DNA from: Escherichia coli
GTDB lineage: Bacteria; Pseudomonadota; Gammaproteobacteria; Enterobacterales; Enterobacteriaceae
DNA length: 64,000 nt
Assembly: GCF_011045215.1 (NCBI RefSeq)
Contig: NZ_CP049201.1
Reading direction: 5' to 3' (one strand)
Shown here: in pieces, positions 1-64,000 of the stretch
How positions within the stretch are numbered: the first letter of the stretch is position 1
Layout of the letters: every line of letters begins with the position of its first letter
Position numbers and translations under genes: made by a program
The notes under the pieces: generated by a model
Seen by the model: the letters and a program-made list of their open reading frames with translations, nothing else
Told to the model about the DNA's origin: nothing
The model's database searches: none

Positions 1-129
1 GCCGCAGATGATGAAAAACTGGCAGGCATTGGCTTTCATTGGGGATTTTCCGACCAGAGTCATTTTTCAACGGTATTTAAGCAACGCTTTGGGATGACGC
101 CAGGCGAGTATCGCCGTAAATTCCGCTAA
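1..129 (+). CDS. feaR: AraC-family transcriptional regulator, C-terminal end (5' partial), probably FeaR
   Basis: Frame-1 ORF open from the window edge to TAA at 127-129; C-terminal AraC-type HTH tail ...GFSDQSHFSTVFKQRFGMTPGEYRRKFR; position next to ydbL-ynbE-ydbH matches K-12 synteny. Confidence 0.7.
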   Translation, partial: AADDEKLAGIGFHWGFSDQSHFSTVFKQRFGMTPGEYRRKFR

Positions 130-130
130 C

Positions 131-163
131 TAATTCGCGTTGCATGTACTGCAACGCGAATTA
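131..163. terminator. Perfect 14-bp inverted repeat (TAATTCGCGTTGCA / TGCAACGCGAATTA) just after the feaR stop; likely transcript-end hairpin
   Basis: Hairpin read directly from sequence; no strong U-run, so terminator function is inferred. Confidence 0.4.
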
Positions 164-300
164 GTTAAAACAGATATTTGACTATGCATTTTTCAGGGCG
201 AAAGGCAATTTGACAGGAGTTTTTGAATATTCACCTTGTTTCAGGAAAATAGATCAATCGCTTTCTCCTGTAGCGTTATCCCGATATTGCGGTTTTGCTA

Positions 301-627
301 TTAAAATTTTCGCACCCATTTACCGTTTATCCCTTGTACATATTCCCCCGGTTTGGCCCGAGCGACGAGCTTTTGCCCGGCGAGTTTCGCGATATCATCT
401 ACAGACACATTATTTTGCTTTGCCAGTTGTTGGTAACTCGCTTTACGTTCGGCATTAATGTCGGTTACTAATTTCTCTGTTTCAGCATCCGTTTTCAGCG
501 CAACCAGATAACCATAAAATGTTTCACCTACCCGCCCCTGAGTTCTGGCTTCATCCAGAGTCAATGCCATTACATTGCTGCTTACCAGCCCAACAAGAAA
601 CGCACAAAGAAGTAATGTTTTCTTCAT
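301..627 (-). CDS. ydbL: YdbL, periplasmic DUF1318-family protein
   Basis: Track ORF 301..708; start moved to internal ATG (MKKTLLLCAFLVGL..., signal peptide) with GAGG upstream; last gene of the ydbH-ynbE-ydbL operon. Confidence 0.9.
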   Translation of the reverse strand: MKKTLLLCAFLVGLVSSNVMALTLDEARTQGRVGETFYGYLVALKTDAETEKLVTDINAERKASYQQLAKQNNVSVDDIAKLAGQKLVARAKPGEYVQGINGKWVRKF

Positions 628-634
628 CATCGCC

Positions 635-820
635 TCAGAAAAGATCGCTACGAGTTTCAAGCAGCTCTTCGACATCTTTGTCTGCCTTGATGATGATCTC
701 ATGCTCAATTTTAACGTTCATATTGATAGTGATCGGTTCCTTAGGTGCAGCGACTTCAATGCGAGGCGTACAGCCAACCAGCATAAAAGATGACGTCAAC
801 GCAGCCAGTAAAATTTTCAT
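635..820 (-). CDS. ynbE: YnbE lipoprotein (61 aa)
   Basis: 61-aa ORF MKILLAALTSSFMLVGC... with lipobox; 4-nt overlap with the ydbH stop. Confidence 0.9.
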   Translation of the reverse strand: MKILLAALTSSFMLVGCTPRIEVAAPKEPITINMNVKIEHEIIIKADKDVEELLETRSDLF

Positions 821-3456
821 TGTTTTTCCTCACACTCTTTTCCTTGCGGACAGTCATTTCCCGGCAGACGTGCGTTCTGCTCCAACCATGCCTGGAGATT
901 ATCGCCAAAGCGTAAACTGCGCCACAGCGTAAAAATATTCTCTTCATGATGGTAATTAAGGTTTACCGTACCGCTTTTACCATCGACGCGACTGGTGCCC
1001 GAAATGTTGGCCTGCATGGTTAACACACCGAGATTATCTAAATTAATCCTTGTTGATGAGCGACTGATTTCCATATAACGCAACCAGTTGATGGCAGTTC
1101 CAGCGGTCATATTGTCTTTGGCCACCGCATCTGCAGTGTCTTTATCCAGACGCAGCGTCATCGGCCCCGCGTTTGCCAACCAGCCATCTTTGACAATCCA
1201 TTTTTCATTGTTCAGCCATAGTGGCAACGCCCCACTAAATGCCCCAGACATAGCAAACTGTTTCGGATTAACCGCGCTAACCAGTTCGCTGGATGAGAGA
1301 TTATTCAGCCGCAACAGCGCCGGGTCATGTTGCGGCATACGTAATTGTTTCATCAGCACGTTACCGCCTAACACATCGACGCTAACATCAGTCAACAGCA
1401 ATGGTTCTTCTTCAGTCCACGGATAACGCCCTTGCAAATCAGCCGTAATATTTTTCGCTGTCACCAGATTAATCACTTCGGCAATTCGCAACGTAACGGG
1501 GCCGCGAGTCCCCAGATGCCAGGCTCCATCGGCAAAACGGAAAGGCAGGACAAAATCGACACCGTTAACCTGATTATCTGGCATCCAGGCACTACCGCCT
1601 TTCAACACGCCGTGCCCTCCCGCGCGGAATCCTTGTTCAGGCGCAGCAGAAAATGCAACCTGAGCATACAGTTCACCATCGCGTAAGTTCATCTTCCAGT
1701 CGGGTGGCACCAGCGGCTGGAATACAGTCAGTGATTGTTTAGGCCACCAGGCGTTACCGCGCAGACGAATACCGTCCCAGCGACCATTTACCCGAACCGG
1801 GCCAATCTCACCAGCATGTAAATCGCCTTTAAAGAGGAAATACGTCGGATCGCGCCCATCGACGCTAAATTTTAAGGTTGATGGCGGTAACACACTGCCG
1901 CCAGTGAACAGCGTTTGCCCGGCGTCCAGTGACAGCGCGCCGCTGAAGGAGGGATGCTGTGCGTCACGTACCCAGGCGACGGGCTTGTCGAGAATTAATC
2001 GCGGCTTTTCTACCGTCATCGTACCGTATTGTAACTGGTCGAAACCGGTGGAGAGATCGGTCAGCGTAATCGTGCTGTCATGCCACTCACCTTTTCCTGC
2101 GACATCCCAGGTGGCATTCATCGGTGTAAAGCTCCCTTTTCCCCAGTAGCGCCACTGCCAGCGGCCAGCGTCAGGGAGAAAATCATTCGCCAGCCCATCC
2201 ATATGCAGCACGAAATCGCCCAGTTCATTTTCATGCGCCTGCAAAATGGCCTGCAAACGTCCGTCAACACCACGTTGGGTGACTTTTACACCCGCTAAAG
2301 GCCAGCGGATTTCATCGATGTCCAGCGAATCGATGACTCTTCCCTTTGAACGAAGTAACGCGCCTGGCTCAAAGGTCAGCGTTGGGTCAGACAGACTTCC
2401 ACTTAGCTGCGCAGGTAAACGGGCATATAAAATGAGGTCCGCCTGTTTCGCTTCACCGGTCAGCTGCAGAGGCAGCTGGCTGTTATCCATGCTTAATTTT
2501 CCTGGGCCAAAATTAAGCACCGCGTTGCCCTTACCCGCTTGCCCCTGGGTCAGCACACTCAGTCGTCCGCTGACCAGAGCGTTCTCAAGCCCTGCCTGCC
2601 AGTTGTCGACTTTGACACCCAGTCGGCCACTCAAAGGAAAACCTGCATACGGCCAGCTCCAGCGACCATCGCTTACGGTCAATTGTTGACGAGTAATTCG
2701 CCACGGCAAATCGAGCAACGGATCGCCGTTATCCCGTGCCAGCACGATCAATTGCCCGCTATTTTCCTGCCAGTCCAGCTCGGCATCCACCAGTGACGGT
2801 TCCTGCGGCAAGTTTAACGTCGCAGTAGCATGCCCACTTACAGGAAGTCCATCCGGCACGAGCGGCATAGTAAATTCCCCCACCAGTTTAACCGGCGGCT
2901 GATTTTCAAACGCGACGACATCCAGTTCGCTGACTGTAAGTTGTTGCCCTTTCAGCTGGCCTTGAAATTTAACTTTTTCGCCCTGATAACGCAGTTGCTG
3001 GATATCAGAGGTTAATGCGAGAGAGAGTTTTCCCTGCCATTCCTGCCAGGGAGAAAAAATCAGTTTATCGATATTGATCCAGGTGTTAGGCAGCATGGAC
3101 TGCCACTGCGCGAGGGTTTTTGGAGCAGCTGGCGATTGCTCCGTCTGCGGCAATTTCGCCAGACAAGCAGAATCAAGTTCTACCATGCCGACGTTCAATA
3201 ACCAGCGGCTGGGATGTGAAAGGCTGGCGTTGGTGATATGCGCAAGCTGACAATCTCCCACCAGATAACGGAGATCGGGAATGATTAAACCTTTACGCGT
3301 AATGCGTGGGCTTTCATCTAATGCAATACGTGTCCCGAGCGGTAGCCAGATGCCCGCCAGCGTGGGAACCCACAGCCCGAGCGTCATCAGCAGCGTCAAC
3401 GGCACAAGAATAATCAGTAATAACAGCGCGAGAACGGCTTTATATTTACCCAGCAT
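817..3456 (-). CDS. ydbH: YdbH, AsmA-like large envelope protein (879 aa)
   Basis: 879-aa ORF with N-terminal TM segment; length and synteny match K-12 ydbH. Confidence 0.95.
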   Translation of the reverse strand: MLGKYKAVLALLLLIILVPLTLLMTLGLWVPTLAGIWLPLGTRIALDESPRITRKGLIIPDLRYLVGDCQLAHITNASLSHPSRWLLNVGMVELDSACLAKLPQTEQSPAAPKTLAQWQSMLPNTWINIDKLIFSPWQEWQGKLSLALTSDIQQLRYQGEKVKFQGQLKGQQLTVSELDVVAFENQPPVKLVGEFTMPLVPDGLPVSGHATATLNLPQEPSLVDAELDWQENSGQLIVLARDNGDPLLDLPWRITRQQLTVSDGRWSWPYAGFPLSGRLGVKVDNWQAGLENALVSGRLSVLTQGQAGKGNAVLNFGPGKLSMDNSQLPLQLTGEAKQADLILYARLPAQLSGSLSDPTLTFEPGALLRSKGRVIDSLDIDEIRWPLAGVKVTQRGVDGRLQAILQAHENELGDFVLHMDGLANDFLPDAGRWQWRYWGKGSFTPMNATWDVAGKGEWHDSTITLTDLSTGFDQLQYGTMTVEKPRLILDKPVAWVRDAQHPSFSGALSLDAGQTLFTGGSVLPPSTLKFSVDGRDPTYFLFKGDLHAGEIGPVRVNGRWDGIRLRGNAWWPKQSLTVFQPLVPPDWKMNLRDGELYAQVAFSAAPEQGFRAGGHGVLKGGSAWMPDNQVNGVDFVLPFRFADGAWHLGTRGPVTLRIAEVINLVTAKNITADLQGRYPWTEEEPLLLTDVSVDVLGGNVLMKQLRMPQHDPALLRLNNLSSSELVSAVNPKQFAMSGAFSGALPLWLNNEKWIVKDGWLANAGPMTLRLDKDTADAVAKDNMTAGTAINWLRYMEISRSSTRINLDNLGVLTMQANISGTSRVDGKSGTVNLNYHHEENIFTLWRSLRFGDNLQAWLEQNARLPGNDCPQGKECEEKQ

Positions 3457-3663
3457 GGGTAGTTAATATCGTGATTTAGCGAAAAATTAAGCATTCAATA
3501 CGGGTATTGTGGCATGTTTAACCGTTCAGTTGAAGGTTGCGCCTACACTAAGCATAGTTGTTGATGAATTTTTCAATATCGCCATAGCTTTCAATTAAAT
3601 TTGAAATTTTGTAAAATATTTTTAGTAGCTTAAATGTGATTCAACATCACTGGAGAAAGTCTT

Positions 3664-4653
3664 ATGAAACTCGCCGTTTATAGCACAAAACAGTACGACA
3701 AGAAGTACCTGCAACAGGTGAACGAGTCCTTTGGCTTTGAGCTGGAATTTTTTGACTTTCTGCTGACGGAAAAAACCGCTAAAACTGCCAATGGCTGCGA
3801 AGCGGTATGTATTTTCGTAAACGATGACGGCAGCCGCCCGGTGCTGGAAGAGCTGAAAAAGCACGGCGTTAAATATATCGCCCTGCGCTGTGCCGGTTTC
3901 AATAACGTCGACCTTGACGCGGCAAAAGAACTGGGGCTGAAAGTAGTCCGTGTTCCAGCCTATGATCCAGAGGCCGTTGCTGAACACGCCATCGGTATGA
4001 TGATGACGCTGAACCGCCGTATTCACCGCGCGTATCAGCGTACCCGTGACGCTAACTTCTCTCTGGAAGGTCTGACCGGCTTTACTATGTATGGCAAAAC
4101 GGCAGGCGTTATCGGTACCGGTAAAATCGGTGTGGCGATGCTGCGCATTCTGAAAGGTTTTGGTATGCGTCTGCTGGCGTTCGATCCGTATCCAAGTGCA
4201 GCGGCGCTGGAACTCGGTGTGGAGTATGTCGATCTGCCAACCCTGTTCTCTGAATCAGACGTTATCTCTCTGCACTGCCCGCTGACACCGGAAAACTACC
4301 ATCTGTTGAACGAAGCCGCCTTCGATCAGATGAAAAATGGCGTGATGATCGTCAATACCAGTCGCGGTGCATTGATTGATTCACAGGCAGCAATTGAAGC
4401 GCTGAAAAATCAGAAAATTGGTTCGTTGGGTATGGACGTGTATGAGAACGAACGCGATCTGTTCTTTGAAGATAAATCCAACGACGTGATCCAGGATGAC
4501 GTATTCCGTCGCCTGTCTGCCTGCCACAACGTGCTGTTTACCGGGCACCAGGCATTCCTGACAGCAGAAGCTCTGACCAGTATTTCTCAGACTACGCTGC
4601 AAAACTTAAGCAATCTGGAAAAAGGTGAAACCTGCCCGAACGAACTGGTTTAA
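3664..4653 (+). CDS. ldhA: Fermentative D-lactate dehydrogenase (NAD-dependent)
   Basis: 329-aa ORF MKLAVYSTKQYDKKYLQQVNESFGFELEFFDF..., NAD-binding GxGxxG (GVIGTGKIG); matches E. coli LdhA. Confidence 0.97.
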   Translation: MKLAVYSTKQYDKKYLQQVNESFGFELEFFDFLLTEKTAKTANGCEAVCIFVNDDGSRPVLEELKKHGVKYIALRCAGFNNVDLDAAKELGLKVVRVPAYDPEAVAEHAIGMMMTLNRRIHRAYQRTRDANFSLEGLTGFTMYGKTAGVIGTGKIGVAMLRILKGFGMRLLAFDPYPSAAALELGVEYVDLPTLFSESDVISLHCPLTPENYHLLNEAAFDQMKNGVMIVNTSRGALIDSQAAIEALKNQKIGSLGMDVYENERDLFFEDKSNDVIQDDVFRRLSACHNVLFTGHQAFLTAEALTSISQTTLQNLSNLEKGETCPNELV

Positions 4654-4763
4654 TCTTGCCGCTCCCCTGCAATCCAGGGGAGCTGATTCAGATAATCCCC
4701 AATGACCTTTCATTCTCTATTCTTAAAATAGTCCTGAGTCAGAAACTGTAATTGAGAACCACA

Positions 4764-5186
4764 ATGAAGAAAGTAGCCGCGTTTGTTGCGCTAAGCCTGC
4801 TGATGGCGGGATGTGTAAGTAATGACAAAATTGCTGTTACGCCAGAACAGCTACAGCATCATCGCTTTGTGCTGGAAAGCGTAAACGGTAAGCCCGTGAC
4901 CAGCGATAAAAATCCGCCAGAAATCAGCTTTGGTGAAAAAATGATGATTTCCGGCAGCATGTGTAACCGCTTTAGCGGTGAAGGCAAACTGTCTAATGGT
5001 GAACTGACAGCCAAAGGGCTGGCAATGACCCGTATGATGTGCGCTAACCCGCAGCTTAATGAACTCGATAACACCATTAGCGAAATGCTGAAAGAAGGTG
5101 CACAAGTGGATCTGACCGCGAACCAGTTAACGCTGGCGACCGCGAAACAGACATTAACTTATAAGCTGGCGGATTTAATGAATTAA
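4764..5186 (+). CDS. hslJ: Heat-shock lipoprotein HslJ (META domain)
   Basis: Track ORF begins at TTG 4752; ATG at 4764 gives MKKVAAFVALSLLMAGC... (140 aa, lipobox). Confidence 0.9.
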   Translation: MKKVAAFVALSLLMAGCVSNDKIAVTPEQLQHHRFVLESVNGKPVTSDKNPPEISFGEKMMISGSMCNRFSGEGKLSNGELTAKGLAMTRMMCANPQLNELDNTISEMLKEGAQVDLTANQLTLATAKQTLTYKLADLMN

Positions 5187-5449
5187 TAGCTGCCACAGCT
5201 CCCGGCGGCAAGTGACTGTTCGCTACAGCGTTTGCCGTTGGGTAATGCACACATCCCAATCGCCGTACCATCCAGTTGACGGGCAACAGAAAGCGAACCG
5301 CCGATCATTGCACAATTTGCTTCTCCACTACTCGACATTGACGCTTTTAAACCTGGCGCTACGTGCGCCGCAGTCGCCTGCTGAACAGGCTCACTACTAC
5401 ACGCCGACAACAATAAAGCGGCACACCCTACCCAAAACGCTGCTCGCAT
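5183..5449 (-). CDS. ydbJ: YdbJ, DUF333 lipoprotein (88 aa)
   Basis: 88-aa ORF with signal peptide and lipobox (LLLSACSS); convergent with hslJ. Confidence 0.85.
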   Translation of the reverse strand: MRAAFWVGCAALLLSACSSEPVQQATAAHVAPGLKASMSSSGEANCAMIGGSLSVARQLDGTAIGMCALPNGKRCSEQSLAAGSCGSY

Positions 5450-5722
5450 CTTTTCTTCCTCTGATCTTCAAGCCAAACGACACCGCCATAAATAATAGGC
5501 AGCACAGAGGGCGGCGTCGAGAGCTGTCCTGCGCGTTGCCCCGCATTTTTACTTTTTTATGGCTATTTTTTTGCCCTCTGTTTGATCAAAACATTCATTA
5601 CGCTGATGTGGGGGACACAAAAGCGAAAATGCAGAAGAAAGCCATTTGCTAAAATTGAAAGATTACTACTGGGCGCGCAGCAATTTCGTGCGCCCCTCAT
5701 TTGCGCAATGTAAGGGTGTCAT

Positions 5723-8700
5723 ATGATTACTATTGACGGTAATGGCGCGGTTGCTTCGGTCGCATTTCGCACCAGTGAAGTTATCGCCATCTACCCTATT
5801 ACCCCCAGTTCCACGATGGCAGAACAGGCTGATGCCTGGGCCGGAAACGGCTTAAAGAACGTTTGGGGAGACACACCACGCGTGGTTGAAATGCAGTCGG
5901 AAGCGGGTGCTATCGCTACCGTGCATGGCGCTTTGCAGACGGGTGCCCTTTCAACATCGTTTACATCATCGCAGGGTTTGCTGCTGATGATCCCGACGCT
6001 GTACAAACTGGCAGGCGAACTAACACCGTTTGTCCTGCATGTAGCGGCACGTACCGTTGCCACACATGCACTCTCTATTTTTGGCGATCATTCCGACGTC
6101 ATGGCGGTGCGCCAGACGGGTTGCGCGATGTTGTGTGCGGCAAACGTCCAGGAAGCGCAAGACTTTGCTCTCATTTCGCACATCGCGACGCTGAAAAGCC
6201 GCGTGCCATTTATTCATTTCTTTGATGGTTTCCGCACGTCCCACGAAATCAATAAAATTGTCCCGCTGGCCGATGACACGATTCTTGATCTCATGCCGCA
6301 GGCCGAAATTGATGCTCATCGCGCCCGGGCGCTCAACCCGGAACATCCGGTGATCCGCGGTACGTCCGCCAATCCTGACACTTATTTCCAGTCTCGCGAA
6401 GCCACCAACCCTTGGTACAACGCGGTCTATGACCATGTTGAACAGGCGATGAATGATTTCGCTGCTGCGACAGGTCGTCAGTATCAGCCGTTTGAGTATT
6501 ACGGGCATCCGCAAGCGGAACGGGTGATTATCCTGATGGGCTCTGCCATTGGCACCTGTGAAGAAGTGGTTGATGAATTGCTAACCCGTGGCGAAAAAGT
6601 CGGCGTGCTGAAAGTTCGCCTGTACCGCCCCTTCTCCGCTAAACATTTACTGCAAGCTCTGCCGGGATCCGTACGCAGCGTGGCGGTACTGGACAGAACC
6701 AAAGAAGCCGGTGCCCAGGCAGAACCGCTCTATCTGGATGTGATGACCGCACTGGCAGAAGCCTTTAATAATGGCGAGCGTGAAACCCTGCCCCGTGTCA
6801 TTGGTGGGCGCTATGGTCTTTCATCCAAAGAATTTGGTCCGGACTGTGTACTGGCGGTATTTGCCGAGCTCAACGCGGCTAAACCGAAAGCGCGCTTTAC
6901 GGTTGGTATTTACGATGATGTGACTAATCTGTCACTGCCGTTGCCGGAAAACACCCTGCCAAACTCGGCGAAACTGGAAGCCTTGTTTTATGGCCTTGGT
7001 AGTGATGGCAGCGTTTCCGCGACCAAAAACAATATCAAGATTATCGGTAATTCCACGCCGTGGTACGCACAGGGCTATTTTGTTTACGACTCCAAAAAGG
7101 CGGGCGGCCTGACGGTTTCTCACCTTCGAGTGAGCGAACAGCCGATTCGTTCCGCTTATCTCATTTCCCAGGCTGATTTTGTTGGCTGCCACCAGTTGCA
7201 GTTTATCGATAAATATCAGATGGCTGAGCGTTTAAAACCTGGCGGCATTTTCCTGCTCAACACACCGTACAGCGCAGATGAAGTGTGGTCGCGCTTGCCG
7301 CAAGAAGTTCAGGCCGTGTTAAACCAGAAAAAAGCGCGCTTCTATGTGATTAACGCGGCGAAAATCGCCCGCGAATGTGGCCTGGCGGCCCGTATTAATA
7401 CCGTCATGCAGATGGCTTTTTTCCATCTGACGCAAATTCTGCCTGGCGATAGCGCCCTCGCAGAATTGCAGGGTGCGATTGCCAAAAGTTACAGTAGCAA
7501 AGGCCAGGATCTGGTGGAACGCAACTGGCAGGCTCTGGCGCTGGCGCGTGAATCCGTAGAAGAAGTTCCGTTGCAACCGGTAAATCCGCACAGCGCCAAT
7601 CGACCGCCAGTGGTTTCCGATGCCGCCCCTGATTTCGTGAAAACCGTAACCGCTGCGATGCTCGCCGGGCTTGGTGATGCCCTCCCCGTTTCGGCGCTGC
7701 CGCCAGACGGCACCTGGCCGATGGGCACTACGCGCTGGGAAAAACGCAATATCGCCGAAGAGATCCCCATCTGGAAAGAGGAACTCTGTACCCAATGTAA
7801 CCACTGTGTTGCCGCTTGCCCACACTCAGCTATTCGCGCAAAAGTGGTACCGCCTGAAGCGATGGAAAACGCCCCTGCCAGCCTGCATTCGCTGGATGTG
7901 AAATCGCGTGATATGCGCGGGCAGAAATATGTCTTGCAGGTGGCTCCGGAAGATTGCACCGGTTGTAACCTGTGCGTCGAAGTTTGCCCGGCGAAAGACC
8001 GTCAGAATCCAGAGATTAAAGCCATCAATATGATGTCGCGCCTGGAACATGTCGAAGAAGAGAAAATCAATTACGATTTCTTCCTCAACCTCCCAGAAAT
8101 CGACCGTAGTAAACTCGAACGTATTGATATTCGTACATCACAGCTGATTACACCGCTGTTTGAATATTCAGGTGCTTGCTCCGGTTGTGGCGAGACGCCG
8201 TATATTAAATTGCTGACTCAGCTCTATGGTGACCGGATGTTGATCGCTAACGCCACCGGCTGTTCTTCAATTTATGGCGGTAACCTGCCCTCTACACCGT
8301 ATACTACCGATGCCAACGGTCGTGGTCCGGCCTGGGCGAACTCTCTGTTTGAAGATAATGCCGAATTTGGCCTGGGTTTCCGCCTGACGGTCGATCAACA
8401 CCGTGTACGCGTGCTGCGTCTGCTGGATCAATTTGCCGATAAAATCCCGGCGGAATTACTGACTGCGTTGAAATCAGACGCCACGCCAGAGGTTCGTCGT
8501 GAACAGGTTGCAGCTTTACGCCAGCAACTCAACGATGTTGCCGAAGCACATGAACTGCTGCGTGATGCAGATGCGCTGGTAGAAAAATCAATCTGGCTGA
8601 TTGGTGGCGACGGCTGGGCTTACGATATCGGCTTTGGCGGTCTGGATCATGTATTGAGTTTGACAGAAAACGTCAACATTCTGGTGCTGGATACGCAATG

Positions 8701-9247
8701 CTATTCCAACACCGGTGGTCAGGCGTCGAAAGCGACACCGCTGGGTGCAGTAACTAAATTTGGCGAGCACGGCAAACGTAAAGCGCGTAAAGATCTTGGC
8801 GTCAGTATGATGATGTACGGTCATGTTTATGTGGCGCAGATTTCTCTCGGCGCGCAACTGAACCAGACGGTGAAAGCGATTCAGGAAGCGGAAGCGTATC
8901 CGGGACCATCGCTGATCATTGCTTATAGCCCGTGTGAAGAGCATGGTTACGATCTGGCACTCAGCCATGACCAGATGCGCCAACTCACAGCTACCGGCTT
9001 CTGGCCGCTATATCGCTTCGATCCGCGTCGTGCCGATGAAGGCAAACTGCCGCTGGCGCTGGATTCACGCCCGCCGTCAGAAGCACTGGAAGAAACGTTA
9101 CTTCACGAGCAACGTTTCCGTCGTCTGAATTCGCAGCAGCCAGAAGTGGCAGAACAGTTATGGAAAGATGCTGCAGCTGATTTGCAAAAACGCTATGACT
9201 TCCTGGCACAAATGGCCGGAAAAGCGGAAAAAAGCAACACCGATTAA
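5723..9247 (+). CDS. ydbK: Pyruvate:flavodoxin/ferredoxin oxidoreductase (PFOR)
   Basis: 1174-aa ORF; two 4Fe-4S ferredoxin motifs (CTQCNHCVAACP, CTGCNLCVEVCP) and TPP-binding region (GGDGWAYDIGFGG). Confidence 0.97.
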   Translation: MITIDGNGAVASVAFRTSEVIAIYPITPSSTMAEQADAWAGNGLKNVWGDTPRVVEMQSEAGAIATVHGALQTGALSTSFTSSQGLLLMIPTLYKLAGELTPFVLHVAARTVATHALSIFGDHSDVMAVRQTGCAMLCAANVQEAQDFALISHIATLKSRVPFIHFFDGFRTSHEINKIVPLADDTILDLMPQAEIDAHRARALNPEHPVIRGTSANPDTYFQSREATNPWYNAVYDHVEQAMNDFAAATGRQYQPFEYYGHPQAERVIILMGSAIGTCEEVVDELLTRGEKVGVLKVRLYRPFSAKHLLQALPGSVRSVAVLDRTKEAGAQAEPLYLDVMTALAEAFNNGERETLPRVIGGRYGLSSKEFGPDCVLAVFAELNAAKPKARFTVGIYDDVTNLSLPLPENTLPNSAKLEALFYGLGSDGSVSATKNNIKIIGNSTPWYAQGYFVYDSKKAGGLTVSHLRVSEQPIRSAYLISQADFVGCHQLQFIDKYQMAERLKPGGIFLLNTPYSADEVWSRLPQEVQAVLNQKKARFYVINAAKIARECGLAARINTVMQMAFFHLTQILPGDSALAELQGAIAKSYSSKGQDLVERNWQALALARESVEEVPLQPVNPHSANRPPVVSDAAPDFVKTVTAAMLAGLGDALPVSALPPDGTWPMGTTRWEKRNIAEEIPIWKEELCTQCNHCVAACPHSAIRAKVVPPEAMENAPASLHSLDVKSRDMRGQKYVLQVAPEDCTGCNLCVEVCPAKDRQNPEIKAINMMSRLEHVEEEKINYDFFLNLPEIDRSKLERIDIRTSQLITPLFEYSGACSGCGETPYIKLLTQLYGDRMLIANATGCSSIYGGNLPSTPYTTDANGRGPAWANSLFEDNAEFGLGFRLTVDQHRVRVLRLLDQFADKIPAELLTALKSDATPEVRREQVAALRQQLNDVAEAHELLRDADALVEKSIWLIGGDGWAYDIGFGGLDHVLSLTENVNILVLDTQCYSNTGGQASKATPLGAVTKFGEHGKRKARKDLGVSMMMYGHVYVAQISLGAQLNQTVKAIQEAEAYPGPSLIIAYSPCEEHGYDLALSHDQMRQLTATGFWPLYRFDPRRADEGKLPLALDSRPPSEALEETLLHEQRFRRLNSQQPEVAEQLWKDAAADLQKRYDFLAQMAGKAEKSNTD

Positions 9248-9275
9248 ATGCTCTGTATAAGGATTATCCAATTCT

Positions 9276-9312
9276 AAAAAAAAGCCCGGACGACTGTTCG
9301 GGCTTGTCTTTT
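9276..9312. terminator. Bidirectional rho-independent terminator shared by ydbK (+) and micC (-)
   Basis: A8 run, hairpin GCCCGG-ACGACTGT-TCGGGC, then T-rich tract; read directly. Confidence 0.8.
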
Positions 9313-9385
9313 TATATGTTGGAAAATCAGTGGCAATGCAATGGCCCAACAGAAAATAAAATCTGTGACAATAAAGGCATATAAC
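9277..9385 (-). ncRNA. micC: MicC small regulatory RNA (Hfq-dependent, represses ompC)
   Basis: Minus strand reads GTTATATGCCTTTATTGTCACAGATTTTATTTTCTGTTGGGCC...CCGGGCTTTTTTT, matching the known MicC sequence; lies between ydbK and ompN as in K-12. Confidence 0.9.
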
Positions 9386-9612
9386 CCGCGCAGAATAACG
9401 TATAGAAAATTAAAAGTATAATTTTTATTTTGTATGTATTATCTTCGATACATTCACCAGACTTATTATCATTTCAGAGGAATTATTTGATTAAGGTTTT
9501 ACTTAAGGCGTAACAAATGATATTTATCGGCTAACTGAACTTCTCCTTTAGGATGTTTTCACTCCCCGAAATGGGGATCAAAGGCAAATAAAATAACTAA
9601 AGGATTTATTCA

Positions 9613-10746
9613 ATGAAAAGCAAAGTACTGGCACTTTTAATTCCTGCCCTGCTCGCCGCAGGTGCTGCACATGCAGCCGAAGTTTATAATAAAGACGGCA
9701 ACAAATTAGATCTGTATGGCAAAGTTGATGGCCTGCATTATTTTTCTGATAATTCAGCGAAAGATGGCGACCAGAGCTATGCGCGTCTGGGTTTTAAAGG
9801 CGAAACCCAAATTAACGATCAACTTACTGGCTACGGTCAATGGGAATACAATATTCAGGCAAACAACACTGAATCTTCAAAAAACCAGTCATGGACCCGT
9901 CTGGCATTTGCCGGACTGAAATTTGCAGATTACGGTTCTTTCGATTACGGACGTAATTATGGCGTAATGTACGACATCGAAGGCTGGACCGATATGCTGC
10001 CTGAATTTGGCGGTGACTCTTATACCAATGCAGACAACTTTATGACTGGTCGTGCCAATGGCGTCGCGACTTATCGTAATACTGATTTCTTCGGTCTGGT
10101 AAATGGTCTGAACTTCGCGGTGCAGTATCAAGGTAACAACGAAGGTGCCAGTAATGGTCAGGAAGGCACCAACAACGGACGTGATGTTCGCCATGAAAAC
10201 GGTGACGGCTGGGGTCTTTCCACAACATATGATTTAGGCATGGGCTTTAGCGCTGGTGCGGCATACACCTCTTCTGACCGCACCAATGACCAGGTTAACC
10301 ATACTGCGGCGGGTGGTGATAAAGCAGACGCGTGGACTGCTGGGCTAAAATACGATGCTAACAATATTTACCTGGCAACCATGTATTCAGAAACGCGTAA
10401 TATGACCCCGTTTGGCGACAGCGATTATGCAGTTGCGAACAAAACCCAGAACTTTGAAGTCACTGCACAGTACCAGTTTGATTTTGGTCTGCGTCCGGCA
10501 GTCTCTTTCCTGATGTCTAAAGGCCGTGACCTGCACGCTGCCGGTGGTGCAGACAACCCGGCAGGTGTTGATGATAAAGATCTGGTTAAATACGCCGATG
10601 TTGGCGCGACTTACTATTTCAATAAAAACATGTCCACCTATGTTGACTATAAAATCAACCTGTTGGATGAAGATGACAGTTTCTACGCTGCCAACGGCAT
10701 CTCTACCGATGATATTGTCGCTTTAGGTCTGGTTTATCAGTTCTAA
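9613..10746 (+). CDS. ompN: Outer membrane porin OmpN
   Basis: 377-aa ORF, signal peptide [21 protein letters not shown], porin C-terminal ...LGLVYQF; synteny. Confidence 0.95.
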
Positions 10747-10754
10747 ATCCTCCT

Positions 10755-10778
10755 GCCCGCTGTTATGGCGGGCTTTTT
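10755..10778 (+). terminator. Rho-independent terminator of ompN
   Basis: GCCCGC-TGTTATG-GCGGGC followed by TTTTT. Confidence 0.8.
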
Positions 10779-10805
10779 CTGCTTATTCTTCCTCCTTTGA
10801 TCTAA

Positions 10806-11321
<516 letters not shown>

Positions 11322-11328
11322 CACTAAC

Positions 11329-11353
11329 GCCCGCACATTGCTGCGGGCTTTTT
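11329..11353 (+). terminator. Rho-independent terminator of uspF
   Basis: GCCCGCA-loop-TGCGGGC followed by TTTTT. Confidence 0.8.
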
Positions 11354-11496
11354 GATTCATTTCGCAAATGTGCTGACATTTTCCCCTCTAATCCGTACCA
11401 TACACGCCACAGTTTTTATATCAGATTTCTTATGCTGGGCGTTCCGGCATGACGCATACTCTTCTGATGCCATATAACGAATTGAGTCGCTTTTAA

Positions 11497-11550
11497 ATGT
11501 CGCAAAATCAAGAAATTAGCAAGAAAGAACAATACAATCTGAACAAGTAA
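11497..11550 (+). pseudogene. ttcC: Remnant of the original ttcA 5' end (ttcC-like), displaced by prophage integration
   Basis: ATG...TAA encodes MSQNQEISKKEQYNLNK*, paralogous to the intact ttcA N-terminus [17 protein letters not shown] at 60641; stop lies immediately after the att core. Confidence 0.7.
11532..11546. repeat. attL core (15-bp direct repeat ATACAATCTGAACAA)
   Basis: Identical 15-mer at 60676..60690 inside ttcA; flanking bases show extended imperfect identity. Confidence 0.8.
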
Positions 11551-11643
11551 GGGCAAAAATCACAACCATCTGATGCATAATAGTTTTATTTATTTTTCAA
11601 TGCGTTAATCATTATCAGCAACAACAATAAGCTACGATAATCC

Positions 11644-11697
11644 ACTCTTTTGTTGCCCCATTTTTGCCCCTTTTACAGCATTTTGCCCCATTTTTGC
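11644..11697. promoter_or_regulatory. Repeated TTGCCCCATTTTTGCC motifs; candidate integrase arm-type binding sites
   Basis: Two copies of TGCCCCATTTTTGCC ~100 bp inside attL; a related TTTGCCCCATTT motif sits between int and attR (60601-60620). Confidence 0.4.
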
Positions 11698-11785
11698 CAC
11701 CGAAAAAATTCCAAAACTTCTCAACCTCAGCACGTTCTTGAATATGGCATATGACAATTTCCTTTACGATTTATATGCTGTTATA

Positions 11786-11815
11786 AAAATCCCCAGTTGT
11801 CAGCAACAACTGGGG
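11786..11815 (-). terminator. Rho-independent terminator after the HTH-peptidase gene
   Basis: CCCCAGTTGT-CAGC-AACAACTGGGG hairpin followed by a U-rich tract on the minus strand. Confidence 0.7.
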
Positions 11816-11873
11816 ATTTACTTTTCAGGCCCAAAAGACGTTCACTACGACTCTAGATGTGAGCATTTACGGG

Positions 11874-12980
11874 TCATACTAGTCGGAGCGAAGCCCTTGA
11901 TGGTGTTCTTTTGTTATTTCCGCCACTAATTGCCGCAACTCCATAAAGCAAACTACTCAATTCATCGAGAGGTACGTTAAGCTCATTACTCAAGTGAGCC
12001 AGATAAATGCCGTCTCCAGCCAGAGCAGTCATCATTTTTTCTATAACGAGTGATCTTTCGCGCTCAATTCCCCCCGGCTCACCGGTTCGATACCCCTTTG
12101 CCGTCGCATCACGCATCAAACTATTATACTGCCATTCCGTCAGCATATTTAGATTGCGCATTCTGACAATCAGGGCCATAGCCGAAACTTTCCAGAGTGA
12201 TTTCAATTGCACAATTTTATCAAACGTCGGGACCACCATCTTAACGGCCATCACGTTTTCCTGAGGCATTAGAAATGCAGAAGCAAAAGCATCCGCTTCA
12301 CGCTCAGCATCCTGCCCTTTGACTTCCCCTTGACGATGAAGTACTAGGTGAGCCAATTCATGTGCGGCATCAAAACGGCTGCGTTCACCTGACTTGCGTG
12401 TGTTAAGAAAGATATAAGGAACATCATCTTTCCAGAACGAAAAAGCATCAATACTCGCTGTTTCCTCTGAAAGCCAGAACACCTTAACTCCAAATTTCTC
12501 AAGTAGATGAACAACATTGGTGATACTCTTCTTACCAATCCCCCAAGCCTCGCGTATCGCTTGGGCAGCGACCTCAGGCTCACTTCCACGGAGATTCGGC
12601 AATTGAGGCGAAGGAAGAGTAAAGCGAGCATTAAAATAATCGCTAAGCATAACCCCTAAAGCACCTGCACCAATTGCCGCATGCTGGTCAGCAGCTTTTG
12701 TTGTGCGTAATGAACGAAATGAAACAGTCAATGGATCAATTGTTTCAACATCATCGCCAAAGAAAAAAGCCTCTGGATAATTTAAAGCACTAGCGTATGC
12801 GCGTACCGTCTCTGCCGTGGGTGCATAAAGACAATAATCTTTTTCGTATTCAATTACGATACGACTAGATAACCCGGTTCGCCTCGCCAGTTCTGCCAAG
12901 GTCAGTTTGCGTCTGATCCGCGCTAGCTTTAGTCGAGACGGATTAAAAAGACGTTTGACATCATCAACAGTGTTACTCAT
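11874..12980 (-). CDS. Fused XRE-family HTH / ImmA-IrrE (COG2856-type) zinc metallopeptidase protein; candidate antitoxin or regulator
   Basis: N-terminal HTH (LKLARIRRKLTLAELARRTGLS) and HEXXH motif (HELAHLVLH); ATGA start/stop overlap with upstream gene. Confidence 0.75.
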   Translation of the reverse strand: MSNTVDDVKRLFNPSRLKLARIRRKLTLAELARRTGLSSRIVIEYEKDYCLYAPTAETVRAYASALNYPEAFFFGDDVETIDPLTVSFRSLRTTKAADQHAAIGAGALGVMLSDYFNARFTLPSPQLPNLRGSEPEVAAQAIREAWGIGKKSITNVVHLLEKFGVKVFWLSEETASIDAFSFWKDDVPYIFLNTRKSGERSRFDAAHELAHLVLHRQGEVKGQDAEREADAFASAFLMPQENVMAVKMVVPTFDKIVQLKSLWKVSAMALIVRMRNLNMLTEWQYNSLMRDATAKGYRTGEPGGIERERSLVIEKMMTALAGDGIYLAHLSNELNVPLDELSSLLYGVAAISGGNNKRTPSRASLRLV

Positions 12981-13648
12981 TTGCTTTCAACTGAAATTGA
13001 TATGTCATCATCAAAATCCTGTTCAGGGAAAATATCCGCACCTTCAAATTGCAGAGGAGCTAAAATAATTCGCTCACTCCACGCGCTTACTCTGGCAAAT
13101 CCGTCCTGATTCACCATCCCTACCGGATACGACACCTCACAGCGAATTTCTTTATTTGCCGCATCATAATAATACAGAACGATATAAGTTCGGGTGCTAT
13201 CTATCGGCGTGATCTCAGCTTTGCCTGAATGTAAGGTATCTGCTTGGAACATATCGAATGTACCCGGATTGTTGTGAACAATCGAGCGAGTTGCCTCTCC
13301 CTTTGCATTTTTGGTTTTAGGCAATCCATCAGGACGCCCGGTATGTCCGTCACCTGAGGTAATAATCAGATTAACCCCTTTGCTTGAATTAACGACCATT
13401 TCCATGCGATTGACTACTTCAGAAGACCAGCCGTTACCCTTACCAATCAGAATACGGCGAAGCGCGGCAACCATCTCACTCCAAAAGCGGAATCCAGCAT
13501 CCACTTTAGGGTGGAGCTTACTGGATTTGCGTCGCTCGTATAAAGCAGACATTAACGCATCGCGAATATCATTTTCTGTAAAGCCCAGTTTACTAAGTAC
13601 AAAATCCGAATCAATTCCTGTATGCAGAACACAATGAGGCATATTCAT
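12977..13648 (-). CDS. Hypothetical protein, partner of the HTH-peptidase gene (candidate toxin/effector)
   Basis: Track ORF 12977..13666; ATG at 13648 with GGGAGA upstream; no recognisable motif; translationally coupled to downstream gene. Confidence 0.55.
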   Translation of the reverse strand: MNMPHCVLHTGIDSDFVLSKLGFTENDIRDALMSALYERRKSSKLHPKVDAGFRFWSEMVAALRRILIGKGNGWSSEVVNRMEMVVNSSKGVNLIITSGDGHTGRPDGLPKTKNAKGEATRSIVHNNPGTFDMFQADTLHSGKAEITPIDSTRTYIVLYYYDAANKEIRCEVSYPVGMVNQDGFARVSAWSERIILAPLQFEGADIFPEQDFDDDISISVESK

Positions 13649-13884
13649 GAAAGTTTCTCCCATCACTTTTACTTCATGATTTTATCATAAAATTTATGCA
13701 AAAATCAAGAAGTGACACCCTGCAAGCGATTGTAGACTTTCTCTTGTTTTCTTACGTTCCTGCTCTCCAATTGCGCAATTGATTTCTTCAACAATATGAG
13801 AGTACACATCATAAACCTCCGACTGCAGCCAGCAACCGGAGCCTCATTCTTCAGATACCAGAACAACTCACTGCGACCTATTCG

Positions 13885-14448
13885 TTACTCAACATTAAAT
13901 GCTCGTATCGCATCTAAATCCTCCAGACTACTCAACTCCTCCTTCATCTCCCGCTGACGCTGATAAATCTCGTCATTGCGATCGACCTGCGCCTGAACCA
14001 TTGCAGTAAGTAGCTCATCCAGTTGTTGCATTGACAACTTTACCTGCTGATTTTCCGCATCACCCCATACCATGTTTTTCCGTGCCGTGACTGATTTTGC
14101 TGATATCACCACCGGGTAAAGACGGGCCATCGAATCCGGTCCCCCGTTCCAGCTATGACCGTTCCATTCAAAAATGAATGGCTGCGCCTCCTGCTCTGTA
14201 CGCCATGCTTCAATTTCCCGGCGTTTGGCTGCTTTTGCTGCTTCCAGCATCTCTGGCGTGACGGTGAACGGCGTTATTTCTCCCCACTTGCCGCTTTGCA
14301 GTTCCTGCCAGACTCGCTGCCCTGTCTCTGCTGTATCCGTGGCAGTTGCCGTATACGGAACCGGTTCATCCATGCCATCAAACAACACCCCGCAGTCAAT
14401 CGCGCCATTTTCAAGATAACGCGCATTTTCGATGCGTTTTATTTCCAT
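13885..14448 (-). CDS. Tail fibre assembly protein (Tfa-like chaperone)
   Basis: Begins MEIKRIENARYLENG...; directly downstream of the Stf-like fibre gene. Confidence 0.75.
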   Translation of the reverse strand: MEIKRIENARYLENGAIDCGVLFDGMDEPVPYTATATDTAETGQRVWQELQSGKWGEITPFTVTPEMLEAAKAAKRREIEAWRTEQEAQPFIFEWNGHSWNGGPDSMARLYPVVISAKSVTARKNMVWGDAENQQVKLSMQQLDELLTAMVQAQVDRNDEIYQRQREMKEELSSLEDLDAIRAFNVE

Positions 14449-14455
14449 AAAACAC

Positions 14456-15880
14456 CTACGCAATACGTATGAACAAACCAATCATGACACTGGCTGACCC
14501 GGCAGACCCGAGTTCATCGCCTGACAGTGCACGATATGACCCCGGCATACCACCACCAGAACCCCGCACATATACGGAAACGCTGCCGTTATATCCAACC
14601 CCGCTACCGGTCGTGCCGTGACACATAAATTCAACCGCGCTCAGACGTGACCCCGGATAGCTGTACCCGCGTTTTATCCGGCGGTCGGTGTCTGCGTCTC
14701 CCTCACCGTTACAGGCCGCCAGTACAAGACTGCCTGTACCGTACCAGCCGTCCGTGGTACCGGGAGCAATACCGGACAGAAGAGAGATAATGTCCTGTGA
14801 GGTCATCTTCAGATTTTCCCAGCCAGTCAGATAACCATTACCTGTTGTCCAGTAGCGGCTGTAATAAACATCGCCATTAATACCGTAGAAAATAATGGCC
14901 TTTGCTGTATATCGCGGCTCCGGTGGATTATTGCGTGCCTCAACCCACCGGATTCTGACCACCCCGTTAAACAACACACCTCCGGATATGATTTTACTGC
15001 CACCCTCAACAAAATATTCACCCGGCGTCGCATTCCTTACCCATGCCAGAAAATCATCCTCTGTGTTAAAACGGATACGCTCTGCGGGCAAAAAAATATG
15101 CCCAAAACCAAATGCGCCAGGTGTCGCCAGACGACCTTCAGTCCGGTCACGAATGTCGCTCTGTGGCATCATTGTGGCAGCGCTTTTCAGTCCAAGATTA
15201 TCACGGGATTCCTGCTGAGCCTCTTCACCTTCATCAGCCAGCTCTGACAGGCGATTCGCCGTTTTCAGTGTCGCAGATAACGCAGTATCAATATCTGCTC
15301 TGGCCTGCTCTGCACCGGATGCGGCCTGTTTAGCAGCTTCAGCGTCCTTTTTTACCTCTGCGGCGGCATTCTCAACCTGCGAGGCCAGATTTTCGGCCTG
15401 TTGTTTACCCTCCGCAACAGCGTCGGCGTTCTGCTGAACACCTTCCGCCAGTTTTTTTACCTCTTCTTTTGCCCGGGCGGCAGCATCTGCATGTTGCCCT
15501 GCCTGTCGTTCGCTTTCTGTTGCGGTTTCGGCACCCTGCTGCGCCTGCGCCACCATTTCCTCAAATCGTTTCACCACGTCGGGTTTGAGGTCGCCTTCAT
15601 CCAGGGCAGTCAGAAAATCGTTCAGCGTGCCGGGCTTTGAGTCGTCGTATACAGCAATATCGCCAACACAGTACTCGTCGCGCCAGCCCTGTTTCAGATA
15701 TACGCAATATTTTCCGGTCTGCGCCTCAAAACAGTACTCGCCACAGTTTCCTGTCACCACGTCGGCAACTGTGCGCATCACCACCTCTGAGGTGTTTACC
15801 CGGGATTTCAGAATAATGTGGCATCCGGACATGGAGATACCTGCGCCATCAATCAGCGCACCTGATATCACTACAGACAT
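14456..15880 (-). CDS. Side tail fibre protein, lambda Stf-like
   Basis: N-terminus ISGALIDGAGISMSGCHIILKSRVNTSEVV...YDDSKPGTLNDFL resembles lambda Stf; Ala/Glu-rich coiled-coil centre. Confidence 0.8.
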   Translation of the reverse strand: MSVVISGALIDGAGISMSGCHIILKSRVNTSEVVMRTVADVVTGNCGEYCFEAQTGKYCVYLKQGWRDEYCVGDIAVYDDSKPGTLNDFLTALDEGDLKPDVVKRFEEMVAQAQQGAETATESERQAGQHADAAARAKEEVKKLAEGVQQNADAVAEGKQQAENLASQVENAAAEVKKDAEAAKQAASGAEQARADIDTALSATLKTANRLSELADEGEEAQQESRDNLGLKSAATMMPQSDIRDRTEGRLATPGAFGFGHIFLPAERIRFNTEDDFLAWVRNATPGEYFVEGGSKIISGGVLFNGVVRIRWVEARNNPPEPRYTAKAIIFYGINGDVYYSRYWTTGNGYLTGWENLKMTSQDIISLLSGIAPGTTDGWYGTGSLVLAACNGEGDADTDRRIKRGYSYPGSRLSAVEFMCHGTTGSGVGYNGSVSVYVRGSGGGMPGSYRALSGDELGSAGSASVMIGLFIRIA

Positions 15881-15903
15881 AGTTTTTCTCGCGATAAATT
15901 AAA

Positions 15904-16449
15904 TCAGGAAGAGGCTTCCGGAGAGACGGGCCATTCAATGGCGTTATATGAGGCTTTATCAGTGACGGTGCTGAAATCCATCGCCTGCAGCGATTTCGCG
16001 TAAATGCGGTACGCTTTCAGCTTTTCCCTGTCTTCGTCGCTGATTAATCCCAGCAGCAGGTCTTTTTCCCATTCGCTGGTCATGATGCTGGCCTGTTGTA
16101 ACAGGGCATCGCGTTCATCTTCTGCTTTAAGTTTGTAGTCGAAAACAAATTCATCATTGCGGTAAAACCAGTAACCAGGCACGGTAATACGGCGATTAGC
16201 GGTAATATCAGGAACTTCAATAACACTGGCGTTACGGGGTTCAATACCTGTCACATCCTTACCGACCCACACCACGCGTCCGTCTCCGGTGTAAACCATT
16301 TTTATGGTGTCACTGGCAAAGTTCTTCTGTTCTTCATACCAGTTTTTGCCGTCTTCCGAAAAAAGCCAGGTGACATCATACTGTTTTGTCAGCTGATATT
16401 GTTCCGCGGTTTTCGGATTACCCGCAGTAATATTTTTTAAATGCAACAT
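15904..16449 (-). CDS. Tail fibre assembly protein (second chaperone)
   Basis: 181-aa ORF directly downstream of a fibre gene; Tfa-like size and position. Confidence 0.65.
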   Translation of the reverse strand: MLHLKNITAGNPKTAEQYQLTKQYDVTWLFSEDGKNWYEEQKNFASDTIKMVYTGDGRVVWVGKDVTGIEPRNASVIEVPDITANRRITVPGYWFYRNDEFVFDYKLKAEDERDALLQQASIMTSEWEKDLLLGLISDEDREKLKAYRIYAKSLQAMDFSTVTDKASYNAIEWPVSPEASS

Positions 16450-16451
16450 TG

Positions 16452-18005
16452 TTAAACACTCGCCACGTTATACCAGGTGCCGTTAATCAGTTTCTGAAGC
16501 GGTCGGTAATACACGCCGCCGATGTTATCTGCTGAATTTTTTCCGGTATCCTGCACATTAATACCGGATAATCCGTGGCCTGAAGGTGAGCGAAATGTCC
16601 AGGATTTTTCGTTACCTCCCGGGTTATAAAACATTTCGGAGCCATAACGCACATCCTGCACGCCGCCATTTCGCTGCTGGTAACGGGCATCGAAATTTCC
16701 ATAGTTTGATGGAACCATCTGTCCGTTTACAGCGAATGTGATACTGCCATCGGTATTTCTCTGGCTGTAGAAATGCCAGCCGGAATCATCACCAAGCTCT
16801 GCAACTACAGGTCGGGATGAATTACCCCATAAATTAAACGTTGCATTTTTCGTGGAGTTGTTGGCGCTGGATAACGTGAATTTTTTAGCATTTCCGGCCT
16901 GAATATTTTTTAACGCTATCGCCACACCATTCTGGAAACGAAATACATGCTGTCCATTCGCATAAACATCCAGAATGCCGTCGCCGTTTTGTTTTATACC
17001 TGTATCGTTATCCCCGAAAGCAATTGAGTTTCCGCCCAGCGCGTTCTGAACGCCGATACCCAGCGCACCATTGACCTGCGAACCACCGCCAACAGACACT
17101 TTATGCGACATGGATATTTCACCAGTCCGCAGATTAATAGTGAACGGGCGAAGTGGACCAATATCGCCATTCTCGCCCTGACCTTCACTGGTAGGGATAA
17201 GGTGCAGGCACTCTTCCGAACGACGAAAAATAAGGCCAAAAGCGTCGTTGAAAATCCTCAGCGCATTAACACCACGGATTTTCAGCTCCCCGGTCATCAA
17301 ATCACCAGATTTTTTTACATATCGCAGATCAAAATCTGAATAGATATTGCTGGGGTTTATCACGCTGAAATAGCTTTTCTCGCTATCAAGAAGGCAAATC
17401 AAAGGAATACCCTTAATGATATCATTCGCTACCAGCTCGGACTTGTTCCCCTTATAAAGTGGGAACGTACCAAGAACCTTTCCGCCTAGTGTTAGTTGAA
17501 GTGTCGCCGCGTTGGTATTGTTCTGAACGGGGAAGACGATAATCGGGGTTCGTAGCGTCCAATCTGTACCCTCATTAACAAAAAACGTCGAGGGAAGTTC
17601 CAGCGCCAGTGTGTTTGCAGTGCCACCAGCAACACCCGCAATATAATGACCGCTCTGAAGCTGCGCTATCTGTACGAAATAGTTTTCCGATCCACGCGTG
17701 GCAAAGTTAGCCACTACGTCATTAAGGGACCAACCTTTCGCGGTTGTTCCTTCCTGCCCACGAATGACTTTCAGCACGTCACCGTTTACCGATACCAGGT
17801 GACAAATCTCAAATGCAGACTCTTTATTATCGGTAAGCGTAATTTTTGCATAGACGCGTTGCCCGTTCGATTTATTTTCAAAATCGGCAGAAAGCAATTT
17901 TGCAAATTTAGCTCCCGTGCCCGGCATCACCGGAATATCAGTCTGAATCGTCGTAATATCACCAGCCAGTGCTGAAACAACGTTATTGCCGAATCCAAGA
18001 ATCAT
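16452..18005 (-). CDS. Tail fibre protein (baseplate-proximal)
   Basis: 517-aa Gly/Asn/Ser-rich ORF following the baseplate genes; typical fibre position. Confidence 0.7.
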   Translation of the reverse strand: MILGFGNNVVSALAGDITTIQTDIPVMPGTGAKFAKLLSADFENKSNGQRVYAKITLTDNKESAFEICHLVSVNGDVLKVIRGQEGTTAKGWSLNDVVANFATRGSENYFVQIAQLQSGHYIAGVAGGTANTLALELPSTFFVNEGTDWTLRTPIIVFPVQNNTNAATLQLTLGGKVLGTFPLYKGNKSELVANDIIKGIPLICLLDSEKSYFSVINPSNIYSDFDLRYVKKSGDLMTGELKIRGVNALRIFNDAFGLIFRRSEECLHLIPTSEGQGENGDIGPLRPFTINLRTGEISMSHKVSVGGGSQVNGALGIGVQNALGGNSIAFGDNDTGIKQNGDGILDVYANGQHVFRFQNGVAIALKNIQAGNAKKFTLSSANNSTKNATFNLWGNSSRPVVAELGDDSGWHFYSQRNTDGSITFAVNGQMVPSNYGNFDARYQQRNGGVQDVRYGSEMFYNPGGNEKSWTFRSPSGHGLSGINVQDTGKNSADNIGGVYYRPLQKLINGTWYNVASV

Positions 18006-18628
18006 TTTTGAATCACCGTTGTTGCATAGGAATAAATAAAAGGGAGTTTTACATATTTCTGGTCAATGGCATCTTTCAGAAAATAGCCTATACCATCACC
18101 ATATTCTGGTATCTGAATAGAAAAAACACTGTCCGATACAGTCACGCTCACATCAAAAGTGTGCTGCAACGGCGGGTCTATTCCGTTTTTTCCATGAATA
18201 AAGCGCGCCACACGGCGCTTTAACCAGTCAATGCAGAAATGCGAACCGTCAGCCTTGTAAAAATTCCACGTTAATATTCGTTTGAAATAATCATCCGGAA
18301 CATACGATGCCTGCCCCGGAACATAATTCCGCATTGCCGCATAAGGGATTGTATTGTATTCAATGGTATCGTATGCGCCGCGTGCAATAGCCTCCTCGGA
18401 AACCTGTAGTAAAGGCCTTTCAACGCCATAAATCCCGAGAGCAATCCAGTCCAGCAATTGCCCGGTTATTGATTCCGATGTCCAGCATGGCAATGCCAGA
18501 TTGTTGAGTGAATCGAGGTATTCCTGAGCAATTTCATTGTATGCATCAAAGAACGCAACAACATTCGGATCATCTCTGTACTGCACAAACGGATAAGCAG
18601 GGAGAATTTTTTCAGTCAGATATTGCAT
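18002..18628 (-). CDS. Tail/baseplate protein (Mu gp48-like position)
   Basis: Track ORF 18002..18736; internal ATG at 18628 (MQYLTEKILPAY...); sits between the J-like gene and the tail fibre. Confidence 0.5.
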   Translation of the reverse strand: MQYLTEKILPAYPFVQYRDDPNVVAFFDAYNEIAQEYLDSLNNLALPCWTSESITGQLLDWIALGIYGVERPLLQVSEEAIARGAYDTIEYNTIPYAAMRNYVPGQASYVPDDYFKRILTWNFYKADGSHFCIDWLKRRVARFIHGKNGIDPPLQHTFDVSVTVSDSVFSIQIPEYGDGIGYFLKDAIDQKYVKLPFIYSYATTVIQK

Positions 18629-19838
18629 ACTTGTTAACTTGAACCTGTGATGCCACCGTCGAAAAATAGGAATAGGTATCGCCATAAACCAGGCTTGTGT
18701 CTTTTGCCGGAGGAACAATATGGCCATTAATGCCAATGCTCACACTGATTGTTGAGATCAACGTCGCATCAACCAACAATCTGACGGAACTGGTAAAAAT
18801 ATCCTGGATTCGCAGCAGATTTATCGGGTGTCCGACTTCAATAGAATTGATGTAATCAGCAACGTTTTGCTGCACAGCCATAGCAATACCCGCCGGATCA
18901 ACATAATCATCAGATACAGTGTTCCAGGTGATTAGCACCATGACGTTTTGTGATGACGGGATAACGAACGGCACCTGATAAACATCTGGCGAAACGGTTA
19001 TTGAAACCGTGCGTTTTTCCACTGCCGCACCAGATGGATTGCTAACATCGTTGGTCAGTTTCGAAATATCCGGTACAGATTTGTAAATAGCATAAGCCAC
19101 ATCATACGGATCACCGCCACCAACAACCGCAACCCATTTCCCCAGCGACGACTGCCGGAAAGAAATCAGGTTTTCTCGCACACCGCTTACTGATTTGAGC
19201 ATCGCTTTAAAGCAATCCGGTGTTCCCTGCACACCAAACATGCCGGACTCCATGACTTCGGCGCGGTAAGATGCCCACGTTTGCGCCTCCTGACCTGGCA
19301 TCCCTGCGGTAAGGTTCGTGCATTTTACAGGCTGATCTTTGGGTACCGATGTAATGACCTGCGTTACGGTTCCTTCCGGTACAGCCCATGAGCCTGACGT
19401 TGTGGCCACACAGTAGACTGGCTCAGTCTGCCCGCTTTCCGGCACCACCGTATCGCGGGAAACTGCATACTGGTAGTTGCCGTCACCGACAACAAATCCT
19501 TTAGGGATACCAAACCCCGGCAACGCCTCAAACACCACGTATACCGCCGTATTTGTACTTAATCCCTTCTGTGCTCCATAAATGTTTCCGAGTTGCATCA
19601 ATAACGGAATATTTGCGCCGTATGGGCTTACGGAGTTAATAAGGTCCACCCGCGCCTGGTCTATTAATGCCAGCGCCCCGACTGCCGTGCTGGCAAGGTC
19701 AGTAATAAGCCCCGCCGGAAGGTTGGCTGTATATCCAGGTACTTTTTCAGCAACTCTGATGATAAGATCTGCAAGCAAATCATTGGGTGGCGTAGGCTGC
19801 GCCCCCGCACTGGTCATAGTAATTGGTATTTCTGACAT
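18612..19838 (-). CDS. Baseplate J-like protein
   Basis: 408-aa ORF in baseplate context; assignment by position and size only. Confidence 0.5.
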   Translation of the reverse strand: MSEIPITMTSAGAQPTPPNDLLADLIIRVAEKVPGYTANLPAGLITDLASTAVGALALIDQARVDLINSVSPYGANIPLLMQLGNIYGAQKGLSTNTAVYVVFEALPGFGIPKGFVVGDGNYQYAVSRDTVVPESGQTEPVYCVATTSGSWAVPEGTVTQVITSVPKDQPVKCTNLTAGMPGQEAQTWASYRAEVMESGMFGVQGTPDCFKAMLKSVSGVRENLISFRQSSLGKWVAVVGGGDPYDVAYAIYKSVPDISKLTNDVSNPSGAAVEKRTVSITVSPDVYQVPFVIPSSQNVMVLITWNTVSDDYVDPAGIAMAVQQNVADYINSIEVGHPINLLRIQDIFTSSVRLLVDATLISTISVSIGINGHIVPPAKDTSLVYGDTYSYFSTVASQVQVNKYAISD

Positions 19839-19850
19839 ATTTACTCCATT

Positions 19851-19876
19851 AAAAAACCCGCTTTCGCGGGTTTTTT
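19851..19876 (-). terminator. Hairpin terminator (bidirectional form) right after the cargo nuclease gene, inside the tail operon
   Basis: AAAAAA-CCCGC-TTTC-GCGGG-TTTTTT. Confidence 0.75.
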
Positions 19877-19878
19877 AC

Positions 19879-21039
19879 TTATTCAACCTCTTCTAAACTG
19901 CTCACTCTGGACCCTCGGCGGAAATTATCATCATTTTTAACATACTCGTATGAATCCAGAATCAAACCAGATATGCGAAGTATATCTTCCGGATTAGTTA
20001 TATGTATCCTTTTACCATCCGTATCAAGTCGAGCTCGTCTTATTTCATTCAACTGAACTTCACTAAGCGAAATAGGTAAAGTTATAAATGAAGATTTTTT
20101 ATCATAAAATCTTAACAGCCATCTATTTGTTTTACCATTCAATAGTACACCGAAATATGACTCAGTATCTTTATATTCTATATTATCTTCTGTTTGTATG
20201 ATTTGTTTTACCCTTTCAAATAGCTCCAATTCTTTGGCTGTGGTTATTATGTTGGGGTTTTCTTCATCAACAATGGCGTTATTAACTTGTGTATCCGTTG
20301 CATCATTTTCTTTAGTTTGCTCTACCGGTTGTGTAGATAGCCCGGAAACCACCATTGCGCTAACAGCGCGCTCAACGGCCTGTTTAACTAATGGAGTCAC
20401 GAACTCAAGAAATCTCTGATTAAGTTGTCTCTCAATATTTGAACGACTAGCAACATATCGAACAAACTCCAGATCAACTTCACGAAGACTAGAACTGATT
20501 GTTTTAGTAAATGAATTCAAATAAACACTTTCTTCAGCCAGTGTCCGTAAAGCCTCTGGTTTGAATTTATCATAACGAAAACGAAATAATTGTGTAATAT
20601 CGGAGTGAGTTAGAGAATCCATTCTTAATTTTAAAAACGGCGTTGAATCCATTATGTTTTTTTGTTTCAAATCCGTAAAAAAACGCCATTCAACACCATT
20701 TGTAATGGCTGATATAGTAACTTCCGGTGTTGAATTAAAATATCTTGATAGCTGTGGGCAGTGATTATCAATTTGTTCTGAAAACGATTTCGCCTCAATG
20801 AACATCACAGGAACATCATGACAAAATAAAGCGTAATCAACCCGTTCATTAGCCTTAACCCCGGGGAAGTCAGCACTATACTCAGCTTTGACTTTTCTTG
20901 GATCATACGGAGTAAAACCAAGAATATCTAGTAATGGCATAATGAGTGCTTGTTTTGTCGTTTCTTCAGTTGTACAAAACACCCCCATTTTTGCAACATG
21001 CTCTGTGTGTATTTTTAACTTATTTGCAAAATTTTCCAT
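19879..21039 (-). CDS. PD-(D/E)xK nuclease-fold protein (HsdR-N/Mrr-like N-terminal domain) with unknown C-terminal domain; cargo gene
   Basis: Track ORF 19879..21054; ATG at 21039 with GGAGGAGA upstream; motif ...VDYALFCHDVPVMFIEAK... (D...E-x-K); own AT-rich upstream region and own terminator. Confidence 0.7.
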   Translation of the reverse strand: MENFANKLKIHTEHVAKMGVFCTTEETTKQALIMPLLDILGFTPYDPRKVKAEYSADFPGVKANERVDYALFCHDVPVMFIEAKSFSEQIDNHCPQLSRYFNSTPEVTISAITNGVEWRFFTDLKQKNIMDSTPFLKLRMDSLTHSDITQLFRFRYDKFKPEALRTLAEESVYLNSFTKTISSSLREVDLEFVRYVASRSNIERQLNQRFLEFVTPLVKQAVERAVSAMVVSGLSTQPVEQTKENDATDTQVNNAIVDEENPNIITTAKELELFERVKQIIQTEDNIEYKDTESYFGVLLNGKTNRWLLRFYDKKSSFITLPISLSEVQLNEIRRARLDTDGKRIHITNPEDILRISGLILDSYEYVKNDDNFRRGSRVSSLEEVE

Positions 21040-21188
21040 GCTTGTCTCCTCCATGGTAACAATATGTATTTTGCAAATCCGAAATAATATATGTCAATAT
21101 GCTCCAGCTTAGAAAATTACTCGCCCCCCTAAAATATCTCTCTACAGCACTCCAAACCAAGGTAAAAGTTTTATCATAAAACTGTGAT

Positions 21189-21536
21189 TCATACCGGCAC
21201 CTGCGTCCGGTAACTGGTCCCATTAAAAAACACAACATCGATGTTATAGGTGGGGTTATCTGCTCCATCTACCTTTGAAATTGCCAGTGATGCAAAATAC
21301 CCAGCAAACTGTTGCTGAACCATGTTCACATAGTAGTCTGGGTAAATCTGCTGCACGATGCACTGCTGCGCAGGAATACCGTAATTCGCGTAAAACGGCG
21401 ACTCCCCCAATCCCAGCTTTAACGTCTGAATGAGCGTCGTCAGCCAGCCGTAGGAGAAATCACCGTTGGCGTCAGATTCTACTGCAACCCATTTTTTGTT
21501 GCCGTTCGCGTCGGTGACGCGGCCCCATGTTCTCAT
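21189..21536 (-). CDS. Baseplate/tail protein (gp25/W-like position)
   Basis: 115-aa ORF between the spike gene and the J-like gene; positional call. Confidence 0.4.
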   Translation of the reverse strand: MRTWGRVTDANGNKKWVAVESDANGDFSYGWLTTLIQTLKLGLGESPFYANYGIPAQQCIVQQIYPDYYVNMVQQQFAGYFASLAISKVDGADNPTYNIDVVFFNGTSYRTQVPV

Positions 21537-21721
21537 CGTGCCCCCATCACTTTAACTAACTCTGTCAGTACTGGTGAAAAGGCAAATGCTAAAGCTACGA
21601 GTGCAGCGGTGTAATACATGCGTCGTAAGGTATTGCTTTTTGCCACTAATTTTAAGGCTTTCACAATCCAGTCTCCTCCGCTAAAATTAATCACGGAAGA
21701 CCTCCAAACATACGTAATCAT
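21533..21721 (-). CDS. Small hydrophobic protein
   Basis: Track ORF starts at TTG; internal ATG at 21721; one predicted TM helix. Confidence 0.3.
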   Translation of the reverse strand: MITYVWRSSVINFSGGDWIVKALKLVAKSNTLRRMYYTAALVALAFAFSPVLTELVKVMGAR

Positions 21722-21818
21722 CCCTTGCGTATTCAAGGTGAGAAACAGAAAACCCCGACTGGGCCAACAGTCGGGTTTTTCGTTTTATGGTCAGAATTTA
21801 AAGTGAAATGAACCGGTA

Positions 21819-22532
21819 TTAACCAGGATTTGGTTTCTTCGACGTAATCGTGCTGCTGCCGCTTTGAACACCAGTCACATCGTGGCTGTGGCCGCTGACG
21901 CTCACGCCGTTGATAACTGCATCCATCTCGACATTAAGAGGACCAATCAGCGAAGCGGTTGTATCCTTCATCTGGGCTTTGTCCTGGACGATCGGTCCGT
22001 TGAGGTGAATTTTCCCGTTCAGGAAAATATCTTCGGCCTCGAGGTAAACAGCTTTCGACTTTTGCCTGATTTCTTCCAGAGCCACCATTACCGAGCTACT
22101 GCCGTCCTCTGTTTTGAGGATCGCGCCATCCGGACCGTACAAAACGATTTTTTGCGGATCTTCGTCGGACCACTCCTTGTTTGCCAGTGGCACGAAAAAC
22201 AGGGGAGTGAGCGACATCGAGTAAGAAAGCGTTGCCATACCGGTTCCCAATCCGGACACACCGCGCAGTGATACATCAGCGGCAATTGTTACTCCTCGAT
22301 CGCCCGGCTGTATCGGGTAACGGATATACGGGAATGTGGCGACAGGGATTGTTATCTGCGGGAAGTTGATCCCCTCCGGCAACATATCAAACTGAACTGT
22401 CACTATTTGCCCGCAGATATCGACAACATGGCAGGGCAATTCGCGGCCTTTAAGCTCGGCTTGTTGGTTACCAGAACTGGTCATCATCTCCGACAGTGTT
22501 CGGAGAAACGGTAATTTTTGAGCGTTTGACAT
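21819..22532 (-). CDS. Baseplate spike / gpV-like protein
   Basis: 237-aa ORF with spike-like C-terminal region (GHSHDVTGVQSGSSTITS); baseplate context. Confidence 0.55.
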   Translation of the reverse strand: MSNAQKLPFLRTLSEMMTSSGNQQAELKGRELPCHVVDICGQIVTVQFDMLPEGINFPQITIPVATFPYIRYPIQPGDRGVTIAADVSLRGVSGLGTGMATLSYSMSLTPLFFVPLANKEWSDEDPQKIVLYGPDGAILKTEDGSSSVMVALEEIRQKSKAVYLEAEDIFLNGKIHLNGPIVQDKAQMKDTTASLIGPLNVEMDAVINGVSVSGHSHDVTGVQSGSSTITSKKPNPG

Positions 22533-23539
22533 TACACCCTCGCCCAGTTCTCAGCATATGCCTCAAATACCGTCACCCAGGCATCGCCATCGGCTGTCAG
22601 ATACGAACCAATGTGTCTGACTGATTTCACAAGAAATTTCCCGGTGAACGTGGTCGAATTTTTTGCGATAACGCTGGGTACCGTTGTATTAGCCATCACA
22701 ATCGACGCAGCGCCAGAATATAGCCCCTCCGGCAGTTTAACCACATCACCACATCTGATATCGCCTCTCATAGGGCATTTGAAACTGACGGTAAACGGCG
22801 CTATCCATGTCGGCTGCCCGACCAGTTCATGGGCATGAATTGTTTTTGGCTCACCCCACTTTGCCGATGCGTTATCGTAGATTCGTATTCTGTCGGAAAG
22901 AATACTGATGGCGATTCCGCTATACCTTTCATTACGCATCATCGCAATAGAGGCGTTTTTTACGACCATAGCCAGCGAACCAATCTCCGTATATTTGCCC
23001 GTCCACGGCTCTGGCAAAACCAGGTTGTCGCTGACTGTGCAATCAATAAGTTTATTGGGATATGCTTTTTGCAAAGCGCGGACTAAAACATCGCCCACCC
23101 TTTCCCCTGCTTCCCCCTGCCCCTCAATTGAAAAAGGTTTACCGTCATCGGTTTTGCGTATGCTTGGATTTATTACCAGGTTTAAAGTCTGGTTCGTGCC
23201 GATCCAGTTGGCATAGGCCAGATAAATTTCACCATAGATTACCTCCCCCTGTTGATCCTTATTTGCCAGTGGTAACCCCTGAACAAAGCCTGCTTTCATA
23301 CGTACCAGACAACCCTGCAAACTTACGCTTTGCTTCAGCATGTCAATTGGTAATCCATAGATCGTCAGCATCGTACCCGAACAGACTACATCCAGGCCGG
23401 TTACTTCAAAGTCAAATTCAACATGTAACCCACATCCTGGTGTTTCATTGGTATCAAAAGGTCCAATGGGTTTTCCATTGCTATCCACTGGCGGCTTGCC
23501 TGTTTTAGGATTAATAATTTCCAGTCGGTAATAACGCAT
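22532..23539 (-). CDS. Tail/baseplate hub protein
   Basis: 335-aa ORF between the tape measure and the spike; positional. Confidence 0.45.
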   Translation of the reverse strand: MRYYRLEIINPKTGKPPVDSNGKPIGPFDTNETPGCGLHVEFDFEVTGLDVVCSGTMLTIYGLPIDMLKQSVSLQGCLVRMKAGFVQGLPLANKDQQGEVIYGEIYLAYANWIGTNQTLNLVINPSIRKTDDGKPFSIEGQGEAGERVGDVLVRALQKAYPNKLIDCTVSDNLVLPEPWTGKYTEIGSLAMVVKNASIAMMRNERYSGIAISILSDRIRIYDNASAKWGEPKTIHAHELVGQPTWIAPFTVSFKCPMRGDIRCGDVVKLPEGLYSGAASIVMANTTVPSVIAKNSTTFTGKFLVKSVRHIGSYLTADGDAWVTVFEAYAENWARV

Positions 23540-23805
23540 TACGAAACCTCAAACTGATTCGTACTTTCGCGAAAAACAAGTTTCCCCGGTGAGCAAGGCA
23601 GCGCCAGATTGATGTCGTAACTGTCTGGTGACGCGATCAAAGGCATGTATACAATCACGTCGCCTGAACTGTCTTTCAGTTCCAGGTAGTAACGATTTGC
23701 ATACAGATTAAACGGAACGCGGGCGAATGTTTCATATTCTCCGATTCTGGCCGTGAACTGAAATGGTCCTCGCCCGTCAGGTTTGAAAGGAATTAACGTT
23801 GTCAT
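23539..23805 (-). CDS. Tail protein (small)
   Basis: 88-aa ORF with stop/start overlap to neighbours in the tail operon. Confidence 0.4.
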   Translation of the reverse strand: MTTLIPFKPDGRGPFQFTARIGEYETFARVPFNLYANRYYLELKDSSGDVIVYMPLIASPDSYDINLALPCSPGKLVFRESTNQFEVS

Positions 23806-24470
23806 AAGCCAAAACCAAACTCCTGCACGACCTGGTTCTTAATACCTGACCACGATAGCGCCCCGTCTGACGGCATCCCTTTATCAAATTTATCCAGAAC
23901 GCTCGCCAGCGTTTTTACCGTTTGTTCGACAGACGACAATGGTTGCTCAAACTCAATCTGCCAGGTGTGCTGAACCTGCTTGTTCTGCTCAGAGAAACCG
24001 GATGTATCGATAAACGACCGCATCAGACAGCGCGTGTAGATGAAAGATGGCGTCATTACGGTGTAACAACCGCCATACTGGTTATGCATATCGAGCGCCA
24101 TTTTCAGCGCCGTAAACGTCATCCCCTTAGTGGTGTAGCCACCGTCCTCCGTTGATACCGGACGGATCATCTGCATGACTACCCGGTTAGGCTTCCTGAC
24201 GGTCGCATTCGCTGCCGTTACCTGGTTATAGAAATTCAGGTTGCAAATATCCTGCTGGACCAGCGTTGTCCCGGCCATTGGCGTGAATGCCGCCATCGAG
24301 CGTGTATGAATCTCTCCATGCAGCAGACCGTTCGCGATACTTAGTCCTTCGGTCAGAACAGCAATCGGCATCACCCCGCCGGGAATTTTCGACGCTATGC
24401 CATCAACTAAAAGAATGGGCGAAACTTCAAACGCCAGTTTGAAAGCTTGTCCAAAGTAATTAAGTGACAT
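23802..24470 (-). CDS. Tail protein
   Basis: 222-aa ORF immediately downstream of the tape measure gene. Confidence 0.4.
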   Translation of the reverse strand: MSLNYFGQAFKLAFEVSPILLVDGIASKIPGGVMPIAVLTEGLSIANGLLHGEIHTRSMAAFTPMAGTTLVQQDICNLNFYNQVTAANATVRKPNRVVMQMIRPVSTEDGGYTTKGMTFTALKMALDMHNQYGGCYTVMTPSFIYTRCLMRSFIDTSGFSEQNKQVQHTWQIEFEQPLSSVEQTVKTLASVLDKFDKGMPSDGALSWSGIKNQVVQEFGFGL

Positions 24471-24473
24471 CTT

Positions 24474-26447
24474 TTACCCCGGTATTTGTTGCGTTCCGGC
24501 GAGTTGTGCCAGTATGTCGGAACCCGGCGATTGTCGCACCTGAAGCTCAATTATTGCGCGGGCATTTTTGCCAGCACCCTGAAGGTTATCTCTGGCATTT
24601 CTTAGCTGATTCATAATACCAGGGTGTTGATCCAAAGCTCCCTGTATCTGAGGCAATAATTTAATTAAATATTTTACAGTCTCCATTCTCAAACTTAGAT
24701 TTCCATCTCTATCAATACGACCTCCGTTATATGCCGTAAGCATTTTTGCCACATCGCCTTTATAACGCCGGTTCAGATCATTTAAAAAGCGGCCAGCCGC
24801 AAGAGTGGATTTATTTGGGTCATAAACATCATCACCCACCAGACCATACTGTTTTGCGGTGCTATCCCAGAATTGCCACAACCCCTTAGCGAATCTACCT
24901 TTTTCATCTGGAGTTCCTCTTGCCAGAGGATTCCACGAAGATTCAACCTCCGCGATAGCTGACATCATATTTTTAGGAAGTCGATAAGTATTATTGGCTT
25001 GCTCTACAAAGTTCTGAATATTTCTCTTTAAATCATTAGGCATACGGTAATTTTTATATACATCATCCTGTTTATAAAACTCACCCGTATACTGATTTGT
25101 CATCGGGTTTGCTCCCGGCAACGCACCACCGAGATATTTATTCCCAAATGCCGCAAGAACTGGATCTGCCTGTTCAGCACCAACTCCGGTTCCGGGGAGA
25201 TATTTATCTTCCCCACCGATCCATTTGATAGCTGACCATATTGCTTTTGCAATCCGGCTCACCGCCAGAGAAAAATCGTCAAGATCATTTTTAAATTGTT
25301 CGCTATTCAGCCACTTACCAAGTTTCTCCAGCCCTTCGCCAGCCTCAGTGAGAATTTTCTGAAAATTTCCACCATTCAGAAAACCTTCAATATTGGATGT
25401 CAGCCCATCAGATGCACCTGTGATTAGTGGGTTATATCTGGCGAGAGCTGCATACCAGGAATTTGATATTCTGTTTCCATTTACCATCAGGTTACTCACC
25501 GTATCCTGATAACCTGACTGCATAGCTGGCGTGAGGTAAGCACCGAGCAACCTGGTATTTGATGCAAATTTCTCGTTCAGTTGGGGGATCTTGTCCAGAT
25601 TCGCTTCCACCTGGTTAGTTGTCGCGACATCAACAAATCCAAGCCCTTGTCCGTTGAGAATCCCCTGAGTAAGTCCTGAACCTTTATATTGCTTAACGAG
25701 AGATGCAAGCGCGCTCATAAGTTTGGGCAGATTCTTTGCTGCACCATCTCGAGGATCAATTCCAAGACTGACCAGACCAGCATAGTTTGGATCATTCGGA
25801 TTTTTCTGTGCGTTCGCCAGATGCTGAACCAGTTCTTCTGTGCCAGAAAAATATGGCGAATAGGTGGCACGTGCGGCCTGCATCTGTGCGGTTTCCATAC
25901 CCAGCCCCTGAGCCACGCTGTATTGCGCTGCAACCTTGCTCGCCATATATCCGTACCCGAAAGCACCGACCGAACCAAGCGCCGCAATTTTGCTCCCCCA
26001 GGATACAGTCGTTTTAAACAGCGTTTTCAGTCGTGAATTGGTCGTTTTAAGCGTTGAATTGATCTGCTTGTAAGTTTTCAGCGTCCCCTGAGCGTTTTTA
26101 CCCAGACTACTGAGATACTTATCAAACATCGTTTCGCCGCGACCTTTATAGTTGCTCACCAGCGAATCAGGTGTTTTTCCGCTACCGACAAAGCTCCCTT
26201 TTTCATCCCTTAAACGTCCATCGGTGGGCGCAGGTGAAGATGGTTTCCTGGGAGCCTGATTGGCTTCTCCGCCCGAGGTTGCCTGCTGCGTGCCACCTCC
26301 TAGACCTGTATTTGAAGGTATTTTAAGCGGCGTCCCCGCAGGGCCAATCATCAGCCCATTGCGATACTTTTCAAATATCGCCTCAAGTCGCTTAAGGTGT
26401 TCTTCATTAACGTCCAGTGTCAGAACTGGCATCTGATTACCTGACAT
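24474..26447 (-). CDS. Tail tape measure protein with lytic transglycosylase (SLT) domain
   Basis: 657 aa; SLT-like motif ...SAIAEVESSWNPLARG...GLWQF; follows the frameshifted chaperone pair. Confidence 0.7.
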   Translation of the reverse strand: MSGNQMPVLTLDVNEEHLKRLEAIFEKYRNGLMIGPAGTPLKIPSNTGLGGGTQQATSGGEANQAPRKPSSPAPTDGRLRDEKGSFVGSGKTPDSLVSNYKGRGETMFDKYLSSLGKNAQGTLKTYKQINSTLKTTNSRLKTLFKTTVSWGSKIAALGSVGAFGYGYMASKVAAQYSVAQGLGMETAQMQAARATYSPYFSGTEELVQHLANAQKNPNDPNYAGLVSLGIDPRDGAAKNLPKLMSALASLVKQYKGSGLTQGILNGQGLGFVDVATTNQVEANLDKIPQLNEKFASNTRLLGAYLTPAMQSGYQDTVSNLMVNGNRISNSWYAALARYNPLITGASDGLTSNIEGFLNGGNFQKILTEAGEGLEKLGKWLNSEQFKNDLDDFSLAVSRIAKAIWSAIKWIGGEDKYLPGTGVGAEQADPVLAAFGNKYLGGALPGANPMTNQYTGEFYKQDDVYKNYRMPNDLKRNIQNFVEQANNTYRLPKNMMSAIAEVESSWNPLARGTPDEKGRFAKGLWQFWDSTAKQYGLVGDDVYDPNKSTLAAGRFLNDLNRRYKGDVAKMLTAYNGGRIDRDGNLSLRMETVKYLIKLLPQIQGALDQHPGIMNQLRNARDNLQGAGKNARAIIELQVRQSPGSDILAQLAGTQQIPG

Positions 26448-26739
26448 TCAATACCCCTCCCGGCGTCGTGCATTTACGCAGCTCACGAAACTGAGCTGCT
26501 GTTTTTACATTCAGACCGGAATTTGCCCAGATGTCGCTGAATCCGTCTCCGGCTGAGTAGTCGAGGATGTCGCTGATAACGTGCTCGCCGTCGCGCCAGA
26601 ACTGGCGACAGGCTTCAATGTCGGCAATGAAGCAATCCATTCCGTAAGACTCAAGGATGAAGTGCGACTGTTCCACATTCCACTGACTACCAGCATCATC
26701 TGTTCCGTCTGCTCCGGTGTGTTTATCGACGAGACGCAT
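26437..26739 (-). CDS. -1 frame C-terminal extension of the tail assembly chaperone (GT-like fusion segment)
   Basis: ORF in -1 frame relative to 26511..27128; -1 frame is closed by a stop just upstream of the U8 run (plus 26742-26749); ends 10 nt before the tape measure start. Confidence 0.55.
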   Translation of the reverse strand: MRLVDKHTGADGTDDAGSQWNVEQSHFILESYGMDCFIADIEACRQFWRDGEHVISDILDYSAGDGFSDIWANSGLNVKTAAQFRELRKCTTPGGVLNVR

Positions 26740-27128
26740 GTAAAAAAAACGAGTTCACCTGCCACATCATCAAATTCAACGATGCCGCGCTCTAGCGCCA
26801 TATCAAGCGGGATCGTGTCGTAGCCTTTCCCTTCGACTGGGTAAACCAGATTCGCAAGACGAATGATTTCATTCACGAGCGTATTGCGAACGCCCTTTTC
26901 GCCATCCCAGATATTCATATCTGAGGAGATCCGTTCCAGCATAAGGCAGGCGATACGCGGCCCCGAAACGACGCCAAGACCTTCTGAAAAAATGGCAGAA
27001 AAGGTTTTACTCAGAATAAAGAAATGCTCTTTAAACACCTCTTTGCTGATCGGCGTGGCATGGATCCAGCCGTTCCCCTTTTCTGTCCGGACAGGAATAA
27101 TCAGATTCAAATTTCGCGCGATTTTCAT
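26511..27128 (-). CDS. Tail assembly chaperone (G-like, zero-frame product)
   Basis: Track ORF 26511..27140 (GTG); ATG at 27128 overlaps tube stop (ATGA); contains the slippery run. Confidence 0.6.
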   Translation of the reverse strand: MKIARNLNLIIPVRTEKGNGWIHATPISKEVFKEHFFILSKTFSAIFSEGLGVVSGPRIACLMLERISSDMNIWDGEKGVRNTLVNEIIRLANLVYPVEGKGYDTIPLDMALERGIVEFDDVAGELVFFTCVSSINTPEQTEQMMLVVSGMWNSRTSSLSLTEWIASLPTLKPVASSGATASTLSATSSTTQPETDSATSGQIPV

Positions 27129-27568
27129 ACCAGATCCCACATTTCAGAGTTGATGTAATACGTACCGGTAATGGTGATGGCTACACCAGGCTCGCCCCCG
27201 GCGAAGGTCATATCCTGCACGTTGGTGATCGCCGTGTTATAGATATCGAAGTCACCGAATACCGTGCTGTCGCTATACACTTTTGCGTCGCCGATCGTGG
27301 CGTTCTTTTCCCATTGAGCCTTGAATTGTTTCCCCAGCGCCTGGCTACGCAGCAGATGAACACGCGCCTGTAAAATCATGTATGGCTGCGGCGACTGCAC
27401 GGCTCCCGTCATGGCGGGTAAAAACTCCGTGATATTGCCCTGAAAGGACAATTCGACGCCTTCTTTTGCCAGAAATGAGGCGGACACATTCAGTTCGGAA
27501 TGAGAGGTGAATTTAACGCTGGCGCGAACCCGGTTAAGGGTGCCAACGGGGATCATTGGATTAGGCAC
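27125..27568 (-). CDS. Tail tube protein
   Basis: 147-aa ORF between sheath and chaperone; GTG start with GAGGGA upstream. Confidence 0.55.
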   Translation of the reverse strand: MPNPMIPVGTLNRVRASVKFTSHSELNVSASFLAKEGVELSFQGNITEFLPAMTGAVQSPQPYMILQARVHLLRSQALGKQFKAQWEKNATIGDAKVYSDSTVFGDFDIYNTAITNVQDMTFAGGEPGVAITITGTYYINSEMWDLV

Positions 27569-27579
27569 GGTTCAGTCCC

Positions 27580-28917
27580 TCACGAAAGCTGCATTGTCAC
27601 ATTGATGTTAAAAATGATTTCGACAAATCCGCGCATCGGCGTATAGGAGGCCGAAAGGCCCGCATAACGCCCGATACCGTAATCATTCGGATTCGTGTTG
27701 ATATACTGGCGGAAAGGCACTGCATCTACGACAGGCTGGCCGTTGACCAGGCCGTAAGATACGCCCGTATTGAACACCGCCTGTGCGACCTGCTGCAGAC
27801 GGTCGATCCCGTCCTGGTTGTAGTAAAGCGGGTTAATTGGGTTATTGCAGCCGTTGATCACCGCGTTGGCGAGCTGCATATCGACGTTAATCTGCACCCA
27901 ATCCACGGAATACCAGTACGTCATATCGTTACCGTCACTGGTAACGCCTTTCACCAGGATCGTGTTGGAGATTCCACCCTCAGCACCCGTTTCGATGTAG
28001 TTAATATTCTGCTTCGTCATCGTGGCCAGAATGGAATTTTTGCCCTTGTGGGCGTTTACCGCCTGTAAATAGCGAAATGCCATCGGCGGCACCTTGTTGA
28101 TTTCTGAAGGTGATGCGGAAACATAGTTCCACATTACGGCTGCTGCCGCGTTTGTCGCCGGGTACGTATCATCCGCCGTTGCAATAACCGACTTAATACC
28201 GGCATAAGGCGAAACGTAATTCGTGTCGTCCGGCGTTTTCGTCAGCACGAAGAAATACTGCATCGCTTCGTTGGCGGTGTGGAGTTTTGCCAGACTGATA
28301 AACTCTGCGTCACCATCCCACGGCTGCGGCACCAGATACGCATAAAAACGCAGGAGCGGATCTTCCATATAAGCTTTCAGTGCAGCGATTTCCTTACTGA
28401 CTCCGCCTTTCTGTACTCCCAACTCCAGCAGGTAAATCCCCACTGAATTTCCCTGGGCAAAAAACGTGTTTACTGCCGTCACCAGATTTTCACTGCCAGC
28501 AATGGAAAACTGACCCAGTGTCACTGGCGAACCGGAAAGCTGAGAATCAGCTATTGTCCAGGTCAGTGTTTTTTCATCCGCGACGGTAGCAGTATATTCG
28601 CCGTTCCACGCGTCGGGAGAGCAACCGGAAACGACAATCTTTACCTCAGAACTGTTTTCGCGCCGGATATTACTCCCTTCCGGAAGCGTCATCGTAACAG
28701 TGACGTTTGTCGCAGATTTTCCTGCGGCTGCTGCCGACAGTGCTGCAATCGGATTTTTAACCAGATCGTTGATATCCTGATTACGGGTGAGTAATACGGG
28801 TTTCCCAGGCTCATGAGTCGTGGAGCCAAACGAGAGAACCGCGGACATCTGCTGCAAATTCGAGGGAATGGCCCCGATGGTCTGGGACACATTCACCGTG
28901 ACGATATTAAATCCCAT
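27580..28917 (-). CDS. Tail sheath protein
   Basis: 445-aa ORF directly upstream of the tube gene; contractile-tail gene order. Confidence 0.6.
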   Translation of the reverse strand: MGFNIVTVNVSQTIGAIPSNLQQMSAVLSFGSTTHEPGKPVLLTRNQDINDLVKNPIAALSAAAAGKSATNVTVTMTLPEGSNIRRENSSEVKIVVSGCSPDAWNGEYTATVADEKTLTWTIADSQLSGSPVTLGQFSIAGSENLVTAVNTFFAQGNSVGIYLLELGVQKGGVSKEIAALKAYMEDPLLRFYAYLVPQPWDGDAEFISLAKLHTANEAMQYFFVLTKTPDDTNYVSPYAGIKSVIATADDTYPATNAAAAVMWNYVSASPSEINKVPPMAFRYLQAVNAHKGKNSILATMTKQNINYIETGAEGGISNTILVKGVTSDGNDMTYWYSVDWVQINVDMQLANAVINGCNNPINPLYYNQDGIDRLQQVAQAVFNTGVSYGLVNGQPVVDAVPFRQYINTNPNDYGIGRYAGLSASYTPMRGFVEIIFNINVTMQLS

Positions 28918-29861
28918 TATTTAACCTCATATTTACAAATAACTTTTTCAATCAACTGCCGGGATATTTTCCGGGCGGTGCTCTGGTAGTAATTCACGTC
29001 AAAATCGACAATCTTTTTCTTCGCCAGAGCGTTGATTTCAACCTGTCCCGACTTTGCGTCCTGAACCACCGGAATATTGGTTACACCAAACTTTTCCTCC
29101 TCCAGCGCCCTGTTCACCACCGAGTCGACAAGATCCAGCGCCATTTTGTTGCTGAATCCGTAAAGCGTCAGGCGAACCGAATCCTGGACTAGCTGGAACC
29201 GCTCACCGCCGAAAACAACGGGAGCCACCTGCAACGGAATACTGTTGCGAACATCCACCGCGATATACGGAGGGCGAAGGTTCTGCGGTACCAGGTAAGA
29301 CGGATACACGGTCGCGGCATCTTTCATTTGCAGCCAGATCGGGATGCTGTTGGAGATGATCTGCTCGTCGCTGATATCCTCCTCGCAGTCGATAATCTGA
29401 GAACGCATGGTTGGTAAAATCGCCATGCCGCGATAATGAAAAATACCAGACTGCTGATAACGGCTCTCCATTCGTGAAAAAGCGAACTGGACGCCTCCGT
29501 ACTCACCGAGATAGATCGCATCGGGATTTTCCACATTAAAATCATCAACCTGCTGAACAGGCGTGAAAATAATGTTGTTCACATCCTTCGAGACAGACTC
29601 GTCCTGAATCGCAATAACCTGACGATGCAGGCTGCCTTTGATTTTCAGACGAGTTGGTGACTCAATATTCAGGCGACACAGTTCATCGCAACTGATGATT
29701 TCCGCATTAACCCAATAGACAAAGCCATCCAGCGGCAGAACCTGCCGGACATAGAGCCTGAACGTGATTTCCTGGTCTGACGAGATGGTTTCAACTGCGG
29801 ATTTAAGAACGGACGAGAGCTGCGAACTGTGCTGTTCGGCTAATTCCTCAAGACTCGGCAT
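28917..29861 (-). CDS. Virion structural protein (head-tail joining region)
   Basis: 314-aa ORF between head and sheath genes. Confidence 0.4.
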   Translation of the reverse strand: MPSLEELAEQHSSQLSSVLKSAVETISSDQEITFRLYVRQVLPLDGFVYWVNAEIISCDELCRLNIESPTRLKIKGSLHRQVIAIQDESVSKDVNNIIFTPVQQVDDFNVENPDAIYLGEYGGVQFAFSRMESRYQQSGIFHYRGMAILPTMRSQIIDCEEDISDEQIISNSIPIWLQMKDAATVYPSYLVPQNLRPPYIAVDVRNSIPLQVAPVVFGGERFQLVQDSVRLTLYGFSNKMALDLVDSVVNRALEEEKFGVTNIPVVQDAKSGQVEINALAKKKIVDFDVNYYQSTARKISRQLIEKVICKYEVK

Positions 29862-30303
29862 TATTATCTATCCACGCTATAAAGCTGCCCTTAAACAGGC
29901 CGCCGTCTATGAATGACGGACGCCGCTCTCCGGTATACTTGTCCTTAAGCCTGGAGTTAACGCCCAGTAGCGCGGCCTGAGTTGGCACAGGGTTTCCGTT
30001 AATCGTCATCCCGGCCATTTCTTCAGTTTCAAGAAAAATATGGAAAATCTTCCCGGTCCCTTCCAGAAAATGCTCGCCAGGTAGCGGAGCCTTATACTTG
30101 AAGTGATTGACCAACTGGTACGCCAGTTCAGTACCTGCCTCCTGGATAATCTCGTCCTTATGCATTTCCCAGAAGTGCGTAAAAATTTCGTATCGCTCCT
30201 CGAGGTCACAGGCTACGTCAAACGTGGTTTTTCCCGGTTCGTCGCCGTAGTCATACGGCTGGTCGATAACCCCAAAACAAAGTTTCATGGCGTGTAACCC
30301 CAT
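29848..30303 (-). CDS. Virion protein (head completion/connector region)
   Basis: 151-aa ORF, overlapping neighbours. Confidence 0.4.
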   Translation of the reverse strand: MGLHAMKLCFGVIDQPYDYGDEPGKTTFDVACDLEERYEIFTHFWEMHKDEIIQEAGTELAYQLVNHFKYKAPLPGEHFLEGTGKIFHIFLETEEMAGMTINGNPVPTQAALLGVNSRLKDKYTGERRPSFIDGGLFKGSFIAWIDNNAES

Positions 30304-30725
30304 ACCGTGCCCATCTGCATCAGCACCGCAACAACCTGTCGCCCATACGGATCCTGTAACATCTGCAAATCCAGCAAAGACAGATTACTCAGCGCGTCGC
30401 TGATGGTGATCGAACCCGATGTCCCCTGGTCTGCTGCCGCGCTGACAAGCCCGGTAGCCAGTTTCCCCAGGTTGAGTTTTTTTCTCAGGTCGGCAAACCA
30501 CGAGCCGGGAGCGAAATTCAGGAGAAATGAGGCAGCAGCGTTATAAACCGTTCGCACATAGATGATGGATAAACGCTCCAGCCCCTGATCGTGAGGGATT
30601 AGCTCCATCGCAGACTGAAAGCAACATTCCAGCGTCGGATCATCGTCAGCAATAGCGTGAACCGGTACTTTCATGTCTTCACGAACGAAGCGAATAAACC
30701 CCTCCAGTGACGGACGCAGGGTCAT
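30285..30725 (-). CDS. Virion protein (head completion/connector region)
   Basis: 146-aa ORF. Confidence 0.4.
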   Translation of the reverse strand: MTLRPSLEGFIRFVREDMKVPVHAIADDDPTLECCFQSAMELIPHDQGLERLSIIYVRTVYNAAASFLLNFAPGSWFADLRKKLNLGKLATGLVSAAADQGTSGSITISDALSNLSLLDLQMLQDPYGRQVVAVLMQMGTVWGYTP

Positions 30726-31222
30726 TATTTTTTAACCTTAATATTTCGCTTTGTGCTGGGCGGATTTTCCTGTTCGGTGTTAACCGCTTCCCCGGTGATT
30801 TCCATCTCAATACCGCCCGGTTGAGGTTTTTCGCCACTCTGAATCACCGCCTGATCCACTGCGTTATTCAGCGATACAGCGCTGGCTGCGAGAATTTCTT
30901 CTGACAGGGATTCCAGATTTTCCGTTTTCTGCTCCGCGCAATCCTCAATGCGACCGACGCTCACAGGTTTATCGATGGAATAGCAGATACCGGAAAAATT
31001 CTTGTCCACCTTGTCACAACGCTGGAATCCGTAAGGCTCATGCTGTCGGATGATGTGGTCGATAATATCGGACTGATTTTCGATCATATGCTGACGTCCG
31101 GACGGAATTGTCACACCGAACGACTGCGTTTTTTCGGGGAGTTTGTAGTTGAACGTGTGCGGCTGACGTGAGCAGTTAGCGATGTAGAGCTTCATAAATT
31201 TTCCCACAAAAAAGGGGAGCAT
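30725..31222 (-). CDS. Hypothetical head-associated protein
   Basis: 165-aa ORF with GGGGAG RBS; directly downstream of the major capsid gene. Confidence 0.4.
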   Translation of the reverse strand: MLPFFVGKFMKLYIANCSRQPHTFNYKLPEKTQSFGVTIPSGRQHMIENQSDIIDHIIRQHEPYGFQRCDKVDKNFSGICYSIDKPVSVGRIEDCAEQKTENLESLSEEILAASAVSLNNAVDQAVIQSGEKPQPGGIEMEITGEAVNTEQENPPSTKRNIKVKK

Positions 31223-31251
31223 TTAGCTCCCCGCATTATCAGATTGAACGT

Positions 31252-32280
31252 TTATGCGTATTTGGCAGACAACAGAGTGATCCCCTCAGGGCGGAAGTTC
31301 CAGCCCGGCGTCGCGCGCATGGTATACAACGTGGTCAGGCCGCCATCCGGCATAGGGGACGGAATTTCCGTCGGCGCTGCCATATCACAGAACATCACGT
31401 TGACGGCCTGCTGGTTAGGGACCAGCGTGGAGAAAATATTGGTGTTAATGTTGTGACGCGCTTCCGGAACCTCAATCGTCGGGTTCGTAACGATGATCAG
31501 GTCATTACCACCAGCGCCTTTACCGATCAGCGTGTCGTCCTGGCAGAAAATGATGTCGTCGCCTGCCGCCTTATCGGCGACGTCTTTAACCATCGTTCCC
31601 ACCGTTCCGGTACCACCACCAGGACGCTGGTAACTGGTCAGCTCAACAATTCCTGTCCACTCCAGCGCCTTCATGAATCGCTGTGGGCTCAGAATAACAG
31701 TCGTTAATGGCTGCCCCAGCAGCAACATGCGGGTTTTCTGGTCAGCAATCAGGCCAAGCATAAATTTAGCCATCTCGCCGGAATCCCAGGTGGTATATGA
31801 ATCATTCCCTTTGCTGTCGTTGCCCAGATTCAGCGTCACTGCGTTCGGGGAGTTGGTGATCCCCTCGTTATTAGCTGCATTCACGCCATACAGCAGCATA
31901 TTACGCAACATTTGAGCGTGTCCCTGACGGTTAGCCAGGCGCAAGCCTTCAATCAGAGAATAGCCCCAGCGATCTGCTGCATCAGTATCGAGATAGCTGT
32001 ATTGCGAGCGGGAAGAAATTCGGTAAGTCATCATCCCGTCATAGCCGCCAGAGATACTGGAAGACGGTAACTGGCCCGGCAGAGACTGGCCGACCTGCGC
32101 CTGCGAGGTCATGCGCAGATATTTCTGATAGACCATCAAATCACTGGAACTGATTTTTACCGCTGGAGCACCACCAGCCAGGACTTCAAACGCCCCGGAA
32201 GCCATGCTCTGTTGCACGATCATTTCCGGCAGCACCATTGACGGCGACACAATAGTAGTCGCAGGAGTAAATGCGCTCAT
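31252..32280 (-). CDS. Major capsid protein
   Basis: 342-aa ORF after the scaffold gene; size and position typical of a major head subunit. Confidence 0.6.
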   Translation of the reverse strand: MSAFTPATTIVSPSMVLPEMIVQQSMASGAFEVLAGGAPAVKISSSDLMVYQKYLRMTSQAQVGQSLPGQLPSSSISGGYDGMMTYRISSRSQYSYLDTDAADRWGYSLIEGLRLANRQGHAQMLRNMLLYGVNAANNEGITNSPNAVTLNLGNDSKGNDSYTTWDSGEMAKFMLGLIADQKTRMLLLGQPLTTVILSPQRFMKALEWTGIVELTSYQRPGGGTGTVGTMVKDVADKAAGDDIIFCQDDTLIGKGAGGNDLIIVTNPTIEVPEARHNINTNIFSTLVPNQQAVNVMFCDMAAPTEIPSPMPDGGLTTLYTMRATPGWNFRPEGITLLSAKYA

Positions 32281-32294
32281 TAATTAATATCCCC

Positions 32295-32912
32295 TTAAAT
32301 TAAAAACAGGCCGCACGGTTTGCCGATTTCCCAGACAACGTTACCGCCATCCTCTTTTTTCACCGTCAGGTTTCCGTCAACTGAAACCATCAGCAGCTTA
32401 ATATCCACTTTCGGATTAGCGCCGGGTGATCCCGAATAAACATCAACCATGTTTTTCGTCAGATCCCACACAAAACCACTGGCAGCAACGGTGTTATTGC
32501 CATCAGCCAGCGCAACAACTTCTGCACTGACAGGGAGAGGAATGCGGGCACCTGAGCCAACGCGGTAATAGTGAACAAAGCCACCCGCAAGATATAACGG
32601 CACCGGATTATCCGGCGTGGTAATGCCATGAAATGCCTGATTAAAGACCGTAAAGGCGTTACATGCGTTTTGTGTAGCCTGCTTAATTACCGCGCCGTTA
32701 ACGCTGTCTTTCGCGGGAGCAATGCACTCCATAATGCCAACGCCACCCCATACCGGTTCAGTGATTTTGCTGTCCAGTCGACCGGAGCAAAGTTGCAGAC
32801 GAATTGCCGGATCATCCTGCGCATCCCCCTGCATCAGCCCACGGGATTCGACGTTAAAAAGGCCAACAAATGCTCCACGGTTTTTAAACGGATGAAAATT
32901 AATATCAGCCAT
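32295..32912 (-). CDS. Head protein (decoration/scaffold-associated)
   Basis: 205-aa ORF between scaffold and capsid genes. Confidence 0.4.
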   Translation of the reverse strand: MADINFHPFKNRGAFVGLFNVESRGLMQGDAQDDPAIRLQLCSGRLDSKITEPVWGGVGIMECIAPAKDSVNGAVIKQATQNACNAFTVFNQAFHGITTPDNPVPLYLAGGFVHYYRVGSGARIPLPVSAEVVALADGNNTVAASGFVWDLTKNMVDVYSGSPGANPKVDIKLLMVSVDGNLTVKKEDGGNVVWEIGKPCGLFLI

Positions 32913-34227
32913 TGTTCAGGCTCCCTTGAGTGTTAATTTTTGCCAGACGACGCCCCGGAATTTTGAAAGCACTCAGCCAGACGTTCGGATCGCCCTGATA
33001 TTCAGTAATGCGACGCCCGGCTTCATCGTTGCGGATACGTTTATGCAGTTGCCCCTGCCTACTCATCATTTCTTTTTCGATGGACTGACGGGCGGCACTG
33101 AAAATTGCGTCCTCAAGCACAGCCAGCGTTGCAGAATCCGCAATCGCGCGAATATTGACGTCCTTATGTGCCGGAGAGTGTTTCTGCATAGCGATTAGCG
33201 CACGCTTGCGGTAGTCCAGCGCATTTTCACCAGAAAACGGTGCTGGCGCGTTTTTACCGCAGGCACTGAATGCGGAGTCGGCTTTTGCCTGCGCTTCTGC
33301 CAGGGCAGAGTCATTGCGTTCTTTTTCTGCCTCCTCGTCAGCCTTACGCTGTTCTTCCGCTTCGGAATCAGCCTTTGCTTTCTCCTCAGCGTCTTTGGCT
33401 GCCGCCTCGTCAGCTTTGGCTTTTTCTTCCGCCTCCTTTGCCGCAGCTTCATCAGCTTTACGCTGTTCCTCTGCTGCTTCATCGGCTTTGGCCTTTTCTT
33501 CGGCCTCTTTTTTCGCCAGCTCTTCAGCATCCGCCCGCGCTTTGTCCCGCTGTTCCAGTGAGTCCATGCGCGTGACGACTCCATCGATTTTCTGATTAAT
33601 GCCGCTCAGGGCATCATTCACCACCCCCTGTAACAGGGCCTGGAGTTCTTCTTTTTCCATCTCAATTTCACCTGTATTTGTCACTTCAACCCCTGCGGGG
33701 ATCCGGTCTTTATCCCACACGCCCAACGAGCCGTGGTCTTTCGTCACCAGGGCGATGTGATCAACAAGGAAAGGAACGCCTTCGATTAAAAAATTGGTGT
33801 CACCTTCCTGTACTTCCACATTTCCTGATGTGCTGTTGAACACCACCGACGGGCTTGTCGAAACATCCCCCTCAGTGATTTCTTCAACAATGCTCTGGAG
33901 GTAAACGCGGCACACCGCCCATACCTCATCACCCCGGATATACGGCAGCATGACGCTACCAACGATCCGCGATTTAAAATCCTCCTCCGTCAGAACTGCG
34001 TCGTCAGGATGGTTTGCGATAACCGGAAGGCCATTGCATCGCCTTAAAAACTCCTCGTTCAGATAGAGCTTTGGATCACGCCAGACGTGCTCTTTCAGCC
34101 CGGCGCGATAGGCAAGCCCGGTTCCGGTTATGCGCAAATTCACCAGCCACATGTTGGAGAATTTCACCGGAGACGGTACGGTTCCGTCCCTGATGCGTTC
34201 TGCCACTTCAAGCTCGGTTAAACTCAC
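32905..34227 (-). CDS. Head scaffold / prohead protease-like protein with Ala-Glu-Lys repeat
   Basis: 440 aa; central repeat EEKAKADEAA(A/E)... encoded by tandem DNA repeats ~33270-33560. Confidence 0.5.
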   Translation of the reverse strand: MSLTELEVAERIRDGTVPSPVKFSNMWLVNLRITGTGLAYRAGLKEHVWRDPKLYLNEEFLRRCNGLPVIANHPDDAVLTEEDFKSRIVGSVMLPYIRGDEVWAVCRVYLQSIVEEITEGDVSTSPSVVFNSTSGNVEVQEGDTNFLIEGVPFLVDHIALVTKDHGSLGVWDKDRIPAGVEVTNTGEIEMEKEELQALLQGVVNDALSGINQKIDGVVTRMDSLEQRDKARADAEELAKKEAEEKAKADEAAEEQRKADEAAAKEAEEKAKADEAAAKDAEEKAKADSEAEEQRKADEEAEKERNDSALAEAQAKADSAFSACGKNAPAPFSGENALDYRKRALIAMQKHSPAHKDVNIRAIADSATLAVLEDAIFSAARQSIEKEMMSRQGQLHKRIRNDEAGRRITEYQGDPNVWLSAFKIPGRRLAKINTQGSLNNG

Positions 34228-35041
34228 GTTTGCCCTTCTCCGTTAAAAATTCGTCGGGTAGTTTCTGAGGGGCGTAGATCGGCAGTGCATCGCAACTGCA
34301 ATAAACCTCCTCCCCGGCAGCAGTGATTTCGTCATAAAAACCATATACGGGCTTAATCAGCCCCTGCTCCAGCGCCCACGAATCGCGGAGGAGATAAATT
34401 TTCTCGTCGCGCTCTTTGTGGTCCTGTCGGTATTTGTAGCCCGGACGCCGCCAATTCGAATGCCAGCGCAGAGCAATCGCTCCACTCTGAACAGCCAGCA
34501 GATACTTAACGTTGCTTGCCAGCTTATGCCCCTGGTCAATTGCCACCCGACGACTGATAAAATCCATATCCTTCACGGATTTCTGAAACCCGGCCTTCAC
34601 TTCCCGGCGATCAATTTCGCTCACCCCGTCAGGCGGAATGGACGTAACCCAACCCTGAAAACGCTGTATGGTTTTCTCGATGGCCTGTTCTCGGTTGAGT
34701 TTTATCAGGTTGGCACTGGCGAAAATTCGCCTGTCGAGTTCCTTGCGAAACTCAGGTTTCAGTTTTTCAACAGTGATTTTTTTAGGGCCGTCAGGAGGCT
34801 GATCCCGTAATGCCCCGCCGTCGATGACAAGACGGCTGTAGATAGCGGTGAGGTGTTTTCTGGCTACGGTATCATCAGGGGTTTCTCGCTGAGCGGCTAC
34901 ACGGAGTTTCCGGCACCATTCGAGCAATGATTTTTCGCTATCCCACCCGTGATTTACGTAGTAGTTAACGGCATCCGTCAGAACCTCATACAGCGTCCTG
35001 ATCCGTTTCTTCTTCCTCACCGCCCGGCTGGAAATTGCCAT
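34208..35041 (-). CDS. Head morphogenesis protein (Mu F-like / SPP1 gp7 family)
   Basis: Track ORF 34208..35179 overlaps portal; internal ATG at 35041; follows the portal as in Mu-like head modules. Confidence 0.5.
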   Translation of the reverse strand: MAISSRAVRKKKRIRTLYEVLTDAVNYYVNHGWDSEKSLLEWCRKLRVAAQRETPDDTVARKHLTAIYSRLVIDGGALRDQPPDGPKKITVEKLKPEFRKELDRRIFASANLIKLNREQAIEKTIQRFQGWVTSIPPDGVSEIDRREVKAGFQKSVKDMDFISRRVAIDQGHKLASNVKYLLAVQSGAIALRWHSNWRRPGYKYRQDHKERDEKIYLLRDSWALEQGLIKPVYGFYDEITAAGEEVYCSCDALPIYAPQKLPDEFLTEKGKREFNRA

Positions 35042-36425
35042 CAGGCGTCTCCTGCTTCGGTGGTTCATAATTCGCCAGCGCGTCCACATCAATGATGAGT
35101 GGAGCTTCGCCATAGGTTTGCGTGGCATTAACAAGGCTTGCCAGCCATTCAGTGACGGCGGCACGGTTTTCAGGATCAACCTGTGGCGACACGGCAGAGA
35201 AAAGTGCTATCGCCTGTTGAATCACTTTACTGTCGCTTTCCCGGCGTTTGTCCGGCGACTCCTCCACCAGCTCCTGCCATGTCGCGGTAAATTCACGTCG
35301 CCACTGGTAAAACGTGGTTTTATAGTCATCAGTTATGATGTCCGGGTAATCATTTTTCAGCGACTGATAAAATTCCTCGTTCCAGGCGATGTACTGCACC
35401 AGGCGTTCGAAATAATCCATCACGGGTTCAATCTGCTGGCGTACACCATCGATATACTGGCTGATGGCTTTCGAATCTTCGGTCCCCTCACCGAAACCAT
35501 TCGAAAAGGCTTCCTCTTTGATGAGGATCGCCGGAACGTCACTCCCTGACGCAATATCGGAAATAATATTGTCGCGTGCAGCGTTTAGCGCACCATCGAT
35601 GTTTTGTAGATTTAGCGAGGTAACGTCCTCATCCTTCCCGATACTAAGCACACCTTTATTTTTTGCCTCTTTGACGTTTTCCCTTTTTCGTCCCGTGGCG
35701 GCAGCCATGATCCCGTCAAGTTTCGAACCGTACTGCACAACTTTAGCTACCAGTACGCCCGCCTTCTGGCTGACGAGATCATTCGCCTCCATCGTGTTGA
35801 TATAGGATTTCAGGGAATAAAGAACGCGCTGAAACACACTTCGTCCGGTGAATCCGAACGATGAACTCTGAAACTCCAGATAAATCGGTGTGCCGTTGAA
35901 GATTTTCAGTGTGCGTGACGGATGCCAGTCTTTCCCACCAATCTTCAGTTTTTTATTGGCTTCCTGGAAAAACGGGCTGTTGGGGTTCTGGTCAGTCACC
36001 ATCGAACCGGAAGCGTTCAACGGGTCCCACGCGTTGATATACACGTCATCTTCTGTCAGTCCGAACGTCGGAAGCGGTTCACGACATGGAACGCTGTCGG
36101 TGCCCACGCCGATCGCTGCAGCACCGTAGCAACGAGACAGAAAAAACAGATTTTTAATCTTCTCGTTGACCTTCATGCGTTCCCATACCTCCTGAAAACG
36201 CCTCACAACCCTCTCGTCAGGGTCTGTCTCCACGTTATACTGGCGCGGCTTACACATCGCCATCAGTATGGGTTTTTCGACAAGTTTTCCGCCCAGAGGA
36301 TGGAATTGCCACAGCTGCTTACACAATTCATAGCCAATGTCGGTTCCCGGCTGAATTTCTTCAGCCTCAAGAATACGCATCAGTGCCGAACCGAGGCCGC
36401 CAGTAATCTCGATCTCTGCCATCAA
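34986..36425 (-). CDS. Portal protein
   Basis: 479-aa ORF immediately downstream of the large terminase. Confidence 0.7.
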   Translation of the reverse strand: MMAEIEITGGLGSALMRILEAEEIQPGTDIGYELCKQLWQFHPLGGKLVEKPILMAMCKPRQYNVETDPDERVVRRFQEVWERMKVNEKIKNLFFLSRCYGAAAIGVGTDSVPCREPLPTFGLTEDDVYINAWDPLNASGSMVTDQNPNSPFFQEANKKLKIGGKDWHPSRTLKIFNGTPIYLEFQSSSFGFTGRSVFQRVLYSLKSYINTMEANDLVSQKAGVLVAKVVQYGSKLDGIMAAATGRKRENVKEAKNKGVLSIGKDEDVTSLNLQNIDGALNAARDNIISDIASGSDVPAILIKEEAFSNGFGEGTEDSKAISQYIDGVRQQIEPVMDYFERLVQYIAWNEEFYQSLKNDYPDIITDDYKTTFYQWRREFTATWQELVEESPDKRRESDSKVIQQAIALFSAVSPQVDPENRAAVTEWLASLVNATQTYGEAPLIIDVDALANYEPPKQETPDGNFQPGGEEEETDQDAV

Positions 36426-36439
36426 AAATATCCTGATTT

Positions 36440-37768
36440 TTACAACTCCGCGTAATTACCGTGCGCGATGATCAATCCATAGGTGTAACAATCGAAAAGG
36501 TCATCAGCACGTTTATGCGCGTCTTTGTCTGCCAGGTGGAACCCGGCGATTTGTTTGATGAGGTGGTTTGCGGTTGTGCGCTTGAATGAAACGGTTTTGT
36601 CGTAAGCCTCGCGGGTAATTTTGCATTTACCCTGGTAATGGTGGCTGGAAGCCAGCACCGCGCGCTCGTCTTTCCCTTTGCTGGTTAACGCTGATTTAAT
36701 CGGCGTCATATCCCAGCCTTCGGTTTCCGCTTTCTGGTTGAGGATTGCGCCCATTGCGGCATCCTCCATGAATACCCCCTGACTCCCCAGGCGCGGGCGG
36801 CAGAGTTGCGCCAGCCGCTCGAGGTTGTCATAAACACCGGGGATATACTCAGGAAGCAGCGACGCTTTAATTTGCGTCACATCCCAGTCGATAACGGTCA
36901 GTTTCGGCTCATCGGAATACGTGGACTCATACGCGAAGTAAACCACGCCTGTCCCGTCGTTCTCCGTCCCGCCTTTCAGCGCCGTATCCATTACCGCAAA
37001 AATCATGTCGCAGTGTCGCGGCATCTCAACCGGCTGGCCATCCACCAGCAGCTTATCGACATCGAGTAACGCGTCTTTGGACCAGTCTACGAACTCTGCA
37101 AGATATTCCTGCTGCCAGACGCGCGGATCGGATTTCTTCTCCGTTTCCTCCAGTTCTTCTTTCGGAATATACGGATTCGATGAAGTTGGCGCATGGTGCA
37201 TAACAAATCCCAGGGATTCATCGTGGCATATCGCGTAGAAAAAATTGCTCTCGTCGATACCGTTTGGTGTGGAAAATACCCACGCACAGCCGCGGTAATC
37301 GACAAGCGTCGGGCGTATCGCTCGGGGCCAGATTTCCTCGAGCATTTCCGGCGATTTAGTGAATGCGGCCTCATCAATCAGCACAGCGTGATATTTACGC
37401 CCACGCCCGGCCAGTTTGTTATTGTCCGTTACCCAAAAGTCGATGCGCCCCCCATTACGGAGAATGATGCGCTTTTCATTTTTTGACTGACTGAGGATCA
37501 GCGGTTGCAGAACGGCGCTAATTTCATCCCAGATTTCCTGGTACTGGCGGTATTGCGCGGTAAAAATCCCCACCCTACCCGCGATAAGTTGCCCGGTGGT
37601 AGGAACGGCAAATTTCCGCGTAGCGAAACTGGTAGCGATGTTCACCAGCATCACCGTTTTACCCCAGCGACGACCACAGCATACCGCGTGGAAGCGTTCC
37701 TCTATTGCCGCCGTCCATGCAGCTATTTGCCCCTCATGAGGTTTTGGGAGGTAGATTTCAATCGACAT
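36440..37768 (-). CDS. Terminase large subunit
   Basis: 442 aa; Walker A (CGRRWGKT) near N-terminus; C-terminal nuclease-like region. Confidence 0.85.
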   Translation of the reverse strand: MSIEIYLPKPHEGQIAAWTAAIEERFHAVCCGRRWGKTVMLVNIATSFATRKFAVPTTGQLIAGRVGIFTAQYRQYQEIWDEISAVLQPLILSQSKNEKRIILRNGGRIDFWVTDNNKLAGRGRKYHAVLIDEAAFTKSPEMLEEIWPRAIRPTLVDYRGCAWVFSTPNGIDESNFFYAICHDESLGFVMHHAPTSSNPYIPKEELEETEKKSDPRVWQQEYLAEFVDWSKDALLDVDKLLVDGQPVEMPRHCDMIFAVMDTALKGGTENDGTGVVYFAYESTYSDEPKLTVIDWDVTQIKASLLPEYIPGVYDNLERLAQLCRPRLGSQGVFMEDAAMGAILNQKAETEGWDMTPIKSALTSKGKDERAVLASSHHYQGKCKITREAYDKTVSFKRTTANHLIKQIAGFHLADKDAHKRADDLFDCYTYGLIIAHGNYAEL

Positions 37769-38849
37769 TATCCACTCCCGGCATCGGCAGAGAGTTGTGG
37801 ATAATTATTTCGTTATTCTCACCACCCACGCCTTTTTTGAGGTTTTCAATCTCAGTGCGCAGCTTTTCGTTGCGAAGCCTCAGTCCTTCAAGCTCCAGAT
37901 CATTGCGACTGTCAGTTGCACCACCAGCAGAACTTCCTTTCGTCGCCATTATCAGCTTGATAAGTTCGCGCCGGGCGGCAGCCTTATCCTCCAGCAGGAT
38001 CTCAACACCAAATTTCCCGAGCTTTGCCCCTGCATATAATTGTCGCGCATCCCCATCAAGCAGAGTGGTATCAGCCATATAAAGCTGTCCCGTTCCCTCA
38101 CCGCAGCACTTCGGACAATCCGGATTGGGTATGGCGTTATCAACAAAGCCGAGGCCTCCATATTCCGGCTCGGGTTTGCCATCTCTGGAGGCCTGTGCCG
38201 CTGCCTTATCGAATTCTGCAATATCACGCCACTGGTAGAGGTGATTCTCGCCCCAGCAATAACGGCAGTTAACACGGCGAAATTGTGCCAACTGATTGGG
38301 GTCGGCCTGGACAATGGCCATCAACTGACTCACCAGTAAATCCAGGTCTGCGGTATAGCGTTTCTGATACTGATTGCGGAAGTAGCTGATAGCACGATAA
38401 ACCCTGGCATTTCTAAGCATACGGCTGGCGTTGCTGTTAGCTGTCGCACCTTGCCCCTCATAACCAGCCAGTCGGTATGCCTCTGTCGGCTTTTTCCCCT
38501 GAGCAACAAGCATCGCAAACTTAGCCTGCTGGTCAGAAATGCCGAATTCATCGGGGCAGAACGAAAATTCCTCCGCGTCGCCCTCATTCAGGCACGCATC
38601 GGATACTGGCTTTTTTTTCTGAGATTTTCCGTTCCGCTTTTGCGCAGTCTGCGCAGATTTTTTCTGCGCACTTTGTTGCGCAGTTTTGCGCATTTCTGTC
38701 TGCGCATTTTTCGGAGGTTTTTTGATGTAACGACGGGCTGTTGCGTAATTCAGTCCCCTTGCCTCACACCATGCCACCGGGGATACACCGGAGCGGGTGT
38801 ATTCAGCAATATATTCCTGCTGCAACGCCCCCCAGTCCGGTCTGCTCAT
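37758..38849 (-). CDS. Terminase small subunit (HTH N-terminus)
   Basis: 363-aa ORF overlapping the TerL start; N-terminal HTH, basic linker, coiled-coil C-terminus. Confidence 0.6.
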   Translation of the reverse strand: MSRPDWGALQQEYIAEYTRSGVSPVAWCEARGLNYATARRYIKKPPKNAQTEMRKTAQQSAQKKSAQTAQKRNGKSQKKKPVSDACLNEGDAEEFSFCPDEFGISDQQAKFAMLVAQGKKPTEAYRLAGYEGQGATANSNASRMLRNARVYRAISYFRNQYQKRYTADLDLLVSQLMAIVQADPNQLAQFRRVNCRYCWGENHLYQWRDIAEFDKAAAQASRDGKPEPEYGGLGFVDNAIPNPDCPKCCGEGTGQLYMADTTLLDGDARQLYAGAKLGKFGVEILLEDKAAARRELIKLIMATKGSSAGGATDSRNDLELEGLRLRNEKLRTEIENLKKGVGGENNEIIIHNSLPMPGVDNVD

Positions 38850-38852
38850 TAG

Positions 38853-39104
38853 TTAGTCCTGATTTTTATCCACCCTGAGTAGTTCACGCAGGGCAAAGGC
38901 ATCCCCTTTTCTGGCAAGCTTAAACAATGCCGCCCGTAGTTCGGCTTCACCTTTCGCTCTGCCCTTACGGATGGATGCGTAAAAATCTGTCATTGCTTCC
39001 CGATTTTCTTTCAGTCGGTTCAGATCAACATCCAGAACGTCAGCGATTTGTTGTGCAGTCATCCGGCACGCTGCCAGAGACTCGACTTTCGAATACGGAA
39101 TCAT
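38853..39104 (-). CDS. Hypothetical small protein
   Basis: 83-aa ORF just upstream of TerS. Confidence 0.35.
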   Translation of the reverse strand: MIPYSKVESLAACRMTAQQIADVLDVDLNRLKENREAMTDFYASIRKGRAKGEAELRAALFKLARKGDAFALRELLRVDKNQD

Positions 39105-39990
39105 TTGTCACCCCCATTGATATGCAGGGTGTCTTCTTCCTGTATTTTTCGTGAAGGATTTTTACTGCAGCGTTGTTCCAGGTGACCTGATGGTGAATGC
39201 GTTTATGGCTGGCCCCCATCAGTGAGATTTTTACGCACGAGGGCGCATACATGACGGAGTAAAAACTTTTAACGTAGGTTCCGGAATCCAGATACAGCTC
39301 GGTCATTCCGCCGCTGTTTTTCTGCGTCTGTTTCTGCCCTAACTGGACAGCACCGATCGTCATAAACAATTCACCACAGCGACCGAGATTCGTGTACGTA
39401 TTCACATCCTCGTTAATGCGCCCCATGAATGAGAACGGTCGATCAACCGAACAGATAAAGCTGTTCATTGCCTTGCGTTTCACCCACGAAGCATGGCCGC
39501 CATTGTCACCAAGAAAATCCCCGCCCTGCGACATAGCGATGGAAAGCGCAGGTATTGATTCGTAGTACGCCAGCATTTCAGAAAGGATCGCATCCAGTTT
39601 TCTTATCGGGAAATAGGCCTGGTCATAGTTGCGATCCACCCGAAACTGAAACTCGTGATAATCATCATCGAGCTGAATGAAGTATTTACACCCGACCAGT
39701 TTTGCCAGGTCGAAACAGGCATTACGGGCGTAAAAAATTGAGCGGCGATCACCGAAATTATCGGCTTCGTCAAAACGACTGGCTATATCGGCTTTGGAAA
39801 ACACCAGCACCTGTTCACCAAATTCAGCTATGTACTGATGCCGTGTCTTATCTTCATCATCAACAACGATAAAAATTTTCCCGGTATAGCCAGCACGACG
39901 CAACGTCCGGTAAGTCAGAACTTTGTCCGGTCGCCCGTGAGTCAGAATAAAGGCGCAAAAATCATCACGCATATTCCTCCTCCCCGCCAT
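39040..39990 (-). CDS. Hypothetical protein with glycosyltransferase-like (GT-A-like) motifs
   Basis: N-terminal FILTHGRPD and later DDD motif (IQLDDDY) suggest a nucleotide-sugar transferase fold; alternative ATG at 39972. Confidence 0.4.
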   Translation of the reverse strand: MAGRRNMRDDFCAFILTHGRPDKVLTYRTLRRAGYTGKIFIVVDDEDKTRHQYIAEFGEQVLVFSKADIASRFDEADNFGDRRSIFYARNACFDLAKLVGCKYFIQLDDDYHEFQFRVDRNYDQAYFPIRKLDAILSEMLAYYESIPALSIAMSQGGDFLGDNGGHASWVKRKAMNSFICSVDRPFSFMGRINEDVNTYTNLGRCGELFMTIGAVQLGQKQTQKNSGGMTELYLDSGTYVKSFYSVMYAPSCVKISLMGASHKRIHHQVTWNNAAVKILHEKYRKKTPCISMGVTNDSVFESRVSGSVPDDCTTNR

Positions 39991-40753
39991 GCATGATCTC
40001 CACCATACGCTGCGTCATCCGGACAAAACCATTTTCGATGGCTTGCTGATAATCAATGATCACCAGTGCCGACTCCTCAAAAAGGCCCTGAATTTCAGCG
40101 GGGGCGTGAGCGTAATAGTCTGCAATTCTGCTGAAATTAAACACCGTGTGGCGTTCTGCCGCGCACAGGAGGAATTTTTCGATATCAGGCTCAAGGGACG
40201 CCGTACGTATCCGGCTGACCAGCTCCTGAGTTTTCGTATCGTCGTACAGTTCACTGATATCCGGTTCATCCCCTGACGGCTCATAAACAGGCGTATCAAT
40301 TTTCGTCGTGTACGGCTCATCCTCATTCGCTGTACCTGGCAAAACATCCGTTAATAGTTCGTCAATTTCTGTCGGGCAGAATCCTGTCAGGGAGATATCA
40401 AAATCAGCATTGATTAGGTCCGACAGCTCCATCCGTAACAGATCTTCATCCCAGCCAGCACTCATCGGCAGGCGATTATCAGCCAGGCGGTACGCCTTTT
40501 TCTGATCATCCGTCAGACCAGACAGAACAATGACCGGAACCGAATCCATTTTGAGCGCCTCAGCCGCCATAACACGCCCGTGCCCCGCAATAATTTCACC
40601 CTTTTCATCAATCAGCACCGGATTTGTCCAGCCGAATTGCTTAATGCTTTCAACCAGCTGTGTCACCTGTTCAGGAGAGTGTGTCCTTGCATTGTGCACA
40701 TACGGAGACAACTCTTGTAACAGTCGATAGACAATATTCAATTTTTCGCTCAT
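39965..40753 (-). CDS. ParB-like nuclease domain protein
   Basis: Track ORF 39965..40840; ATG at 40753 with GAGG upstream; ParB/Srx-type N-terminal motif ...TNPVLIDEKGEIIAGHGRVMAA... Confidence 0.75.
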   Translation of the reverse strand: MSEKLNIVYRLLQELSPYVHNARTHSPEQVTQLVESIKQFGWTNPVLIDEKGEIIAGHGRVMAAEALKMDSVPVIVLSGLTDDQKKAYRLADNRLPMSAGWDEDLLRMELSDLINADFDISLTGFCPTEIDELLTDVLPGTANEDEPYTTKIDTPVYEPSGDEPDISELYDDTKTQELVSRIRTASLEPDIEKFLLCAAERHTVFNFSRIADYYAHAPAEIQGLFEESALVIIDYQQAIENGFVRMTQRMVEIMHGGEEEYA

Positions 40754-41113
40754 ACAACCTCGCTTTATGAATAAAAAACTAACAGCAGCCAGTGGAGAGC
40801 ATTTATCATTAACATTTACAGATAAGATGACGTACATCATTGAAACGCCATTAAGCTATATACCTGCAGCATTTGTAGTTGCACTCCGCAACTCTGCGAC
40901 TACGGTTATAAAAGCATTGGCAACTTTTGCCACCGGCAAATCTTCCATGGATTTCCTCTGCCGGTTTTTTATTTTCGTCGATGCATAACATTGCATTTAC
41001 ATCAATACCGTCTATTGTCATAAGTATGTTGTACCGATGCTCGGGTGATATTGGCGGTCTTCGCCAGCCGGTTCTGTGTAGTTGCTCCCTGTGACCGGTT
41101 TTTTATTTCTCAC

Positions 41114-41148
41114 ATTACAGCAGCCCCTCACCAAAGGGCTGCTGTAAT
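41114..41148. other. Perfect 13-bp inverted repeat (ATTACAGCAGCCC / GGGCTGCTGTAAT), 9-nt loop
   Basis: Read directly; no U-run on either strand, so not a canonical terminator. Confidence 0.5.
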
Positions 41149-41226
41149 GCCTGCTGTTACTCACAAATCAGACCATCATGATCACCGCTCATCCCTGGAC
41201 TGTTCCCGCAGTCGGAGTTTTGTTTT

Positions 41227-41586
41227 TCATTTACTGGTATGAGTTCTGCATCGGGCTATTTCATTCCGGGCCTTACTGTCACCGCGACAGATACAACGCA
41301 CCGTGTCTCCGGTCAGCGTGGTAATGTAAGCCTCATCCTCTTTTTCTACCGAAATACATGGAATATCCCAGCCCCGGCAATACTCAATTTTTGCTGCCAA
41401 GTGAGTGTCACGCGGATAGAACTCCAGACGATACATATCCCCCAGGACATGCACTTCCTCAACCTGACGGCCATCTTTAGTTACCGTTATTTTTTTCAGT
41501 GCGTACATACGTACCTCCGTTCTTTCGTTTTTTGAGTAATAAAAAAGGCCGCCACAGCGACCTTTGCCAGTACGTTTACAAACCAA
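41227..41586 (-). CDS. Hypothetical Cys-containing protein downstream of endolysin
   Basis: 119-aa track ORF (internal start MYALKKITV... possible); no Rz-like features. Confidence 0.35.
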   Translation of the reverse strand: MVCKRTGKGRCGGLFYYSKNERTEVRMYALKKITVTKDGRQVEEVHVLGDMYRLEFYPRDTHLAAKIEYCRGWDIPCISVEKEDEAYITTLTGDTVRCICRGDSKARNEIARCRTHTSK

Positions 41587-42121
41587 CGCGCGCTTTCATC
41601 CAGCCATAGACAAACGACTCATTGGCCTCGCGTTTCTCTGCCAGCTCCAGATAACGCTCGCCCTGCGTACAGTTCAGGGCTTTCACCAGTACCAGTTCAC
41701 CATCCCTGCTGCGATTTTTCAGATATGCCCGTAACGCATTAAGAGTACGCGGCCCGATGCGTCCATCTGCATCCATATCCGGATAGAGTTTCCCGCGCAG
41801 GTTGAAAACGTTCAGCCAGCGTTGAAGCATTCTGGACGCCACAGTTGGCCCCATGTTCACGCCCGTATCGCACAACTCTGAGGCAATATCCGGAGACAGG
41901 TTCGCAACCAGGTCGAATCGTGGTCCGTACCAGTAGTCCGCCTCGAGTATTTCCAGCGCCTGCTCACGCGTCAGGTCACGCATATCGCCATGATAACCGT
42001 GTGCGCGGGCAACTTTTTCAGTAATGCCCCATCTGGTCGGTCCACCTTTATCATCCGGATGATTGATGTAACCGCCCTCTTTTCCCAGAATTTCGTCAAA
42101 AATTTCATCTTTCGACTTCAT
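41576..42121 (-). CDS. Endolysin, GH108-type muramidase with peptidoglycan-binding domain
   Basis: Track ORF starts at TTG; ATG at 42121 gives MKSKDEIFDEILGKEGGYINHPDDKGGPTRWGIT..., characteristic GH108 N-terminus. Confidence 0.85.
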   Translation of the reverse strand: MKSKDEIFDEILGKEGGYINHPDDKGGPTRWGITEKVARAHGYHGDMRDLTREQALEILEADYWYGPRFDLVANLSPDIASELCDTGVNMGPTVASRMLQRWLNVFNLRGKLYPDMDADGRIGPRTLNALRAYLKNRSRDGELVLVKALNCTQGERYLELAEKREANESFVYGWMKARVGL

Positions 42122-42122
42122 A

Positions 42123-42413
42123 TCAGCGCCTTCGTAATACAAGGATTTTTGATACGTTCCCGCGTGCTCGTATCACCAGCACGCAGAACACCAGGTTAAT
42201 CAGGACGACCAGCCAGTTACCGGGTGGAAAGCGACCACACAGATAACAAAGCGGCGCAAAGGCATAAAGCAGCATCAGCAGCCAGGCCAGCCACGACATC
42301 AGCGGTTTATGTCTCGACTCACCACGACGATAAAAAAAGAGCGTCAGCACGATAACCGTGCTTAACACCACATTCAGTAATCCGGGAAGGTTACTTAACA
42401 TTACCGCCTCCAC
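42123..42413 (-). CDS. Putative lysis membrane protein (second holin/antiholin-like)
   Basis: 96-aa hydrophobic ORF between holin and endolysin. Confidence 0.4.
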   Translation of the reverse strand: MEAVMLSNLPGLLNVVLSTVIVLTLFFYRRGESRHKPLMSWLAWLLMLLYAFAPLCYLCGRFPPGNWLVVLINLVFCVLVIRARGNVSKILVLRRR

Positions 42414-42780
42414 CCCGCAGACGGGAGAACAGCCCGGATACCAGCGATGCGATATCCTGCTGGTGGATGAATGAGAGAATCTTCACTGACACCACCGATA
42501 CCAGTACCGCACAAAGCGCGTCGAGAGATGTGCTGTGGAGATTCAGTTTTTCAACCAGGTAAGACGCCATCACATCCGCCCCCAGCACGCCAACAATGAA
42601 CGACACCAGAAAATGCGCTGCCACACGCCAGACAGAAATCTTCTGTGGTATCGTGGCCACAAACAGCGCCCCTGCGAATGCACCAAACACAATCCCGAAA
42701 TCCGTTCCGGTAAACAGCCCGAATACCGTCGCCCCGCCGAGCGCCGCAGCCGTGCCGGAACCGGATAAGGGTTCAGACAT
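42391..42780 (-). CDS. Holin
   Basis: Track ORF 42391..42906; ATG at 42780 with GGAGA upstream gives MSEPLSGSGTAAALGG... with ~3 TM segments; first gene of lysis cassette. Confidence 0.6.
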   Translation of the reverse strand: MSEPLSGSGTAAALGGATVFGLFTGTDFGIVFGAFAGALFVATIPQKISVWRVAAHFLVSFIVGVLGADVMASYLVEKLNLHSTSLDALCAVLVSVVSVKILSFIHQQDIASLVSGLFSRLRGGGGNVK

Positions 42781-42796
42781 ACTTTTTCTCCTGTCA

Positions 42797-42820
42797 ATAA
42801 AAAAGGGCCTCTGTCGGCCC
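42797..42820 (-). terminator. Rho-independent terminator ~15 nt upstream of the holin RBS
   Basis: Minus strand: GGGCC-GACAGA-GGCCC followed by UUUUAUU. Confidence 0.6.
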
Positions 42821-43277
42821 GTAAAAAAACACCCCGTCAAAGGCACCCGCAGATACCTTTTGTGTGGTGTTATCTGGTGTTTTCTGGTGTGGTGTGTGCA
42901 GGACACAGATGTGAAAAAGGTCCGCTGGTACGAACCCTGTATATGGATAAAAAAATGCCCGTCAGGAGACGGGCCAGAGCATTCATCGTGTAGTAATAGA
43001 ATTATATTTATATATGGTCGCCACCAGAATGAGTCGTCAACCTACAAAGCCATCCTGGCTTACTGTACGTGTGCGCATGGAACAGGTAACGACTCATTCT
43101 GCTAACGACGTTTACAAGTAATAATCACATACCATTATGTAATACAAAAAAAAGCAGCACTGAAACTGTAACCGTTCAGATATTACAGCATGAAGAAAAA
43201 CAATAGTACCTACAAAGCTGTTCTCCGCGAAAATTCGCCAGTGCTGATAAAGCTATGCCTCGTTTGTTTTACAGGAG

Positions 43278-43349
<72 letters not shown>

Positions 43350-43352
43350 ATA

Positions 43353-43428
<76 letters not shown>

Positions 43429-43430
43429 GT

Positions 43431-43490
43431 TGGTTCCTCGGGAGTGAGATGAGATGCCCCGATACATAATGTATCATTCCCTCGGAACCA
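43431..43490 (-). other. Structured ~60-nt element (compound hairpin) just upstream of tRNA-Thr
   Basis: Outer stem GGTTCC...GGAACC plus inner hairpin GATACAT-A-ATGTATC; not a complete cloverleaf. Confidence 0.35.
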
Positions 43491-44038
43491 CAAAAATAAT
43501 ACTAATAAATAATCAGGATGCAATATTTACCAACTATGTAATTGTAAATTTGTTTGAATAAAAAAATTACTAAACACGCCATACCCCCCTAAAAAGGGGG
43601 TCGTAATAATATAAGTGATACTAAACATCACATTACTAAATACATTGTATTAAGCTGGCGACCCGATGCGTAATCCCTTGATATTAAAAACTCCAAACAA
43701 AATCAGAATGCCATCTAAATACACAAAAAGCTGGCTTCACACCACCCTGTATGTGAACGCAGAACTCATCACCCCACGCGCTTTCGCAGCCAGTACACAA
43801 CCTGTGTCAAACGCTGGCAGATGAACAATGAAACTGCCAGCACGGTCACCTATCTTAGTTCGCGTCTCGCATTCTGCTTGATAATAAGTTTCCCGTTCTT
43901 CTCTTATTGTGCATTTCTCAGTTTATCTGTCAGTAGCATTTTGACATACCAATAATTCCTGTCGAGAAAATCAGTGAGCTAAAAAACCGTATTCACAGCC
44001 TCGGGCACGTTTAACGTACCGCACCACTTTTCGGGCGT

Positions 44039-44064
44039 AAAAAAACCCGCATTAAGCGGGTTTT
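44039..44064 (-). terminator. Rho-independent terminator ~80 nt downstream of Q (candidate tR-prime)
   Basis: Minus strand: CCCGC-UUAAU-GCGGG followed by U7. Confidence 0.65.
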
Positions 44065-44144
44065 CAGGTGTCCATGTCTGCTATACGCCTCGTGATACAG
44101 CTTTACGAAGCGTACCAAAATTGAAGCAGTTTGTACGTAAAAAA

Positions 44145-44600
44145 TCAAGCCATTTTTTGAGCAAATGATTCTCGCATGGGAATGTATAGCGCATACTCAG
44201 CAACAGCCAACCAATTAGCAATTCGCTTTTCGCATGTGCTAAAACACCACTCTGGGTGTGCATCATTTAGCAATTCAGCCATTTTTCGCTTAGTCATCCC
44301 CCGCCCCTCATAGCGTTGCCGGAGAATACAAATCAATCCCGGATGATCCGCCATAACTTCGCCAATAACTCTGTCGATTATTAATGCCTCTGAATCGGCA
44401 CAATGTGCCAGCCAGCTCTTTTGCTTGCCGTTAATCATATCCCGCAAAAAAGCCTCAAGTTCAGGCTTGTCCAGACCTGCTTTTTTCATCCTCCGGAGCG
44501 CCTCGTTAATTGCCGTTTTTGTCAGCTTTTTAGAGGTCAACATCTGGTTAAACATATTCCCTGTCTTACCGCCACCAATATACGACCAGCGCCCCCACAT
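44145..44600 (-). CDS. Putative late-gene antiterminator Q
   Basis: Track ORF 44145..44807; ATG at 44600 avoids overlap with upstream gene; call rests on position (after nin-type genes, before terminator/tRNAs/lysis) and weak family resemblance. Confidence 0.45.
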   Translation of the reverse strand: MWGRWSYIGGGKTGNMFNQMLTSKKLTKTAINEALRRMKKAGLDKPELEAFLRDMINGKQKSWLAHCADSEALIIDRVIGEVMADHPGLICILRQRYEGRGMTKRKMAELLNDAHPEWCFSTCEKRIANWLAVAEYALYIPMRESFAQKMA

Positions 44601-44683
44601 ACGCAGTTTTCCCTGAATCCAGACACTTTCCAGCGTAGTGAGACGAAGGTGTTCTCCGCTTTTTCCTGTATTCGTTGGGTAAA

Positions 44684-44974
44684 TCACAAATATCCCTCCT
44701 TTCTCCAGATTTCTTGTGTGCGAAAAACACCTTCTGCATGCATCAGGCGCAATTCTTCTTTGGTGTAATCGATGGTTTTTACTCTCCCGTCGATTAAATC
44801 GTGGCACGAGCTACAGGCAATCGCCGCCTGCATATCGTGTGGTTTTGTCGCTGTTCCACACGTCCCCGCCAGCCTGTAATGTGCCAGCACAGACGTTCCG
44901 GGATTGTGATTGCAGTAGCCAGGAATTCTGACCTGGCACATCTGGCCCCGCGCCGCTTTACGCAAATTCACCAT
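44684..44974 (-). CDS. YbcO-like (DUF1364) Cys-rich nin-region protein
   Basis: 96-aa ORF with Cys/His pattern (CNHNPG...CSSCHDLIDG) as in DLP12 ybcO-type proteins. Confidence 0.5.
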   Translation of the reverse strand: MVNLRKAARGQMCQVRIPGYCNHNPGTSVLAHYRLAGTCGTATKPHDMQAAIACSSCHDLIDGRVKTIDYTKEELRLMHAEGVFRTQEIWRKEGYL

Positions 44975-45585
44975 TACGCAAACTCCAGCAGCTGCGCGGC
45001 CACATTTTCGACTTGTTCCGGAGAGGAAAATTTACGGAACAGGATCCAGTTCCACAGCACATTCAGTACAGATTTATAAACCTGCTGAAACTCGGTTTCG
45101 TCCATATTCGCAAACGCGATTGATTTCGCCCTGCGCCCACGGCTACCATCCGGATAAAAATGCTCGGTGTAAAATCCGGCCTGAATGATTACCCACTCGC
45201 GGAAAGCGTCAAATGACTTAAGCAATGCCGTATCCCGGGTTCTGCGTGTCGCAACTGTATTCAGATATTGCTCTGCGGCTTCGCTCAGAGCTGGCGTATG
45301 TTCCCGGCCTACTGATTCACACAGGTAATCAACGAATCCTGATACCATTTCTCGTTCTCGAGGTGTGATCGCCCCACCGATCGGAGTCCAGTAATCGAAT
45401 CCCAGTTGCAGGAGTTTGAAAAAACGCTTGTGGAATGCGTAGTTACGCACACGCTTAAAGTCTGCGTGTATCCACTCACCTATTTTGATTTGATACAGAA
45501 AATCGCAACTCTCCGGCGTCGCCGGGAGAAGTAATCCGGAAGAGGTTTGTTTGACCAGTTGTATATGCGCCATTGCTTTCTCCAA
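44974..45585 (-). CDS. Hypothetical nin-region protein
   Basis: 203-aa ORF, stop/start overlap with the ybcO-like gene. Confidence 0.45.
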   Translation of the reverse strand: MEKAMAHIQLVKQTSSGLLLPATPESCDFLYQIKIGEWIHADFKRVRNYAFHKRFFKLLQLGFDYWTPIGGAITPREREMVSGFVDYLCESVGREHTPALSEAAEQYLNTVATRRTRDTALLKSFDAFREWVIIQAGFYTEHFYPDGSRGRRAKSIAFANMDETEFQQVYKSVLNVLWNWILFRKFSSPEQVENVAAQLLEFA

Positions 45586-45632
45586 TAGCGCTGTAGGTTG
45601 CCAGGTGTTCAGGCTGGCTTACGAATTATAAC

Positions 45633-45875
45633 TCATTCCCAAACTACCTTGAAACCGAGCCTTTCCAGGTATTCAATGAATGCCTCGATAGATAAAATTA
45701 CATGATCATCAGGAATTAACGTTGCGTAGATAACTTCCCCATTCTCAACGCGCACAGCATAGAGGCCATTTTCACTAAAAATTTCACGCAATTCTTCGAT
45801 TTTCATCAGCAGAATCCTTCTGGATAAATAACTTTCCCCTGTTTGGGGGCCATCCCTCTTCTCCCTGCGCGCCAA
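45633..45875 (-). CDS. Hypothetical small protein
   Basis: 80-aa track ORF (internal start MKIEELREIF... possible). Confidence 0.3.
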   Translation of the reverse strand: MARREKRDGPQTGESYLSRRILLMKIEELREIFSENGLYAVRVENGEVIYATLIPDDHVILSIEAFIEYLERLGFKVVWE

Positions 45876-45965
45876 TCAAGTAATGAGATTCTATTTCCCC
45901 CGTAATTAGCCTCAAGAACAACAAATCACAAAAACACAAAAAGCCTGTTTGATTAAAAATAATCG

Positions 45966-45996
45966 TAACAAAAAACCCGTCGAAGCGGGTTAAGTA
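45966..45996 (-). terminator. Rho-independent terminator downstream of the hok-like gene
   Basis: Minus strand: AACCCGC-UUCGA-CGGGUU followed by UUUUUUGUU. Confidence 0.6.
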
Positions 45997-46059
45997 CGGG
46001 GGCGTTGAAGATGCCTGACACATCAGAGGTGGCGGGAGATTTCTCTCCCGCCAGGTCTC

Positions 46060-46197
46060 TTACTCCTCAGGTTCGTAAGCTGTAAAGACAGCGACCTCCG
46101 TCTGACCGATTCGGATTTGTACCTCACAGAGGTCTTTCCTCGTTACCAGTGTCGTCACTATGACGGTTAAACAGATGACGATCAGGACGATTAACAT
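46060..46197 (-). CDS. Hok/Gef-family type I toxin (HokD/RelF-like)
   Basis: Not in ORF track (<60 aa). Minus strand encodes MLIVLIVICLTVIVTTLVTRKDLCEVQIRIGQTEVAVFTAYEPEE*, closely matching HokD/RelF; in-frame GTG just upstream; 3' palindrome GGCGGGAGA...TCTCCCGCC after the stop. Confidence 0.75.
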   Translation of the reverse strand: MLIVLIVICLTVIVTTLVTRKDLCEVQIRIGQTEVAVFTAYEPEE

Positions 46198-46283
46198 CAC
46201 CTTTTGCTACTTTATAGCCTGCTATGCCTTTCATGCATTCTTGGCTATACTAACCTTATACCTACAACACGAGAGACGCAGAA

Positions 46284-46454
46284 ATGACCGTTCATGGCAT
46301 ATCAACAGGCAGTATCGTTCACTTACGTGAAAAAGATGGAGAATGGCTCGTAGTGCACATTCTTAATGACGACATTGTATATGTCCTCAAAAATGCAGAT
46401 TCAGGTGAAGAAATAAAAGTCACTCTTCAAGACATCAATACACCCAATAAATAA
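46284..46454 (+). CDS. Hypothetical small protein (56 aa)
   Basis: ATG...TAA ORF MTVHGISTGSIVHLREKDGEWLVVHILNDDIVYVLKNADSGEEIKVTLQDINTPNK; below track cutoff; weak RBS. Confidence 0.3.
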   Translation: MTVHGISTGSIVHLREKDGEWLVVHILNDDIVYVLKNADSGEEIKVTLQDINTPNK

Positions 46455-46654
46455 TCCCTCCACAATCCCACGGGGGGTATTGTTCTTCTTATCATCACAA
46501 CCGCATCACACCACCAATTGCTCATTGCAGACAACACCCCAGCCATGCTACTCCTAAACGGTTTTATAGTGCTATAGCCCCGGATGTCTGTTGTCGTCAA
46601 CAGACATAACAAGCTAAAATAACAACACTCCCCAACAACGAAGGACTTAATACC

Positions 46655-46942
46655 ATGGCTCAGGTCTATTTTGATACTCTGAAATTCGTTGAAACCCTAG
46701 AAGCCGCCGGAATGCCTGCAGCACAAGCTCGCGCCATATCTGCTGCAGTAAAGGATTCTCACGAAGCGGCAGAAGTCGCTACAAAGCGCGACCTGAACGA
46801 TGTTAAAACTGAACTAAAAAATGACATTGCTGCCATTGATGCAAAAATTGATAAACTCACCCTGCAACTGACTGTCAGATTTGGCGGGATGCTCGTCGTT
46901 GCTGTTGGCGCACTGGCAGCCATCATGAAGCTACCTCTTTAA
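46655..46942 (+). CDS. DUF1640-like coiled-coil protein with C-terminal membrane anchor
   Basis: 95-aa ORF followed by terminator CCAGCCC-TAAT-GGGCTGG-TTTTG at 46950-46972. Confidence 0.5.
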   Translation: MAQVYFDTLKFVETLEAAGMPAAQARAISAAVKDSHEAAEVATKRDLNDVKTELKNDIAAIDAKIDKLTLQLTVRFGGMLVVAVGALAAIMKLPL

Positions 46943-47050
46943 AAAACCAGCCCTAATGGGCTGGCTTTTGTTATCCCCAGCAGAAAATCGAATACACCAC
47001 CAGCGCCACCGCCATCGCAATTCCTGCCGTTGTGAATGCTTCAGGCCAGG

Positions 47051-47413
47051 TCATCGTAAAACATCCTCCACGCTTGTCAGTCCGTTTCGCTCCAGGTAGT
47101 CCATCGCCTTATCCGGCAATTTGCAGTCCGGCTTCGCTTTCCTCAGTTGCCAGGCTAACTGCTTTACCTGCATAGTTAACTCGTCGACCAGACGCTGATA
47201 CCCCACTGGTTTGTATTCATAAAATTTACCAACTGGCGCTGCTGCCAGCGATTGCAGTGCAATTTCCAGAACAGCAATATCCATCTTATATGCGCGAATG
47301 AGGTCATGGTCGATTGTGCCTGGTATGCACAGTCTCTGTGATTCAATAGCCTCCTCTGCGTGGGCTATTAACTGCTCTTTGGTAAACCGTTCTTCTTTGG
47401 TCAAAGTCGCCAT
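47051..47413 (-). CDS. Hypothetical nin-region protein
   Basis: 120-aa ORF, start abuts stop of upstream gene. Confidence 0.4.
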
Positions 47414-47668
47414 TTACTCTTCCACTTCGTCTTTTATTTCGTAAATTGAGTAATTGCAGTGATTAAAGAAAACATCAATTGCCTCGTTTTCTATTTCCTC
47501 AGGAGTCGCATCATCATCCACTTCAAATACATCTTCACGCACGTTACCAACAATCCTCGTTTCGATAACTATTTTGAATTTTCGCATTGTCTTACCGCCC
47601 TTTCGGGCGGCCTCCTGATGTTTTGAGGGTGCAGAAATCCCTCCGGTTAAGGATTTAATAAAAATCAC
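47414..47668 (-). CDS. Hypothetical protein
   Basis: 84-aa track ORF; internal start MRKFKIVIET... likely. Confidence 0.35.
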   Translation of the reverse strand: MIFIKSLTGGISAPSKHQEAARKGGKTMRKFKIVIETRIVGNVREDVFEVDDDATPEEIENEAIDVFFNHCNYSIYEIKDEVEE

Positions 47669-47713
47669 TTCTGATTTAAATTTCAGTGTCTTATTGTCAG
47701 TTTGTTTATCGCT

Positions 47714-48052
47714 TTATGCCTGAACCTTATTTCTCATCCATACACAAACCGGGCCGTCTTCCGTGTCATGAATGGAGCCAATAAACCACCCATCACCCTC
47801 TGGTCGTTCCGGCTCCCATGCGGAAATATCAGGACCATCCGCATCCGGATTAAAATCATCTTCATCCATTGCGCGAATGGTCCACTGAAGATTATTCGCC
47901 TTCATCCAGGCATTAAATTCTTCCGTCGAAATATACTCCCGGCCATCACAAAATTTTTCATATTCAGGATGTATCCAGCAGCCATATGCATCACGTTCTA
48001 CCGGCATTTCTTTGATTTCGTTCATAACATTAACTCCATTAAAATAATGCAA
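47714..48052 (-). CDS. Hypothetical acidic protein
   Basis: 112-aa ORF. Confidence 0.4.
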   Translation of the reverse strand: MHYFNGVNVMNEIKEMPVERDAYGCWIHPEYEKFCDGREYISTEEFNAWMKANNLQWTIRAMDEDDFNPDADGPDISAWEPERPEGDGWFIGSIHDTEDGPVCVWMRNKVQA

Positions 48053-48221
48053 AACAAATTAACCACACCACTACAACCGATGCTATTAACACCCTGATTG
48101 CAAACAGTGGACTGATATGTCGAAAAGGATTTTCCCAGATAATAAAAGCCGCTGCCAGAAATGCACTGATCAGGAAAACAATAACAAACAGCTCAATTTT
48201 GATTATCCAGAACATATTCAC
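48039..48221 (-). CDS. Small membrane protein
   Basis: 60-aa hydrophobic ORF overlapping neighbours. Confidence 0.3.
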   Translation of the reverse strand: MNMFWIIKIELFVIVFLISAFLAAAFIIWENPFRHISPLFAIRVLIASVVVVWLICFALF

Positions 48222-48508
48222 TGCATCGCCTTCTGTAAAATAACCGCATGCCCCAGCTTCTCCGCCAGTGCCAGTTCTGCCCTAGCACCTGCCGACCGCT
48301 GCCAGTCTTTCAGCATGTAAATCGCATCCACGCAGCGAATCATTGCCATGCAAATATCCATGTAGTGCGGCTGCGTCAGTCCGTCCGGAAGTACTGCCGG
48401 ATTTAAGACTGTGTGCCCATCCCGTTTCAGTTCCTCTTCCGCCTTGTGGAACGCCTCACGGTTGAAATTTTCATAGCCCGTCATTGGACCGGCGATATAA
48501 ACCCTCAC
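48218..48508 (-). CDS. Nucleoside 2-deoxyribosyltransferase-like protein (DUF4406-type)
   Basis: 96 aa beginning [27 protein letters not shown]... (Rossmann-like YIAGPMTG). Confidence 0.5.
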   Translation of the reverse strand: MRVYIAGPMTGYENFNREAFHKAEEELKRDGHTVLNPAVLPDGLTQPHYMDICMAMIRCVDAIYMLKDWQRSAGARAELALAEKLGHAVILQKAMQ

Positions 48509-48909
48509 TCCAGAACCCTCCTGTTGAAATAAACGTAGTTATTCACTGTGCGCAACGGCATTCCGAATTTTCTGGCAATTTCTCTCCTGGACACGCCACG
48601 CTGATGCAACTGTCGCACCAGCTCAATATCGCTCTGCGGATATTTTGTTGACTGGTGATAATCACCACGCAACATCATGCCGATACCCAGTTCCCGTGCT
48701 TTCGCCCTGACCGCCGGCTCACTACGACCAATCAGACTGCCGATGCTGTCGACTGTCATCGTTCCCGCACACTGCCGGAGCACCATGATTTCAGCCCTGC
48801 ACCACTTCTTCCAGCCACTCACCGCTACCGTTCTCCGGTGGCGATAATCTGTCTGACAATATCCTTGTGCCTGTACAGTTCCCGCAGCGCCGCGCAGACT
48901 CGCTCCCAC
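48505..48909 (-). CDS. Hypothetical HTH DNA-binding protein
   Basis: C-terminal HTH-like segment ([22 protein letters not shown]); true start probably internal. Confidence 0.4.
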
Positions 48910-49571
48910 TTCCGGACATGATTTTTCGCCCGACGCAGTTCGCGGTTTGCCATATGCAGTGATGGTAAAACCAGGTCATCAGCTCGCGTTTCAGTAAACG
49001 ATGGCAGCGAATGCACAATGTCCGCCACAGTTTCTGTTTTAATATCTTCCTGTGTTGCAGCCTCCTGTACTGGTAACGCAACACATGCAGGTTGAGGAAA
49101 GGCTTTACCATCAGTTTCCGCTACCGATGCAGCTTTCGGCTCTGCTGGTAAATTATCGCCCGGCATGCAGTAACGAAATTTACCGTTCTGATTAACGCGA
49201 ATCAGACGACCTTTACTGATTGCCATTGCCAGCGTTGAAGCCACTTTGCGTGATGTGGTGCCGAAAAACGTAGCCAGTTCATCCGCCGTTTGTGGGCCAC
49301 GTTGTTCAATCGTCGCAGTTAAATCGCACTCCGAAATTTTCGCGACTGTTGCCGTGGCGGTTTCTTCCGGCAGTTCTGCCTGCTCTGGCTGTTCCTGCTG
49401 AACGTTGTTATCAGCCACACGCCAGGTGTATACGCTTTTATCAACGAAACCAGCCTTTTTCAGTTCCCACAGCTCGTTCAGTACCTCTTCACGACTGATA
49501 TCAAGTCGCGCAGCCAGTTCTACCGACGTGGCTTTTCCCATTGCTTTCAGTGCGTCAAAAACAGTCTCCAT
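48825..49571 (-). CDS. Hypothetical replication-region protein
   Basis: Track ORF 48825..49604; ATG at 49571 with GGGAGG upstream; directly downstream of the DnaC-like gene. Confidence 0.45.
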
Positions 49572-49593
49572 TAAAATTTCCTCCCGGTAAAAA

Positions 49594-50340
49594 TCACTTC
49601 GCAATTCCTAGCTGGACGACATTCGGACGCCAGCTCTCCCAGTTAAAATTCACCCATCGCCCGCCGTTCATGGTCATGCGATCCATAATCCTCTCGCCGA
49701 GCAATGTTTTCATGGCCTCATAGTTCAGGTTTGTCAGCATCCCCACGCTGCGCATCGACGCTGTCCGGCGATCAACAATCTGGTGCAGCACCACCAGCTC
49801 GTTTTTTGTCTCGCGCTGAATGCCAATTTCATCAAGAACCAGCAGATCCACTTCGCACAGTTCCCGCAAAAATTTTTCGCCTGATTTCCCGTCGTCATAG
49901 CTGGCGTGTAGAGCACTCATGACATCAGCCACGGTAACCACAATCACTGTCTGGCCATCTTTCAGCAGGCGATTCCCGATTGCCGCCGCCAGATGGTTTT
50001 TTCCGGTACCAGGTTTTCCGCTGAACGCAAAATTTGTACACCCGGTCATCAGTTCATCAGCGATAGATTTCGCCTGGCTCAACGCGTATCGCTGGCCGTC
50101 GTTCTGCACCAGGTAATTCGCAAACGAGCATTTGCGGTGCAACAGCTGGATGCCGGAGCGATTCAGGATTTTTTCCACCCGCAACTGACGATTCTGACGG
50201 TTGATCTCCTCACAACGTTTCTGGCCTTCTACAAGTTGCCACTCGCGCCACTCCGCCACCGTCCTGAATGGCGCGGTTACATGTGACGGGGCCAGTCTGC
50301 GGATACGTTCCAGAACGCCGCCTGTCGCAATATTTTTCAT
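49594..50340 (-). CDS. DnaC-like helicase loader / replication protein (AAA+), Rac YdaV-like
   Basis: 248 aa; Walker [16 protein letters not shown], Walker B LLVLDEIG. Confidence 0.85.
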
Positions 50341-50346
50341 GGTCAG

Positions 50347-51153
50347 TTACCCCCTGAAGCCTGGCGGGATCGCACTGTCCGGCAACGAGACGGTGTTAAC
50401 CTGTCGAGGCAGCATCTCCGGTCGAACGCCTTTCGGTGCGAACAAACCCTGGTATTCATTGGCGATGCTGTGTCGAATCACCTGCTCAGGGGTAAAACCC
50501 TGCTGGCGGAATTTTTCCAGTTCCCGTATCGCCCCGTTAGCGCCCTGCTCTGTTCGAATCGGTTTTCGCAATGCCTGGCGAAATTCAACCCACTCACGCC
50601 AAAGCGAGACAGAAATCCAGTTCGGCAAAGCAATATCCAGAGGGTCAAACTTTTTGACACCTCGATTCCCCCGGGGGGGATTTAGGGGGGGATCTGTTTT
50701 TAGATCTTTATCTGTATCTTTATTAGTTGCCTTTGTGTTGGCATCATGTTCAAACACTGCTCCAACTTCTGTTTGAACACCTGTTAAATTTCTCTCTTGT
50801 TTTGTTTGAACATCTGCTTCCTTTCTGCTTCTTCTGGCCTGAACAGATGCTTTTCCGGCGGCTGATTTTTTGGTTAATTTTTCCCTGACTGAAGCCAGAT
50901 CTTCCTCAATCCGAAGATGCACCCATTCGTCGCCGTTATCGCAAAAAAACTCCCGCAAGGATGGTTCAACATCAGCCCATCGCTCGTTAGTCAGACGAGC
51001 AATTTTTGCCAGCCTGTTTTTGGGTATTGGCTTTCCTGTTTGCCAGTAATTGAACATCAGCAACAAATACGCACCGTGCTCCTCTGCTGACAAATGCATG
51101 GTGTCAGCCAAGTAATCAGCTATGTACAGTTGCATATATGGTAATGCGGCCAT
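50347..51153 (-). CDS. Replication initiation protein (DUF1376 / Rac YdaU-like)
   Basis: Track ORF starts at TTG 51207; ATG at 51153 with GAGG upstream (MAALPYMQLYIADYL...). Confidence 0.6.
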   Translation of the reverse strand: MAALPYMQLYIADYLADTMHLSAEEHGAYLLLMFNYWQTGKPIPKNRLAKIARLTNERWADVEPSLREFFCDNGDEWVHLRIEEDLASVREKLTKKSAAGKASVQARRSRKEADVQTKQERNLTGVQTEVGAVFEHDANTKATNKDTDKDLKTDPPLNPPRGNRGVKKFDPLDIALPNWISVSLWREWVEFRQALRKPIRTEQGANGAIRELEKFRQQGFTPEQVIRHSIANEYQGLFAPKGVRPEMLPRQVNTVSLPDSAIPPGFRG

Positions 51154-51232
51154 AACTGCCTCATCTGGTGCCGAACCTTCCTCCGGATATAATCTGTGAT
51201 TCCCCAATCAACAGAACCAAAGGAGGTTCGAC

Positions 51233-51484
51233 ATGTCTTTTACATTTGATAAGTCTGCTCCATTCCCCCAAAAATTTTGGGTGGACAGTATTACTGGAAC
51301 CGAGTCAAAAATTTTTAGCACCTCAGGAATGCTCAATCGCGGAGGAGTAAAAATACTTGCCCAGGAATTCCATACACAGGAACTAAATTACGGGGCTTAT
51401 CACAAACTGGAGTTGATAATGGATGCAACCCAAATTGATGAACTGATCGTTGCCCTACAAAAGCTAAAAGAAAAGATGTCATAA
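51233..51484 (+). CDS. Hypothetical protein (83 aa), opposite-strand moron in the replication module
   Basis: ATG preceded by AAGGAGG at 7 nt; stop abuts the stop of a convergent gene. Confidence 0.5.
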   Translation: MSFTFDKSAPFPQKFWVDSITGTESKIFSTSGMLNRGGVKILAQEFHTQELNYGAYHKLELIMDATQIDELIVALQKLKEKMS

Positions 51485-51781
51485 TCACCCCCTAAAAATT
51501 ACGTGGCGCAGCGGTTGAGCTTTGCTGTAGTCGATCTCATCGCCATACTCAATATCAAGAGCTTGTCCCTGCGCCAGTTCCATCCACCGAATGTGATCTG
51601 CGGCTTTTTCTTTATCTTTGATATTGATGAACAACAGCGTTGACGAGGGATACCCGTTAACAAGATGGCGATGCAGAGAGAGTCGTATCGCATACCAGGC
51701 AACATTTCGGGCTATACGCTGAAGCAATGTTTCGGCTTCCAGTGTTTTAAGTCGGTATTTTTTCAGTTCATATTTTTCCAT
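51485..51781 (-). CDS. Hypothetical protein (98 aa), convergent with the 83-aa gene
   Basis: Track ORF starts at GTG 51787; ATG at 51781 with AAGGTG upstream. Confidence 0.45.
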   Translation of the reverse strand: MEKYELKKYRLKTLEAETLLQRIARNVAWYAIRLSLHRHLVNGYPSSTLLFINIKDKEKAADHIRWMELAQGQALDIEYGDEIDYSKAQPLRHVIFRG

Positions 51782-51793
51782 CACCACATCACC

Positions 51794-52216
51794 TTAATGA
51801 ACAACAACAGAATCGCCGGACGAACCGCCGCCGCTGAAATGCGCTTTACGGTAAACGGCCTGGACTGCGTCATCATGCGCATCAATTGCCGTACTCAGTG
51901 CGTCCTGTGCCGCAAGTAATGCCCGTCGTTCCAGGGTATCGAAGATGCTGAGTCGGTGGCGCAGCTCGCGCGGAAGGATTGCCAGAATTGCTGGGATCAG
52001 CTTCTGAATTTTTTCTCTTTGCGTTTTCGTTTCACCTTTCAACCAACGGTGATAGATATTCTGCTGATTGTTCCAGTCCTTGCCTGGTACCAGGGGCAAT
52101 TCGCCGCCCCCCTGGCGCAGATATTCTTCAGTAATTGCATTGGCTACCCATGCCTGCCCTTTTTCGGCTGCCAGGGCTAACAGCACTGATTCGATGTGCT
52201 CATGCCTGATTTTCAT
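51794..52216 (-). CDS. Rac YdaT-like protein (140 aa)
   Basis: 140-aa ORF directly downstream of the Cro-like ydaS homologue, same size and position as Rac ydaT. Confidence 0.5.
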   Translation of the reverse strand: MKIRHEHIESVLLALAAEKGQAWVANAITEEYLRQGGGELPLVPGKDWNNQQNIYHRWLKGETKTQREKIQKLIPAILAILPRELRHRLSIFDTLERRALLAAQDALSTAIDAHDDAVQAVYRKAHFSGGGSSGDSVVVH

Positions 52217-52475
52217 GAATCAACTCCTGTGCATTTTGTGTGTTAGTCTTACATCCAACAGGTAAACCATCGGTCGGATTCGGGTAGATATCAGGCCGAA
52301 GTTCATGAGGTGTAACCTCGAAATTCGTAGCCTCAGCGATACGCAATACCTTTTCGGGGCTTAACTGACTACGGCCAGTAGCTACGAGGCTAATCATTGA
52401 TTGCGAACAACCAGCGAGCGCGGCCAAACAAGACTGTCGTACACGATTTTTTTTCAAATATTCATCTAATGTCAT
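52200..52475 (-). CDS. Cro-like HTH regulator (Rac YdaS-like)
   Basis: Track ORF starts at TTG 52502; ATG at 52475 with AAGGTG upstream; HTH SCLAALAGCSQSMISLVATG; divergent from repressor. Confidence 0.6.
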   Translation of the reverse strand: MTLDEYLKKNRVRQSCLAALAGCSQSMISLVATGRSQLSPEKVLRIAEATNFEVTPHELRPDIYPNPTDGLPVGCKTNTQNAQELIHENQA

Positions 52476-52579
52476 AAGGGTCACCTTAGTAATGCCTGTC
52501 AAAATATTAACTATATTAATTTATATGATCAATACCCATATCAGTTTGAGATTATGAGTTGTGTTCATAAAATGGTGGT
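52476..52579. promoter_or_regulatory. Divergent promoter/operator region of the immunity switch
   Basis: AT-rich ~100-bp spacer between divergent repressor and cro-like genes; operator repeats not resolved by eye. Confidence 0.45.
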
Positions 52580-53044
52580 ATGAGAAGAAAACGCGAAGAA
52601 ATCGCATCGCCAGAAGCTACGCAGCGTCTGCGCGCAGTCTGGGATGCAAAAAAAAGAGAGCTCAAACTGACTCAGGAGCTTGCTGCTGAGCTGATGGGCT
52701 TTGAGACTCAATCCACAGTTAGCCACTATCTCAACGGAAAGGCTCCACTAAACACTGATGCAGCATTAAAATTCGCTGTATTACTAAGAGTTAAGCCTGA
52801 AGAGTTGAGGCCTGATTTAGCTGATCTGATGAATTACGTCCGTTCTTCAGGAACTTATGACGAAAGTTTCGAAGGCGAAGGTTGGCGGATGGTTAACAAG
52901 CAACAAGCTGATTTACTGGATCTTTTTGAAATCCTACCCGAATCAGAAAAAGCAAAACTAATCGAAAGGCTTAAAGGTCAGAATGAACTCTACAAAGAAG
53001 CGTTTGAAAAGATGCTGGCAGCTCAGAAACGCATGAAGAAATAG
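52580..53044 (+). CDS. Prophage repressor, RacR-like (XRE-family HTH)
   Basis: 154-aa ORF, N-terminal HTH (LTQELAAELMGFETQSTVSHYLNGK); divergent from cro-like gene. Confidence 0.65.
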   Translation: MRRKREEIASPEATQRLRAVWDAKKRELKLTQELAAELMGFETQSTVSHYLNGKAPLNTDAALKFAVLLRVKPEELRPDLADLMNYVRSSGTYDESFEGEGWRMVNKQQADLLDLFEILPESEKAKLIERLKGQNELYKEAFEKMLAAQKRMKK

Positions 53045-53279
53045 CTCCCGCAACCTCGTAACTAAACCGCCATTTTTGGCGGTTTTTTTGTCCCCTCTGC
53101 CCCCTCACCTTACTTTTTTATCAAAAAAAACACTAAAAATTTCATTACGATAGTGCATTTTTATCAACAAAATGCATATTTATGTTGATCACTCATATGA
53201 ATATAACTAATATTATTGCAGAAGTAGCACGGCGCTGTAGGTTTTAGTTCCGCCACCCGGCGTTAAGGGGAGAGATAAG

Positions 53280-53585
53280 ATGACATTTACTCAGGGTATT
53301 GACCCGCTAGAAACGAATAATGCTGTATTTTGTCTGGCGTATGAATTGTCTGTACAGGCATCAACAATGGCAAAGGAAAGAGAGCTAACTCCAGGGCAGG
53401 CACGTCTCGCACTGGAACTCGCCAGCCGGGTATCAGTAGCAAAAAAAATCGCACCAGCCGTAATGGCACGAAACCTGGCTGATGCAATTACAGATCTCAG
53501 GTCACTACAACCATACAATTATCATGTCGAAGAGGTATTAGAAAAATTAATCGCTGCTGCCGACGCCATCATTGATGAACTGTAA
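53280..53585 (+). CDS. Hypothetical early protein
   Basis: 101-aa ORF with AAGGGGAGAG RBS. Confidence 0.4.
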   Translation: MTFTQGIDPLETNNAVFCLAYELSVQASTMAKERELTPGQARLALELASRVSVAKKIAPAVMARNLADAITDLRSLQPYNYHVEEVLEKLIAAADAIIDEL

Positions 53586-53853
53586 TAATTGATATGCGGG
53601 AATTTCTATTCCTGAGAGATGCATTTTTCACGCCCGGACAACGCCCGGCAATTGCCAGATTCAGTTTTTCACGCTGCTCTGGCGTAAGAAGTTTAACAAG
53701 TTCTTCAAGAACAAGCGCGGTAGCCTCTAATCTGGCGGAAAGATAATCAATATTTTTGTGTTGAGATTGAATAGGCATAAGCAATTCCTTACTGGTTGTG
53801 TGAGAGCGCCAGTATACCACCGAGCCTGAAGTGGTAAAAAAAGACAAGCACAC
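53569..53853 (-). CDS. Hypothetical protein
   Basis: 94-aa track ORF opposite to early-left transcription; weak. Confidence 0.25.
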   Translation of the reverse strand: MCLSFFTTSGSVVYWRSHTTSKELLMPIQSQHKNIDYLSARLEATALVLEELVKLLTPEQREKLNLAIAGRCPGVKNASLRNRNSRISIITVHQ

Positions 53854-54198
53854 AACACGAAAGCGTACGGAGGAGGTGTTTTTCCCTTAGAAGGCTTGTC
53901 GTTAAATTTCTTCGACCGTGCGCTTCCGGTTGTGAATAACAACATTGCTGTGTGTAGTCTTGGCGGCATCAGTTTTTTCTTGAAGTTCGGCTGATGTCCG
54001 CCCTTTTTAAAGTGAATTTTGTGATGCGGTGAATGCGGCTCAGCGCACGCGGAACAGTTAAAAGGCCAGTTGACCTCCGTATTGGTTCTTATGGGTGGGT
54101 TCTCTGTATCCGGCGTTAATTGTTAACTGGTTAACGTCACCTGGAGGCACCAGGCACCGCATCGACAAAATTCATTTGTGAAAATGGAGATAATTATG

Positions 54199-54417
54199 AT
54201 TGCTCATCACTTCGGAACTGATGAAATACCACGTCAGTGTGTGACTCCTGGCGATTATGTTCTTCATGAAGGTCGGACATATATCGCCTCAGCAAACAAT
54301 ATTAAAAAGCGAAAACTTTATATTCGTAGCCTGACTACAAAAACATGCATTTCTGACTGCATGATTAAAGTCTTCCTCGGTCGTGATGGTTTACCTGTAA
54401 AGGCGGAGTCATGGTGA
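54199..54417 (+). CDS. Hypothetical early protein
   Basis: Track ORF starts at GTG 54178; ATG at 54199 with GGAGA upstream. Confidence 0.35.
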
Positions 54418-54587
54418 TGACTAAGAAAATAAAATGTGCTTACCACCTTTGCAATAAAGGAATTGAAGAAAGCAAAAGCATTAAAAGACCACTTCATTTC
54501 ATGCGTGGAGTTATCCCAACGACGGAAATGAAAAAATATTGTAGTGAAAATTGTGCCGAAAAAGACCAGATGGCACACGAACTCTAA
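54417..54587 (+). CDS. Small Cys4 zinc-ribbon protein (56 aa)
   Basis: Not in track. ATG overlaps upstream stop (TGATGA); encodes [56 protein letters not shown]. Confidence 0.45.
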   Translation: MTKKIKCAYHLCNKGIEESKSIKRPLHFMRGVIPTTEMKKYCSENCAEKDQMAHEL

Positions 54588-54661
54588 TTAACTGACTATT
54601 CGAAACTGAATTTATGCCAGCAATGGCAGGGATTCTTTCAACCTTAAAAAAGGAAACAGCA

Positions 54662-54961
54662 ATGCACAAGCATATTAAATGTGAAATTGAACTTGATGTT
54701 ATTAACGATTCTCTCGCCGAATTTAAATGCGGGAATACATTACATGGTTTTATTCAGATTTCCCAAAAAGAAAACATTACGGTAATTATTGATGGTGGTT
54801 ACGTTCTGGGAACATTTGATTGTGATGCATGTGCCCTTAAAGAAGTCGCATTACTCGCAGCTCGTATTGAAGAGGCTGACAAGAAATACGGTATCAGTTA
54901 TCAACGACTGAAAGAACTCTCTTATATCGCATCATCAGTTCATTTCTTTTATGCAATCTGA
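54662..54961 (+). CDS. Hypothetical early protein
   Basis: Track ORF 54614..54961; internal ATG at 54662 with AAGGAAA upstream. Confidence 0.35.
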   Translation: MHKHIKCEIELDVINDSLAEFKCGNTLHGFIQISQKENITVIIDGGYVLGTFDCDACALKEVALLAARIEEADKKYGISYQRLKELSYIASSVHFFYAI

Positions 54962-54985
54962 ATCTGAGTTGAGGTTAAAAAAATA

Positions 54986-56887
54986 ATGAGCATAAAACAA
55001 CACTTCCTGTTACGGAAAGCGAAAAAATCATCCGGTGAACCTGACGCAGTTCTGTGGGCAAGCGACGATCTCGAATCGACCAGTGCCACTCTGGACTACC
55101 TGATTGTTAAGTCAGGTAAAAAACTGAGCAACTATTTTAAAGCTGTTGCTACGAATTTTCCTGTCGTTAACGACCTGCCCCCAGAAGGGGAGATCGATTT
55201 TACGTGGTGTGAACGCTATCAACTCGGCAAGGACTCCATCACCTGGGAACTAAAACCAGGTGCAGCACCAGACGACGTTCACCATCAGGAGAATATCCCG
55301 GAAACTGAAGAACTGGCTGGAGACCAGGAAGAAAACGCGCAGGCGGACGCTCACGGGGATTGCCAGGATTGCGAAGTTCCTGTAGCCACACTCAGTCTTA
55401 CTCATCGTTTCCTTCATCTCTTCTTTTTCGGTCAGATGGAAGGTGGAAAATACAGTAGTCACGCCACGCCGGAACAGCGCAATACCGTCATCCGGATGGA
55501 GCTGGATACGGAGGACAGCTACCTCCAGAGTCTGCTTACAGCAGTACGCTCTCATCCTGAACTGGATAAGCTGACAAACCACCATCTTGGCAGACTGGCG
55601 GAGTCTGTATCCAGAGTGTTTACCCACACAGAAACCCGTTGCATCAGCCCCGCTGAATTCGACAAATTCATTTCCACCTGGATGAAAACTGATTATCTGG
55701 ATCAGGGATTACTGACAAAAGAATGGGCGAAGGGAAACTGCGTATCTGAAATCAATCGCACCCCGTCGGGCGCTAATGCCGGTGGCGGTATCCTTACCGA
55801 CCGTGGAGAAGGTTTTGTCCATGATGATGCATCAGTAGCGCGTGACGTAGCCGCTGGCGTACTGGCACGTTCAATGGATATCGATATTTACAATCCACAT
55901 CCAGCACACGCTAAACGTATTGGGGAAATTGTCGCTGAAAATAAACCGCCATTTTCTGTTTTTTTCAGCAAATTCATCACCATGCCTGGCCACAAGGATT
56001 TCTCCCGCGCCATCGTGGTTGCGTCCGTGAAAGAAGCGCCAGTCGGTATAGAGGCTACCCCACACCATGTCACTGAATATCTGAACAGGGTGCTGACTGA
56101 AACCGATCATGCCAACCCTGATCCGGAAATCGTGGATATTGCCTGCGGTCGCTCCTCTGCCCCGATGCCACAGCGTGTAACAGAAGAAGAAAAACCGCAA
56201 CCATCTTGCGCAATGGCAGATGAACAGGCAACGGCTGAAACAGTGGAACCGGATACAAGTGAACATCATCAGGACACGCAGCCGCTGGATGCCAAGTCAC
56301 AGGCCGATGCGAAATATCAGAAACTGCGGGAAGAACTCCATGAAGCCCGGAAAAACATTCCGCCCAAAAATCCTGTCGATACAGACAAAATGCTGGCAGT
56401 CCATCGCGGTGAGTTCGTTGAAGGAATTAGCGACCCGAATGATCCGAAATGGGTGAAGGGAATTGAAACCCGCGATTCTGTGAACCAGAACCTGCCAGAA
56501 ACGGAAAAAACCAGTCAGGATGTGAAACAACCTGAGCCAGTAGTGCAACGGGAACCGGAAATAGTCTGCACCGCCTGCGGTCAGAGCGGTGGCGGCAACT
56601 GCCCTGATTGTGGCGCGGTGATGGGCGACGCAACATATCAGGAAACATTCGATGAAGAGAATCAGGCTGAAACTCAGGAAAATGATCCGGAGGAAATGGA
56701 AGGCACTGAACCATCATTAGAAAAACTCGACTGGAAAAGACAAGTGGTGATTGCGGCTGTTTATGGTTTGTGTGCGAATCCTGCAGGTATAGCCTCAGCG
56801 CCATTAATTCCGGGTATTGCAATGATGATTGCCAACAAGCTTGAAAATTTTGGGGTGACGGATGATGAGCACATACCCGATTTTTGA
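54986..56887 (+). CDS. Large hypothetical early-left protein (633 aa), acidic, C-terminal CxxC...CxxC and hydrophobic tail
   Basis: Long ORF between immunity region and gam; motif [16 protein letters not shown] then hydrophobic [30 protein letters not shown]; no family recognised. Confidence 0.6.
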
Positions 56888-57161
56888 TCGCATTGAAGAG
56901 CTGGCATGGTCACGCCACTACCAGCAGATCGTTCGCGAAGAAAAAGAAACGGAGCTGGCAGACGACCTGGAAAAAGGTCTACCCCAGCACCTGTTTGAAT
57001 CGCTCTGCATCGACCATTTGCAACGCCACGGTGCCAGCAAACAGGCAATCAGTCGCGCATTTGATGACGATGTTGAATTTCAGGAACGCGTGGCGGAACA
57101 CATCCGGTACATGGTTGAAACCATTGCTCGTCACCAGGTTGATATTGATTTGAAGGTATAA
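56862..57161 (+). CDS. gam: Gam, RecBCD inhibitor (lambda Gam-like)
   Basis: 99 aa; ...[42 protein letters not shown]... closely matches lambda Gam; precedes bet. Confidence 0.85.
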
Positions 57162-57166
57162 AACAA

Positions 57167-57952
57167 ATGAGTACAGCACTTGCAACACTGGCCGGGAAGC
57201 TGGCTGAACGTGTCGGCATGGATTCTGTCGACCCACAGGAACTGATCACCACTCTTCGCCAGACAGCATTTAAAGGCGATGCCAGCGATGCGCAGTTCAT
57301 CGCATTGCTGATCGTCGCCAACCAATACGGCCTTAATCCGTGGACGAAAGAAATTTACGCCTTCCCTGATAAGCAGAACGGCATCGTTCCGGTGGTGGGC
57401 GTTGATGGCTGGTCCCGCATCATCAATGAAAACCAGCAGTTTGATGGCATGGACTTTGAGCAGGACAATGAATCCTGTACATGCCGGATTTACCGCAAGG
57501 ACCGTAATCATCCGATCTGCGTTACCGAATGGATGGATGAATGCCGCCGCGAACCATTCAAAACCCGCGAAGGCAGAGAAATCACCGGACCGTGGCAGTC
57601 GCATCCCAAACGAATGTTGCGGCATAAAGCCATGATTCAGTGTGCCCGTCTGGCCTTCGGATTTGCTGGTATCTATGACAAGGATGAAGCCGAGCGCATT
57701 GTCGAAAATACCGCATACACTGCAGAACGTCAGCCAGAACGCGACATCACTCCGGTTAACGATGAAACCATGCAGGAGATTAACACTCTGCTGATCGCCC
57801 TGGATAAAACATGGGATGACGACTTATTGCCGCTCTGTTCCCAGATATTTCGCCGCGACATTCGCGCATCGTCAGAACTGACACAGGCCGAAGCAGTGAA
57901 AGCTCTTGGATTCCTGAAACAGAAAGCCACTGAGCAGAAGGTGGCAGCATGA
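57167..57952 (+). CDS. bet: Bet (Red-beta) single-strand annealing protein
   Basis: 261 aa, [35 protein letters not shown]..., essentially lambda Bet. Confidence 0.95.
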
Positions 57953-58629
57953 CACCGGACATTATCCTGCAGCGTACAGGGATCGACGTGAGAGCTGTCG
58001 AACAGGGGGATGATGCATGGCACAAATTACGGCTCGGCGTCATCACCGCTTCAGAAGTTCACAACGTGATAGCAAAGCCCCGCTCAGGAAAGAAGTGGCC
58101 TGACATGAAAATGTCCTACTTCCACACCCTGCTGGCTGAGGTTTGCACCGGTGTGGCTCCGGAAGTTAATGCTAAGGCGCTGGCCTGGGGAAAACAGTAC
58201 GAGAACGACGCCAGAACCCTGTTTGAATTCACTTCCGGCGTGAATGTTACTGAATCCCCGATCATCTATCGCGACGAAAGTATGCGCACCGCCTGCTCTC
58301 CCGATGGTTTATGCAGTGACGGCAACGGCCTTGAACTGAAATGCCCGTTTACCTCCCGGGATTTCATGAAATTCCGGCTCGGTGGTTTCGAGGCAATAAA
58401 ATCGGCTTACATGGCCCAGGTGCAGTACAGCATGTGGGTGACGCGAAAAGATGCCTGGTACTTTGCCAACTATGACCCGCGTATGAAGCGTGAAGGCCTG
58501 CATTATGTCGTGGTTGAGCGGGATGAAAAGTACATGGCGAGTTTTGACGAGATGGTGCCGGAGTTCATCGAAAAAATGGACGAGGCACTGGCTGAAATTG
58601 GTTTTGTATTTGGGGAGCAATGGAAATGA
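57949..58629 (+). CDS. exo: Exo (Red-alpha) 5'-3' exonuclease
   Basis: 226 aa, [40 protein letters not shown]..., essentially lambda Exo. Confidence 0.95.
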
Positions 58630-58856
58630 GCGCAGCCACAAAGCTCACAGGAGAAAAACCAGTGCGATACACAAAAATTAAACCATGTCCATTTTGTGGT
58701 TGTCCATCAGTAACGGTGAAAGCCATTTCAGGATATTACCGAGCGAAGTGTAACGGATGCGAATCCCGAACCGGTTATGGTGGAAGTGAAAAGGAAGCAC
58801 TCGAAAGATGGAATAAACGAACCACTGGAAATAATAATGGAGGTGTTCATGTATAA
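58620..58856 (+). CDS. Lar-family restriction alleviation protein (RalR-like)
   Basis: 78 aa with zinc-ribbon motif KPCPFCGC...CNGCE typical of Lar. Confidence 0.6.
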
Positions 58857-59037
58857 AATTACCGCCACTATTGAAAAGGAAGGTGGCACTCCTACTAACT
58901 GGACAAGATATTCAAAATCTAAACTAACGAAATCAGAATGCGAAAAAATGCTCTCAGGTAAAAAAGAAGCGGGCGTTTCCAGAGAGCAGAAAGTAAAACT
59001 GATAAATTTTAATTGCGAGAAACTTCAGTCCTGGTGA
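58849..59037 (+). CDS. Hypothetical small protein
   Basis: Track ORF 58777..59037; internal start [10 protein letters not shown]... assumed. Confidence 0.35.
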   Translation: MYKITATIEKEGGTPTNWTRYSKSKLTKSECEKMLSGKKEAGVSREQKVKLINFNCEKLQSW

Positions 59038-59136
59038 ATTGCATTGTATTCAAATTAAAACTTCATAGCTGATTATTAATAATCAACATCGGGCGTCAAT
59101 TTCAGTCTAACATTGGCGCCTGCCAGAGGTGATGCG

Positions 59137-59352
59137 ATGGCACAAGTAATCTTTAATGAAGAGTGGATGGTTGAATACGGCCTGATGCTTCGCACTGGTC
59201 TGGGGGCCAGACAAATTGAAGCATACCGCCAGAACTGTTGGGTGGAAGGCTTCCACTTCAAACGAGTATCTCCTTTAGGGAAGCCAGACAGTAAGCGAGG
59301 GATTATCTGGTACAACTATCCAAAGATAAATCAGTTTATCAAAGACTCATGA
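59137..59352 (+). CDS. Excisionase (Xis, Rac XisR-like)
   Basis: Track ORF starts at TTG 59113; ATG at 59137 with GAGGTGA upstream; [22 protein letters not shown]...; immediately upstream of int. Confidence 0.6.
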
Positions 59353-59353
59353 T

Positions 59354-60589
59354 ATGTCTAAATTACCAACAGGTGTCGAGATTCGAGGTAAATACATTCG
59401 CATCTGGTTCATGTTTCGAGGAAAACGATGCCGGGAAACATTGAAAGGCTGGGAGGTTACTAACAGTAACATTAAAAAAGCCGGGAATTTAAGAGCGTTG
59501 ATAGTTCATGAAATCAATTCCGGTGAATTTGAGTATTTAAGACGTTTCCCCCAGTCCGGCACTGGGGCAAAAATGGTGACAACTAGGGTCATAAAAACGT
59601 TCGGGGAGCTTTGTGATATCTGGACAAAAATTAAAGAGACAGAGTTAACAACAAACACAATGAAGAAAACGAAATCACAATTAAAAACACTCAAGATAAT
59701 AATTTGTGAGAGTACCCCGATATCGCATATTCGTTATAGCGATATCTTAAACTACCGGAATGAACTGCTGCATGGAGAAACGCTTTACCTGGATAATCCA
59801 AGATCCAACAAAAAAGGAAGAACCGTGCGCACAGTTGATAACTATATCGCCCTACTCTGTTCGCTGTTACGTTTTGCGTATCAGTCGGGATTTATATCAA
59901 CCAAACCATTTGAAGGAGTAAAAAAATTACAGCGAAACAGAATAAAGCCTGACCCGTTATCTAAAACAGAATTCAATGCATTAATGGAAAGTGAAAAAGG
60001 ACAGAGCCAGAACTTATGGAAATTTGCCGTTTACTCAGGACTTCGTCACGGGGAACTGGCAGCTCTGGCGTGGGAGGATGTGGATCTCGAGAAGGGAATT
60101 GTGAATGTCAGAAGAAACCTGACGATACTTGATATGTTCGGTCCCCCAAAAACAAATGCCGGGATCCGGACAGTAACACTACTGCAGCCTGCTCTTGAAG
60201 CACTGAAGGAGCAATACAAACTGACCGGACATCATCGCAAAAGCGAAATCACCTTTTATCATAGGGAGTACGGCAGAACCGAAAAGCAAAAACTGCATTT
60301 TGTTTTCATGCCCAGGATGTGTAACGGAAAACAGAAACCTTATTACTCGGTAAGCAGTTTGGGTGCGAGATGGAATGCAGCAGTAAAACGTGCTGGTATT
60401 CGCCGCCGTAATCCGTACCATACGCGGCATACTTTTGCCTGCTGGCTGTTGACGGCAGGAGCGAACCCGGCGTTTATAGCCAGCCAGATGGGGCATGAAA
60501 CTGCGCAGATGGTGTATGAAATTTACGGTATGTGGATTGATGACATGAACGACGAACAGGTAGCCATGTTGAATGCGCGGTTATCGTAA
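59354..60589 (+). CDS. Site-specific tyrosine integrase
   Basis: 411 aa; C-terminal catalytic region HTRHTFACWLLTAGANPAFIASQMGHETAQMVYEIYG (R...HxxR...Y); next to attR. Confidence 0.9.
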   Translation: MSKLPTGVEIRGKYIRIWFMFRGKRCRETLKGWEVTNSNIKKAGNLRALIVHEINSGEFEYLRRFPQSGTGAKMVTTRVIKTFGELCDIWTKIKETELTTNTMKKTKSQLKTLKIIICESTPISHIRYSDILNYRNELLHGETLYLDNPRSNKKGRTVRTVDNYIALLCSLLRFAYQSGFISTKPFEGVKKLQRNRIKPDPLSKTEFNALMESEKGQSQNLWKFAVYSGLRHGELAALAWEDVDLEKGIVNVRRNLTILDMFGPPKTNAGIRTVTLLQPALEALKEQYKLTGHHRKSEITFYHREYGRTEKQKLHFVFMPRMCNGKQKPYYSVSSLGARWNAAVKRAGIRRRNPYHTRHTFACWLLTAGANPAFIASQMGHETAQMVYEIYGMWIDDMNDEQVAMLNARLS

Positions 60590-60640
60590 TTGCAAAGTTT
60601 GCCCCCAATTTGCCCCATTTAGTACCAGAGAACTGAAATA

Positions 60641-61576
60641 ATGCAAGAAAATCAAAAGAATACGAAGAAAGAGATATACAATCTGAACAAATTACAAAAA
60701 CGCCTGCGTCGTAACGTGGGCGAAGCCATTGCTGACTTCAATATGATTGAAGAAGGCGATCGCATCATGGTTTGCCTCTCCGGGGGTAAAGACAGCTATA
60801 CCATGCTGGAGATTCTGCGCAATTTGCAGCAAAGCGCGCCAATCAATTTTTCGCTGGTGGCTGTTAACCTCGATCAAAAGCAACCGGGCTTCCCGGAACA
60901 CGTTCTGCCCGAGTATCTTGAAAAGCTGGGCGTTGAGTACAAGATTGTTGAAGAGAACACTTACGGTATCGTGAAAGAGAAGATTCCAGAGGGCAAAACC
61001 ACTTGCTCACTGTGTTCTCGGCTACGTCGCGGTATCCTTTATCGCACCGCAACGGAACTGGGGGCGACGAAGATCGCGTTGGGCCACCATCGTGACGATA
61101 TCCTGCAAACGTTGTTCTTAAATATGTTCTACGGCGGTAAGATGAAAGGTATGCCTCCGAAACTGATGAGCGATGATGGCAAACATATCGTTATTCGTCC
61201 GCTGGCCTACTGCCGCGAGAAAGATATTCAGCGATTTGCCGATGCAAAAGCGTTCCCGATTATTCCGTGCAACCTGTGCGGTTCACAGCCTAACCTGCAA
61301 CGTCAGGTGATTGCTGACATGTTGCGTGACTGGGATAAACGTTATCCAGGGCGTATCGAGACGATGTTCAGCGCGATGCAGAATGTGGTGCCGTCGCATC
61401 TGTGCGATACCAACCTGTTCGATTTCAAAGGCATCACCCACGGTTCTGAAGTGGTTAACGGGGGTGATCTTGCGTTTGATCGCGAAGAGATCCCACTACA
61501 ACCGGCGGGCTGGCAGCCAGAAGAAGATGAAAATCAGTTGGATGAGTTACGGCTGAATGTGGTTGAAGTGAAATAA
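60641..61576 (+). CDS. ttcA: tRNA 2-thiocytidine(32) synthetase TtcA (5' end and promoter supplied by prophage DNA)
   Basis: 311 aa; PP-loop SGGKDS, CxxC clusters; N-terminal 11 codons differ from the ttcC remnant. Confidence 0.95.
60676..60690. repeat. attR core (15-bp direct repeat ATACAATCTGAACAA) inside ttcA codons 12-17
   Basis: Identical to 11532..11546. Confidence 0.8.
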
Positions 61577-61583
61577 CCCGGAT

Positions 61584-61660
61584 AGCGCCCGATGCGCAAG
61601 CGTATCGGGCTACTCTAATGGAGGCCGGATAAGACGCGGCCAGCGTCGCATCCGGCAATC
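61584..61660. repeat. REP/BIME-like palindromic units between convergent ttcA and dbpA
   Basis: GCCGGATAAGACGCGGCCAGCGTCGCATCCGGC (61624-61656) is REP-type; second imperfect palindrome GCCCGAT...ATCGGGC upstream. Confidence 0.55.
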
Positions 61661-61704
61661 CCGAATAAGATGTTTACTCTTGCACCCGGCAATTCAACAT
61701 TTCA

Positions 61705-63078
61705 TTATTTTAATAACCGCACCCGGCACGTTTTTCCTTTAATCTTCCCGCCCTGTAACTGTTTCCATGCTTTATGAGCAACAGCCTGACGGACCGCGAC
61801 ATAGACATGCGCCGGATGCACGGCGATTTTGCCAATATCTGCGCCATCAAGCCCGATATCTCCTGTCAGTGCACCTAATACATCACCCGGGCGCATTTTG
61901 GCTTTTTTCCCGCCATCGATACACAACGTTGCCATTTCTGCTTCCAGCGTCGCAATGGAACTATTAGCTGGCGGCGTTTGCCAGTTAAGTTTTATCTGCA
62001 ACATGTCAGAAATGATATTGGCCCGCTGTGCTTCTTCCGGAGCACAGAAACTGATCGCCAGACCGCTATTTCCTGCACGAGCTGTACGACCGATGCGATG
62101 TACATGAACTTCAGGGTCCCACGCCAGCTCAAAGTTCACCACCAGCTCAAGCGATTTAATATCCAGACCACGCGCAGCAACATCAGTCGCGACCAGTACA
62201 CGGGCGCTACCGTTAGCAAAACGTACCAGGGTCTGATCGCGATCGCGTTGCTCCAAATCGCCGTGTAATGACAATGCACTTTGCCCTACTTCATTCAGCG
62301 CGTCGCAGACAGCCTGGCAATCTTTTTTGGTATTGCAAAACACCACGCAAGAGGATGGCTGATGCAAGCTTAATAACCGTTGCAACAGAGGAATTTTGCC
62401 TTTGCTGGATGTCTCATAAAATTGTTGTTCAATGGGTGGCAAAGCATCTGTTGAGTCAATTTCAATCGCCAAAGGATCGCGTTGCACTCGTCCGCTGATT
62501 GCAGCGATGGCTTCCGGCCAGGTTGCCGAAAACAGAAGCGTCTGTCGAGATGCTGGCGCAAAACGGATGACATCATCAATGGCATCGCTAAATCCCATAT
62601 CCAGCATGCGGTCGGCCTCATCCATCACCAGCGTATTCAACGCATCCAGTGATACCGTGCCTTTTTGCAGGTGATCCAGCAAACGCCCCGGCGTTGCCAC
62701 GATAATATGCGGCGCATGTTGCAACGAATCACGCTGCATACCGAACGGTTGACCACCGCACAACGTCAAAATTTTGGTATTTGGCAGAAAACGCGCCAGC
62801 CGACGCAATTCACCTGCCACCTGATCCGCCAGTTCACGCGTAGGACACAGCACTAAAGCCTGGGTTTGAAATAGCGACGCATCAATTTGCTGTAACAAGC
62901 CGAGGCCAAAAGCCGCCGTTTTGCCGCTGCCGGTTTTCGCCTGCACGCGAACATCTTTTCCGGCAAGGATCGCCGGAAGCGCGGCGGCCTGCACCGGCGT
63001 CATGGTTAAATAACCCAACTCATTAAGGTTCGTGAGTTGGGCGGGAGGCAAAACATTCAGGGTAGAAAAAGCGGTCAC
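61705..63078 (-). CDS. dbpA: ATP-dependent RNA helicase DbpA (DEAD-box)
   Basis: 457 aa; Walker A AKTGSGKT, DEAD box VMDEAD, SAT, HRIGRTAR motifs. Confidence 0.95.
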   Translation of the reverse strand: MTAFSTLNVLPPAQLTNLNELGYLTMTPVQAAALPAILAGKDVRVQAKTGSGKTAAFGLGLLQQIDASLFQTQALVLCPTRELADQVAGELRRLARFLPNTKILTLCGGQPFGMQRDSLQHAPHIIVATPGRLLDHLQKGTVSLDALNTLVMDEADRMLDMGFSDAIDDVIRFAPASRQTLLFSATWPEAIAAISGRVQRDPLAIEIDSTDALPPIEQQFYETSSKGKIPLLQRLLSLHQPSSCVVFCNTKKDCQAVCDALNEVGQSALSLHGDLEQRDRDQTLVRFANGSARVLVATDVAARGLDIKSLELVVNFELAWDPEVHVHRIGRTARAGNSGLAISFCAPEEAQRANIISDMLQIKLNWQTPPANSSIATLEAEMATLCIDGGKKAKMRPGDVLGALTGDIGLDGADIGKIAVHPAHVYVAVRQAVAHKAWKQLQGGKIKGKTCRVRLLK

Positions 63079-63338
63079 AATCTATTCTCGTGGTCATCGA
63101 CGCAAAGTTAGCAGGCGCGTATCCTCGCAGATCTACGCTCACGATGCGACAATTTAATCGGTTCTTCATCGGGTGGTGGGTCAGGCATGGGTTGCGGGCG
63201 AGGGATCGGATCGGGCACTGGAACAGGATCGCCAGGAATCGGTTCAGGGACAGGAATTTGCAAATAAATAAGTGTCGTCATATTTCCCTCTGGTCATTGG
63301 GTGGACTCTTAAAGGGTAGACGCTGATAAATAACAGGC

Positions 63339-63366
63339 AAAAAAAAGCCGACTCATCAAAGTCGGC
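63339..63366 (-). terminator. Rho-independent terminator ~190 nt downstream of zntB
   Basis: Minus strand: GCCGAC-UUUGAUGAG-GUCGGC followed by U8. Confidence 0.6.
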
Positions 63367-63555
63367 GTCGTACGAATCAATTGTGCTATGCAGTAATTCA
63401 AAAAAGGAAGTAAGACAATATGGAGCGCAACGCCCATCGCTTGACGTTGCATTCACCTGCAAGAGAGATATTGCCCTGAATGGGTAGAGAGTTTATTGAC
63501 TTCGCTCAAACTTTGCGGCGTTTTTGTATACAGACAGCCGGAAAAATTGCTTTTG

Positions 63556-64000
<445 letters not shown>

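Follow-up and report, generated by a model that had tools for sequence, protein, structure and literature searches.

A ParB-like protein and a TAGT-family glycosyltransferase linked ahead of the terminase genes of an Escherichia coli prophage: a candidate DNA-directed glycosylation module of tailed viruses

Precedents for the two proteins

Glycosylation of phage DNA is a classic means of counter-defence. To our knowledge, every understood pathway for it begins with a hydroxymethylated pyrimidine, and all characterised DNA-acting enzymes of the TAGT glycosyltransferase family use as acceptor a hydroxyl on a pre-modified base or sugar; canonical DNA offers no such hydroxyl except at its ends. 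Among the characterised family members, the T6-type second glucosyltransferase acts on DNA (PMC13390438), and JGT-like phage GT-A enzymes act on 5hmC, the literature ascribing an R...DDD...EDY/F motif both to GT-A DNA glycosyltransferases of phages and to JGT, the base-J glucosyltransferase of trypanosomes (bioRxiv 10.1101/2023.12.21.572611). A separate body of work describes ParB-like proteins with an NBD-linker-CTD layout and no DNA-binding domain, which serve as activators of their cognate phage T-dioxygenases with an effect specific to dsDNA (PMC13229309). The window analysed here, a stretch of 64,000 nucleotides of Escherichia coli DNA, contains adjacent genes for a ParB-like protein and a TAGT-family glycosyltransferase, and thus may be compared with both precedents.

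The transferase is like the T2/T6 beta-glucosyl-HMC-alpha-glucosyltransferase, the trypanosome JGT and the phage 5hmC GT-As in family, GT-A fold and R...DDD...ED motif, and like the characterised phage TAGTs in being phage-encoded, soluble and often in the company of further glycan-elaborating enzymes. The relation is nonetheless remote, as tblastn with the transferase at 1e-5 did not reach the T2/T6 enzymes. Unlike the characterised members, it stands in a setting where no acceptor supply, whether TET/JBP, a C5-MTase with TET or a hydroxymethylase, was found, and its subfamily has an obligate partner protein, a requirement not known for the characterised members. GREB1 belongs to the same Pfam family as the E. 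coli enzyme, but this large animal protein O-GlcNAcylates the oestrogen receptor (PMC7968844) and has neither a ParB partner nor a phage context.

The partner resembles the ParB176 component of 5mYOX176/ParB176 in its NTP-binding-type N-domain, short helical segment, disordered linker of about 50 aa and C-domain, and the two systems further share the lack of a DNA-binding domain, adjacency to a DNA-modifying enzyme and a location often near terminase (PMC13229309), as judged from the AF2 layout against the published description. However, the enzyme here is a glycosyltransferase and not a dioxygenase, no dioxygenase was found, and it is the linker motif with the C-domain that appears indispensable, whereas the N-domain can be absent. 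Fusions of ParB domains to DNA methyltransferases (phrog_498; PADLOC MTase_II; the ParB-CTPase fold survey PMC12704722) have the nearest N-domains and a similar prophage setting, and in one viral locus (L061) a ParB-MTase fusion lies side by side with ParB-TAGT, directly upstream of it and ahead of terminase. In contrast to these fusions, the partner here is a separate polypeptide serving a glycosyltransferase, and its linker and C-domain replace the covalent fusion. The N-domain is also like that of the chromosomal and plasmid ParB-Noc-KorB CTPase clamps in fold and sequence, but the partner lacks a recognisable HTH or parS-binding domain, carries GHGR in place of GERR, is acidic and has another C-domain; as with the ParB of canonical ParABS systems, the comparison also fails at ParA and the HTH domain, neither of which is recognised here.

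Gene order and prophage setting

The partner gene occupies 39965..40753 (minus strand, as do all genes, domains and motifs located below) and encodes 262 aa from the start MSEKL, the mechanical ORF extending to 40840; its RefSeq relatives are named ynaK or 'ParB/Srx family N-terminal domain-containing protein'. The transferase gene, whose E. coli product RefSeq names 'GREB1-related', lies at 39040..39990 as its longest ORF (316 aa), with a likely start at ATG 39972, the second ATG and the one chosen by RefSeq/PGAP, which would give 310 aa. The stop of the first gene and the start of the second share 8 nt at 39965..39972, as ATGCGTGA, and a Shine-Dalgarno sequence, GGAGGAGG, precedes ATG 39972 within the 3' end of the ParB-like gene; this overlap and the position of the ribosome-binding site suggest that the two genes are translationally coupled. 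Stop/start overlaps of 4-17 nt are typical among 78 related loci. Both genes are under strong purifying selection, dN being 0.16-0.28 with synonymous sites saturated in comparisons with homologues at 64-78% amino-acid identity.

Upstream of the pair lies a lysis cassette (41576..42906) composed of two holin-like ORFs (42123-42906) and a GH108-like endolysin (41576-42142), after which comes a terminator-like hairpin (41544-41565). Downstream follow a small HTH-like, terS-like ORF at 38853..39104 (longest ORF 83 aa, 69 aa in annotated relatives, a PGAP CDS of 210 nt in L001; phrog_309 at 1.7e-22) with kinship to part of the terminase small subunits, the terminase small subunit gene terS at 37758..38849 (363 aa; phrog_51 at 2e-71; PF03592 in relatives) and the gene of the terminase large subunit, TerL, at 36440..37768 (442 aa; RefSeq 'terminase'; Terminase_6N/6C in relatives). 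The first-pass annotation had described two overlapping genes between a lysis cassette and the terminase small subunit, and this observation is confirmed for both reading frames and both flanks. The host element is an intact lambdoid prophage of 49 kb at the Rac locus. A promoter scan between the lysis cassette with its terminator and the pair gave no promoter-like site better than those in shuffled sequence, so that expression of the pair with the late operon is deduced from position only. The pair is found in 862 of 5426 complete E. coli genomes (about one in six), and in the Rac element of K-12 a remnant of the module persists as ynaK.

The transferase and its partner

On its profile matches and predicted fold, the 316-aa protein is a TAGT-family GT-A glycosyltransferase. 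It matches Pfam TAGT (PF20691) at 2.6e-34 over residues 14-228 and phrog_842 at 4.7e-103 over its full length, and the AF2 model (pLDDT 87, pTM 0.84) matches GT-A enzymes in Foldseek at 1e-5 to 1e-4, glycogenin being included as a generic GT-A only. The earlier proposal of a GT-A-like protein was made from motifs; the HMM and structure searches now carried out bear it out in finding a GT-A fold, and of the motifs named FILTHGRPD is present and DDD is encoded at 39661-39669 in the translation. All AFDB50 neighbours are TAGT proteins and the homologues form 1328 clusters at 50% identity, while searches for a PDB sequence homologue, an NCBIfam family and a PADLOC model for the transferase returned none. 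Invariant in the family are R14, D102-104 and E188/D189, together with the basic residues R83, R166, K167, K235 and R258, and the R...DDD...ED(Y/F) pattern is therefore present as R14...D102-D104...E188-D189. Its centre is the DDD of LDDDY (residues 102-104; 39661..39669), a putative DxD-type metal and nucleotide-sugar motif in which D102 is invariant and D103 and D104 are at least 90% conserved. The C-terminal tail (residues 281-310; 39043..39132) is specific to the E. coli lineage, disordered (pLDDT <50), overlaps the start of the next ORF and is missing from homologues of about 285-290 aa. Both proteins are soluble, and neither has a TM segment (maximal Kyte-Doolittle 19-residue means of 1.08 and 1.24). 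Elsewhere in the family, an N-terminal extension of 180 aa in some TAGTs (P0150) gave no Pfam match and does not correspond to the partner domain; what looks like a CTD-TAGT fusion was met only once, in P0081, and could stem from a frameshift.

The partner begins with a ParB/Srx domain of NTP-binding type (residues 1 to about 100; 40454..40753), and here the first-pass annotation agrees with the PF02195, PDB profile and Foldseek matches alike. The protein matches phrog_620 (ParB-like) at 2.9e-86 and ParB_N (PF02195) at 4.7e-6; the family profile reaches ParB/Noc/Spo0J chains in the PDB at about 5e-10, with coverage of the N-domain only; and Foldseek returns CTP-bound ParB 6sdk at 5.6e-7, plus sulfiredoxin and SerK. 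The profile matches of both proteins lie well outside what chance would produce. The N-domain is nearest in sequence to the ParB portions of fusions with phage DNA methyltransferases (phrog_498 at 5.6e-49; PADLOC MTase_II at 5.7e-37). N21/R23, G57 and N93 are conserved. The GERR box reads G57-H58-G59-R60, and so the Glu needed for CTP hydrolysis in the GxxR/GERR box is absent; across the partner family it is replaced by His or Asn, and the Arg is not universal, being missing in several members. TIGR00180 scores 35.4 bits, below its cutoff of 58.45, the search for an HTH in the partner gave no Pfam match, the middle region being acidic, and no ParA was found among the neighbours of the pair in the window, in the prophage annotation or in the 80 loci. 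The protein as a whole has a pI of 4.4 (family median 4.6, net charge about -21).

Beyond the N-domain lies an acidic linker motif, EPYTTKIDTPVYEPSGDEPDI (40256..40318; family consensus YTxKIxxPxYEPxGxKP), in which Y148, Y157 and P164 are invariant; partner proteins of about 130 aa that stand alone keep this motif too, with conservation of at least 90%. The AF2 model of the partner is of low confidence at 138-152 and ordered from about residue 160. There follows a predicted five-helix acidic C-terminal domain (residues 173-256; 39986..40237; AF2 pLDDT >90), the most conserved portion of the partner, with F194, A199, R201, Y214, Q222, E226, D234 and G242 invariant, for which there was no Pfam match, no PDB sequence match and no Foldseek match among the top 50. 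In L098, L100 and L102 the C-domain is encoded on its own, directly beside TAGT and without the ParB N-domain. Judged by conservation, then, the conserved partner element is the linker motif YTxKIxxPxYEP with the acidic C-domain, and not the ParB N-domain. The first-pass annotation had missed this C-terminal half as a conserved element. The C-domain was also considered as a cryptic di-iron oxidase, a candidate that was dropped since ExxH pairs are absent (by eye only).

An alternative is that the transferase acts on protein and not on DNA, in the most specific form by O-glycosylating the invariant Tyr/Thr of its partner's YTxKIxxPxYEP linker, which would be held through docking of the C-domain in a glycogenin-like or GREB1-like manner, and that the glycosylated ParB-like protein is the functional product. 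TAGT-type enzymes use hydroxyl acceptors, and the TAGT domain of GREB1 O-GlcNAcylates protein (PMC7968844). In addition, conservation in the partner is highest at a motif rich in hydroxyls, within a linker modelled at low confidence, and this motif is kept where the N-domain is lost; its very acidic character makes DNA binding unlikely; a source of hydroxymethylated base was not found; and glycogenin is among the structural neighbours, although only as a generic GT-A. However, a protein acceptor is without phage precedent, and the ParB activators show how a conserved non-catalytic partner can be accounted for without a substrate role. The repeated association with DNA methyltransferases, a ParB-MTase fusion and replication genes suggests nucleic acid instead, and tandem TAGTs with sulfo- and methyltransferases resemble known DNA glycan hypermodification clusters (bioRxiv 10.1101/2023.12.21.572611). 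On balance, we consider a protein acceptor less likely than DNA, but a serious rival to it.

Linkage across viruses and the acceptor

A ParB homologue stands immediately upstream of the transferase, with overlapping stop and start, in 78 of 80 viral loci (transferase identity 52-100%). When 1,629 ORFs from the 80 loci were clustered as a guilt-by-association sample, ParB and TAGT were the only families shared across them, the remainder being terminases and lineage-specific genes. The flanking genes are all exchanged while the pair stays adjacent, and the downstream TerL belongs to at least six families (five PHROG families and the window's own cluster). The pair also adjoins terminase genes in Lactobacillus phages, a Porphyromonas phage (27% identity) and Nocardia NTR1, lies about 3 kb upstream of TerL in the haloarchaeal virus HHTV-2, and is present in metagenomic contigs with other terminase types. 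Among the Lactobacillus phages, c5 (31.8 kb) carries the pair, has a cos site and is probably virulent. Partner-only loci sit among DnaB, PolA, clamp, RecA, RusA, and C5 and N6/N4 DNA methyltransferases, in one case with a C5-methyltransferase two genes upstream. Fusions and neighbours of TAGT elsewhere include tandem TAGT, TAGT-sulfotransferase, TAGT-SAM methyltransferase and an extra GT1, and these glycan-elaborating combinations are compatible with glycan build-up on one acceptor.

Such linkage bears on the possibility that the two genes are unrelated neighbours, the ParB-like protein being a phage nuclease or partition factor and the transferase an independent moron. ParB-like domains reportedly can act as NTPases or as nucleases that nick DNA (PMC5512222), and the region before the terminase or at the genome end commonly hosts accessory genes. 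This explanation is nevertheless very improbable in view of the adjacency with overlapping frames in 78 of the 80 loci despite exchange of the flanks, the partner C-domain that accompanies TAGT even where the ParB domain is lacking, the absence of ParA and the transferase start inside the 3' end of the ParB-like gene.

Prophages frequently carry O-antigen-modifying glycosyltransferases, and the general GT-A fold is common to many envelope glycosyltransferases. The first-pass annotation had accordingly offered lysogenic conversion as an alternative, in which the transferase would modify a surface glycan of the lysogen (O-antigen, ECA or capsule). However, both proteins are soluble and without TM segments, unlike the TM glycosyltransferase of Gtr-type conversion, and no GtrA/GtrB-type flippase or bactoprenol transferase is found among the neighbours. 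The genes lie in the late packaging operon, between lysis and terminase functions, and not at the attachment site, by the integrase or under a lysogenic promoter; the ParB-like partner is obligate; and the pair also occurs in a probably virulent Lactobacillus phage with a cos site, in a haloarchaeal virus and beside replication genes. The surface-glycan proposal thus finds little to sustain it, and we give it scarcely any probability.

The search for an enzyme that could make a conventional acceptor relied on annotation, Pfam and PHROG calls, together with a greedy ORF map of the whole window and PHROG scans of prophage ORFs without annotation, and a very divergent oxidase could escape it. Neither a TET/JBP dioxygenase nor a pyrimidine hydroxymethylase (dCMP/dUMP) was found in the whole 49-kb prophage (ORF map, PHROG scans, and PGAP/Pfam of near-identical prophages), and the 80 related loci, covered to a distance of 10 kb, and phage c5 (31.8 kb) likewise gave none. 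The literature searched gave no experimental report of modified DNA in phages carrying the pair, and nothing relevant on ParB with TAGT or on HHTV-2 DNA modification. It could be that the transferase is conventional and acts on a hydroxymethyl-pyrimidine or another pre-modified base, the precursor coming from an unrecognised phage enzyme or from some hosts, so that here the enzyme would be dependent or idle. This has the precedent of the TAGT family, several prophage ORFs remain without annotation, and a C5-methyltransferase is present at one partner-only locus; oxidases that have diverged may escape recognition, because thousands of 5mYOX-like contigs carry no TET/JBP Pfam annotation (PMC13229309). 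However, a third co-occurring gene family is absent across the 80 loci, there is no candidate in the 49-kb prophage or in phage c5, and the purifying selection and the presence of the pair in 862 of 5426 complete E. coli genomes speak against its being idle. A pre-modified base as the acceptor is thus improbable in our estimate. Glycosylation of the 3'-OH ends of DNA was also considered and dropped, because the pair is present in cos phages, which must ligate their ends.

Proposed model and its meaning

The results establish which fold and family each protein belongs to, that the two are obligately linked, where they lie and that they are under purifying selection, and no known hydroxymethyl-pyrimidine maker was found. 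We propose that the two genes make up a glycosylation module of tailed viruses that is complete in itself, has two components and is most likely directed at DNA, a reading to which we give roughly even chances. In this model, catalysis would fall to the TAGT protein, as a soluble GT-A enzyme that depends on metal and uses a nucleotide-sugar donor, and the linker motif and acidic helical C-domain would dock to the transferase or regulate it. In the E. coli lineage, the added ParB/Srx N-domain may let the enzyme reach dsDNA or stay on it, by analogy with the thymine dioxygenase activators and the ParB domains of methyltransferase fusions. The pair is probably carried on the Q-antiterminated late transcript, just ahead of terS/TerL, and this late position would have replicated phage DNA modified shortly before packaging and shielded from host restriction in the next cell. 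Counter-restriction is the most likely role of the pair, which would be expressed late. Several findings count against a DNA target: the partner is acidic and without a recognisable HTH, which is odd for a DNA-loading factor; the GERR Glu is absent, the Arg is not universal and the N-domain is dispensable in some lineages; no acceptor-making enzyme was found; and GREB1, a TAGT relative, glycosylates protein. The DNA-modification or anti-restriction module suggested in the first-pass annotation gains from family precedent and from very strong conserved linkage, but the TET/JBP enzyme or hydroxymethylase that would complete it in the classical form was not found. The more specific proposal, that the pair glycosylates canonical (not pre-oxidised) DNA or some other non-classical nucleic-acid position by means of an acidic adaptor and an optional ParB domain, is possible but doubtful.

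The module is compact, at two genes, very widespread and mobile, and has no recognised hydroxymethylation step. It would reveal either a new acceptor chemistry on DNA or a protein-directed system within a family assumed to act on DNA, and the analysis pinpoints a small unnamed domain, the linker motif with the C-domain, as the probable actual partner of the transferase. The re-use by phages of ParB as a helper of DNA-modifying enzymes would be extended from dioxygenases to glycosyltransferases. As the module resides in ordinary E. coli prophages, with the ynaK remnant in addition, the question is directly testable by standard genetics and nucleoside mass spectrometry. If glycosylation of canonical DNA, or of another non-classical nucleic-acid position, proves true, roughly a sixth of complete E. 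coli genomes would carry a new kind of DNA modification, as would viruses, both temperate and virulent, of Proteobacteria, Firmicutes, Bacteroidota, Actinobacteria and Haloarchaea.

The gene pair in its prophage

The window is a segment of Escherichia chromosome in which an apparently intact lambdoid prophage (~11.4-60.6 kb) occupies the Rac attachment locus, flanked by uspF/ompN on one side and by intR (59354-60589), then ttcA, on the other. Most prophage genes are carried on the minus strand, in the order Q-like antiterminator (44145-44807), tRNA-Gly(UCC) and tRNA-Thr(UGU) (43277-43428, minus strand), holins and endolysin (41576-42906, minus strand), a small ORF of unknown function (41227-41586, minus strand; phrog_33497), the ParB-like gene, the transferase gene, a small HTH ORF, terS, TerL, portal, and head and tail genes. 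The same tRNA duo occurs at the matching site of the related prophage L001. A terminator-like hairpin (41544-41565) lies directly past the endolysin stop, no obvious Rz/Rz1 spanin pair was identified in the window's lysis cassette, and the small ORF probably starts at an internal Met, as its phrog_33497 match spans residues 27-119. Within the tail/baseplate module, an embedded 391-aa endonuclease-like gene (19879-21054, minus strand; phrog_4225, 9.8e-149), whose relatives are annotated 'type I restriction endonuclease' and at which GC falls locally to 0.36, looks like inserted cargo or a defence gene. At the prophage left end, the gene for a 368-aa HTH and ImmA/IrrE-type metalloprotease-like regulator (phrog_2439, phrog_87) overlaps a 229-aa ORF without a PHROG match, and the two (11874-13666, minus strand) could form a pair with a cargo or defence role. 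On the plus strand (54986-58629), lambda-type Bet (57167-57952) and Exo (57949-58629) directly follow a 633-aa RecE-like N-terminal fragment (phrog_607), an arrangement that points to a mosaic recombination module.

An ORF check of the window recovers both members of the pair exactly where the first-pass annotation had placed them, and the translation contains the FILTHGRPD and DDD motifs that it had quoted. The ParB-like gene (39965-40753, minus strand) encodes 262 aa, and the longest transferase ORF (39040-39990, minus strand) encodes 316 aa, or 310 aa from the second ATG, at 39972, which is the RefSeq start. The sequence GGAGGAGG lies ahead of this ATG, which shares the stretch ATGCGTGA with the ParB stop codon; such an overlap suggests translational coupling. 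The pair sits 3' of the lysis genes and directly 5' of terS; a promoter scan gave no convincing promoter of its own, and its position suggests expression together with the packaging genes. Among homologues at 64-78% amino-acid identity, dN is 0.16-0.28 and synonymous sites are saturated.

The transferase and its ParB-like partner

The transferase matches the Pfam TAGT family (PF20691) at 2.6e-34 and, over its full length, PHROG 842 ("beta-glucosyl-HMC-alpha-glucosyltransferase") at 4.7e-103; close relatives are labelled "GREB1-related protein" in RefSeq, and the family comprises 1328 clusters at 50% identity. No sequence homologue was found among PDB chains. An AlphaFold2 model (pLDDT 87, pTM 0.84) built from an alignment of 41 transferases has solved-structure neighbours that are all GT-A (ColGalT1, K4CP, SunS, SpsA, GnT-I, and glycogenin; E ~1e-5 to 1e-4, TM ~0.4), and its AFDB50 neighbours are TAGT proteins without exception. 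The GT-A fold proposed for the 316-aa protein is thus borne out by family, model, and structural matches, and the first-pass reading, which was staked on a glycosyltransferase fold, survives on this point. Residues conserved in the alignment are R14, D41, R83, D102-D104 (LDDDY), G151/D152, R166/K167, N187-E188-D189, R258, H260, H261, and W265, and the resulting R...DDD...ED pattern is shared with phage GT-A DNA glycosyltransferases and trypanosome JGT (bioRxiv 10.1101/2023.12.21.572611). The protein is mildly basic (pI 8.6), and its C-terminal 30 residues are disordered and specific to the E. coli lineage. Many E. coli database entries (P0007, P0023, P0036, P0041-P0045) run from transferase residues 1 to 230-270 into another phage domain, such as tail-fibre or NlpC/P60; such joins presumably arose by deletion as Rac-type prophages decayed, or else through errors in gene calling.

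The ParB/Srx-type domain that had been assigned to the partner holds for its first ~100 residues (Pfam 4.7e-6; family profile against solved ParB/Noc/Spo0J, ~5e-10), with Foldseek matches to CTP/CDP-bound ParB, Noc, KorB, PadC, sulfiredoxin, and SerK. Nearest to it are the ParB domains fused to phage DNA methyltransferases (phrog_498, 5.6e-49; PADLOC MTase_II, 5.7e-37). Identity as a partition ParB was rejected, with a score under the TIGR00180 cutoff, no HTH match, and no ParA neighbour. In an alignment of 39 partner proteins, the GERR box (here GHGR) has its hydrolytic Glu replaced family-wide and lacks the Arg in some members, and the strongest conservation falls not in the ParB domain but in a linker motif and a C-domain. 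The motif, YTxKIxxPxYEPxGxKP (40256-40318, minus strand), has invariant Y148, Y157, and P164; the five-helix C-domain (residues 173-256; 39986-40237, minus strand) has invariant F194, A199, R201, Y214, Q222, E226, D234, and G242, is modelled at pLDDT >90, and has no Pfam match and no PDB sequence match. Residues 138-152 are disordered in the model. The partner is strongly acidic (pI 4.4; family median 4.6, net charge ~-21).

Linkage, distribution, and variants

Across 80 viral contigs with transferase relatives at 52-100% identity, the immediate upstream gene is a ParB homologue, stop and start overlapping, in 78; the remaining two comprise a locus at a contig end and one whose upstream ORF gave no ParB match. 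When the 1,629 ORFs of the 80 loci were clustered all against all, no other universally shared family emerged. Downstream in viral loci come a small terS-like protein and then TerL, the latter from at least six families (PHROGs 2, 9, 15, 38, and 5653, and the window's own cluster), and metagenomic contigs keep the pair-terminase order with Terminase_4/TerL, Terminase_2/Terminase_6, and GpA-type terminases. Among cultured phages, the order recurs in Lactobacillus phage phi jlb1, in Nocardia phage NTR1, in a Porphyromonas gingivalis phage at just 27% identity, and in the 31.8-kb genome of Lactobacillus phage c5 (cos - ParB - TAGT - terS - TerL); in Halovirus HHTV-2, the pair (gp21-gp22) is separated from the downstream TerL by ~3 kb with eight small ORFs. 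The first-pass annotation had also offered lysogenic conversion, by which the transferase would modify a cell-surface glycan. This is unlikely, given that both proteins are soluble, Gtr-type machinery is absent, and the position is that of a late operon; moreover, the pair is found in an archaeal virus and in c5, which we take to be virulent and in which a cos site is seen.

Among complete E. coli genomes, 862 of 5426 carry the pair's 2.2-kb region (at least 80% coverage). K-12 ynaK (in L104, MG1655 1425377-1425980) corresponds to codons 1-89 of the ParB-like gene at 88.8% identity, the rest of that gene, with the C-domain, and the entire transferase gene being deleted from Rac; the neighbouring ydaY is unrelated. 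In some relatives, as in K-12, trkG separates the ParB gene from the lysis genes.

A search with the linker and C-domain alone returned >400 proteins, mostly of 128-140 aa and beginning 10-20 residues before YTxKI, which these short proteins keep at ≥90% conservation. All three stand-alone cores located on long contigs adjoin a TAGT gene: L098 (6001-7228; neighbours DnaB, RusA, and a C5 DNA methylase), L100 (6001-8163; PolA, sliding clamp, RecU, RecA, and a second TAGT), and L102 (6001-7273; an N6/N4 methylase and NAD-salvage genes), where a 115-aa ORF adjoining the partner might be a split-off N-domain. These pairs sit amid replication, recombination, and modification genes, not beside a terminase, and the short-partner viral loci L054 and L089 likewise have no terminase downstream. 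Because the core adjoins TAGT without ParB, the invariant unit is the motif and C-domain plus TAGT, and the ParB N-domain is an add-on, tied in this sample to the terminase-proximal position. L089 holds two partner-TAGT pairs (9577-10861 and 13095-15228), the partner being short in one pair and a 431-aa ParB in the other, and in L061 (7924-10858) a ParB-DNA-methyltransferase fusion lies directly upstream of a ParB-TAGT pair.

Variants of the module include two TAGTs, in tandem or fused, a TAGT-sulfotransferase fusion (P0166; L012 3418-5190), a fusion of TAGT with a class-I SAM methyltransferase (P0128), an accompanying cytidylyltransferase-like gene, and neighbouring GT1 or radical-SAM genes, the latter just upstream of ParB in L010. 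A further TAGT (P0150; L010 80-3270) bears an unassigned 180-aa N-terminal extension. The glycan-building extras of the variants resemble the multi-enzyme glycan hypermodification clusters of phage DNA (bioRxiv 10.1101/2023.12.21.572611).

A model for the module

Taken as a whole, the pair is best read as a two-component module for glycosylating DNA. This model proposes that the GT-A enzyme would be the catalyst, with the partner as its dedicated adaptor or activator. The analogy is to ParB-like proteins that turn on their cognate thymine dioxygenases in phages, specifically on dsDNA, and in which mutations of NTP-site residues matter little (PMC13229309). The partner and those activators have in common the layout of NBD, short helices, disordered linker, and CTD, with no DNA-binding domain. 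Replicated DNA would be modified ahead of encapsidation, presumably to counter restriction, a purpose suggested by family precedent and by the presence of DNA methyltransferase and anti-defence genes nearby. The acceptor weakens this reading, as characterised DNA-acting TAGT enzymes all transfer to a hydroxyl on a base that is already modified, or on a sugar that such a base carries (PMC13390438; bioRxiv 10.1101/2023.12.21.572611), and no TET/JBP (5mYOX) dioxygenase, thymidylate-synthase-like hydroxymethylase, or C5-methyltransferase/oxidase pair was found in the window's prophage (ORF map, PHROG scans, and the annotation of its near-identical counterparts), within 10 kb of the pair in the 80 loci, or in the complete c5 genome. 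It is further weakened by the acidity of the partner, which suits DNA loading poorly, and by the capacity of the TAGT family to act on proteins, as GREB1 does (PMC7968844). Because of these same points, the main rival is that the enzyme O-glycosylates protein, most specifically the invariant Tyr/Thr in its own partner's linker.

The TAGT family, the ParB/Srx fold, ParB-methylase fusions, and ParB-activated dioxygenases are already known, and ParB homologues in hypermodification clusters had been noted, at least as that earlier work is cited in PMC13229309. In a NEB survey, ~65% of GT-containing contigs, unlinked to 5mYOX or ThyS, were set aside (bioRxiv 10.1101/2023.12.21.572611). The literature reached gave no account of the precursor-less two-gene ParB-TAGT as a unit, of the partner-specific linker and C-domain, or of the near-universal siting ahead of unrelated terminases. 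The ParB-TAGT module matters in that it is frequent in E. coli and open to direct testing.

Follow-up and report, generated by a model that had tools for sequence, protein, structure and literature searches.

A sharply bounded hairpin of about 40 nt at the lysis/packaging joint of Enterobacterales temperate phages: most likely a structured late-mRNA signal and a favoured point of module exchange

Intercistronic hairpins and boundary sequences already described

Phage genomes are mosaic, yet conserved sequences at the joints between their modules have rarely been documented. Susskind and Botstein reportedly postulated, in 1978, module "linker" sequences for lambdoid mosaicism, and boundary sequences have also been discussed for HK620 and for mycobacteriophages; to our knowledge, most mosaic joints of phages carry no such conserved sequence. 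The element that we describe here, found in a prophage of Escherichia coli, is like the postulated linkers in being a short conserved sequence placed exactly at the joints of unrelated modules, with very numerous combinations of flanks, but it differs from them in being a strand-specific covarying hairpin, which a linker working through homology does not need.

Judged by anatomy, the closest match would be the REP class. Like the REPs, the element is an imperfect palindrome of 35-40 nt with a conserved mismatch, which gives a very stable RNA hairpin devoid of U-tract; it is also extragenic, lies within an operon, often no more than 15 nt past the upstream stop codon, and has a sequence conserved across enterobacterial genera. 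Two articles report that REPs protect the upstream mRNA from 3' exonucleases and stabilise it (PMC12306157, citing Liang et al. 2015 and Newbury et al. 1987; PMC12320835) and that, where fewer than 16 nt separate a REP from a stop codon, ribosomes stall and translation decreases (PMC12306157, citing Liang et al. 2015; PMC12320835). The element departs from this class in occurring once per phage and being tied to one position, whereas REPs exist as hundreds of dispersed chromosomal copies. Its sequence is also unlike what we take to be the REP consensus, and we know of no association between it and a RAYT (TnpA-REP) transposase.

The RNase III sites of phages (T7 R1.1-type sites, lambda sib, the N-leader) offer another comparison. 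Substrates of RNase III comprise about two turns of double-stranded RNA, often with an internal loop at the cleavage site, and the sites of T7 are nicked at this internal loop, leaving a protective 3' hairpin. The likeness is that of an intercistronic hairpin in a long phage transcript, and it extends to the layout, in which a lower stem is followed by an internal loop, placed roughly a helical turn away from the terminal loop, and then by an upper stem of about 10 bp. The element differs in having a helix that amounts to only 17-19 pair equivalents and in keeping a near-invariant sequence, unlike the diverse RNase III sites.

The element is also reminiscent of the intra-operon intrinsic terminators of lambdoid phages, being a stable hairpin in a Q-antiterminated late operon; such terminators are known inside late operons and their role is acknowledged as unknown (PMC8022706). 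The attC sites of integrons are imperfect hairpins that bound gene cassettes and fold strand-selectively; for the element, strand asymmetry and some tandem copies around a cassette were observed, and most phages have a single copy. The attC R/L core GTTRRRY was not found in the element, nor was a shared neighbouring gene family found among the matches listed. Assignments to parS-like sites, cos/pac, attC, REP, intrinsic terminators or an Rfam family were each tried and rejected, the element lacking features by which each of them is recognized. It would be an intercistronic mRNA hairpin and a module-boundary sequence, both of them known kinds, with an unusually wide distribution and unusually sharp edges. 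The hairpin is most likely a structured signal of the late mRNA and, at the same time, a favoured crossover point for the swapping of modules.

The inverted repeat and its prophage

The window, i.e., the whole stretch of 64 kb that was analysed, is a segment of the E. coli chromosome containing a lambdoid prophage at the Rac site, flanked by FnrS, RalA and MicC. The prophage was placed at the Rac locus because these three RNAs were found, all of them at the Rfam gathering score:

9268-9388: MicC
58855-59033: RalA, the antitoxin sRNA of RalR
63343-63460: FnrS

The occupant of the site is here a full-length lambdoid prophage, as against the defective Rac of K-12. Its late genes lie on the minus strand and follow one another in the order two tRNAs, holin-like ORFs, GH108 endolysin, an ORF of 94 aa, a gap of 473 nt, a ParB/Srx-like gene, a GREB1-like gene and a small terminase of the Terminase_2 type. 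The identities of the endolysin, the 94-aa ORF and the ParB/Srx gene were taken from near-identical annotated relatives. The features of this region are:

43278-43428, minus strand: two tRNA genes between the antiterminator region and the holin genes (tRNA-Gly and tRNA-Thr according to the annotation of the close relative L003)
41576-42142, minus strand: endolysin of glycoside hydrolase family 108 (GH108), marker of the lysis cassette, from the ORF and the annotation of matching relatives
41544-41565, minus strand: canonical intrinsic terminator AAAGGTCGCTGTGGCGGCCTTT followed by TTTATT, within the late operon and immediately past the stop codon of the endolysin gene; the hairpin lies about 400 nt further downstream
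41227-41509, minus strand: 94-aa ORF, a hypothetical protein in relatives and the last intact lysis-side gene, which stops 78 nt before the hairpin
39965-40753, minus strand: ParB/Srx-like gene, the first packaging-side gene here, 100% identical to the annotated ParB/Srx protein in L003 and starting about 360 nt downstream of the hairpin
37758-38849, minus strand: small terminase, Terminase_2-type

The inverted repeat sits inside the 473-nt gap. The original prediction of a perfect 13-bp repeat at the boundary between lysis and packaging modules proved right as to the place, and each arm is one base longer than had been noted: the arms CATTACAGCAGCCC (41113-41126) and GGGCTGCTGTAATG (41136-41149) are 14 nt long, 100% complementary and separated by 9 nt, with the GH108 endolysin and the 94-aa ORF on one side and the ParB/Srx gene on the other. 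The repeat is real and non-random. Perfect inverted repeats of at least 11 bp with a loop of 3-20 nt are present at only five loci of the 64-kb window, and by our estimate a perfect 14-bp repeat with such a loop is expected by chance about 0.004 times in 64 kb (64000 x 18 / 4^14). Elsewhere in the window, other perfect inverted repeats have 18-bp arms TAACTAATTCGCGTTGCA (127-167) and 14-bp arms AAATCCCCAGTTGT (11787-11819), and a 12-bp repeat at 19850-19877, flanked by A/T, resembles a bidirectional terminator.

The RNA of the minus strand, which is that of the late genes, folds at -30.6 kcal/mol (z = -5.5, with 0 of 200 shuffles equally good) and that of the plus strand at -25.1 kcal/mol. On the minus strand, the stem is prolonged by U.G, U-A and U.G to reach 17 pairs closed by a 3-nt loop; on the plus strand, the same extension positions are C.A mismatches. 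A covariance model of the element scores 49.4 bits on the minus strand and 41.7 bits on the plus strand and finds a single copy in the window. With this fold the element possesses the GC-rich hairpin of an intrinsic terminator (-30.6 kcal/mol, z = -5.5) but the defining U-tract is missing: there is no U-run 3' of the hairpin on either strand of the window, and, among the matches listed, only 11% of 158 members have five or more T within the 8 nt that follow, so that the early judgement that this is unlikely to be an intrinsic terminator still stands. The T-run of the plus strand precedes the hairpin and corresponds to an A-run after the hairpin on the minus strand. The local anatomy is as follows:

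41113-41152, minus strand: junction hairpin element, reading AGG + CAUUACAGCAGCCCUUUGGUGAGGGGCUGCUGUAAUG on the late strand
41145-41149 with 41113-41117, minus strand: lower stem
41143-41144 and 41118-41119, minus strand: place of the CA/GA internal loop of the family, paired CA/UG in the window copy
41133-41142 with 41120-41129, minus strand: upper stem, including two U.G pairs
41130-41132, minus strand: triloop
41157-41192, minus strand: putative remnant of the 3' end of a lost upstream gene, 36 nt, ATG AGC GGT ... GAG TAA, encoding MSGDHDGLICE-stop
41095-41108, plus strand: 14-nt direct repeat CCGGTTTTTTATTT, copy 2, which reads AAAUAAAAAACCGG on the late strand, a few bases past the hairpin
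40961-40974, plus strand: 14-nt direct repeat CCGGTTTTTTATTT, copy 1

In other phages (L009, L045, L070, L072 and L077), an intact gene homologous to the remnant reaches the hairpin, with ...MSGQHARLIRE-stop, then CAGG, then the hairpin; the homology of the segment 41157-41192 to that gene is suggested by a by-eye count of about 75% identity along 39 nt. On the other side, the AAAUAAAAAACCGG tail after the hairpin is common to the contexts of the phi458/cdtI type, and phi458 and cdtI have the hairpin with its tail fused straight to the sequence lying past the 40961-40974 copy. It follows that the lineage of the window carries 134 extra nt, at 40975-41108, and that a second mosaic joint adjoins the hairpin.

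Two motifs made of a hairpin and a T-run lie at 40932-40974 and 41066-41108 on the plus strand, antisense to the late genes, and each ends in CCGGTTTTTTATTT. These CCGG...T-run motifs fold weakly (-13.5 kcal/mol with z = -1.8 for one, z = -0.1 for the other) and could be terminators of antisense transcripts or simply the A-rich tail of the late-strand element. Another observation concerns the motif ACAGCAGSC, of which all four copies of the 64-kb window, for 0.81 expected, fall inside the intergenic region 40782-41157: three are in the hairpin and its upstream half-repeat and the fourth, at 40782-40790 on the plus strand, is just upstream of the ParB start codon.

Distribution, edges and pairing of the family

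When BLAST was run with the surrounding 951 nt, a piece of 69 nt comprising the hairpin and short flanks matched alone in otherwise unrelated prophages and in phage phi458. The family was collected by three pattern scans of IMG/VR, which together gave at least 240 occurrences; the motif of about 40 nt, (A)GG-CAUUACAGCAG...CUGYGAUAAUG, is carried at the least by more than 240 viral contigs. The late-strand consensus reads (A)GG-CAUUACAG-CAG, followed by the upper stem and loop and by CUG-YGAUAAUG. Two types of upper stem are met: CCCUUC-NNN-GAGGGG, the E. coli/Salmonella type, which is also that of the window, and GCAUUC-NNN-GAGUGC, commoner across Klebsiella and many further genera. Named carriers are phiP27, Fels-1, cdtI, phi458, several Klebsiella phages and one Edwardsiella phage. 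Wherever the genes are annotated, the element is on the late strand, with lysis-side genes before it and HNH, cos or terminase genes after it. The repeat of the window is thus its copy of a sharply bounded hairpin of about 40 nt which Enterobacterales temperate phages carry at the lysis/packaging joint.

A scan of one genome per species gave about 30 positive species, among them Pectobacterium, Yersinia, Serratia, Pantoea and Edwardsiella; all belong to Enterobacterales, in five families, bar one hit in Eubacterium, which forms no stem and serves as a control for chance matches. The 37-mer core is frequently identical across genera. The original prediction had proposed to look at conservation in related phages, and would have been refuted by an element absent or unconserved in close relatives with the same gene order; the element turned out to be kept far beyond close relatives. 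Genomes of E. coli which have it carry it at one to three places each, and it is absent from the Qin and DLP12 prophage regions of K-12. Two phage records labelled with hosts outside the enterobacteria, PP818812.1 (Actinobacillus phage vB_Apl-pPE4) and OM284015.1 (Elizabethkingia phage EKP1), contain the enterobacterial element at 95% and 85% identity, respectively, and their host labels or the purity of the isolates may be worth checking.

Rfam 15, run on the whole window at gathering thresholds, reported nothing at 41113-41149, and at E up to 10 on 40600-41700 the sole overlap was a chance-level match to mir-2329 (17 bits versus a gathering score of 90). In the searchable literature outside subscription journals, the sequence of the element (as DNA or RNA, on both strands) was found in no paper, and no description of it was found in the literature on lambdoid boundary sequences and late-operon hairpins. 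The prophage "Pas" sRNAs (bioRxiv 10.64898/2026.05.13.724894) were considered and set aside, as they lie between the Q and holin genes, which is a different place.

The edges of the element are abrupt. Over 178 non-redundant contexts, among the matches listed, the information content goes from about 0.2 to more than 1.5 bits within three positions at the border between AGG and CAUUA and is back to about 0.3 bits directly past GAUAAUG; in the same contexts, conservation per position passes from background to more than 90% within 2-3 nt at the element edge. Right up to these edges, the flanks are unrelated. Across 239 occurrences, also among the matches listed, 41 families of upstream ORFs and 69 of downstream ORFs (the latter including some spurious ORFs) form 124 combinations, so that the element coincides with mosaic joints. 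Upstream neighbours include DUF2560, DUF826 and KilA-N proteins, and downstream neighbours include an HNH endonuclease with Terminase_4, Terminase_2, a Nu1-like DUF1441 protein and a TerS without Pfam match. No neighbouring gene family is shared, within 3.5 kb on either side, by more than 42% of the loci among the matches listed, and therefore any phage-encoded partner is not adjacent.

The position relative to genes is just as regular. In about 185 of the 239 occurrences, 0-11 nt separate the stop of the upstream ORF from the element, and the next ORF starts at a median of 34 nt past it, both among the matches listed. The 14 nt ahead of the element contain a stop triplet in 161 of 178 contexts (among the matches listed), versus about 44% expected by our estimate, and the flanking genes are co-stranded with the element at 107 of 115 loci (among the matches listed). 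In six contigs (L136, L138, L151, L183, L192 and L196), two copies 354 nt apart surround an ORF for a predicted membrane protein of 63 aa; the paired copies have only the core of about 39 nt in common (e.g., L136 9612-10003), an arrangement resembling a gene cassette.

Joints of this kind are what one would expect from a pure DNA recombination linker, a reading in which the element has no RNA function, its 40 bp being kept uniform by homologous exchange (Red, RecET or RecA) between co-resident phages or prophages, and productive module shuffling being limited to the phages that share these 40 bp, according to the "linker" idea of Susskind and Botstein. The arrest of flank homology at the element edges in 178 contexts and the 124 upstream/downstream combinations (in both cases among the matches listed), the cassettes bracketed by two copies and the joint at the adjacent 14-nt repeat of the window all speak in its favour. 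The identity of 37-43 nt is within the range used by phage recombinases; the arms used in lambda Red recombineering are of 35-50 nt.

The pairing of the element bears on the same question. The alignment consisted of 52 distinct cores of 37 nt, for which the structure (((((..((((((((((...))))))))))..))))) was tested. Over these 52 cores, 98.2% of the pairing cells form a pair versus 29-48% with partners slid by 1-3 columns, and the covariation score is above those of all 500 shuffles, in a shuffle test which ignores relatedness. Pair 12-26 is GC in 30 cores, CG in 11, GU in 9 and UA in 1, and pair 14-24 is AU in 37, CG in 11 and GU in 1. The upper stem covaries from CCC/GGG to GCA/UGC, the Edwardsiella version has an additional G-C pair inserted in both arms, and some variants present CUU...AAG with a tetraloop in place of UUC...GAG. 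The part of the pairing test that concerns the upper stem is unbiased because the search pattern had left the upper stem unconstrained. The switch between CCC/GGG and GCA/UGC may represent one or two evolutionary events only, and template switching can itself make compensatory changes without selection (bioRxiv 10.1101/2021.04.15.439925).

The strands are not equivalent. G.U cells number 90 on the late strand versus 9 on the opposite strand, the pairs which the search pattern had not fixed can form in 96% of cases on the late strand versus 74% on the other, and the late-strand RNA is the more stable in all three versions that were folded. The roughly tenfold excess of G.U on the late strand suggests that the hairpin forms in RNA, within the late transcript. 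A DNA linker needs identity, not a hairpin, and leaves the compensatory pairing unexplained, as it does the 10:1 bias of G.U towards the transcribed strand, the internal mismatch kept despite recurrent "correction" and the close spacing to stop codons. As the only role of the element, we find it rather unlikely; as a second role, it is compatible with the favoured reading as a signal in the late mRNA.

Invariant parts and possible roles of the hairpin

Another of the IMG/VR scans, in which only the upper stem was fixed and the rest was left free, gave at least 136 occurrences, and the great majority of them keep both the CAUUA/UAAUG lower stem and the 2x2 loop (C.A, A.G). The U.G pair 15-23 is retained in 46 of the 52 cores, while the 3-nt loop is freely variable. 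The mismatch of 2 nt in the stem is conserved in more than 90% of the family members among the matches listed. The internal loop is closed on its 3' side (GA to UG) in the window and in L038, L106, L114, L251, L272 and L290, and on its 5' side (CA to UC) in L274 and L277; perfect forms make up about 3% of the E. coli type among the matches listed. The repeat of the window looks perfect because its internal loop has been closed by the change of GA to UG and, judging by comparison with its relatives, this perfection is a rare derived state that is atypical of the family.

Two adjacent changes which perfect a quasipalindrome are a signature of template-switch mutation (PMC7202029). The window copy would have undergone a loop closure of the kind made by such switching, and the gene that once abutted it would also have been lost. 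The CA/GA mismatch of the family appears to be maintained against this mutational pressure. The hexamer CAGCAG, which we take to be the site of the type III restriction enzyme EcoP15I, is found in the 5' arm of every family member (41117-41145 in the window), and the inverted CTGCTG is added only in the perfected variant, e.g., that of the window, creating an inverted pair of sites. Avoidance of such inverted pairs could be one candidate reason why the mismatch is usually kept.

Retention of the mismatch also bears on a role at the level of transcription, which we hold to be improbable. The element would be either a pause site or weak terminator for Q-unmodified polymerase, insulating the packaging and head genes, or, through the sequence TG(C/T)GATAAT of its 3' arm, a weak promoter of the extended -10 kind or a sigma-70-dependent pause. 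TGnGATAAT is in register with an extended -10 and more than 90% conserved among the matches listed, the need for an A at the second position of the hexamer would explain why CA/GA is retained, the downstream start codon is at a median distance of 34 nt (among the matches listed) and, in L021, L034 and L075, a true terminator comes directly after the element. A U-tract is, however, lacking in 89% of the members among the matches listed, there is no -35 element and a promoter scan called none; a promoter would need neither a complementary 5' arm nor covariation in the upper stem, and the variant TGTAAT of the window would destroy the key -10 position and yet is kept in several lineages.

The original prediction had also suggested a packaging-related signal, i.e., a part of cos or pac read by terminase; the element does lie upstream of terminase genes, in the same general region as the cos of cos phages, but its distance to the terminase gene ranges from about 20 nt to more than 900 nt, at least four unrelated types of small terminase follow it (Terminase_2, Terminase_4 with HNH, DUF1441/Nu1-like and a TerS without Pfam match) and the annotated cos of phiP27 is about 430 nt further on, so that we give this role hardly any credence. 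The suggestion of a binding site for the adjacent ParB-like protein, which could call on the ParB/Srx gene some 360 nt downstream in the window and on the inverted repeat, a form common to many protein sites, fares no better, as only 7 of 223 occurrences among the matches listed have a ParB-like gene in the 3 kb downstream of them, the element is otherwise unchanged where this gene is missing, no family is common to more than 42% of the loci (among the matches listed) and the strand asymmetry favours a single-stranded form. Four further candidates were dropped: a MazF (ACA) site in the internal loop, a dif/Xer-like site and a K-turn, for which the sequence has no supporting feature, and a SECIS-like recoding signal, the stop codons varying between UAA, UAG and UGA.

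The remaining option of the original prediction, an RNA processing site, is plausible and close to our best reading. We propose that the hairpin has a post-transcriptional role, uncoupling the lysis-side from the packaging-side mRNA as a REP-like or RNase III-type intercistronic element, and assign to this reading a probability of about 0.45; from pairing and polarity we infer that RNA is the functional form, and from the likeness to known elements that the mechanism involves processing or stability. In such a scheme, the hairpin would act as RNA within the Q-dependent late transcript, where it would fold into an AU-rich lower stem of 5 bp (CAUUA/UAAUG), a 2x2 loop CA/GA, an upper stem of 10 bp with U.G and a variable 3-nt loop. 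Being very stable, it would block 3'-to-5' exonucleases, or else it would be cut in or near the internal loop, and in both cases the fate of the lysis-side message would be separated from that of the packaging and head message. A hairpin set against the stop codon might moreover lower the translation of the upstream gene, an effect which probably does not apply in the window, where the nearest intact ORF is 78 nt off.

Since near-identical stretches of 40 nt are present in unrelated phages, they would also offer a homologous crossover point for the exchange of lysis-side and packaging-side modules. This recombination role finds direct support in the flank data, and it may coexist with the RNA role or be the whole story.

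The helix consists of 5 bp, the 2x2 loop and 10 bp, with 1-2 bp more in half of the contexts, and its 17-19 pair equivalents are at the short end for substrates of RNase III. Neither a generic exonuclease barrier nor an RNase III site would require a near-invariant lower stem and internal loop; such invariance suggests a specific, probably host-encoded partner, or homogenisation via recombination. A bolder version of the mRNA-signal reading, which we regard as doubtful, would make the element an order-wide cis-acting RNA motif whose lower stem, CA/GA loop and U.G are read by a conserved host factor that sets expression of lysis versus morphogenesis genes, the same motif serving also as a module linker. 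If true, it would provide a testable instance of the linker hypothesis of Susskind and Botstein in which the linker also works as RNA.

For the window itself the significance is modest, as it holds one slightly atypical copy, and the interest lies in the family: hundreds of phages of five enterobacterial families, unrelated in other respects, share one motif of 40 nt, with signs of RNA structure, at the joint between lysis and packaging genes. If functional, it would be a new family of structured RNAs for late-gene control and would give a handle on how lysis and virion genes are balanced within one transcript of 20-25 kb. It would also be a defined site at which modular exchange can be tested, of relevance to toxin-converting phages such as phiP27 and Stx2k, and a landmark for prophage annotation, marking the end of the lysis and accessory genes and the start of the packaging module.

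Follow-up and report, generated by a model that had tools for sequence, protein, structure and literature searches.

Genes of the Hok family occur in large numbers and are enriched in the prophages of E. coli; a hok-like reading frame in one such prophage raises the question of whether it belongs to a working type I toxin-antitoxin (TA) system or is what remains of one. The frame lies on the minus strand of a 64,000-nt stretch of DNA (hereafter the window; position 1 is its first nucleotide), a piece of the E. coli chromosome that covers the Rac prophage region. A sequence-only reading of the window had proposed a HokD/RelF-like toxin gene, treated as intact, and had suggested that a Sok-like antisense RNA and a mok-like leader frame may be encoded around 46200-46280. 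In our analysis, the toxin homology and the 3′ features of the mRNA stand, while the antitoxin RNA and the intactness of the gene do not. The locus is most likely dead as a TA system: the remnant of a hokD-type gene, without Sok and in decay, within the nin region of a Rac-site lambdoid prophage. Coordinates of the features are collected in Table 1.

Table 1. Features of the hok remnant, the DNA around it, and the prophage that carries it.
Feature	Position	Strand	Remarks
MicC	9268-9388	−	Rfam, above gathering score
Two phage tRNA genes	43278-43428	−	Thr and Gly in strain C5 annotation; between DUF1133 gene and holin genes
rem-like ORF downstream of hok	45633-45875	−	PHROG 340, E = 1.3e-18
Intrinsic terminator	45966..45991	−	Stem 45991-45974, then TTTTTT
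fbi-like element	45997..46013	−	CATCTTCAACGCCCCCG; two substitutions relative to intact CCTCAACGCACCC; without partner
Post-stop hairpin	46031..46052	−	9-bp G+C stem GGCGGGAGA-GAAA-TCTCCCGCC, GAAA loop; conserved
45-codon ORF and stop	46060..46197	−	HokD residues 7-51; Pfam, BLASTP, RefSeq annotation
UACG at Tyr41 codon	46074..46077	−	TadA A-to-I editing motif, retained in window
Vestigial mok frame, 36 codons	46124..46234	−	80% identical to Mok residues 15-49 of 68
Damaged ancestral start region	46198..46223	−	hokD-homologous; alignment, translation, BLAST start points, 84-nt search
Unrelated DNA, divergent spacer before 56-aa ORF	46224..46283		Occupies place of Shine-Dalgarno, mok start, Sok target, sok promoter and gene
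56-aa ORF (MTVHGISTGS...)	46284-46454	+	Divergent from hok remnant
95-aa DUF1640-type protein	46655-46942	+	PHROG 17872, E = 2.8e-19; C-terminal hydrophobic segment
RalA (antitoxin RNA of RalR type I system)	58855-59033	−	Rfam, above gathering score
FnrS	63343-63460	−	Rfam, above gathering score

The 45-aa peptide is encoded by 46197..46063, followed by a TAA stop codon (46062-46060); the ORF list also contains a GTG-started version of the same ORF (46060..46200, 46 aa). The peptide matches Pfam HOK_GEF (PF01848) with E = 2.9e-21 and 75.2 bits over model positions 2-42 of 42, and matches PHROG 251 'MokW-like host killing' with E = 1.6e-24. BLASTP against K-12 HokD gives 41/45 identical residues (91%, E = 2e-28), covering HokD residues 7-51 only, and bears out the proposed kinship with HokD/RelF. 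A tblastn search with HokD detects a single hok-like copy within the 64-kb window, and a search with R1 Hok gives 50% identity across 38 residues. The peptide has one hydrophobic helix, at its N-terminus, and after it a polar C-terminal part that contains the conserved Cys (Cys24, aligned to HokD Cys30). In particular, peptide residues 1-19 have a mean Kyte-Doolittle value of 2.94, equal to that of HokD residues 7-25. The retained UACG motif corresponds to a site at which TadA A-to-I editing, converting Tyr to Cys, has been reported for hokD and related mRNAs (PMC12214031; bioRxiv 10.1101/2025.08.07.668861). The peptide could thus be toxic, were it translated, given that the ORF is open and has kept nearly all of the Hok domain as well as its helix, conserved Cys, and editable Tyr codon.

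Exactly the same ORF is annotated by PGAP/RefSeq in strain C5 as 'Hok/Gef family protein' (WP_072278258.1), and the identical peptide is present, under Hok names, on 332 contigs of a large protein collection, among which no disrupted version was seen; the lineage is very young (~1% divergence), so these 332 intact contigs say little for or against function. The score against the Hok subfamily profile NCBIfam NF007279 is 43.9 bits, below the curated whole-protein cut-off of 73, and covers profile positions 11-49 of 52. Relative to intact loci, the 45-codon ORF carries 4 non-synonymous and 3 synonymous differences, which are too few to separate neutral drift from constraint.

The sequence following the ORF is a hok-type 3′ UTR containing a post-stop hairpin, an fbi-like element, and a terminator; the GC-rich palindrome after the stop codon and the hok-like terminator that had been read from the sequence are thus both confirmed. 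Two pairs of the hairpin stem show compensatory changes among hok loci (G-C, G-T, and A-T states), one compensatory A-T pair being specific to the window's lineage. For the 97-nt 3′ region, the predicted folding energy is −37.2 kcal/mol (z = −4.07 relative to shuffles); homology to hokD loci extends through the terminator to about 45900. An Rfam isrK match on the 3′ UTR (45970-46051, minus strand) was rejected as a generic hairpin-plus-terminator likeness: it scores 25 bits in the window and 26-33 bits on intact hok loci, relative to a gathering score of 50, and true isrK (79 bits), in Salmonella Gifsy-1, is located just downstream of an antiterminator Q gene, overlapping C4-type/a1b1 immunity RNAs, and hence not at a hok-equivalent position.

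The strong structure of this region, its compensatory G-C/A-T changes, including the one in the window, and the continuation of homology through the terminator are consistent with an RNA 3′ end that would have been retained for a function of its own, the hairpin and terminator acting to stop transcription, or as a stabiliser, in the prophage nin region upstream of the rem-like gene, and the coding part being carried passively. We consider this very unlikely. Descent from a hok mRNA explains the same structures, the lineage is too young to reveal selection, and the sub-threshold isrK likeness is not homology.

The 5′ partner of the 3′ UTR is missing. At an intact locus, both the full-length minimum-free-energy fold and a duplex search show the fbi element CCTCAACGCACCC pairing with the 5′-terminal tac element (GGGUGCUUGAGG...) at about −37 kcal/mol. 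The best upstream partner for the window's fbi-like element pairs at −23.2 kcal/mol, relative to −22.5 ± 2.9 kcal/mol for shuffled sequence, and the window locus accordingly lacks 5′ tac/ucb elements that would pair with fbi for fold-back inhibition.

The start of the gene is damaged. We aligned the window with five comparison loci: K-12 hokD, the intact hokD of strain R1, mok/hok of Rac 442/2, mEp460, and Stx2 phage I. The start region reads AAGGAGAAGCAGGCTATGAAGCAGCAAAAGGCGATG in the five comparison loci and AAGGCATAGCAGGCTATAAAGTAGCAAAAGGTGATG in the window. Specifically, on the minus strand the ancestral hok ATG is changed to ATA (46215-46213), codon 3 is changed from CAG to TAG (46209-46207), and codon 6 is changed from GCG to GTG (46200-46198), such that in-frame translation gives I-K-stop-Q-K-V-M-L-I-V here, as compared to M-K-Q-Q-K-A-M-L-I-A in HokD. 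A cloning primer for hokW, ACC-ATGAAGCAGCAAAAGGCGATG (PMC8621323), confirms where that gene starts. Because the ATG is lost and codon 3 is TAG, the ORF begins at former Met7. The conserved CAAGGAGAAGCAGGCTATGAAGCAGCAAAAGGCGATG of the aligned hok loci is AAAGGCATAGCAGGCTATAAAGTAGCAAAAGGTGATG in the window, and the Shine-Dalgarno GGAG is lost. The three substitutions in the 26 nt of the start region are not significantly enriched relative to about 14 in 229 nt.

Predicted pairing with the anti-Shine-Dalgarno sequence is −8.5 kcal/mol at 8-nt spacing for intact hokD and −7.4 kcal/mol for K-12 hokD. In the window, it is −3.9 kcal/mol at 0-nt spacing before ATG 46197 and −2.0 kcal/mol before GTG 46200. 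By these predictions, the window ORF is without a usable, properly spaced ribosome-binding site. The locus thus has neither the Shine-Dalgarno nor the start codon nor the ~50-aa peptide of an intact hok gene, and with the third codon lost as well, the gene cannot be treated as intact, as the sequence-only reading had done. Weak initiation at ATG 46197, which AAGGTG directly abuts, may conceivably occur; it is relevant because Hok toxins are lethal at very low expression.

The locus could encode a working, N-terminally shortened Hok made from ATG 46197, perhaps inefficiently or aided by ribosomes translating the mok frame. Transcription would occur only when the early-right operon of the prophage fires, and the peptide would then help lysis or phage release as HokW does; since hok would be silent in the lysogen, an antitoxin would be unnecessary. 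This is unlikely. The open ORF, the nearly complete Pfam domain, and the helix with hydrophobicity identical to that of HokD are consistent with it, as are the PGAP label and the 332 contigs with the exact sequence. Against it stand the translation signals: the only Shine-Dalgarno pairing available is weaker than that of an intact locus and has no spacing, the ancestral start codon is replaced and followed by a nonsense codon at position 3, and the two N-terminal lysines preceding the helix are lost. The NCBIfam Hok score below cut-off also argues against it.

Homology to every other hokD/hokW locus ends at 46223/46224, 8 nt 5′ of the ancestral start codon: in megablast searches of 5426 complete E. 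coli genomes and blastn searches of 50,697 phage records, all matches, except those to 8 near-identical genomes, start at query position 238, which corresponds to window position 46223. Across the 245 nt upstream, resemblance to intact leaders does not exceed that of shuffled sequence, apart from the terminal AGCAGGCT. Permissive gapped alignment of the proximal 67 nt to four leaders likewise gave nothing better than chance: for three leaders, 82-215 of 2000 shuffles reached the same score or more, and for the fourth 1709 of 2000 did. Two short leader matches just upstream of the junction (GAAAGGCA and TGTAGGT...TAGCC) were rejected as residual leader homology, as the local alignments did not exceed shuffles; aligning them also takes gaps, namely an insertion of 12 nt and a deletion of 5 nt. 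The hok promoter, tac/ucb, the mok start, the Sok target, the sok promoter and gene, and the hok Shine-Dalgarno are all absent 5′ of the junction.

In their place is an upstream module (46224-46960) comprising a plus-strand gene for a DUF1640-type protein and the 56-aa ORF. The DUF1640 gene reads against the prophage early operon, and the interposition of a plus-strand gene, with convergent transcription, between hok and the next upstream minus-strand gene is a further point against expression of a working shortened Hok. The 56-aa ORF has no NCBIfam match, no significant PHROG match, and no phage tblastn match. It is not annotated by PGAP in strain C5 and is called 'hypothetical protein' in other pipelines; its exact sequence is found on 82 contigs, together with close variants, and only shallow variants exist. 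A weak terminator-like site follows it at 46465-46478.

The sequence-only reading's mok-like leader frame is present in part. The retained mok-frame ORF (46234..46124) matches PHROG 37205 and, in comparison with the 68-aa Mok annotated in phage Rac 442/2, covers residues 15-49 only. Upstream, TAG at 46252-46250 closes the frame and the Mok start region is absent; at its other end the frame stops at a premature TGA (46126-46124) that results from a C-to-T change synonymous in hok (TGC to TGT). ATG 46234 has no Shine-Dalgarno (−0.7 kcal/mol). The fragment amounts to just that part of mok which overlaps retained hok DNA, and the window has no mok frame with its own upstream translation start that overlaps hok. 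Hok synthesis requires Mok translation as far as the hok Shine-Dalgarno (PMC9841398). A mok-frame ORF lacking both a Shine-Dalgarno and the Mok start also counts against mok-frame ribosomes aiding initiation of a shortened Hok.

The Sok-like antisense RNA proposed for the same interval was not recovered. The Rfam sok model RF01794, which has 157 positions and ends at the hok ATG, gave no match in window 45500-46900 even at E <= 1; as a positive control, it scored 111-116 bits on four intact hokD/hokW-type loci, directly upstream of the hok ATG. The experimentally defined sokW comprises a 71-nt body complementary to the hokW 5′ UTR, with promoter and body located upstream of the Shine-Dalgarno (PMC8621323); from the primers in that work, we infer that the sokW −10 element is the complement of TAGGTTAG and the −35 element is the complement of AGGCAA. 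Since the sokW promoter and body are upstream of the position of the junction, they are missing from the window.

No sigma-70-like promoter met our criteria, either on the minus strand just upstream or on the plus strand in a position suited to a Sok-like RNA. Two weak candidates from a relaxed scan were not taken as functional evidence: TTGACG-18-TATAGC on the minus strand (46600-46571), and, on the plus strand, TTAACA (46191-46196) and TATAGC (46213-46218) separated by 16 nt, with 9/12 matches. The plus-strand −10 element is complementary to the dead hok start codon, such that the change from ATG to ATA also converts CATAGC to TATAGC. A transcript from this site would enter the 56-aa ORF and would not be antisense to the hok coding sequence; the G-to-A change could improve a −10 element driving that ORF.

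A complete hok/sok-like type I TA system, with a novel Sok-like RNA and a mok-like leader at about 46200-46280, is therefore hard to credit, and we regard it as extremely unlikely. It could appeal to the mok-frame ORF starting at 46234, to the weak plus-strand promoter-like pair (46191-46218), and to the short leader matches just upstream of the junction. However, the Rfam search is empty where intact loci score above 110 bits, the leader similarity is not above shuffles, and the sequences to which the sokW promoter and body map are absent. Moreover, the plus-strand promoter-like site would start transcription near 46225, reading away from hok, and the first plus-strand terminator-like site is the one at 46465-46478, so no compact antisense small RNA is delimited. 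The fbi element without a tac partner is also at odds with a complete system. As a TA system, the window locus lacks every 5′ element tested: Sok, mok initiation, tac/ucb, and the Shine-Dalgarno and start codon.

The surroundings of the gene are those of a prophage. RalA, FnrS, and MicC are all present, indicating that the window takes in the whole length of a lambdoid prophage at the Rac site; RalA is a second type I TA antitoxin in the window and is apparently intact. The region around the hok ORF shares 99.8% identity with a prophage of E. coli strain C5, in whose RefSeq annotation the minus-strand early-right/nin order is ydaS/ydaT, replication genes, small hypothetical genes, and the hok ORF, followed by a rem-like fragment, DUF1367, DUF1364, DUF1133, tRNAs, holins, and endolysin. 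The DUF1133 gene holds the place that an antiterminator Q-family gene has in K-12 Qin and strain R1. The rem-like gene is, per PGAP, a 78-nt incomplete pseudogene piece in C5, and an intact 86-aa gene lies at the same place in RM11911. Neither relB nor relE is found in the window ORF list or in the collinear C5 RefSeq annotation, in agreement with the earlier statement that relBE is not adjacent. In strain C5, ISEc12 (IS21 family) and an element of the IS3 family are inserted ~2 kb upstream of hok; the position of RalA differs by ~4.3 kb between C5 and the window, which suggests that these two insertions are absent from the window's strain (window about 48000-52000).

The upstream module is present in 8 of the 5426 complete E. 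coli genomes, mostly bovine isolates, and is always joined to the ATA/TAG hok. The 84-nt 5′ part of hok carrying ATA and TAG is found at 100% identity in only those 8 genomes; the next-best match, at 95.2%, is intact hokD. The closest intact relatives are 94.4% identical over 324 nt, including shared sequence past the terminator, and possess the full sok and leader, which implies that the window arrangement would have arisen when the 5′ part of an intact hok/sok locus was replaced. The lineage comprises two sublineages with ~16 differences across 1.1 kb, and this ~1% divergence is too little to test selection.

K-12 Qin hokD (relF) is the nearest parallel. Its product is the 41/45-identical relative of the peptide, and its DNA is 90-94% identical from just before the start codon to the terminator. 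Both genes are located in lambdoid prophages upstream of a rem-like gene, and both lack the hok leader, mok start, and sok owing to a rearrangement just 5′ of the gene. The window locus is thus a HokD-type coding sequence that has lost its sok/mok leader by rearrangement, as in truncated loci of the hokD/relF type. Unlike the window, K-12 hokD keeps its Shine-Dalgarno (AGGAG), ATG, and all 51 codons, and sits behind relBE. In the window, the break is ~7 nt nearer to the gene, the Shine-Dalgarno is removed, the start is ATA, codon 3 is TAG, and the upstream neighbour is an unrelated divergent module in place of relBE, so that hok is not the third gene of a relBE operon. K-12 HokD is Sok-less and co-transcribed with upstream genes. 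K-12 hokD is regarded as inactivated by rearrangement and as lacking canonical TA components (PMC12214031; PMC7232551).

The homologous coding sequence and 3′ UTR are found, in the same prophage setting, in hokW-sokW of the Stx2 prophage Sp5 (O157:H7 Sakai) and, as equivalents of hokW-sokW, in the intact prophage loci of strain R1, phage mEp460, and Rac 442/2. Unlike the window, these intact loci have a full 170-nt leader (Rfam sok 111-116 bits), tac/fbi pairing, a 68-codon mok, and a strong Shine-Dalgarno. hokW-sokW has been shown experimentally to comprise a toxin and a 71-nt antisense antitoxin, and HokW of Sp5 facilitates phage release (PMC8621323). This role of HokW, the Sok-less state of K-12 HokD, and the placement of hok on the sense strand of the nin region, between replication genes and the Q-like gene, are the points from comparison that favour a working shortened Hok. 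A related proposal is that the 45-aa Hok would still be made and toxic as a Sok-independent, leader-less Hok expressed only on induction, for lysis timing or abortive infection. Here the losses of the Shine-Dalgarno, start codon, and codon 3 would attenuate translation enough for the absence of the antitoxin to be tolerated. We consider such deployment distinctly unlikely.

The plasmid R1 hok/sok (parB) locus belongs to the same Pfam family and has the same mRNA 3′-end architecture of hairpin, fbi, and terminator. It differs in having the complete circuit of Sok, mok, tac, ucb, dcb, and fbi, and in mediating post-segregational killing. Among the loss-of-function suppressors of Sok-less R1 hok are changes at positions 2 and 3 of the hok start codon, premature stops, and mutations of the mok start (PMC9841398). 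The window changes, namely a start-codon third-position substitution, an early stop, and loss of mok initiation, fall into these loss-of-function classes. Such decay has counterparts in large censuses of hok genes, in which 10.2% of peptides had no Shine-Dalgarno and 5.3% had neither a Shine-Dalgarno nor a start codon, and from which degenerate coding sequences had been removed (internal stops, 2.6%, and lengths under 40 aa, 5.1%, of unique coding sequences; bioRxiv 10.1101/2025.08.07.668861).

Taken as a decaying remnant, the locus would be the 3′ two-thirds of a prophage-borne hok/sok locus of the hokD/hokW type, left after a rearrangement. The comparisons point to a recombination event, with its junction at 46223/46224, that probably exchanged the upstream part for the module with DUF1640 and the 56-aa ORF. 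The replacement would have taken away the hok promoter, tac/ucb, the mok translation start, the Sok target, sok, and the hok Shine-Dalgarno, leaving as survivors the 45-codon ORF from former Met7, the internal mok-frame fragment, and the hok 3′ UTR. With the antitoxin RNA and mok-coupled translation absent, the locus would not operate as a TA system, and little or no peptide would be expected. Transcription would probably be only passive, within the early-right (nin-region) transcript of the prophage, and the terminator, the one part that would then be likely to have any effect, may still act there. The start-codon and nonsense changes, being of the classes recovered as Sok-less suppressors, would fit selection for silencing after the loss of sok.

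The hok feature is real but ordinary: the ORF is already annotated, and degenerate or Sok-less copies, including K-12 hokD, are well documented. The locus has little importance beyond annotation hygiene, where it is a reminder that neither the label 'Hok/Gef family protein' nor a close match of the peptide amounts to a working type I TA system, the antitoxin, leader, and translation start being missing here. It also provides a natural example of the apparent silencing of a toxin gene after antitoxin loss, in which the classes of mutation match those of laboratory suppressor screens.

What the first reader, a model, noticed from the sequence alone, without database searches (positions are those of the whole stretch)
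48218..48508. Nucleoside 2-deoxyribosyltransferase-like gene in the nin region
A 96-aa protein with a Rossmann-like N-terminus ([15 protein letters not shown]...) resembles the DUF4406/nucleoside deoxyribosyltransferase-like family. Such enzymes could alter nucleotide pools or take part in DNA-modification or anti-defence pathways, and this family is poorly characterised in prophages.
Basis: inference. Interest (0 to 1): 0.4.

Follow-up and report, generated by a model that had tools for sequence, protein, structure and literature searches.

The report
Small NDT-like prophage enzyme gene
A real 96-codon gene in the early region of a Rac-like E. coli prophage encodes a stripped-down relative of nucleoside deoxyribosyltransferases (Pfam DUF4406); databases already list it, nobody has tested it, and its conserved residues suggest it removes the base from DNA-precursor monophosphates.

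Summary
Window 48218-48508, minus strand, is a 96-aa ORF with a GTG start, an AGGAGG ribosome-binding site 8 nt upstream, and 4-nt GTGA overlaps with both neighbouring ORFs. It is under purifying selection (dN/dS about 0.15).

It matches Pfam DUF4406 over its full length (E 1.9e-37). RefSeq already annotates a 99%-identical locus as "DUF4406 domain-containing protein", and PHROG 355 calls the family "nucleoside 2-deoxyribosyltransferase".

An AlphaFold model (pLDDT 96) gives a four-stranded flavodoxin-like fold. Its best solved matches are PA1492/DUF1937, then nucleoside deoxyribosyltransferases, MilB/BcmB and DNPH1.

It is not a classical deoxyribosyltransferase:
- PF05014 scores below threshold.
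- The C-terminal third is missing.
- The triad Asp is Cys53.
- The Asp that holds the 5'-OH in transferases is an invariant Ser72-x-Gly74. This is the 5'-phosphate-binding motif of MilB, six residues before the invariant nucleophile Glu78.

In mycobacteriophages, DUF4406 is fused to or adjacent to MazG-like pyrophosphohydrolases.

My best reading is a dNMP N-glycosidase or phosphodeoxyribosyl-transferase that acts on nucleotide pools during replication. This is untested. The gene is ordinary, already catalogued and of modest interest.

The parts
48218..48508 (-). DUF4406 coding sequence (96 aa, GTG start, TGA stop). Predicted elements: b1 2-6, a1 13-29, b2 33-35, a2 46-58, b3 62-65, a3 73-85, b4 88-91. 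Key residues: Tyr4, Pro37, Cys53, Ser72, Gly74, Glu78.
48517..48522 (-). Shine-Dalgarno AGGAGG, 8 nt upstream of the GTG start. It lies inside the 3' end of the upstream ORF.
   Evidence: read directly from the sequence
48505..48909 (-). Upstream HTH DNA-binding ORF. RefSeq calls a shorter 93-aa version. Its TGA overlaps the DUF4406 GTG (GTGA), which suggests translational coupling.
   Evidence: The same -4 overlap is seen upstream in 41 of 70 related loci.
48039..48221 (-). Downstream 60-aa hydrophobic ORF. Its GTG overlaps the DUF4406 stop (GTGA). It is a possible coupled small membrane protein and is unannotated in RefSeq.
   Evidence: A -4 downstream overlap is seen in 38 of 70 related loci.

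Best explanation
The ORF is a genuine delayed-early gene of a Rac-like lambdoid prophage. It is translated by coupling within the operon that follows the replication genes. It encodes a minimal member of the nucleoside-deoxyribosyltransferase (NDT) superfamily, family DUF4406, with 96 aa and four strands. The most likely mechanism is cleavage of the N-glycosidic bond of a 2'-deoxynucleoside 5'-monophosphate. Glu78 attacks C1' to form a covalent deoxyribosyl-5-phosphate-enzyme intermediate, Tyr4 positions Glu78 and excludes ribo substrates, and Ser72/Gly74 hold the 5'-phosphate. The intermediate is then resolved either by water (giving free base plus deoxyribose-5-phosphate, as in DNPH1) or by another base (phosphodeoxyribosyl transfer, as in phage DmtZ). 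The biological role would be to edit or deplete a dNMP pool while the phage replicates. Shown here: the gene is real, it belongs to DUF4406, it has the NDT-like fold, and the Tyr, Ser-x-Gly and Glu positions are conserved. Inferred: the substrate class, hydrolase versus transferase outcome, and the biological role.
For: Family and fold:
- DUF4406 E 1.9e-37.
- AF2 model pLDDT 96.1, pTM 0.88.
- Foldseek top hits are all NDT, BcmB, MilB or DNPH1.
- The DUF4406 profile hits TbPDT 2a0k at E 2.7e-4 and BlsM at 7e-3.

Active-site mapping:
- Glu78 aligns with the nucleophile (MilB E103, Rcl E93, DmtZ E103).
- Tyr4 aligns with Rcl Tyr13 and the TbPDT Tyr.
- Ser72 and Gly74 align with MilB Ser97 and Gly99, which hydrogen-bond the phosphate of hmCMP (PMC4081090), and with Rcl Ser87.
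- Nucleoside transferases have Asp at the Ser72 position ('PDCGTAFE' in 2a0k and 6qai).
- PMC12884076 states that NDTs use Asp/Asn to hold the 5'-OH, whereas hydrolases and DmtZ have small uncharged residues.

Conservation:
- G7, F20, S72, G74 and E78 are invariant in 97 non-redundant sequences; Y4 is Y in 81 and F in 15.
- Y4, P37, S72, G74 and E78 are still invariant in six actinophage and Pseudomonas-phage homologs at 32-42% identity.
- Tyr at this site excludes ribonucleotides (PMC12884076).

Domain fusion:
- Mycobacteriophage Halley gp165 is DUF4406 plus a MazG/PRA-PH pyrophosphohydrolase.
- The two are fused or adjacent in about 50 phage records and are separate neighbouring genes in Optimus.
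- BFVD lists DUF4406-like folds inside proteins named 'dATP/dGTP diphosphohydrolase'.
- By established knowledge, MazG-type enzymes release (d)NMP. The arrangement parallels the experimentally shown DutZ-DmtZ pair, which converts dATP to dAMP to adenine.

Operon context and selection.
Against: - No biochemical data exist for any DUF4406 protein.
- The triad Asp/Asn position is Cys53 in this protein. Among the 97 closer relatives it is C 62, D 16, A 8, T 5, G 3. It is Asp in 4 of 6 distant homologs. A general acid may therefore be missing here.
- The protein ends after b4. It lacks the b5/a5/C-terminal segment that, by my own knowledge of NDT and Rcl structures, supplies residues to the neighbouring subunit's active site.
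- Sequence-level links to the nucleotide hydrolases are weak: MilB E 0.058, Rcl hhalign E 0.02, DmtZ 0.071.
- Residue equivalences rest on alignments, not on a ligand complex.
- Pro37 aligns with the Pro of TbPDT. PMC12884076 describes a Pro that is conserved in all transferases and excludes water (Pro57 in DmtZ). Pro37's equivalence to it is my inference. Simple hydrolysis is therefore not assured.
- Lambdoid prophages carry no other nucleotide-metabolism genes that would indicate a pathway, and no neighbour is conserved.
Confidence: 0.45

Rival explanations
1. It is a classical nucleoside 2-deoxyribosyltransferase (EC 2.4.2.6). It swaps bases between deoxynucleosides for salvage, as PHROG and many phage annotations state.
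For: PHROG_355 carries this label. The top Foldseek hits are NDTs. Tyr4 and Glu78 are conserved and Pro37 aligns with the Pro of TbPDT. One metagenomic phage NDT was shown to be a purine transferase with a preference for dA (bioRxiv 10.1101/2025.10.22.683976), but that protein is a PF05014 member.
Against: PF05014 scores only 13.1 bits against a cutoff of 28.8. The Asp that binds the 5'-OH in NDTs is an invariant Ser here. The C-terminal third of NDTs is absent (about 95 of about 155 target residues aligned). Fusion partners are NTP pyrophosphohydrolases, which yield monophosphates rather than nucleosides.
Confidence: 0.15
2. It is a non-catalytic or very slow nucleotide-binding protein, acting as a sponge, sensor or regulator that uses the NDT pocket only to bind a nucleotide.
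For: Cys replaces the general acid, and this position varies in the subgroup. The fold is truncated and lacks the elements that complete the active site in known enzymes. The protein is very small and has no fixed partner. The closest solved structure is an uncharacterised protein, 1t1j.
Against: Glu78, Ser72 and Gly74 are strictly invariant and Tyr4 nearly so, from enterobacterial to actinobacterial phages. This is typical of catalysis. Active relatives tolerate Asn at the acid position (DmtZ Asn77, TbPDT).
Confidence: 0.15
3. It is an NAD+/ADP-ribose-type glycohydrolase (TIR-like or retron-NDT-like) that takes part in defence or counter-defence signalling.
Against: No PADLOC match. Sequence profiles link it to NDT, BlsM and MilB, not to TIR. 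It sits in a translationally coupled early lytic operon rather than a lysogeny-expressed moron or defence island. The promoter scan found no more sites than chance, and no minus-strand site lies between the gene and the candidate at 52475-52446.
Confidence: 0.1
4. It is a ribonucleotide N-glycosidase (CMP/hmCMP-type, as in MilB, BlsM and BcmB) rather than a deoxy-specific enzyme.
For: BlsM, MilB and BcmB are among the best profile and fold matches and share the Ser-x-Gly-x3-Glu motif. Fifteen of 97 family members have Phe instead of Tyr at position 4, as BlsM does.
Against: The query itself has Tyr4, the residue reported to exclude ribosylated substrates. MilB's Arg23 and Phe22 base and phosphate contacts have no obvious counterparts (not aligned).
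Confidence: 0.1

Closest known systems
Pfam DUF4406 (PF14359) / PHROG 355
   Same: The query is a full-length member (128 bits) and has every family-invariant residue. A 99%-identical locus in RefSeq carries a gene annotated with this name (WP_072039421.1).
   Different: Nothing differs; it is an ordinary member. The family has no tested function. The enterobacterial subgroup has Cys53 where actinophage members mostly have Asp.
PA1492 / DUF1937 (PDB 1t1j)
   Different: Only 19% identity. The Pfam score is below DUF1937's cutoff. The protein is uncharacterised, so it says nothing about function.
Nucleoside 2-deoxyribosyltransferases (PF05014; TbPDT 2a0k, LmPDT 6qai, CtNDT, LlNDT 1f8x)
   Same: Flavodoxin-like fold, Tyr on b1, Pro after b2 and a Glu nucleophile at the start of a3.
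   Different: The query is 96 aa against about 150-160 aa, so b5/a5 and the tail are missing. It has Ser72 instead of the 5'-OH-binding Asp, and Cys53 instead of Asp/Asn. PF05014 is below threshold.
Nucleotide N-glycosidases DNPH1/Rcl, MilB, BlsM, BcmB
   Same: The Ser-x-Gly-x3-Glu motif has identical spacing (MilB 97/99/103, Rcl 87/89/93, query 72/74/78). The Ser and Gly bind the 5'-phosphate in MilB. The query shares Tyr with Rcl.
   Different: The query lacks the C-terminal part, which includes the second phosphate-binding Ser contributed by the partner subunit in Rcl (own knowledge). It lacks the Asp. It has a transferase-like Pro37. Sequence similarity is marginal (E 0.02-0.06).
Phage DmtZ (Gordonia phage Ghobes AOE44404.1)
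   Same: A phage-encoded NDT-superfamily enzyme with no Pfam match to PF05014, a non-Asp triad residue (Asn77), small uncharged residues at the phosphate pocket and a transferase-type Pro. It acts on dAMP as both hydrolase and dR5P transferase. It is fused or adjacent to an NTP pyrophosphatase.
   Different: DmtZ is 161 aa and keeps its C-terminal part (Trp124 lid). It is restricted to Z-genome phages with PurZ0. Homology to DUF4406 is only at superfamily level (hhalign E 0.071 over 48 columns). The prophage here has no Z pathway.
T5 Dmp (5'-deoxynucleotidase, anti-Kongming)
   Same: It may play the same role: a phage enzyme that removes dNMPs early in infection.
   Different: It has an unrelated fold and chemistry, being a phosphatase with a Mg-binding Asp22. 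No link to DUF4406 has been shown.

Membership tests
DUF4406 (PF14359) | Score above Pfam's gathering threshold over the whole domain | tested here: met
   128 bits against 22; protein residues 1-90 on profile positions 1-90 of 91
DUF4406 (PF14359) | Family-invariant residues (G7, F20, S72, G74, E78; near-invariant Y4, P8, N36-P37, P41, Y49, W69) | tested here: met
   All are present in the query. Counts come from 97 non-redundant sequences and from distant phage homologs.
Nucleoside 2-deoxyribosyltransferase (PF05014, EC 2.4.2.6) | Pfam PF05014 score above the gathering threshold | tested here: not met
   13.1 bits against 28.8, E 0.11
Nucleoside 2-deoxyribosyltransferase (PF05014, EC 2.4.2.6) | NDT-type flavodoxin-like fold | tested here: met
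Nucleoside 2-deoxyribosyltransferase (PF05014, EC 2.4.2.6) | Catalytic Glu nucleophile | tested here: met
   Glu78 aligns with the Glu of 'GTAFEVG' in 2a0k, 'GTHVEIG' in BlsM and E93 in Rcl. It is invariant.
Nucleoside 2-deoxyribosyltransferase (PF05014, EC 2.4.2.6) | Triad Tyr on strand b1 | tested here: met
   Tyr4 aligns with the Tyr of 'KIYIAGP' in TbPDT and with Rcl Tyr13. It is Y in 81 and F in 15 of 97 sequences.
Nucleoside 2-deoxyribosyltransferase (PF05014, EC 2.4.2.6) | Triad Asp (or Asn) general acid on helix a2 | tested here: not met
   The aligned residue is Cys53. It is Asp in 16 of 97 close relatives and in 4 of 6 distant ones.
Nucleoside 2-deoxyribosyltransferase (PF05014, EC 2.4.2.6) | Asp that hydrogen-bonds the 5'-OH of the nucleoside, six residues before the Glu | tested here: not met
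   The residue is an invariant Ser72, where 2a0k and 6qai have Asp. The residue's role is taken from PMC12884076.
Nucleoside 2-deoxyribosyltransferase (PF05014, EC 2.4.2.6) | C-terminal b5/a5/tail that completes the partner subunit's active site | tested here: not met
   The protein ends 5 residues after b4, and only about 95 of about 150-160 target residues align. The role of this segment rests on my own knowledge of LlNDT and Rcl structures.
Nucleoside 2-deoxyribosyltransferase (PF05014, EC 2.4.2.6) | Deoxyribosyl transfer activity and a dimer- or hexamer-based active site | not testable with these tools
   This needs enzyme assays and oligomer analysis. No multimer prediction was available.
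Nucleotide N-glycosidases (DNPH1/Rcl, MilB, BlsM, BcmB) | Ser-x-Gly 5'-phosphate-binding motif preceding the nucleophile Glu | tested here: met
   S72/G74/E78 have the same spacing as MilB S97/G99/E103 and Rcl S87/G89/E93.
Nucleotide N-glycosidases (DNPH1/Rcl, MilB, BlsM, BcmB) | Statistically significant sequence relationship | tested here: inconclusive
   Profile against BlsM E 0.0073, BcmB 0.054, MilB 0.058. hhalign against Rcl E 0.02 with probability 2%. Fold matches are strong.
Nucleotide N-glycosidases (DNPH1/Rcl, MilB, BlsM, BcmB) | Second phosphate contact from the partner subunit (Rcl Ser117) and a basic gate residue (MilB Arg23) | tested here: not met
   The alignment to Rcl ends at residue 106, so the Ser117 region is absent. 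No residue aligns with MilB Arg23. The conserved Asn16-Arg17 might substitute, but that is inference.
TIR / SLOG NADase-type domains | Sequence-profile membership or association with a defence system | tested here: not met

The most novel reading that the evidence does not exclude
DUF4406 proteins would be the smallest natural NDT-fold enzymes: roughly 95-aa dNMP N-glycosidases or phosphodeoxyribosyl-transferases, here with Cys in place of the canonical acid. Temperate phages would deploy them early to destroy or re-base a specific dNMP. That could remove a damaged or non-canonical nucleotide, or starve a host defence pathway that needs a dNMP precursor, as T5 Dmp does to Kongming.
Probability: 0.15. 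Interest if true: 0.6.

Novelty: already known. Interest (0 to 1): 0.27.

Why it matters
DUF4406 is common. About 11,000 clusters at 50% identity match at E<=1e-3. Homologs occur in 516 deposited phage genomes, and similar DNA is found in 845 of 5,426 complete E. coli genomes. Yet the family has no tested function, and public annotations disagree: dCMP deaminase, MazG, hydrolase, NDT or hypothetical.

If the prediction of a dNMP-specific N-glycosidase or transferase is right, one widespread mislabel would be corrected. It would also add a second natural example, after DmtZ, of phage enzymes that work at the dNMP-base level. Finally, it would give a simple, testable candidate for nucleotide-pool manipulation by temperate phages.

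For this window specifically, the gene is an ordinary, already annotated accessory gene.

Tried and rejected
- **Mislabelled 'fusions'.** Several actinophage hits are annotated 'deoxycytidylate deaminase' or 'MazG-like pyrophosphatase', which looked like domain fusions. Optimus gp161, Shambre1 gp62 and Bruin gp108 proved to be standalone DUF4406 proteins of 109-126 aa with wrong labels. Only the Halley/Redno2 type is a true DUF4406+PRA-PH fusion.
- **Long representatives.** Clusters with proteins of 220-358 aa showed no second Pfam or PHROG domain of known function. They are probably gene-call read-throughs or carry unknown extensions. The N-terminal 125 aa of ZoeJ gp54 also has no Pfam match.
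- **Neighbourhood analysis.** Across 80 viral loci, no neighbour occurs in more than about 35% of loci, so there is no fixed partner.
- **Database searches without a result.** NCBIfam gave no hit. PADLOC gave no hit for the gene. A single-sequence search of the PDB gave no meaningful hit.
- **Literature.** Searches for DUF4406, DUF1937, PF14359 and phage NDT with defence terms found no functional study. The Kongming counter-defence turned out to use a phosphatase, not an NDT-like enzyme.
- **Promoter and terminator scan.** It found no more sites than shuffled sequence gives.
- **Resources not available.** The papers PMC3750073 and PMC3585086 are not held, and the afdb50 fold library was unavailable.
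- **Not attempted.** I did not try a tandem-linked dimer prediction, because the tool returns no coordinates with which to judge an interface.

Full report
**Observation.** The ORF list and the raw sequence show a 96-codon ORF at 48218..48508 on the minus strand. It has a GTG start and translates to [96 protein letters not shown]. Read directly, an AGGAGG Shine-Dalgarno lies at 48517-48522, 8 nt upstream of the GTG. The GTG overlaps the TGA of the upstream ORF (GTGA), and the gene's own TGA overlaps the GTG of a downstream 60-aa ORF. In 70 related viral loci, the same -4 overlap is the commonest arrangement on both sides: 41 of 70 upstream and 38 of 70 downstream. Pairwise Nei-Gojobori dN/dS among 58 distinct alleles has a median of 0.15. 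The ORF is therefore a real, selected, translationally coupled gene.

**Context.** Upstream on the same strand lie the following:
- a DUF1376 (O-like) protein;
- a DnaC/IstB-like ATPase;
- a DUF1627 protein;
- a small HTH protein.

Downstream lie small ORFs, a Hok/Gef toxin, DUF1367, DUF1364 and a DUF1133 protein, then two tRNAs and the lysis genes. The window also holds RalA, FnrS and MicC. It is therefore the Rac attachment region of E. coli, occupied by a Rac-like lambdoid prophage. The best match is E. coli OkiPb01716 at 99.4% identity, where RefSeq annotates the gene as "DUF4406 domain-containing protein" WP_072039421.1. A promoter and terminator scan found no more sites than chance, and no minus-strand promoter-like site lies between the gene and the candidate at 52475-52446. 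This fits transcription from the early promoter next to the cro-like gene, which is an inference.

**Family.** The main sequence results are:
- Pfam DUF4406: E 1.9e-37, 128 bits against a cutoff of 22, full length.
- PF05014 (nucleoside 2-deoxyribosyltransferase): only 13.1 bits against a cutoff of 28.8.
- DUF1937: 18.8 bits against a cutoff of 23 (all).
- PHROG_355, labelled nucleoside 2-deoxyribosyltransferase: E 2.5e-46.
- NCBIfam and PADLOC: no match.

The family is very large. An exhaustive HMMER search found 11,005 clusters at 50% identity with E<=1e-3. tblastn found homologs in 516 phage records across Vibrio, Gordonia, Arthrobacter, Mycobacterium, Pseudomonas, Aeromonas, Rhizobium and enterobacterial phages. 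Similar DNA occurs in 845 of 5,426 complete E. coli genomes. The literature library holds three papers that mention DUF4406, all in passing, and none for DUF1937 or PF14359.

**Structure.** I built a 97-sequence alignment (A1) in which non-query sequences are below 62% pairwise identity. With it, AlphaFold2 gives a model with pLDDT 96.1 and pTM 0.88. The elements are b1 2-6, a1 13-29, b2 33-35, a2 46-58, b3 62-65, a3 73-85 and b4 88-91.
- The A1 profile also finds TbPDT by sequence (E 2.7e-4), BlsM (7e-3), LmPDT (0.018), and BcmB and MilB (about 0.05).

**Active site.** The HMMER alignments to 2a0k, 5vto, 6qai, 4jen and 4jel agree on the residue equivalences. So do the hhalign alignments to rat Rcl (I recalled the sequence and verified it as identical to PDB 2khz) and to Ghobes DmtZ. 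The mapping is:

| Query residue | Equivalent in known enzymes |
|---|---|
| Tyr4 | Triad Tyr (Rcl Y13) |
| Cys53 | Triad Asp/Asn (BlsM Asp, TbPDT Asn, DmtZ Asn77) |
| Glu78 | Nucleophile (MilB E103, Rcl E93, DmtZ E103) |
| Ser72 and Gly74 | MilB Ser97 and Gly99; Rcl Ser87 and Gly89 |

In the MilB-hmCMP crystal structure, Ser97 and Gly99 hydrogen-bond the phosphate (PMC4081090). Nucleoside transferases instead carry Asp at the Ser72 position (PDCGTAFE in 2a0k and 6qai). The DmtZ paper states that NDTs use Asp/Asn to hold the 5'-OH, whereas hydrolases and DmtZ have small uncharged residues that make room for the 5'-phosphate.

In A1, G7, F20, S72, G74 and E78 are invariant. Y4 is Y in 81 and F in 15 sequences, and position 53 is C 62, D 16, A 8, T 5 and G 3. 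In six distant homologs at 32-42% identity (Optimus, Shambre1, Halley, Bruin, ZoeJ, Orimi01), Y4, P37, S72, G74 and E78 remain invariant. Position 53 is Asp in four of them and Ala in two. The family as a whole therefore keeps an NDT-like Tyr/Asp/Glu triad, and the enterobacterial subgroup that includes this gene has replaced the Asp by Cys. Active relatives tolerate Asn at this site. Pro37 aligns with the Pro after b2 in TbPDT. The DmtZ paper describes such a Pro as a transferase hallmark that excludes water. That Pro37 is the equivalent residue is my inference. Tyr at position 4 is described as excluding ribo substrates.

**Fusion evidence.** Many phage annotations of homologs ("dCMP deaminase", "MazG-like") are simply wrong labels on standalone DUF4406 proteins. 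One real fusion does exist. Mycobacteriophage Halley gp165 (248 aa) carries DUF4406 at residues 28-111 and a PRA-PH/MazG-type pyrophosphohydrolase at 142-196. About 50 phage records cover at least 80% of this protein, either fused or as adjacent pieces. In Optimus the two are separate genes with one small ORF between them. BFVD also lists DUF4406-like folds inside proteins named [quoted passage not shown] (names only, not checked by sequence). By established knowledge, MazG-type enzymes release (d)NMP plus pyrophosphate, so the fusion points to a monophosphate substrate. It mirrors the experimentally characterised DutZ-DmtZ pair of Z-genome phages, which converts dATP to dAMP to adenine, or to dZMP by transfer (PMC12884076).

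**Interpretation.** The best-supported mechanism is N-glycosidic bond cleavage of a 2'-deoxynucleoside 5'-monophosphate through a Glu78-linked intermediate. The intermediate would then be resolved by hydrolysis or by transfer to another base.

This remains inference for four reasons:
- No DUF4406 protein has been assayed.
- The query lacks the canonical acid.
- The protein ends after b4, so it lacks the C-terminal segment that completes the partner's active site in NDTs and Rcl.
- Sequence links to the hydrolases are marginal.

Four rivals remain: a classical nucleoside transferase, a non-catalytic nucleotide binder, a TIR-like NAD-related hydrolase, and a ribo-specific CMP-type glycosidase. 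Neighbourhood analysis shows no conserved partner and a mosaic context. This fits a stand-alone accessory enzyme that acts on host pools.

**Verdict.** The feature is an ordinary accessory gene that is already annotated and very widespread, and it belongs to a catalogued but untested family. The added value here is a specific, testable substrate prediction (dNMP rather than nucleoside) and the documentation of inconsistent public labels. Interest is modest.

Noticed in passing
window 48039-48221 (-): A 60-aa ORF with two hydrophobic stretches (MNMFWIIKIELFVIVFLISAFLAAAFIIW...LIASVVVVWLICFALF). Its GTG overlaps the DUF4406 stop codon. It has no Pfam hit and is left unannotated in the 99%-identical RefSeq record (gap at L001 8927-9118). 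It may be a coupled small membrane protein.
   Followed up: partly
window 58855-59033 (-), 63343-63460 (-), 9268-9388 (-): Rfam finds the RalA antitoxin sRNA, FnrS and MicC. This places the window at the Rac prophage locus of E. coli, and the RalR/RalA type I toxin-antitoxin pair is apparently retained.
   Followed up: no
window 46060-46200 (-): A Hok/Gef-family toxin ORF (46 aa) lies in the nin-like region. No Sok-type antisense RNA was reported by Rfam at gathering threshold.
   Followed up: no
window 43277-43428 (-): A prophage-borne tRNA-Gly(TCC) and tRNA-Thr(TGT) pair lies just upstream of the lysis cassette.
   Followed up: no
L002 2477-2857, L003 2492-2821, L088 1135-1509, L086 12693-13178: Public phage annotations are unreliable for this superfamily. 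Standalone DUF4406 proteins are labelled 'MazG-like pyrophosphatase', 'deoxycytidylate deaminase' or 'hydrolase'. The experimentally characterised DmtZ of Gordonia phage Ghobes is labelled 'deoxyuridine triphosphatase' in GenBank.
   Followed up: yes
L087 1480-2226 (Mycobacterium phage Halley gp165); L002 2477-3326 (Optimus gp161-163): DUF4406 and a PRA-PH/MazG-type pyrophosphohydrolase are one fused protein in Halley and Redno2. In the related phage Optimus they are separate genes with a 33-codon ORF between them. This is a recent fusion or fission event.
   Followed up: partly
L089 820-1503 (Mycobacterium phage ZoeJ gp54): A 227-aa protein has DUF4406 at residues 126-218 and an N-terminal 125 aa with no Pfam match. 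It is an unexplained extra domain fused to the family.
   Followed up: partly
window 48505-48909 (-): The longest ORF for the upstream HTH protein is 134 aa, but RefSeq calls only 93 aa in the near-identical genome, so the true start is uncertain. Its only PADLOC hit is a weak match to mad1 (E 0.0037), probably a generic HTH similarity.
   Followed up: no
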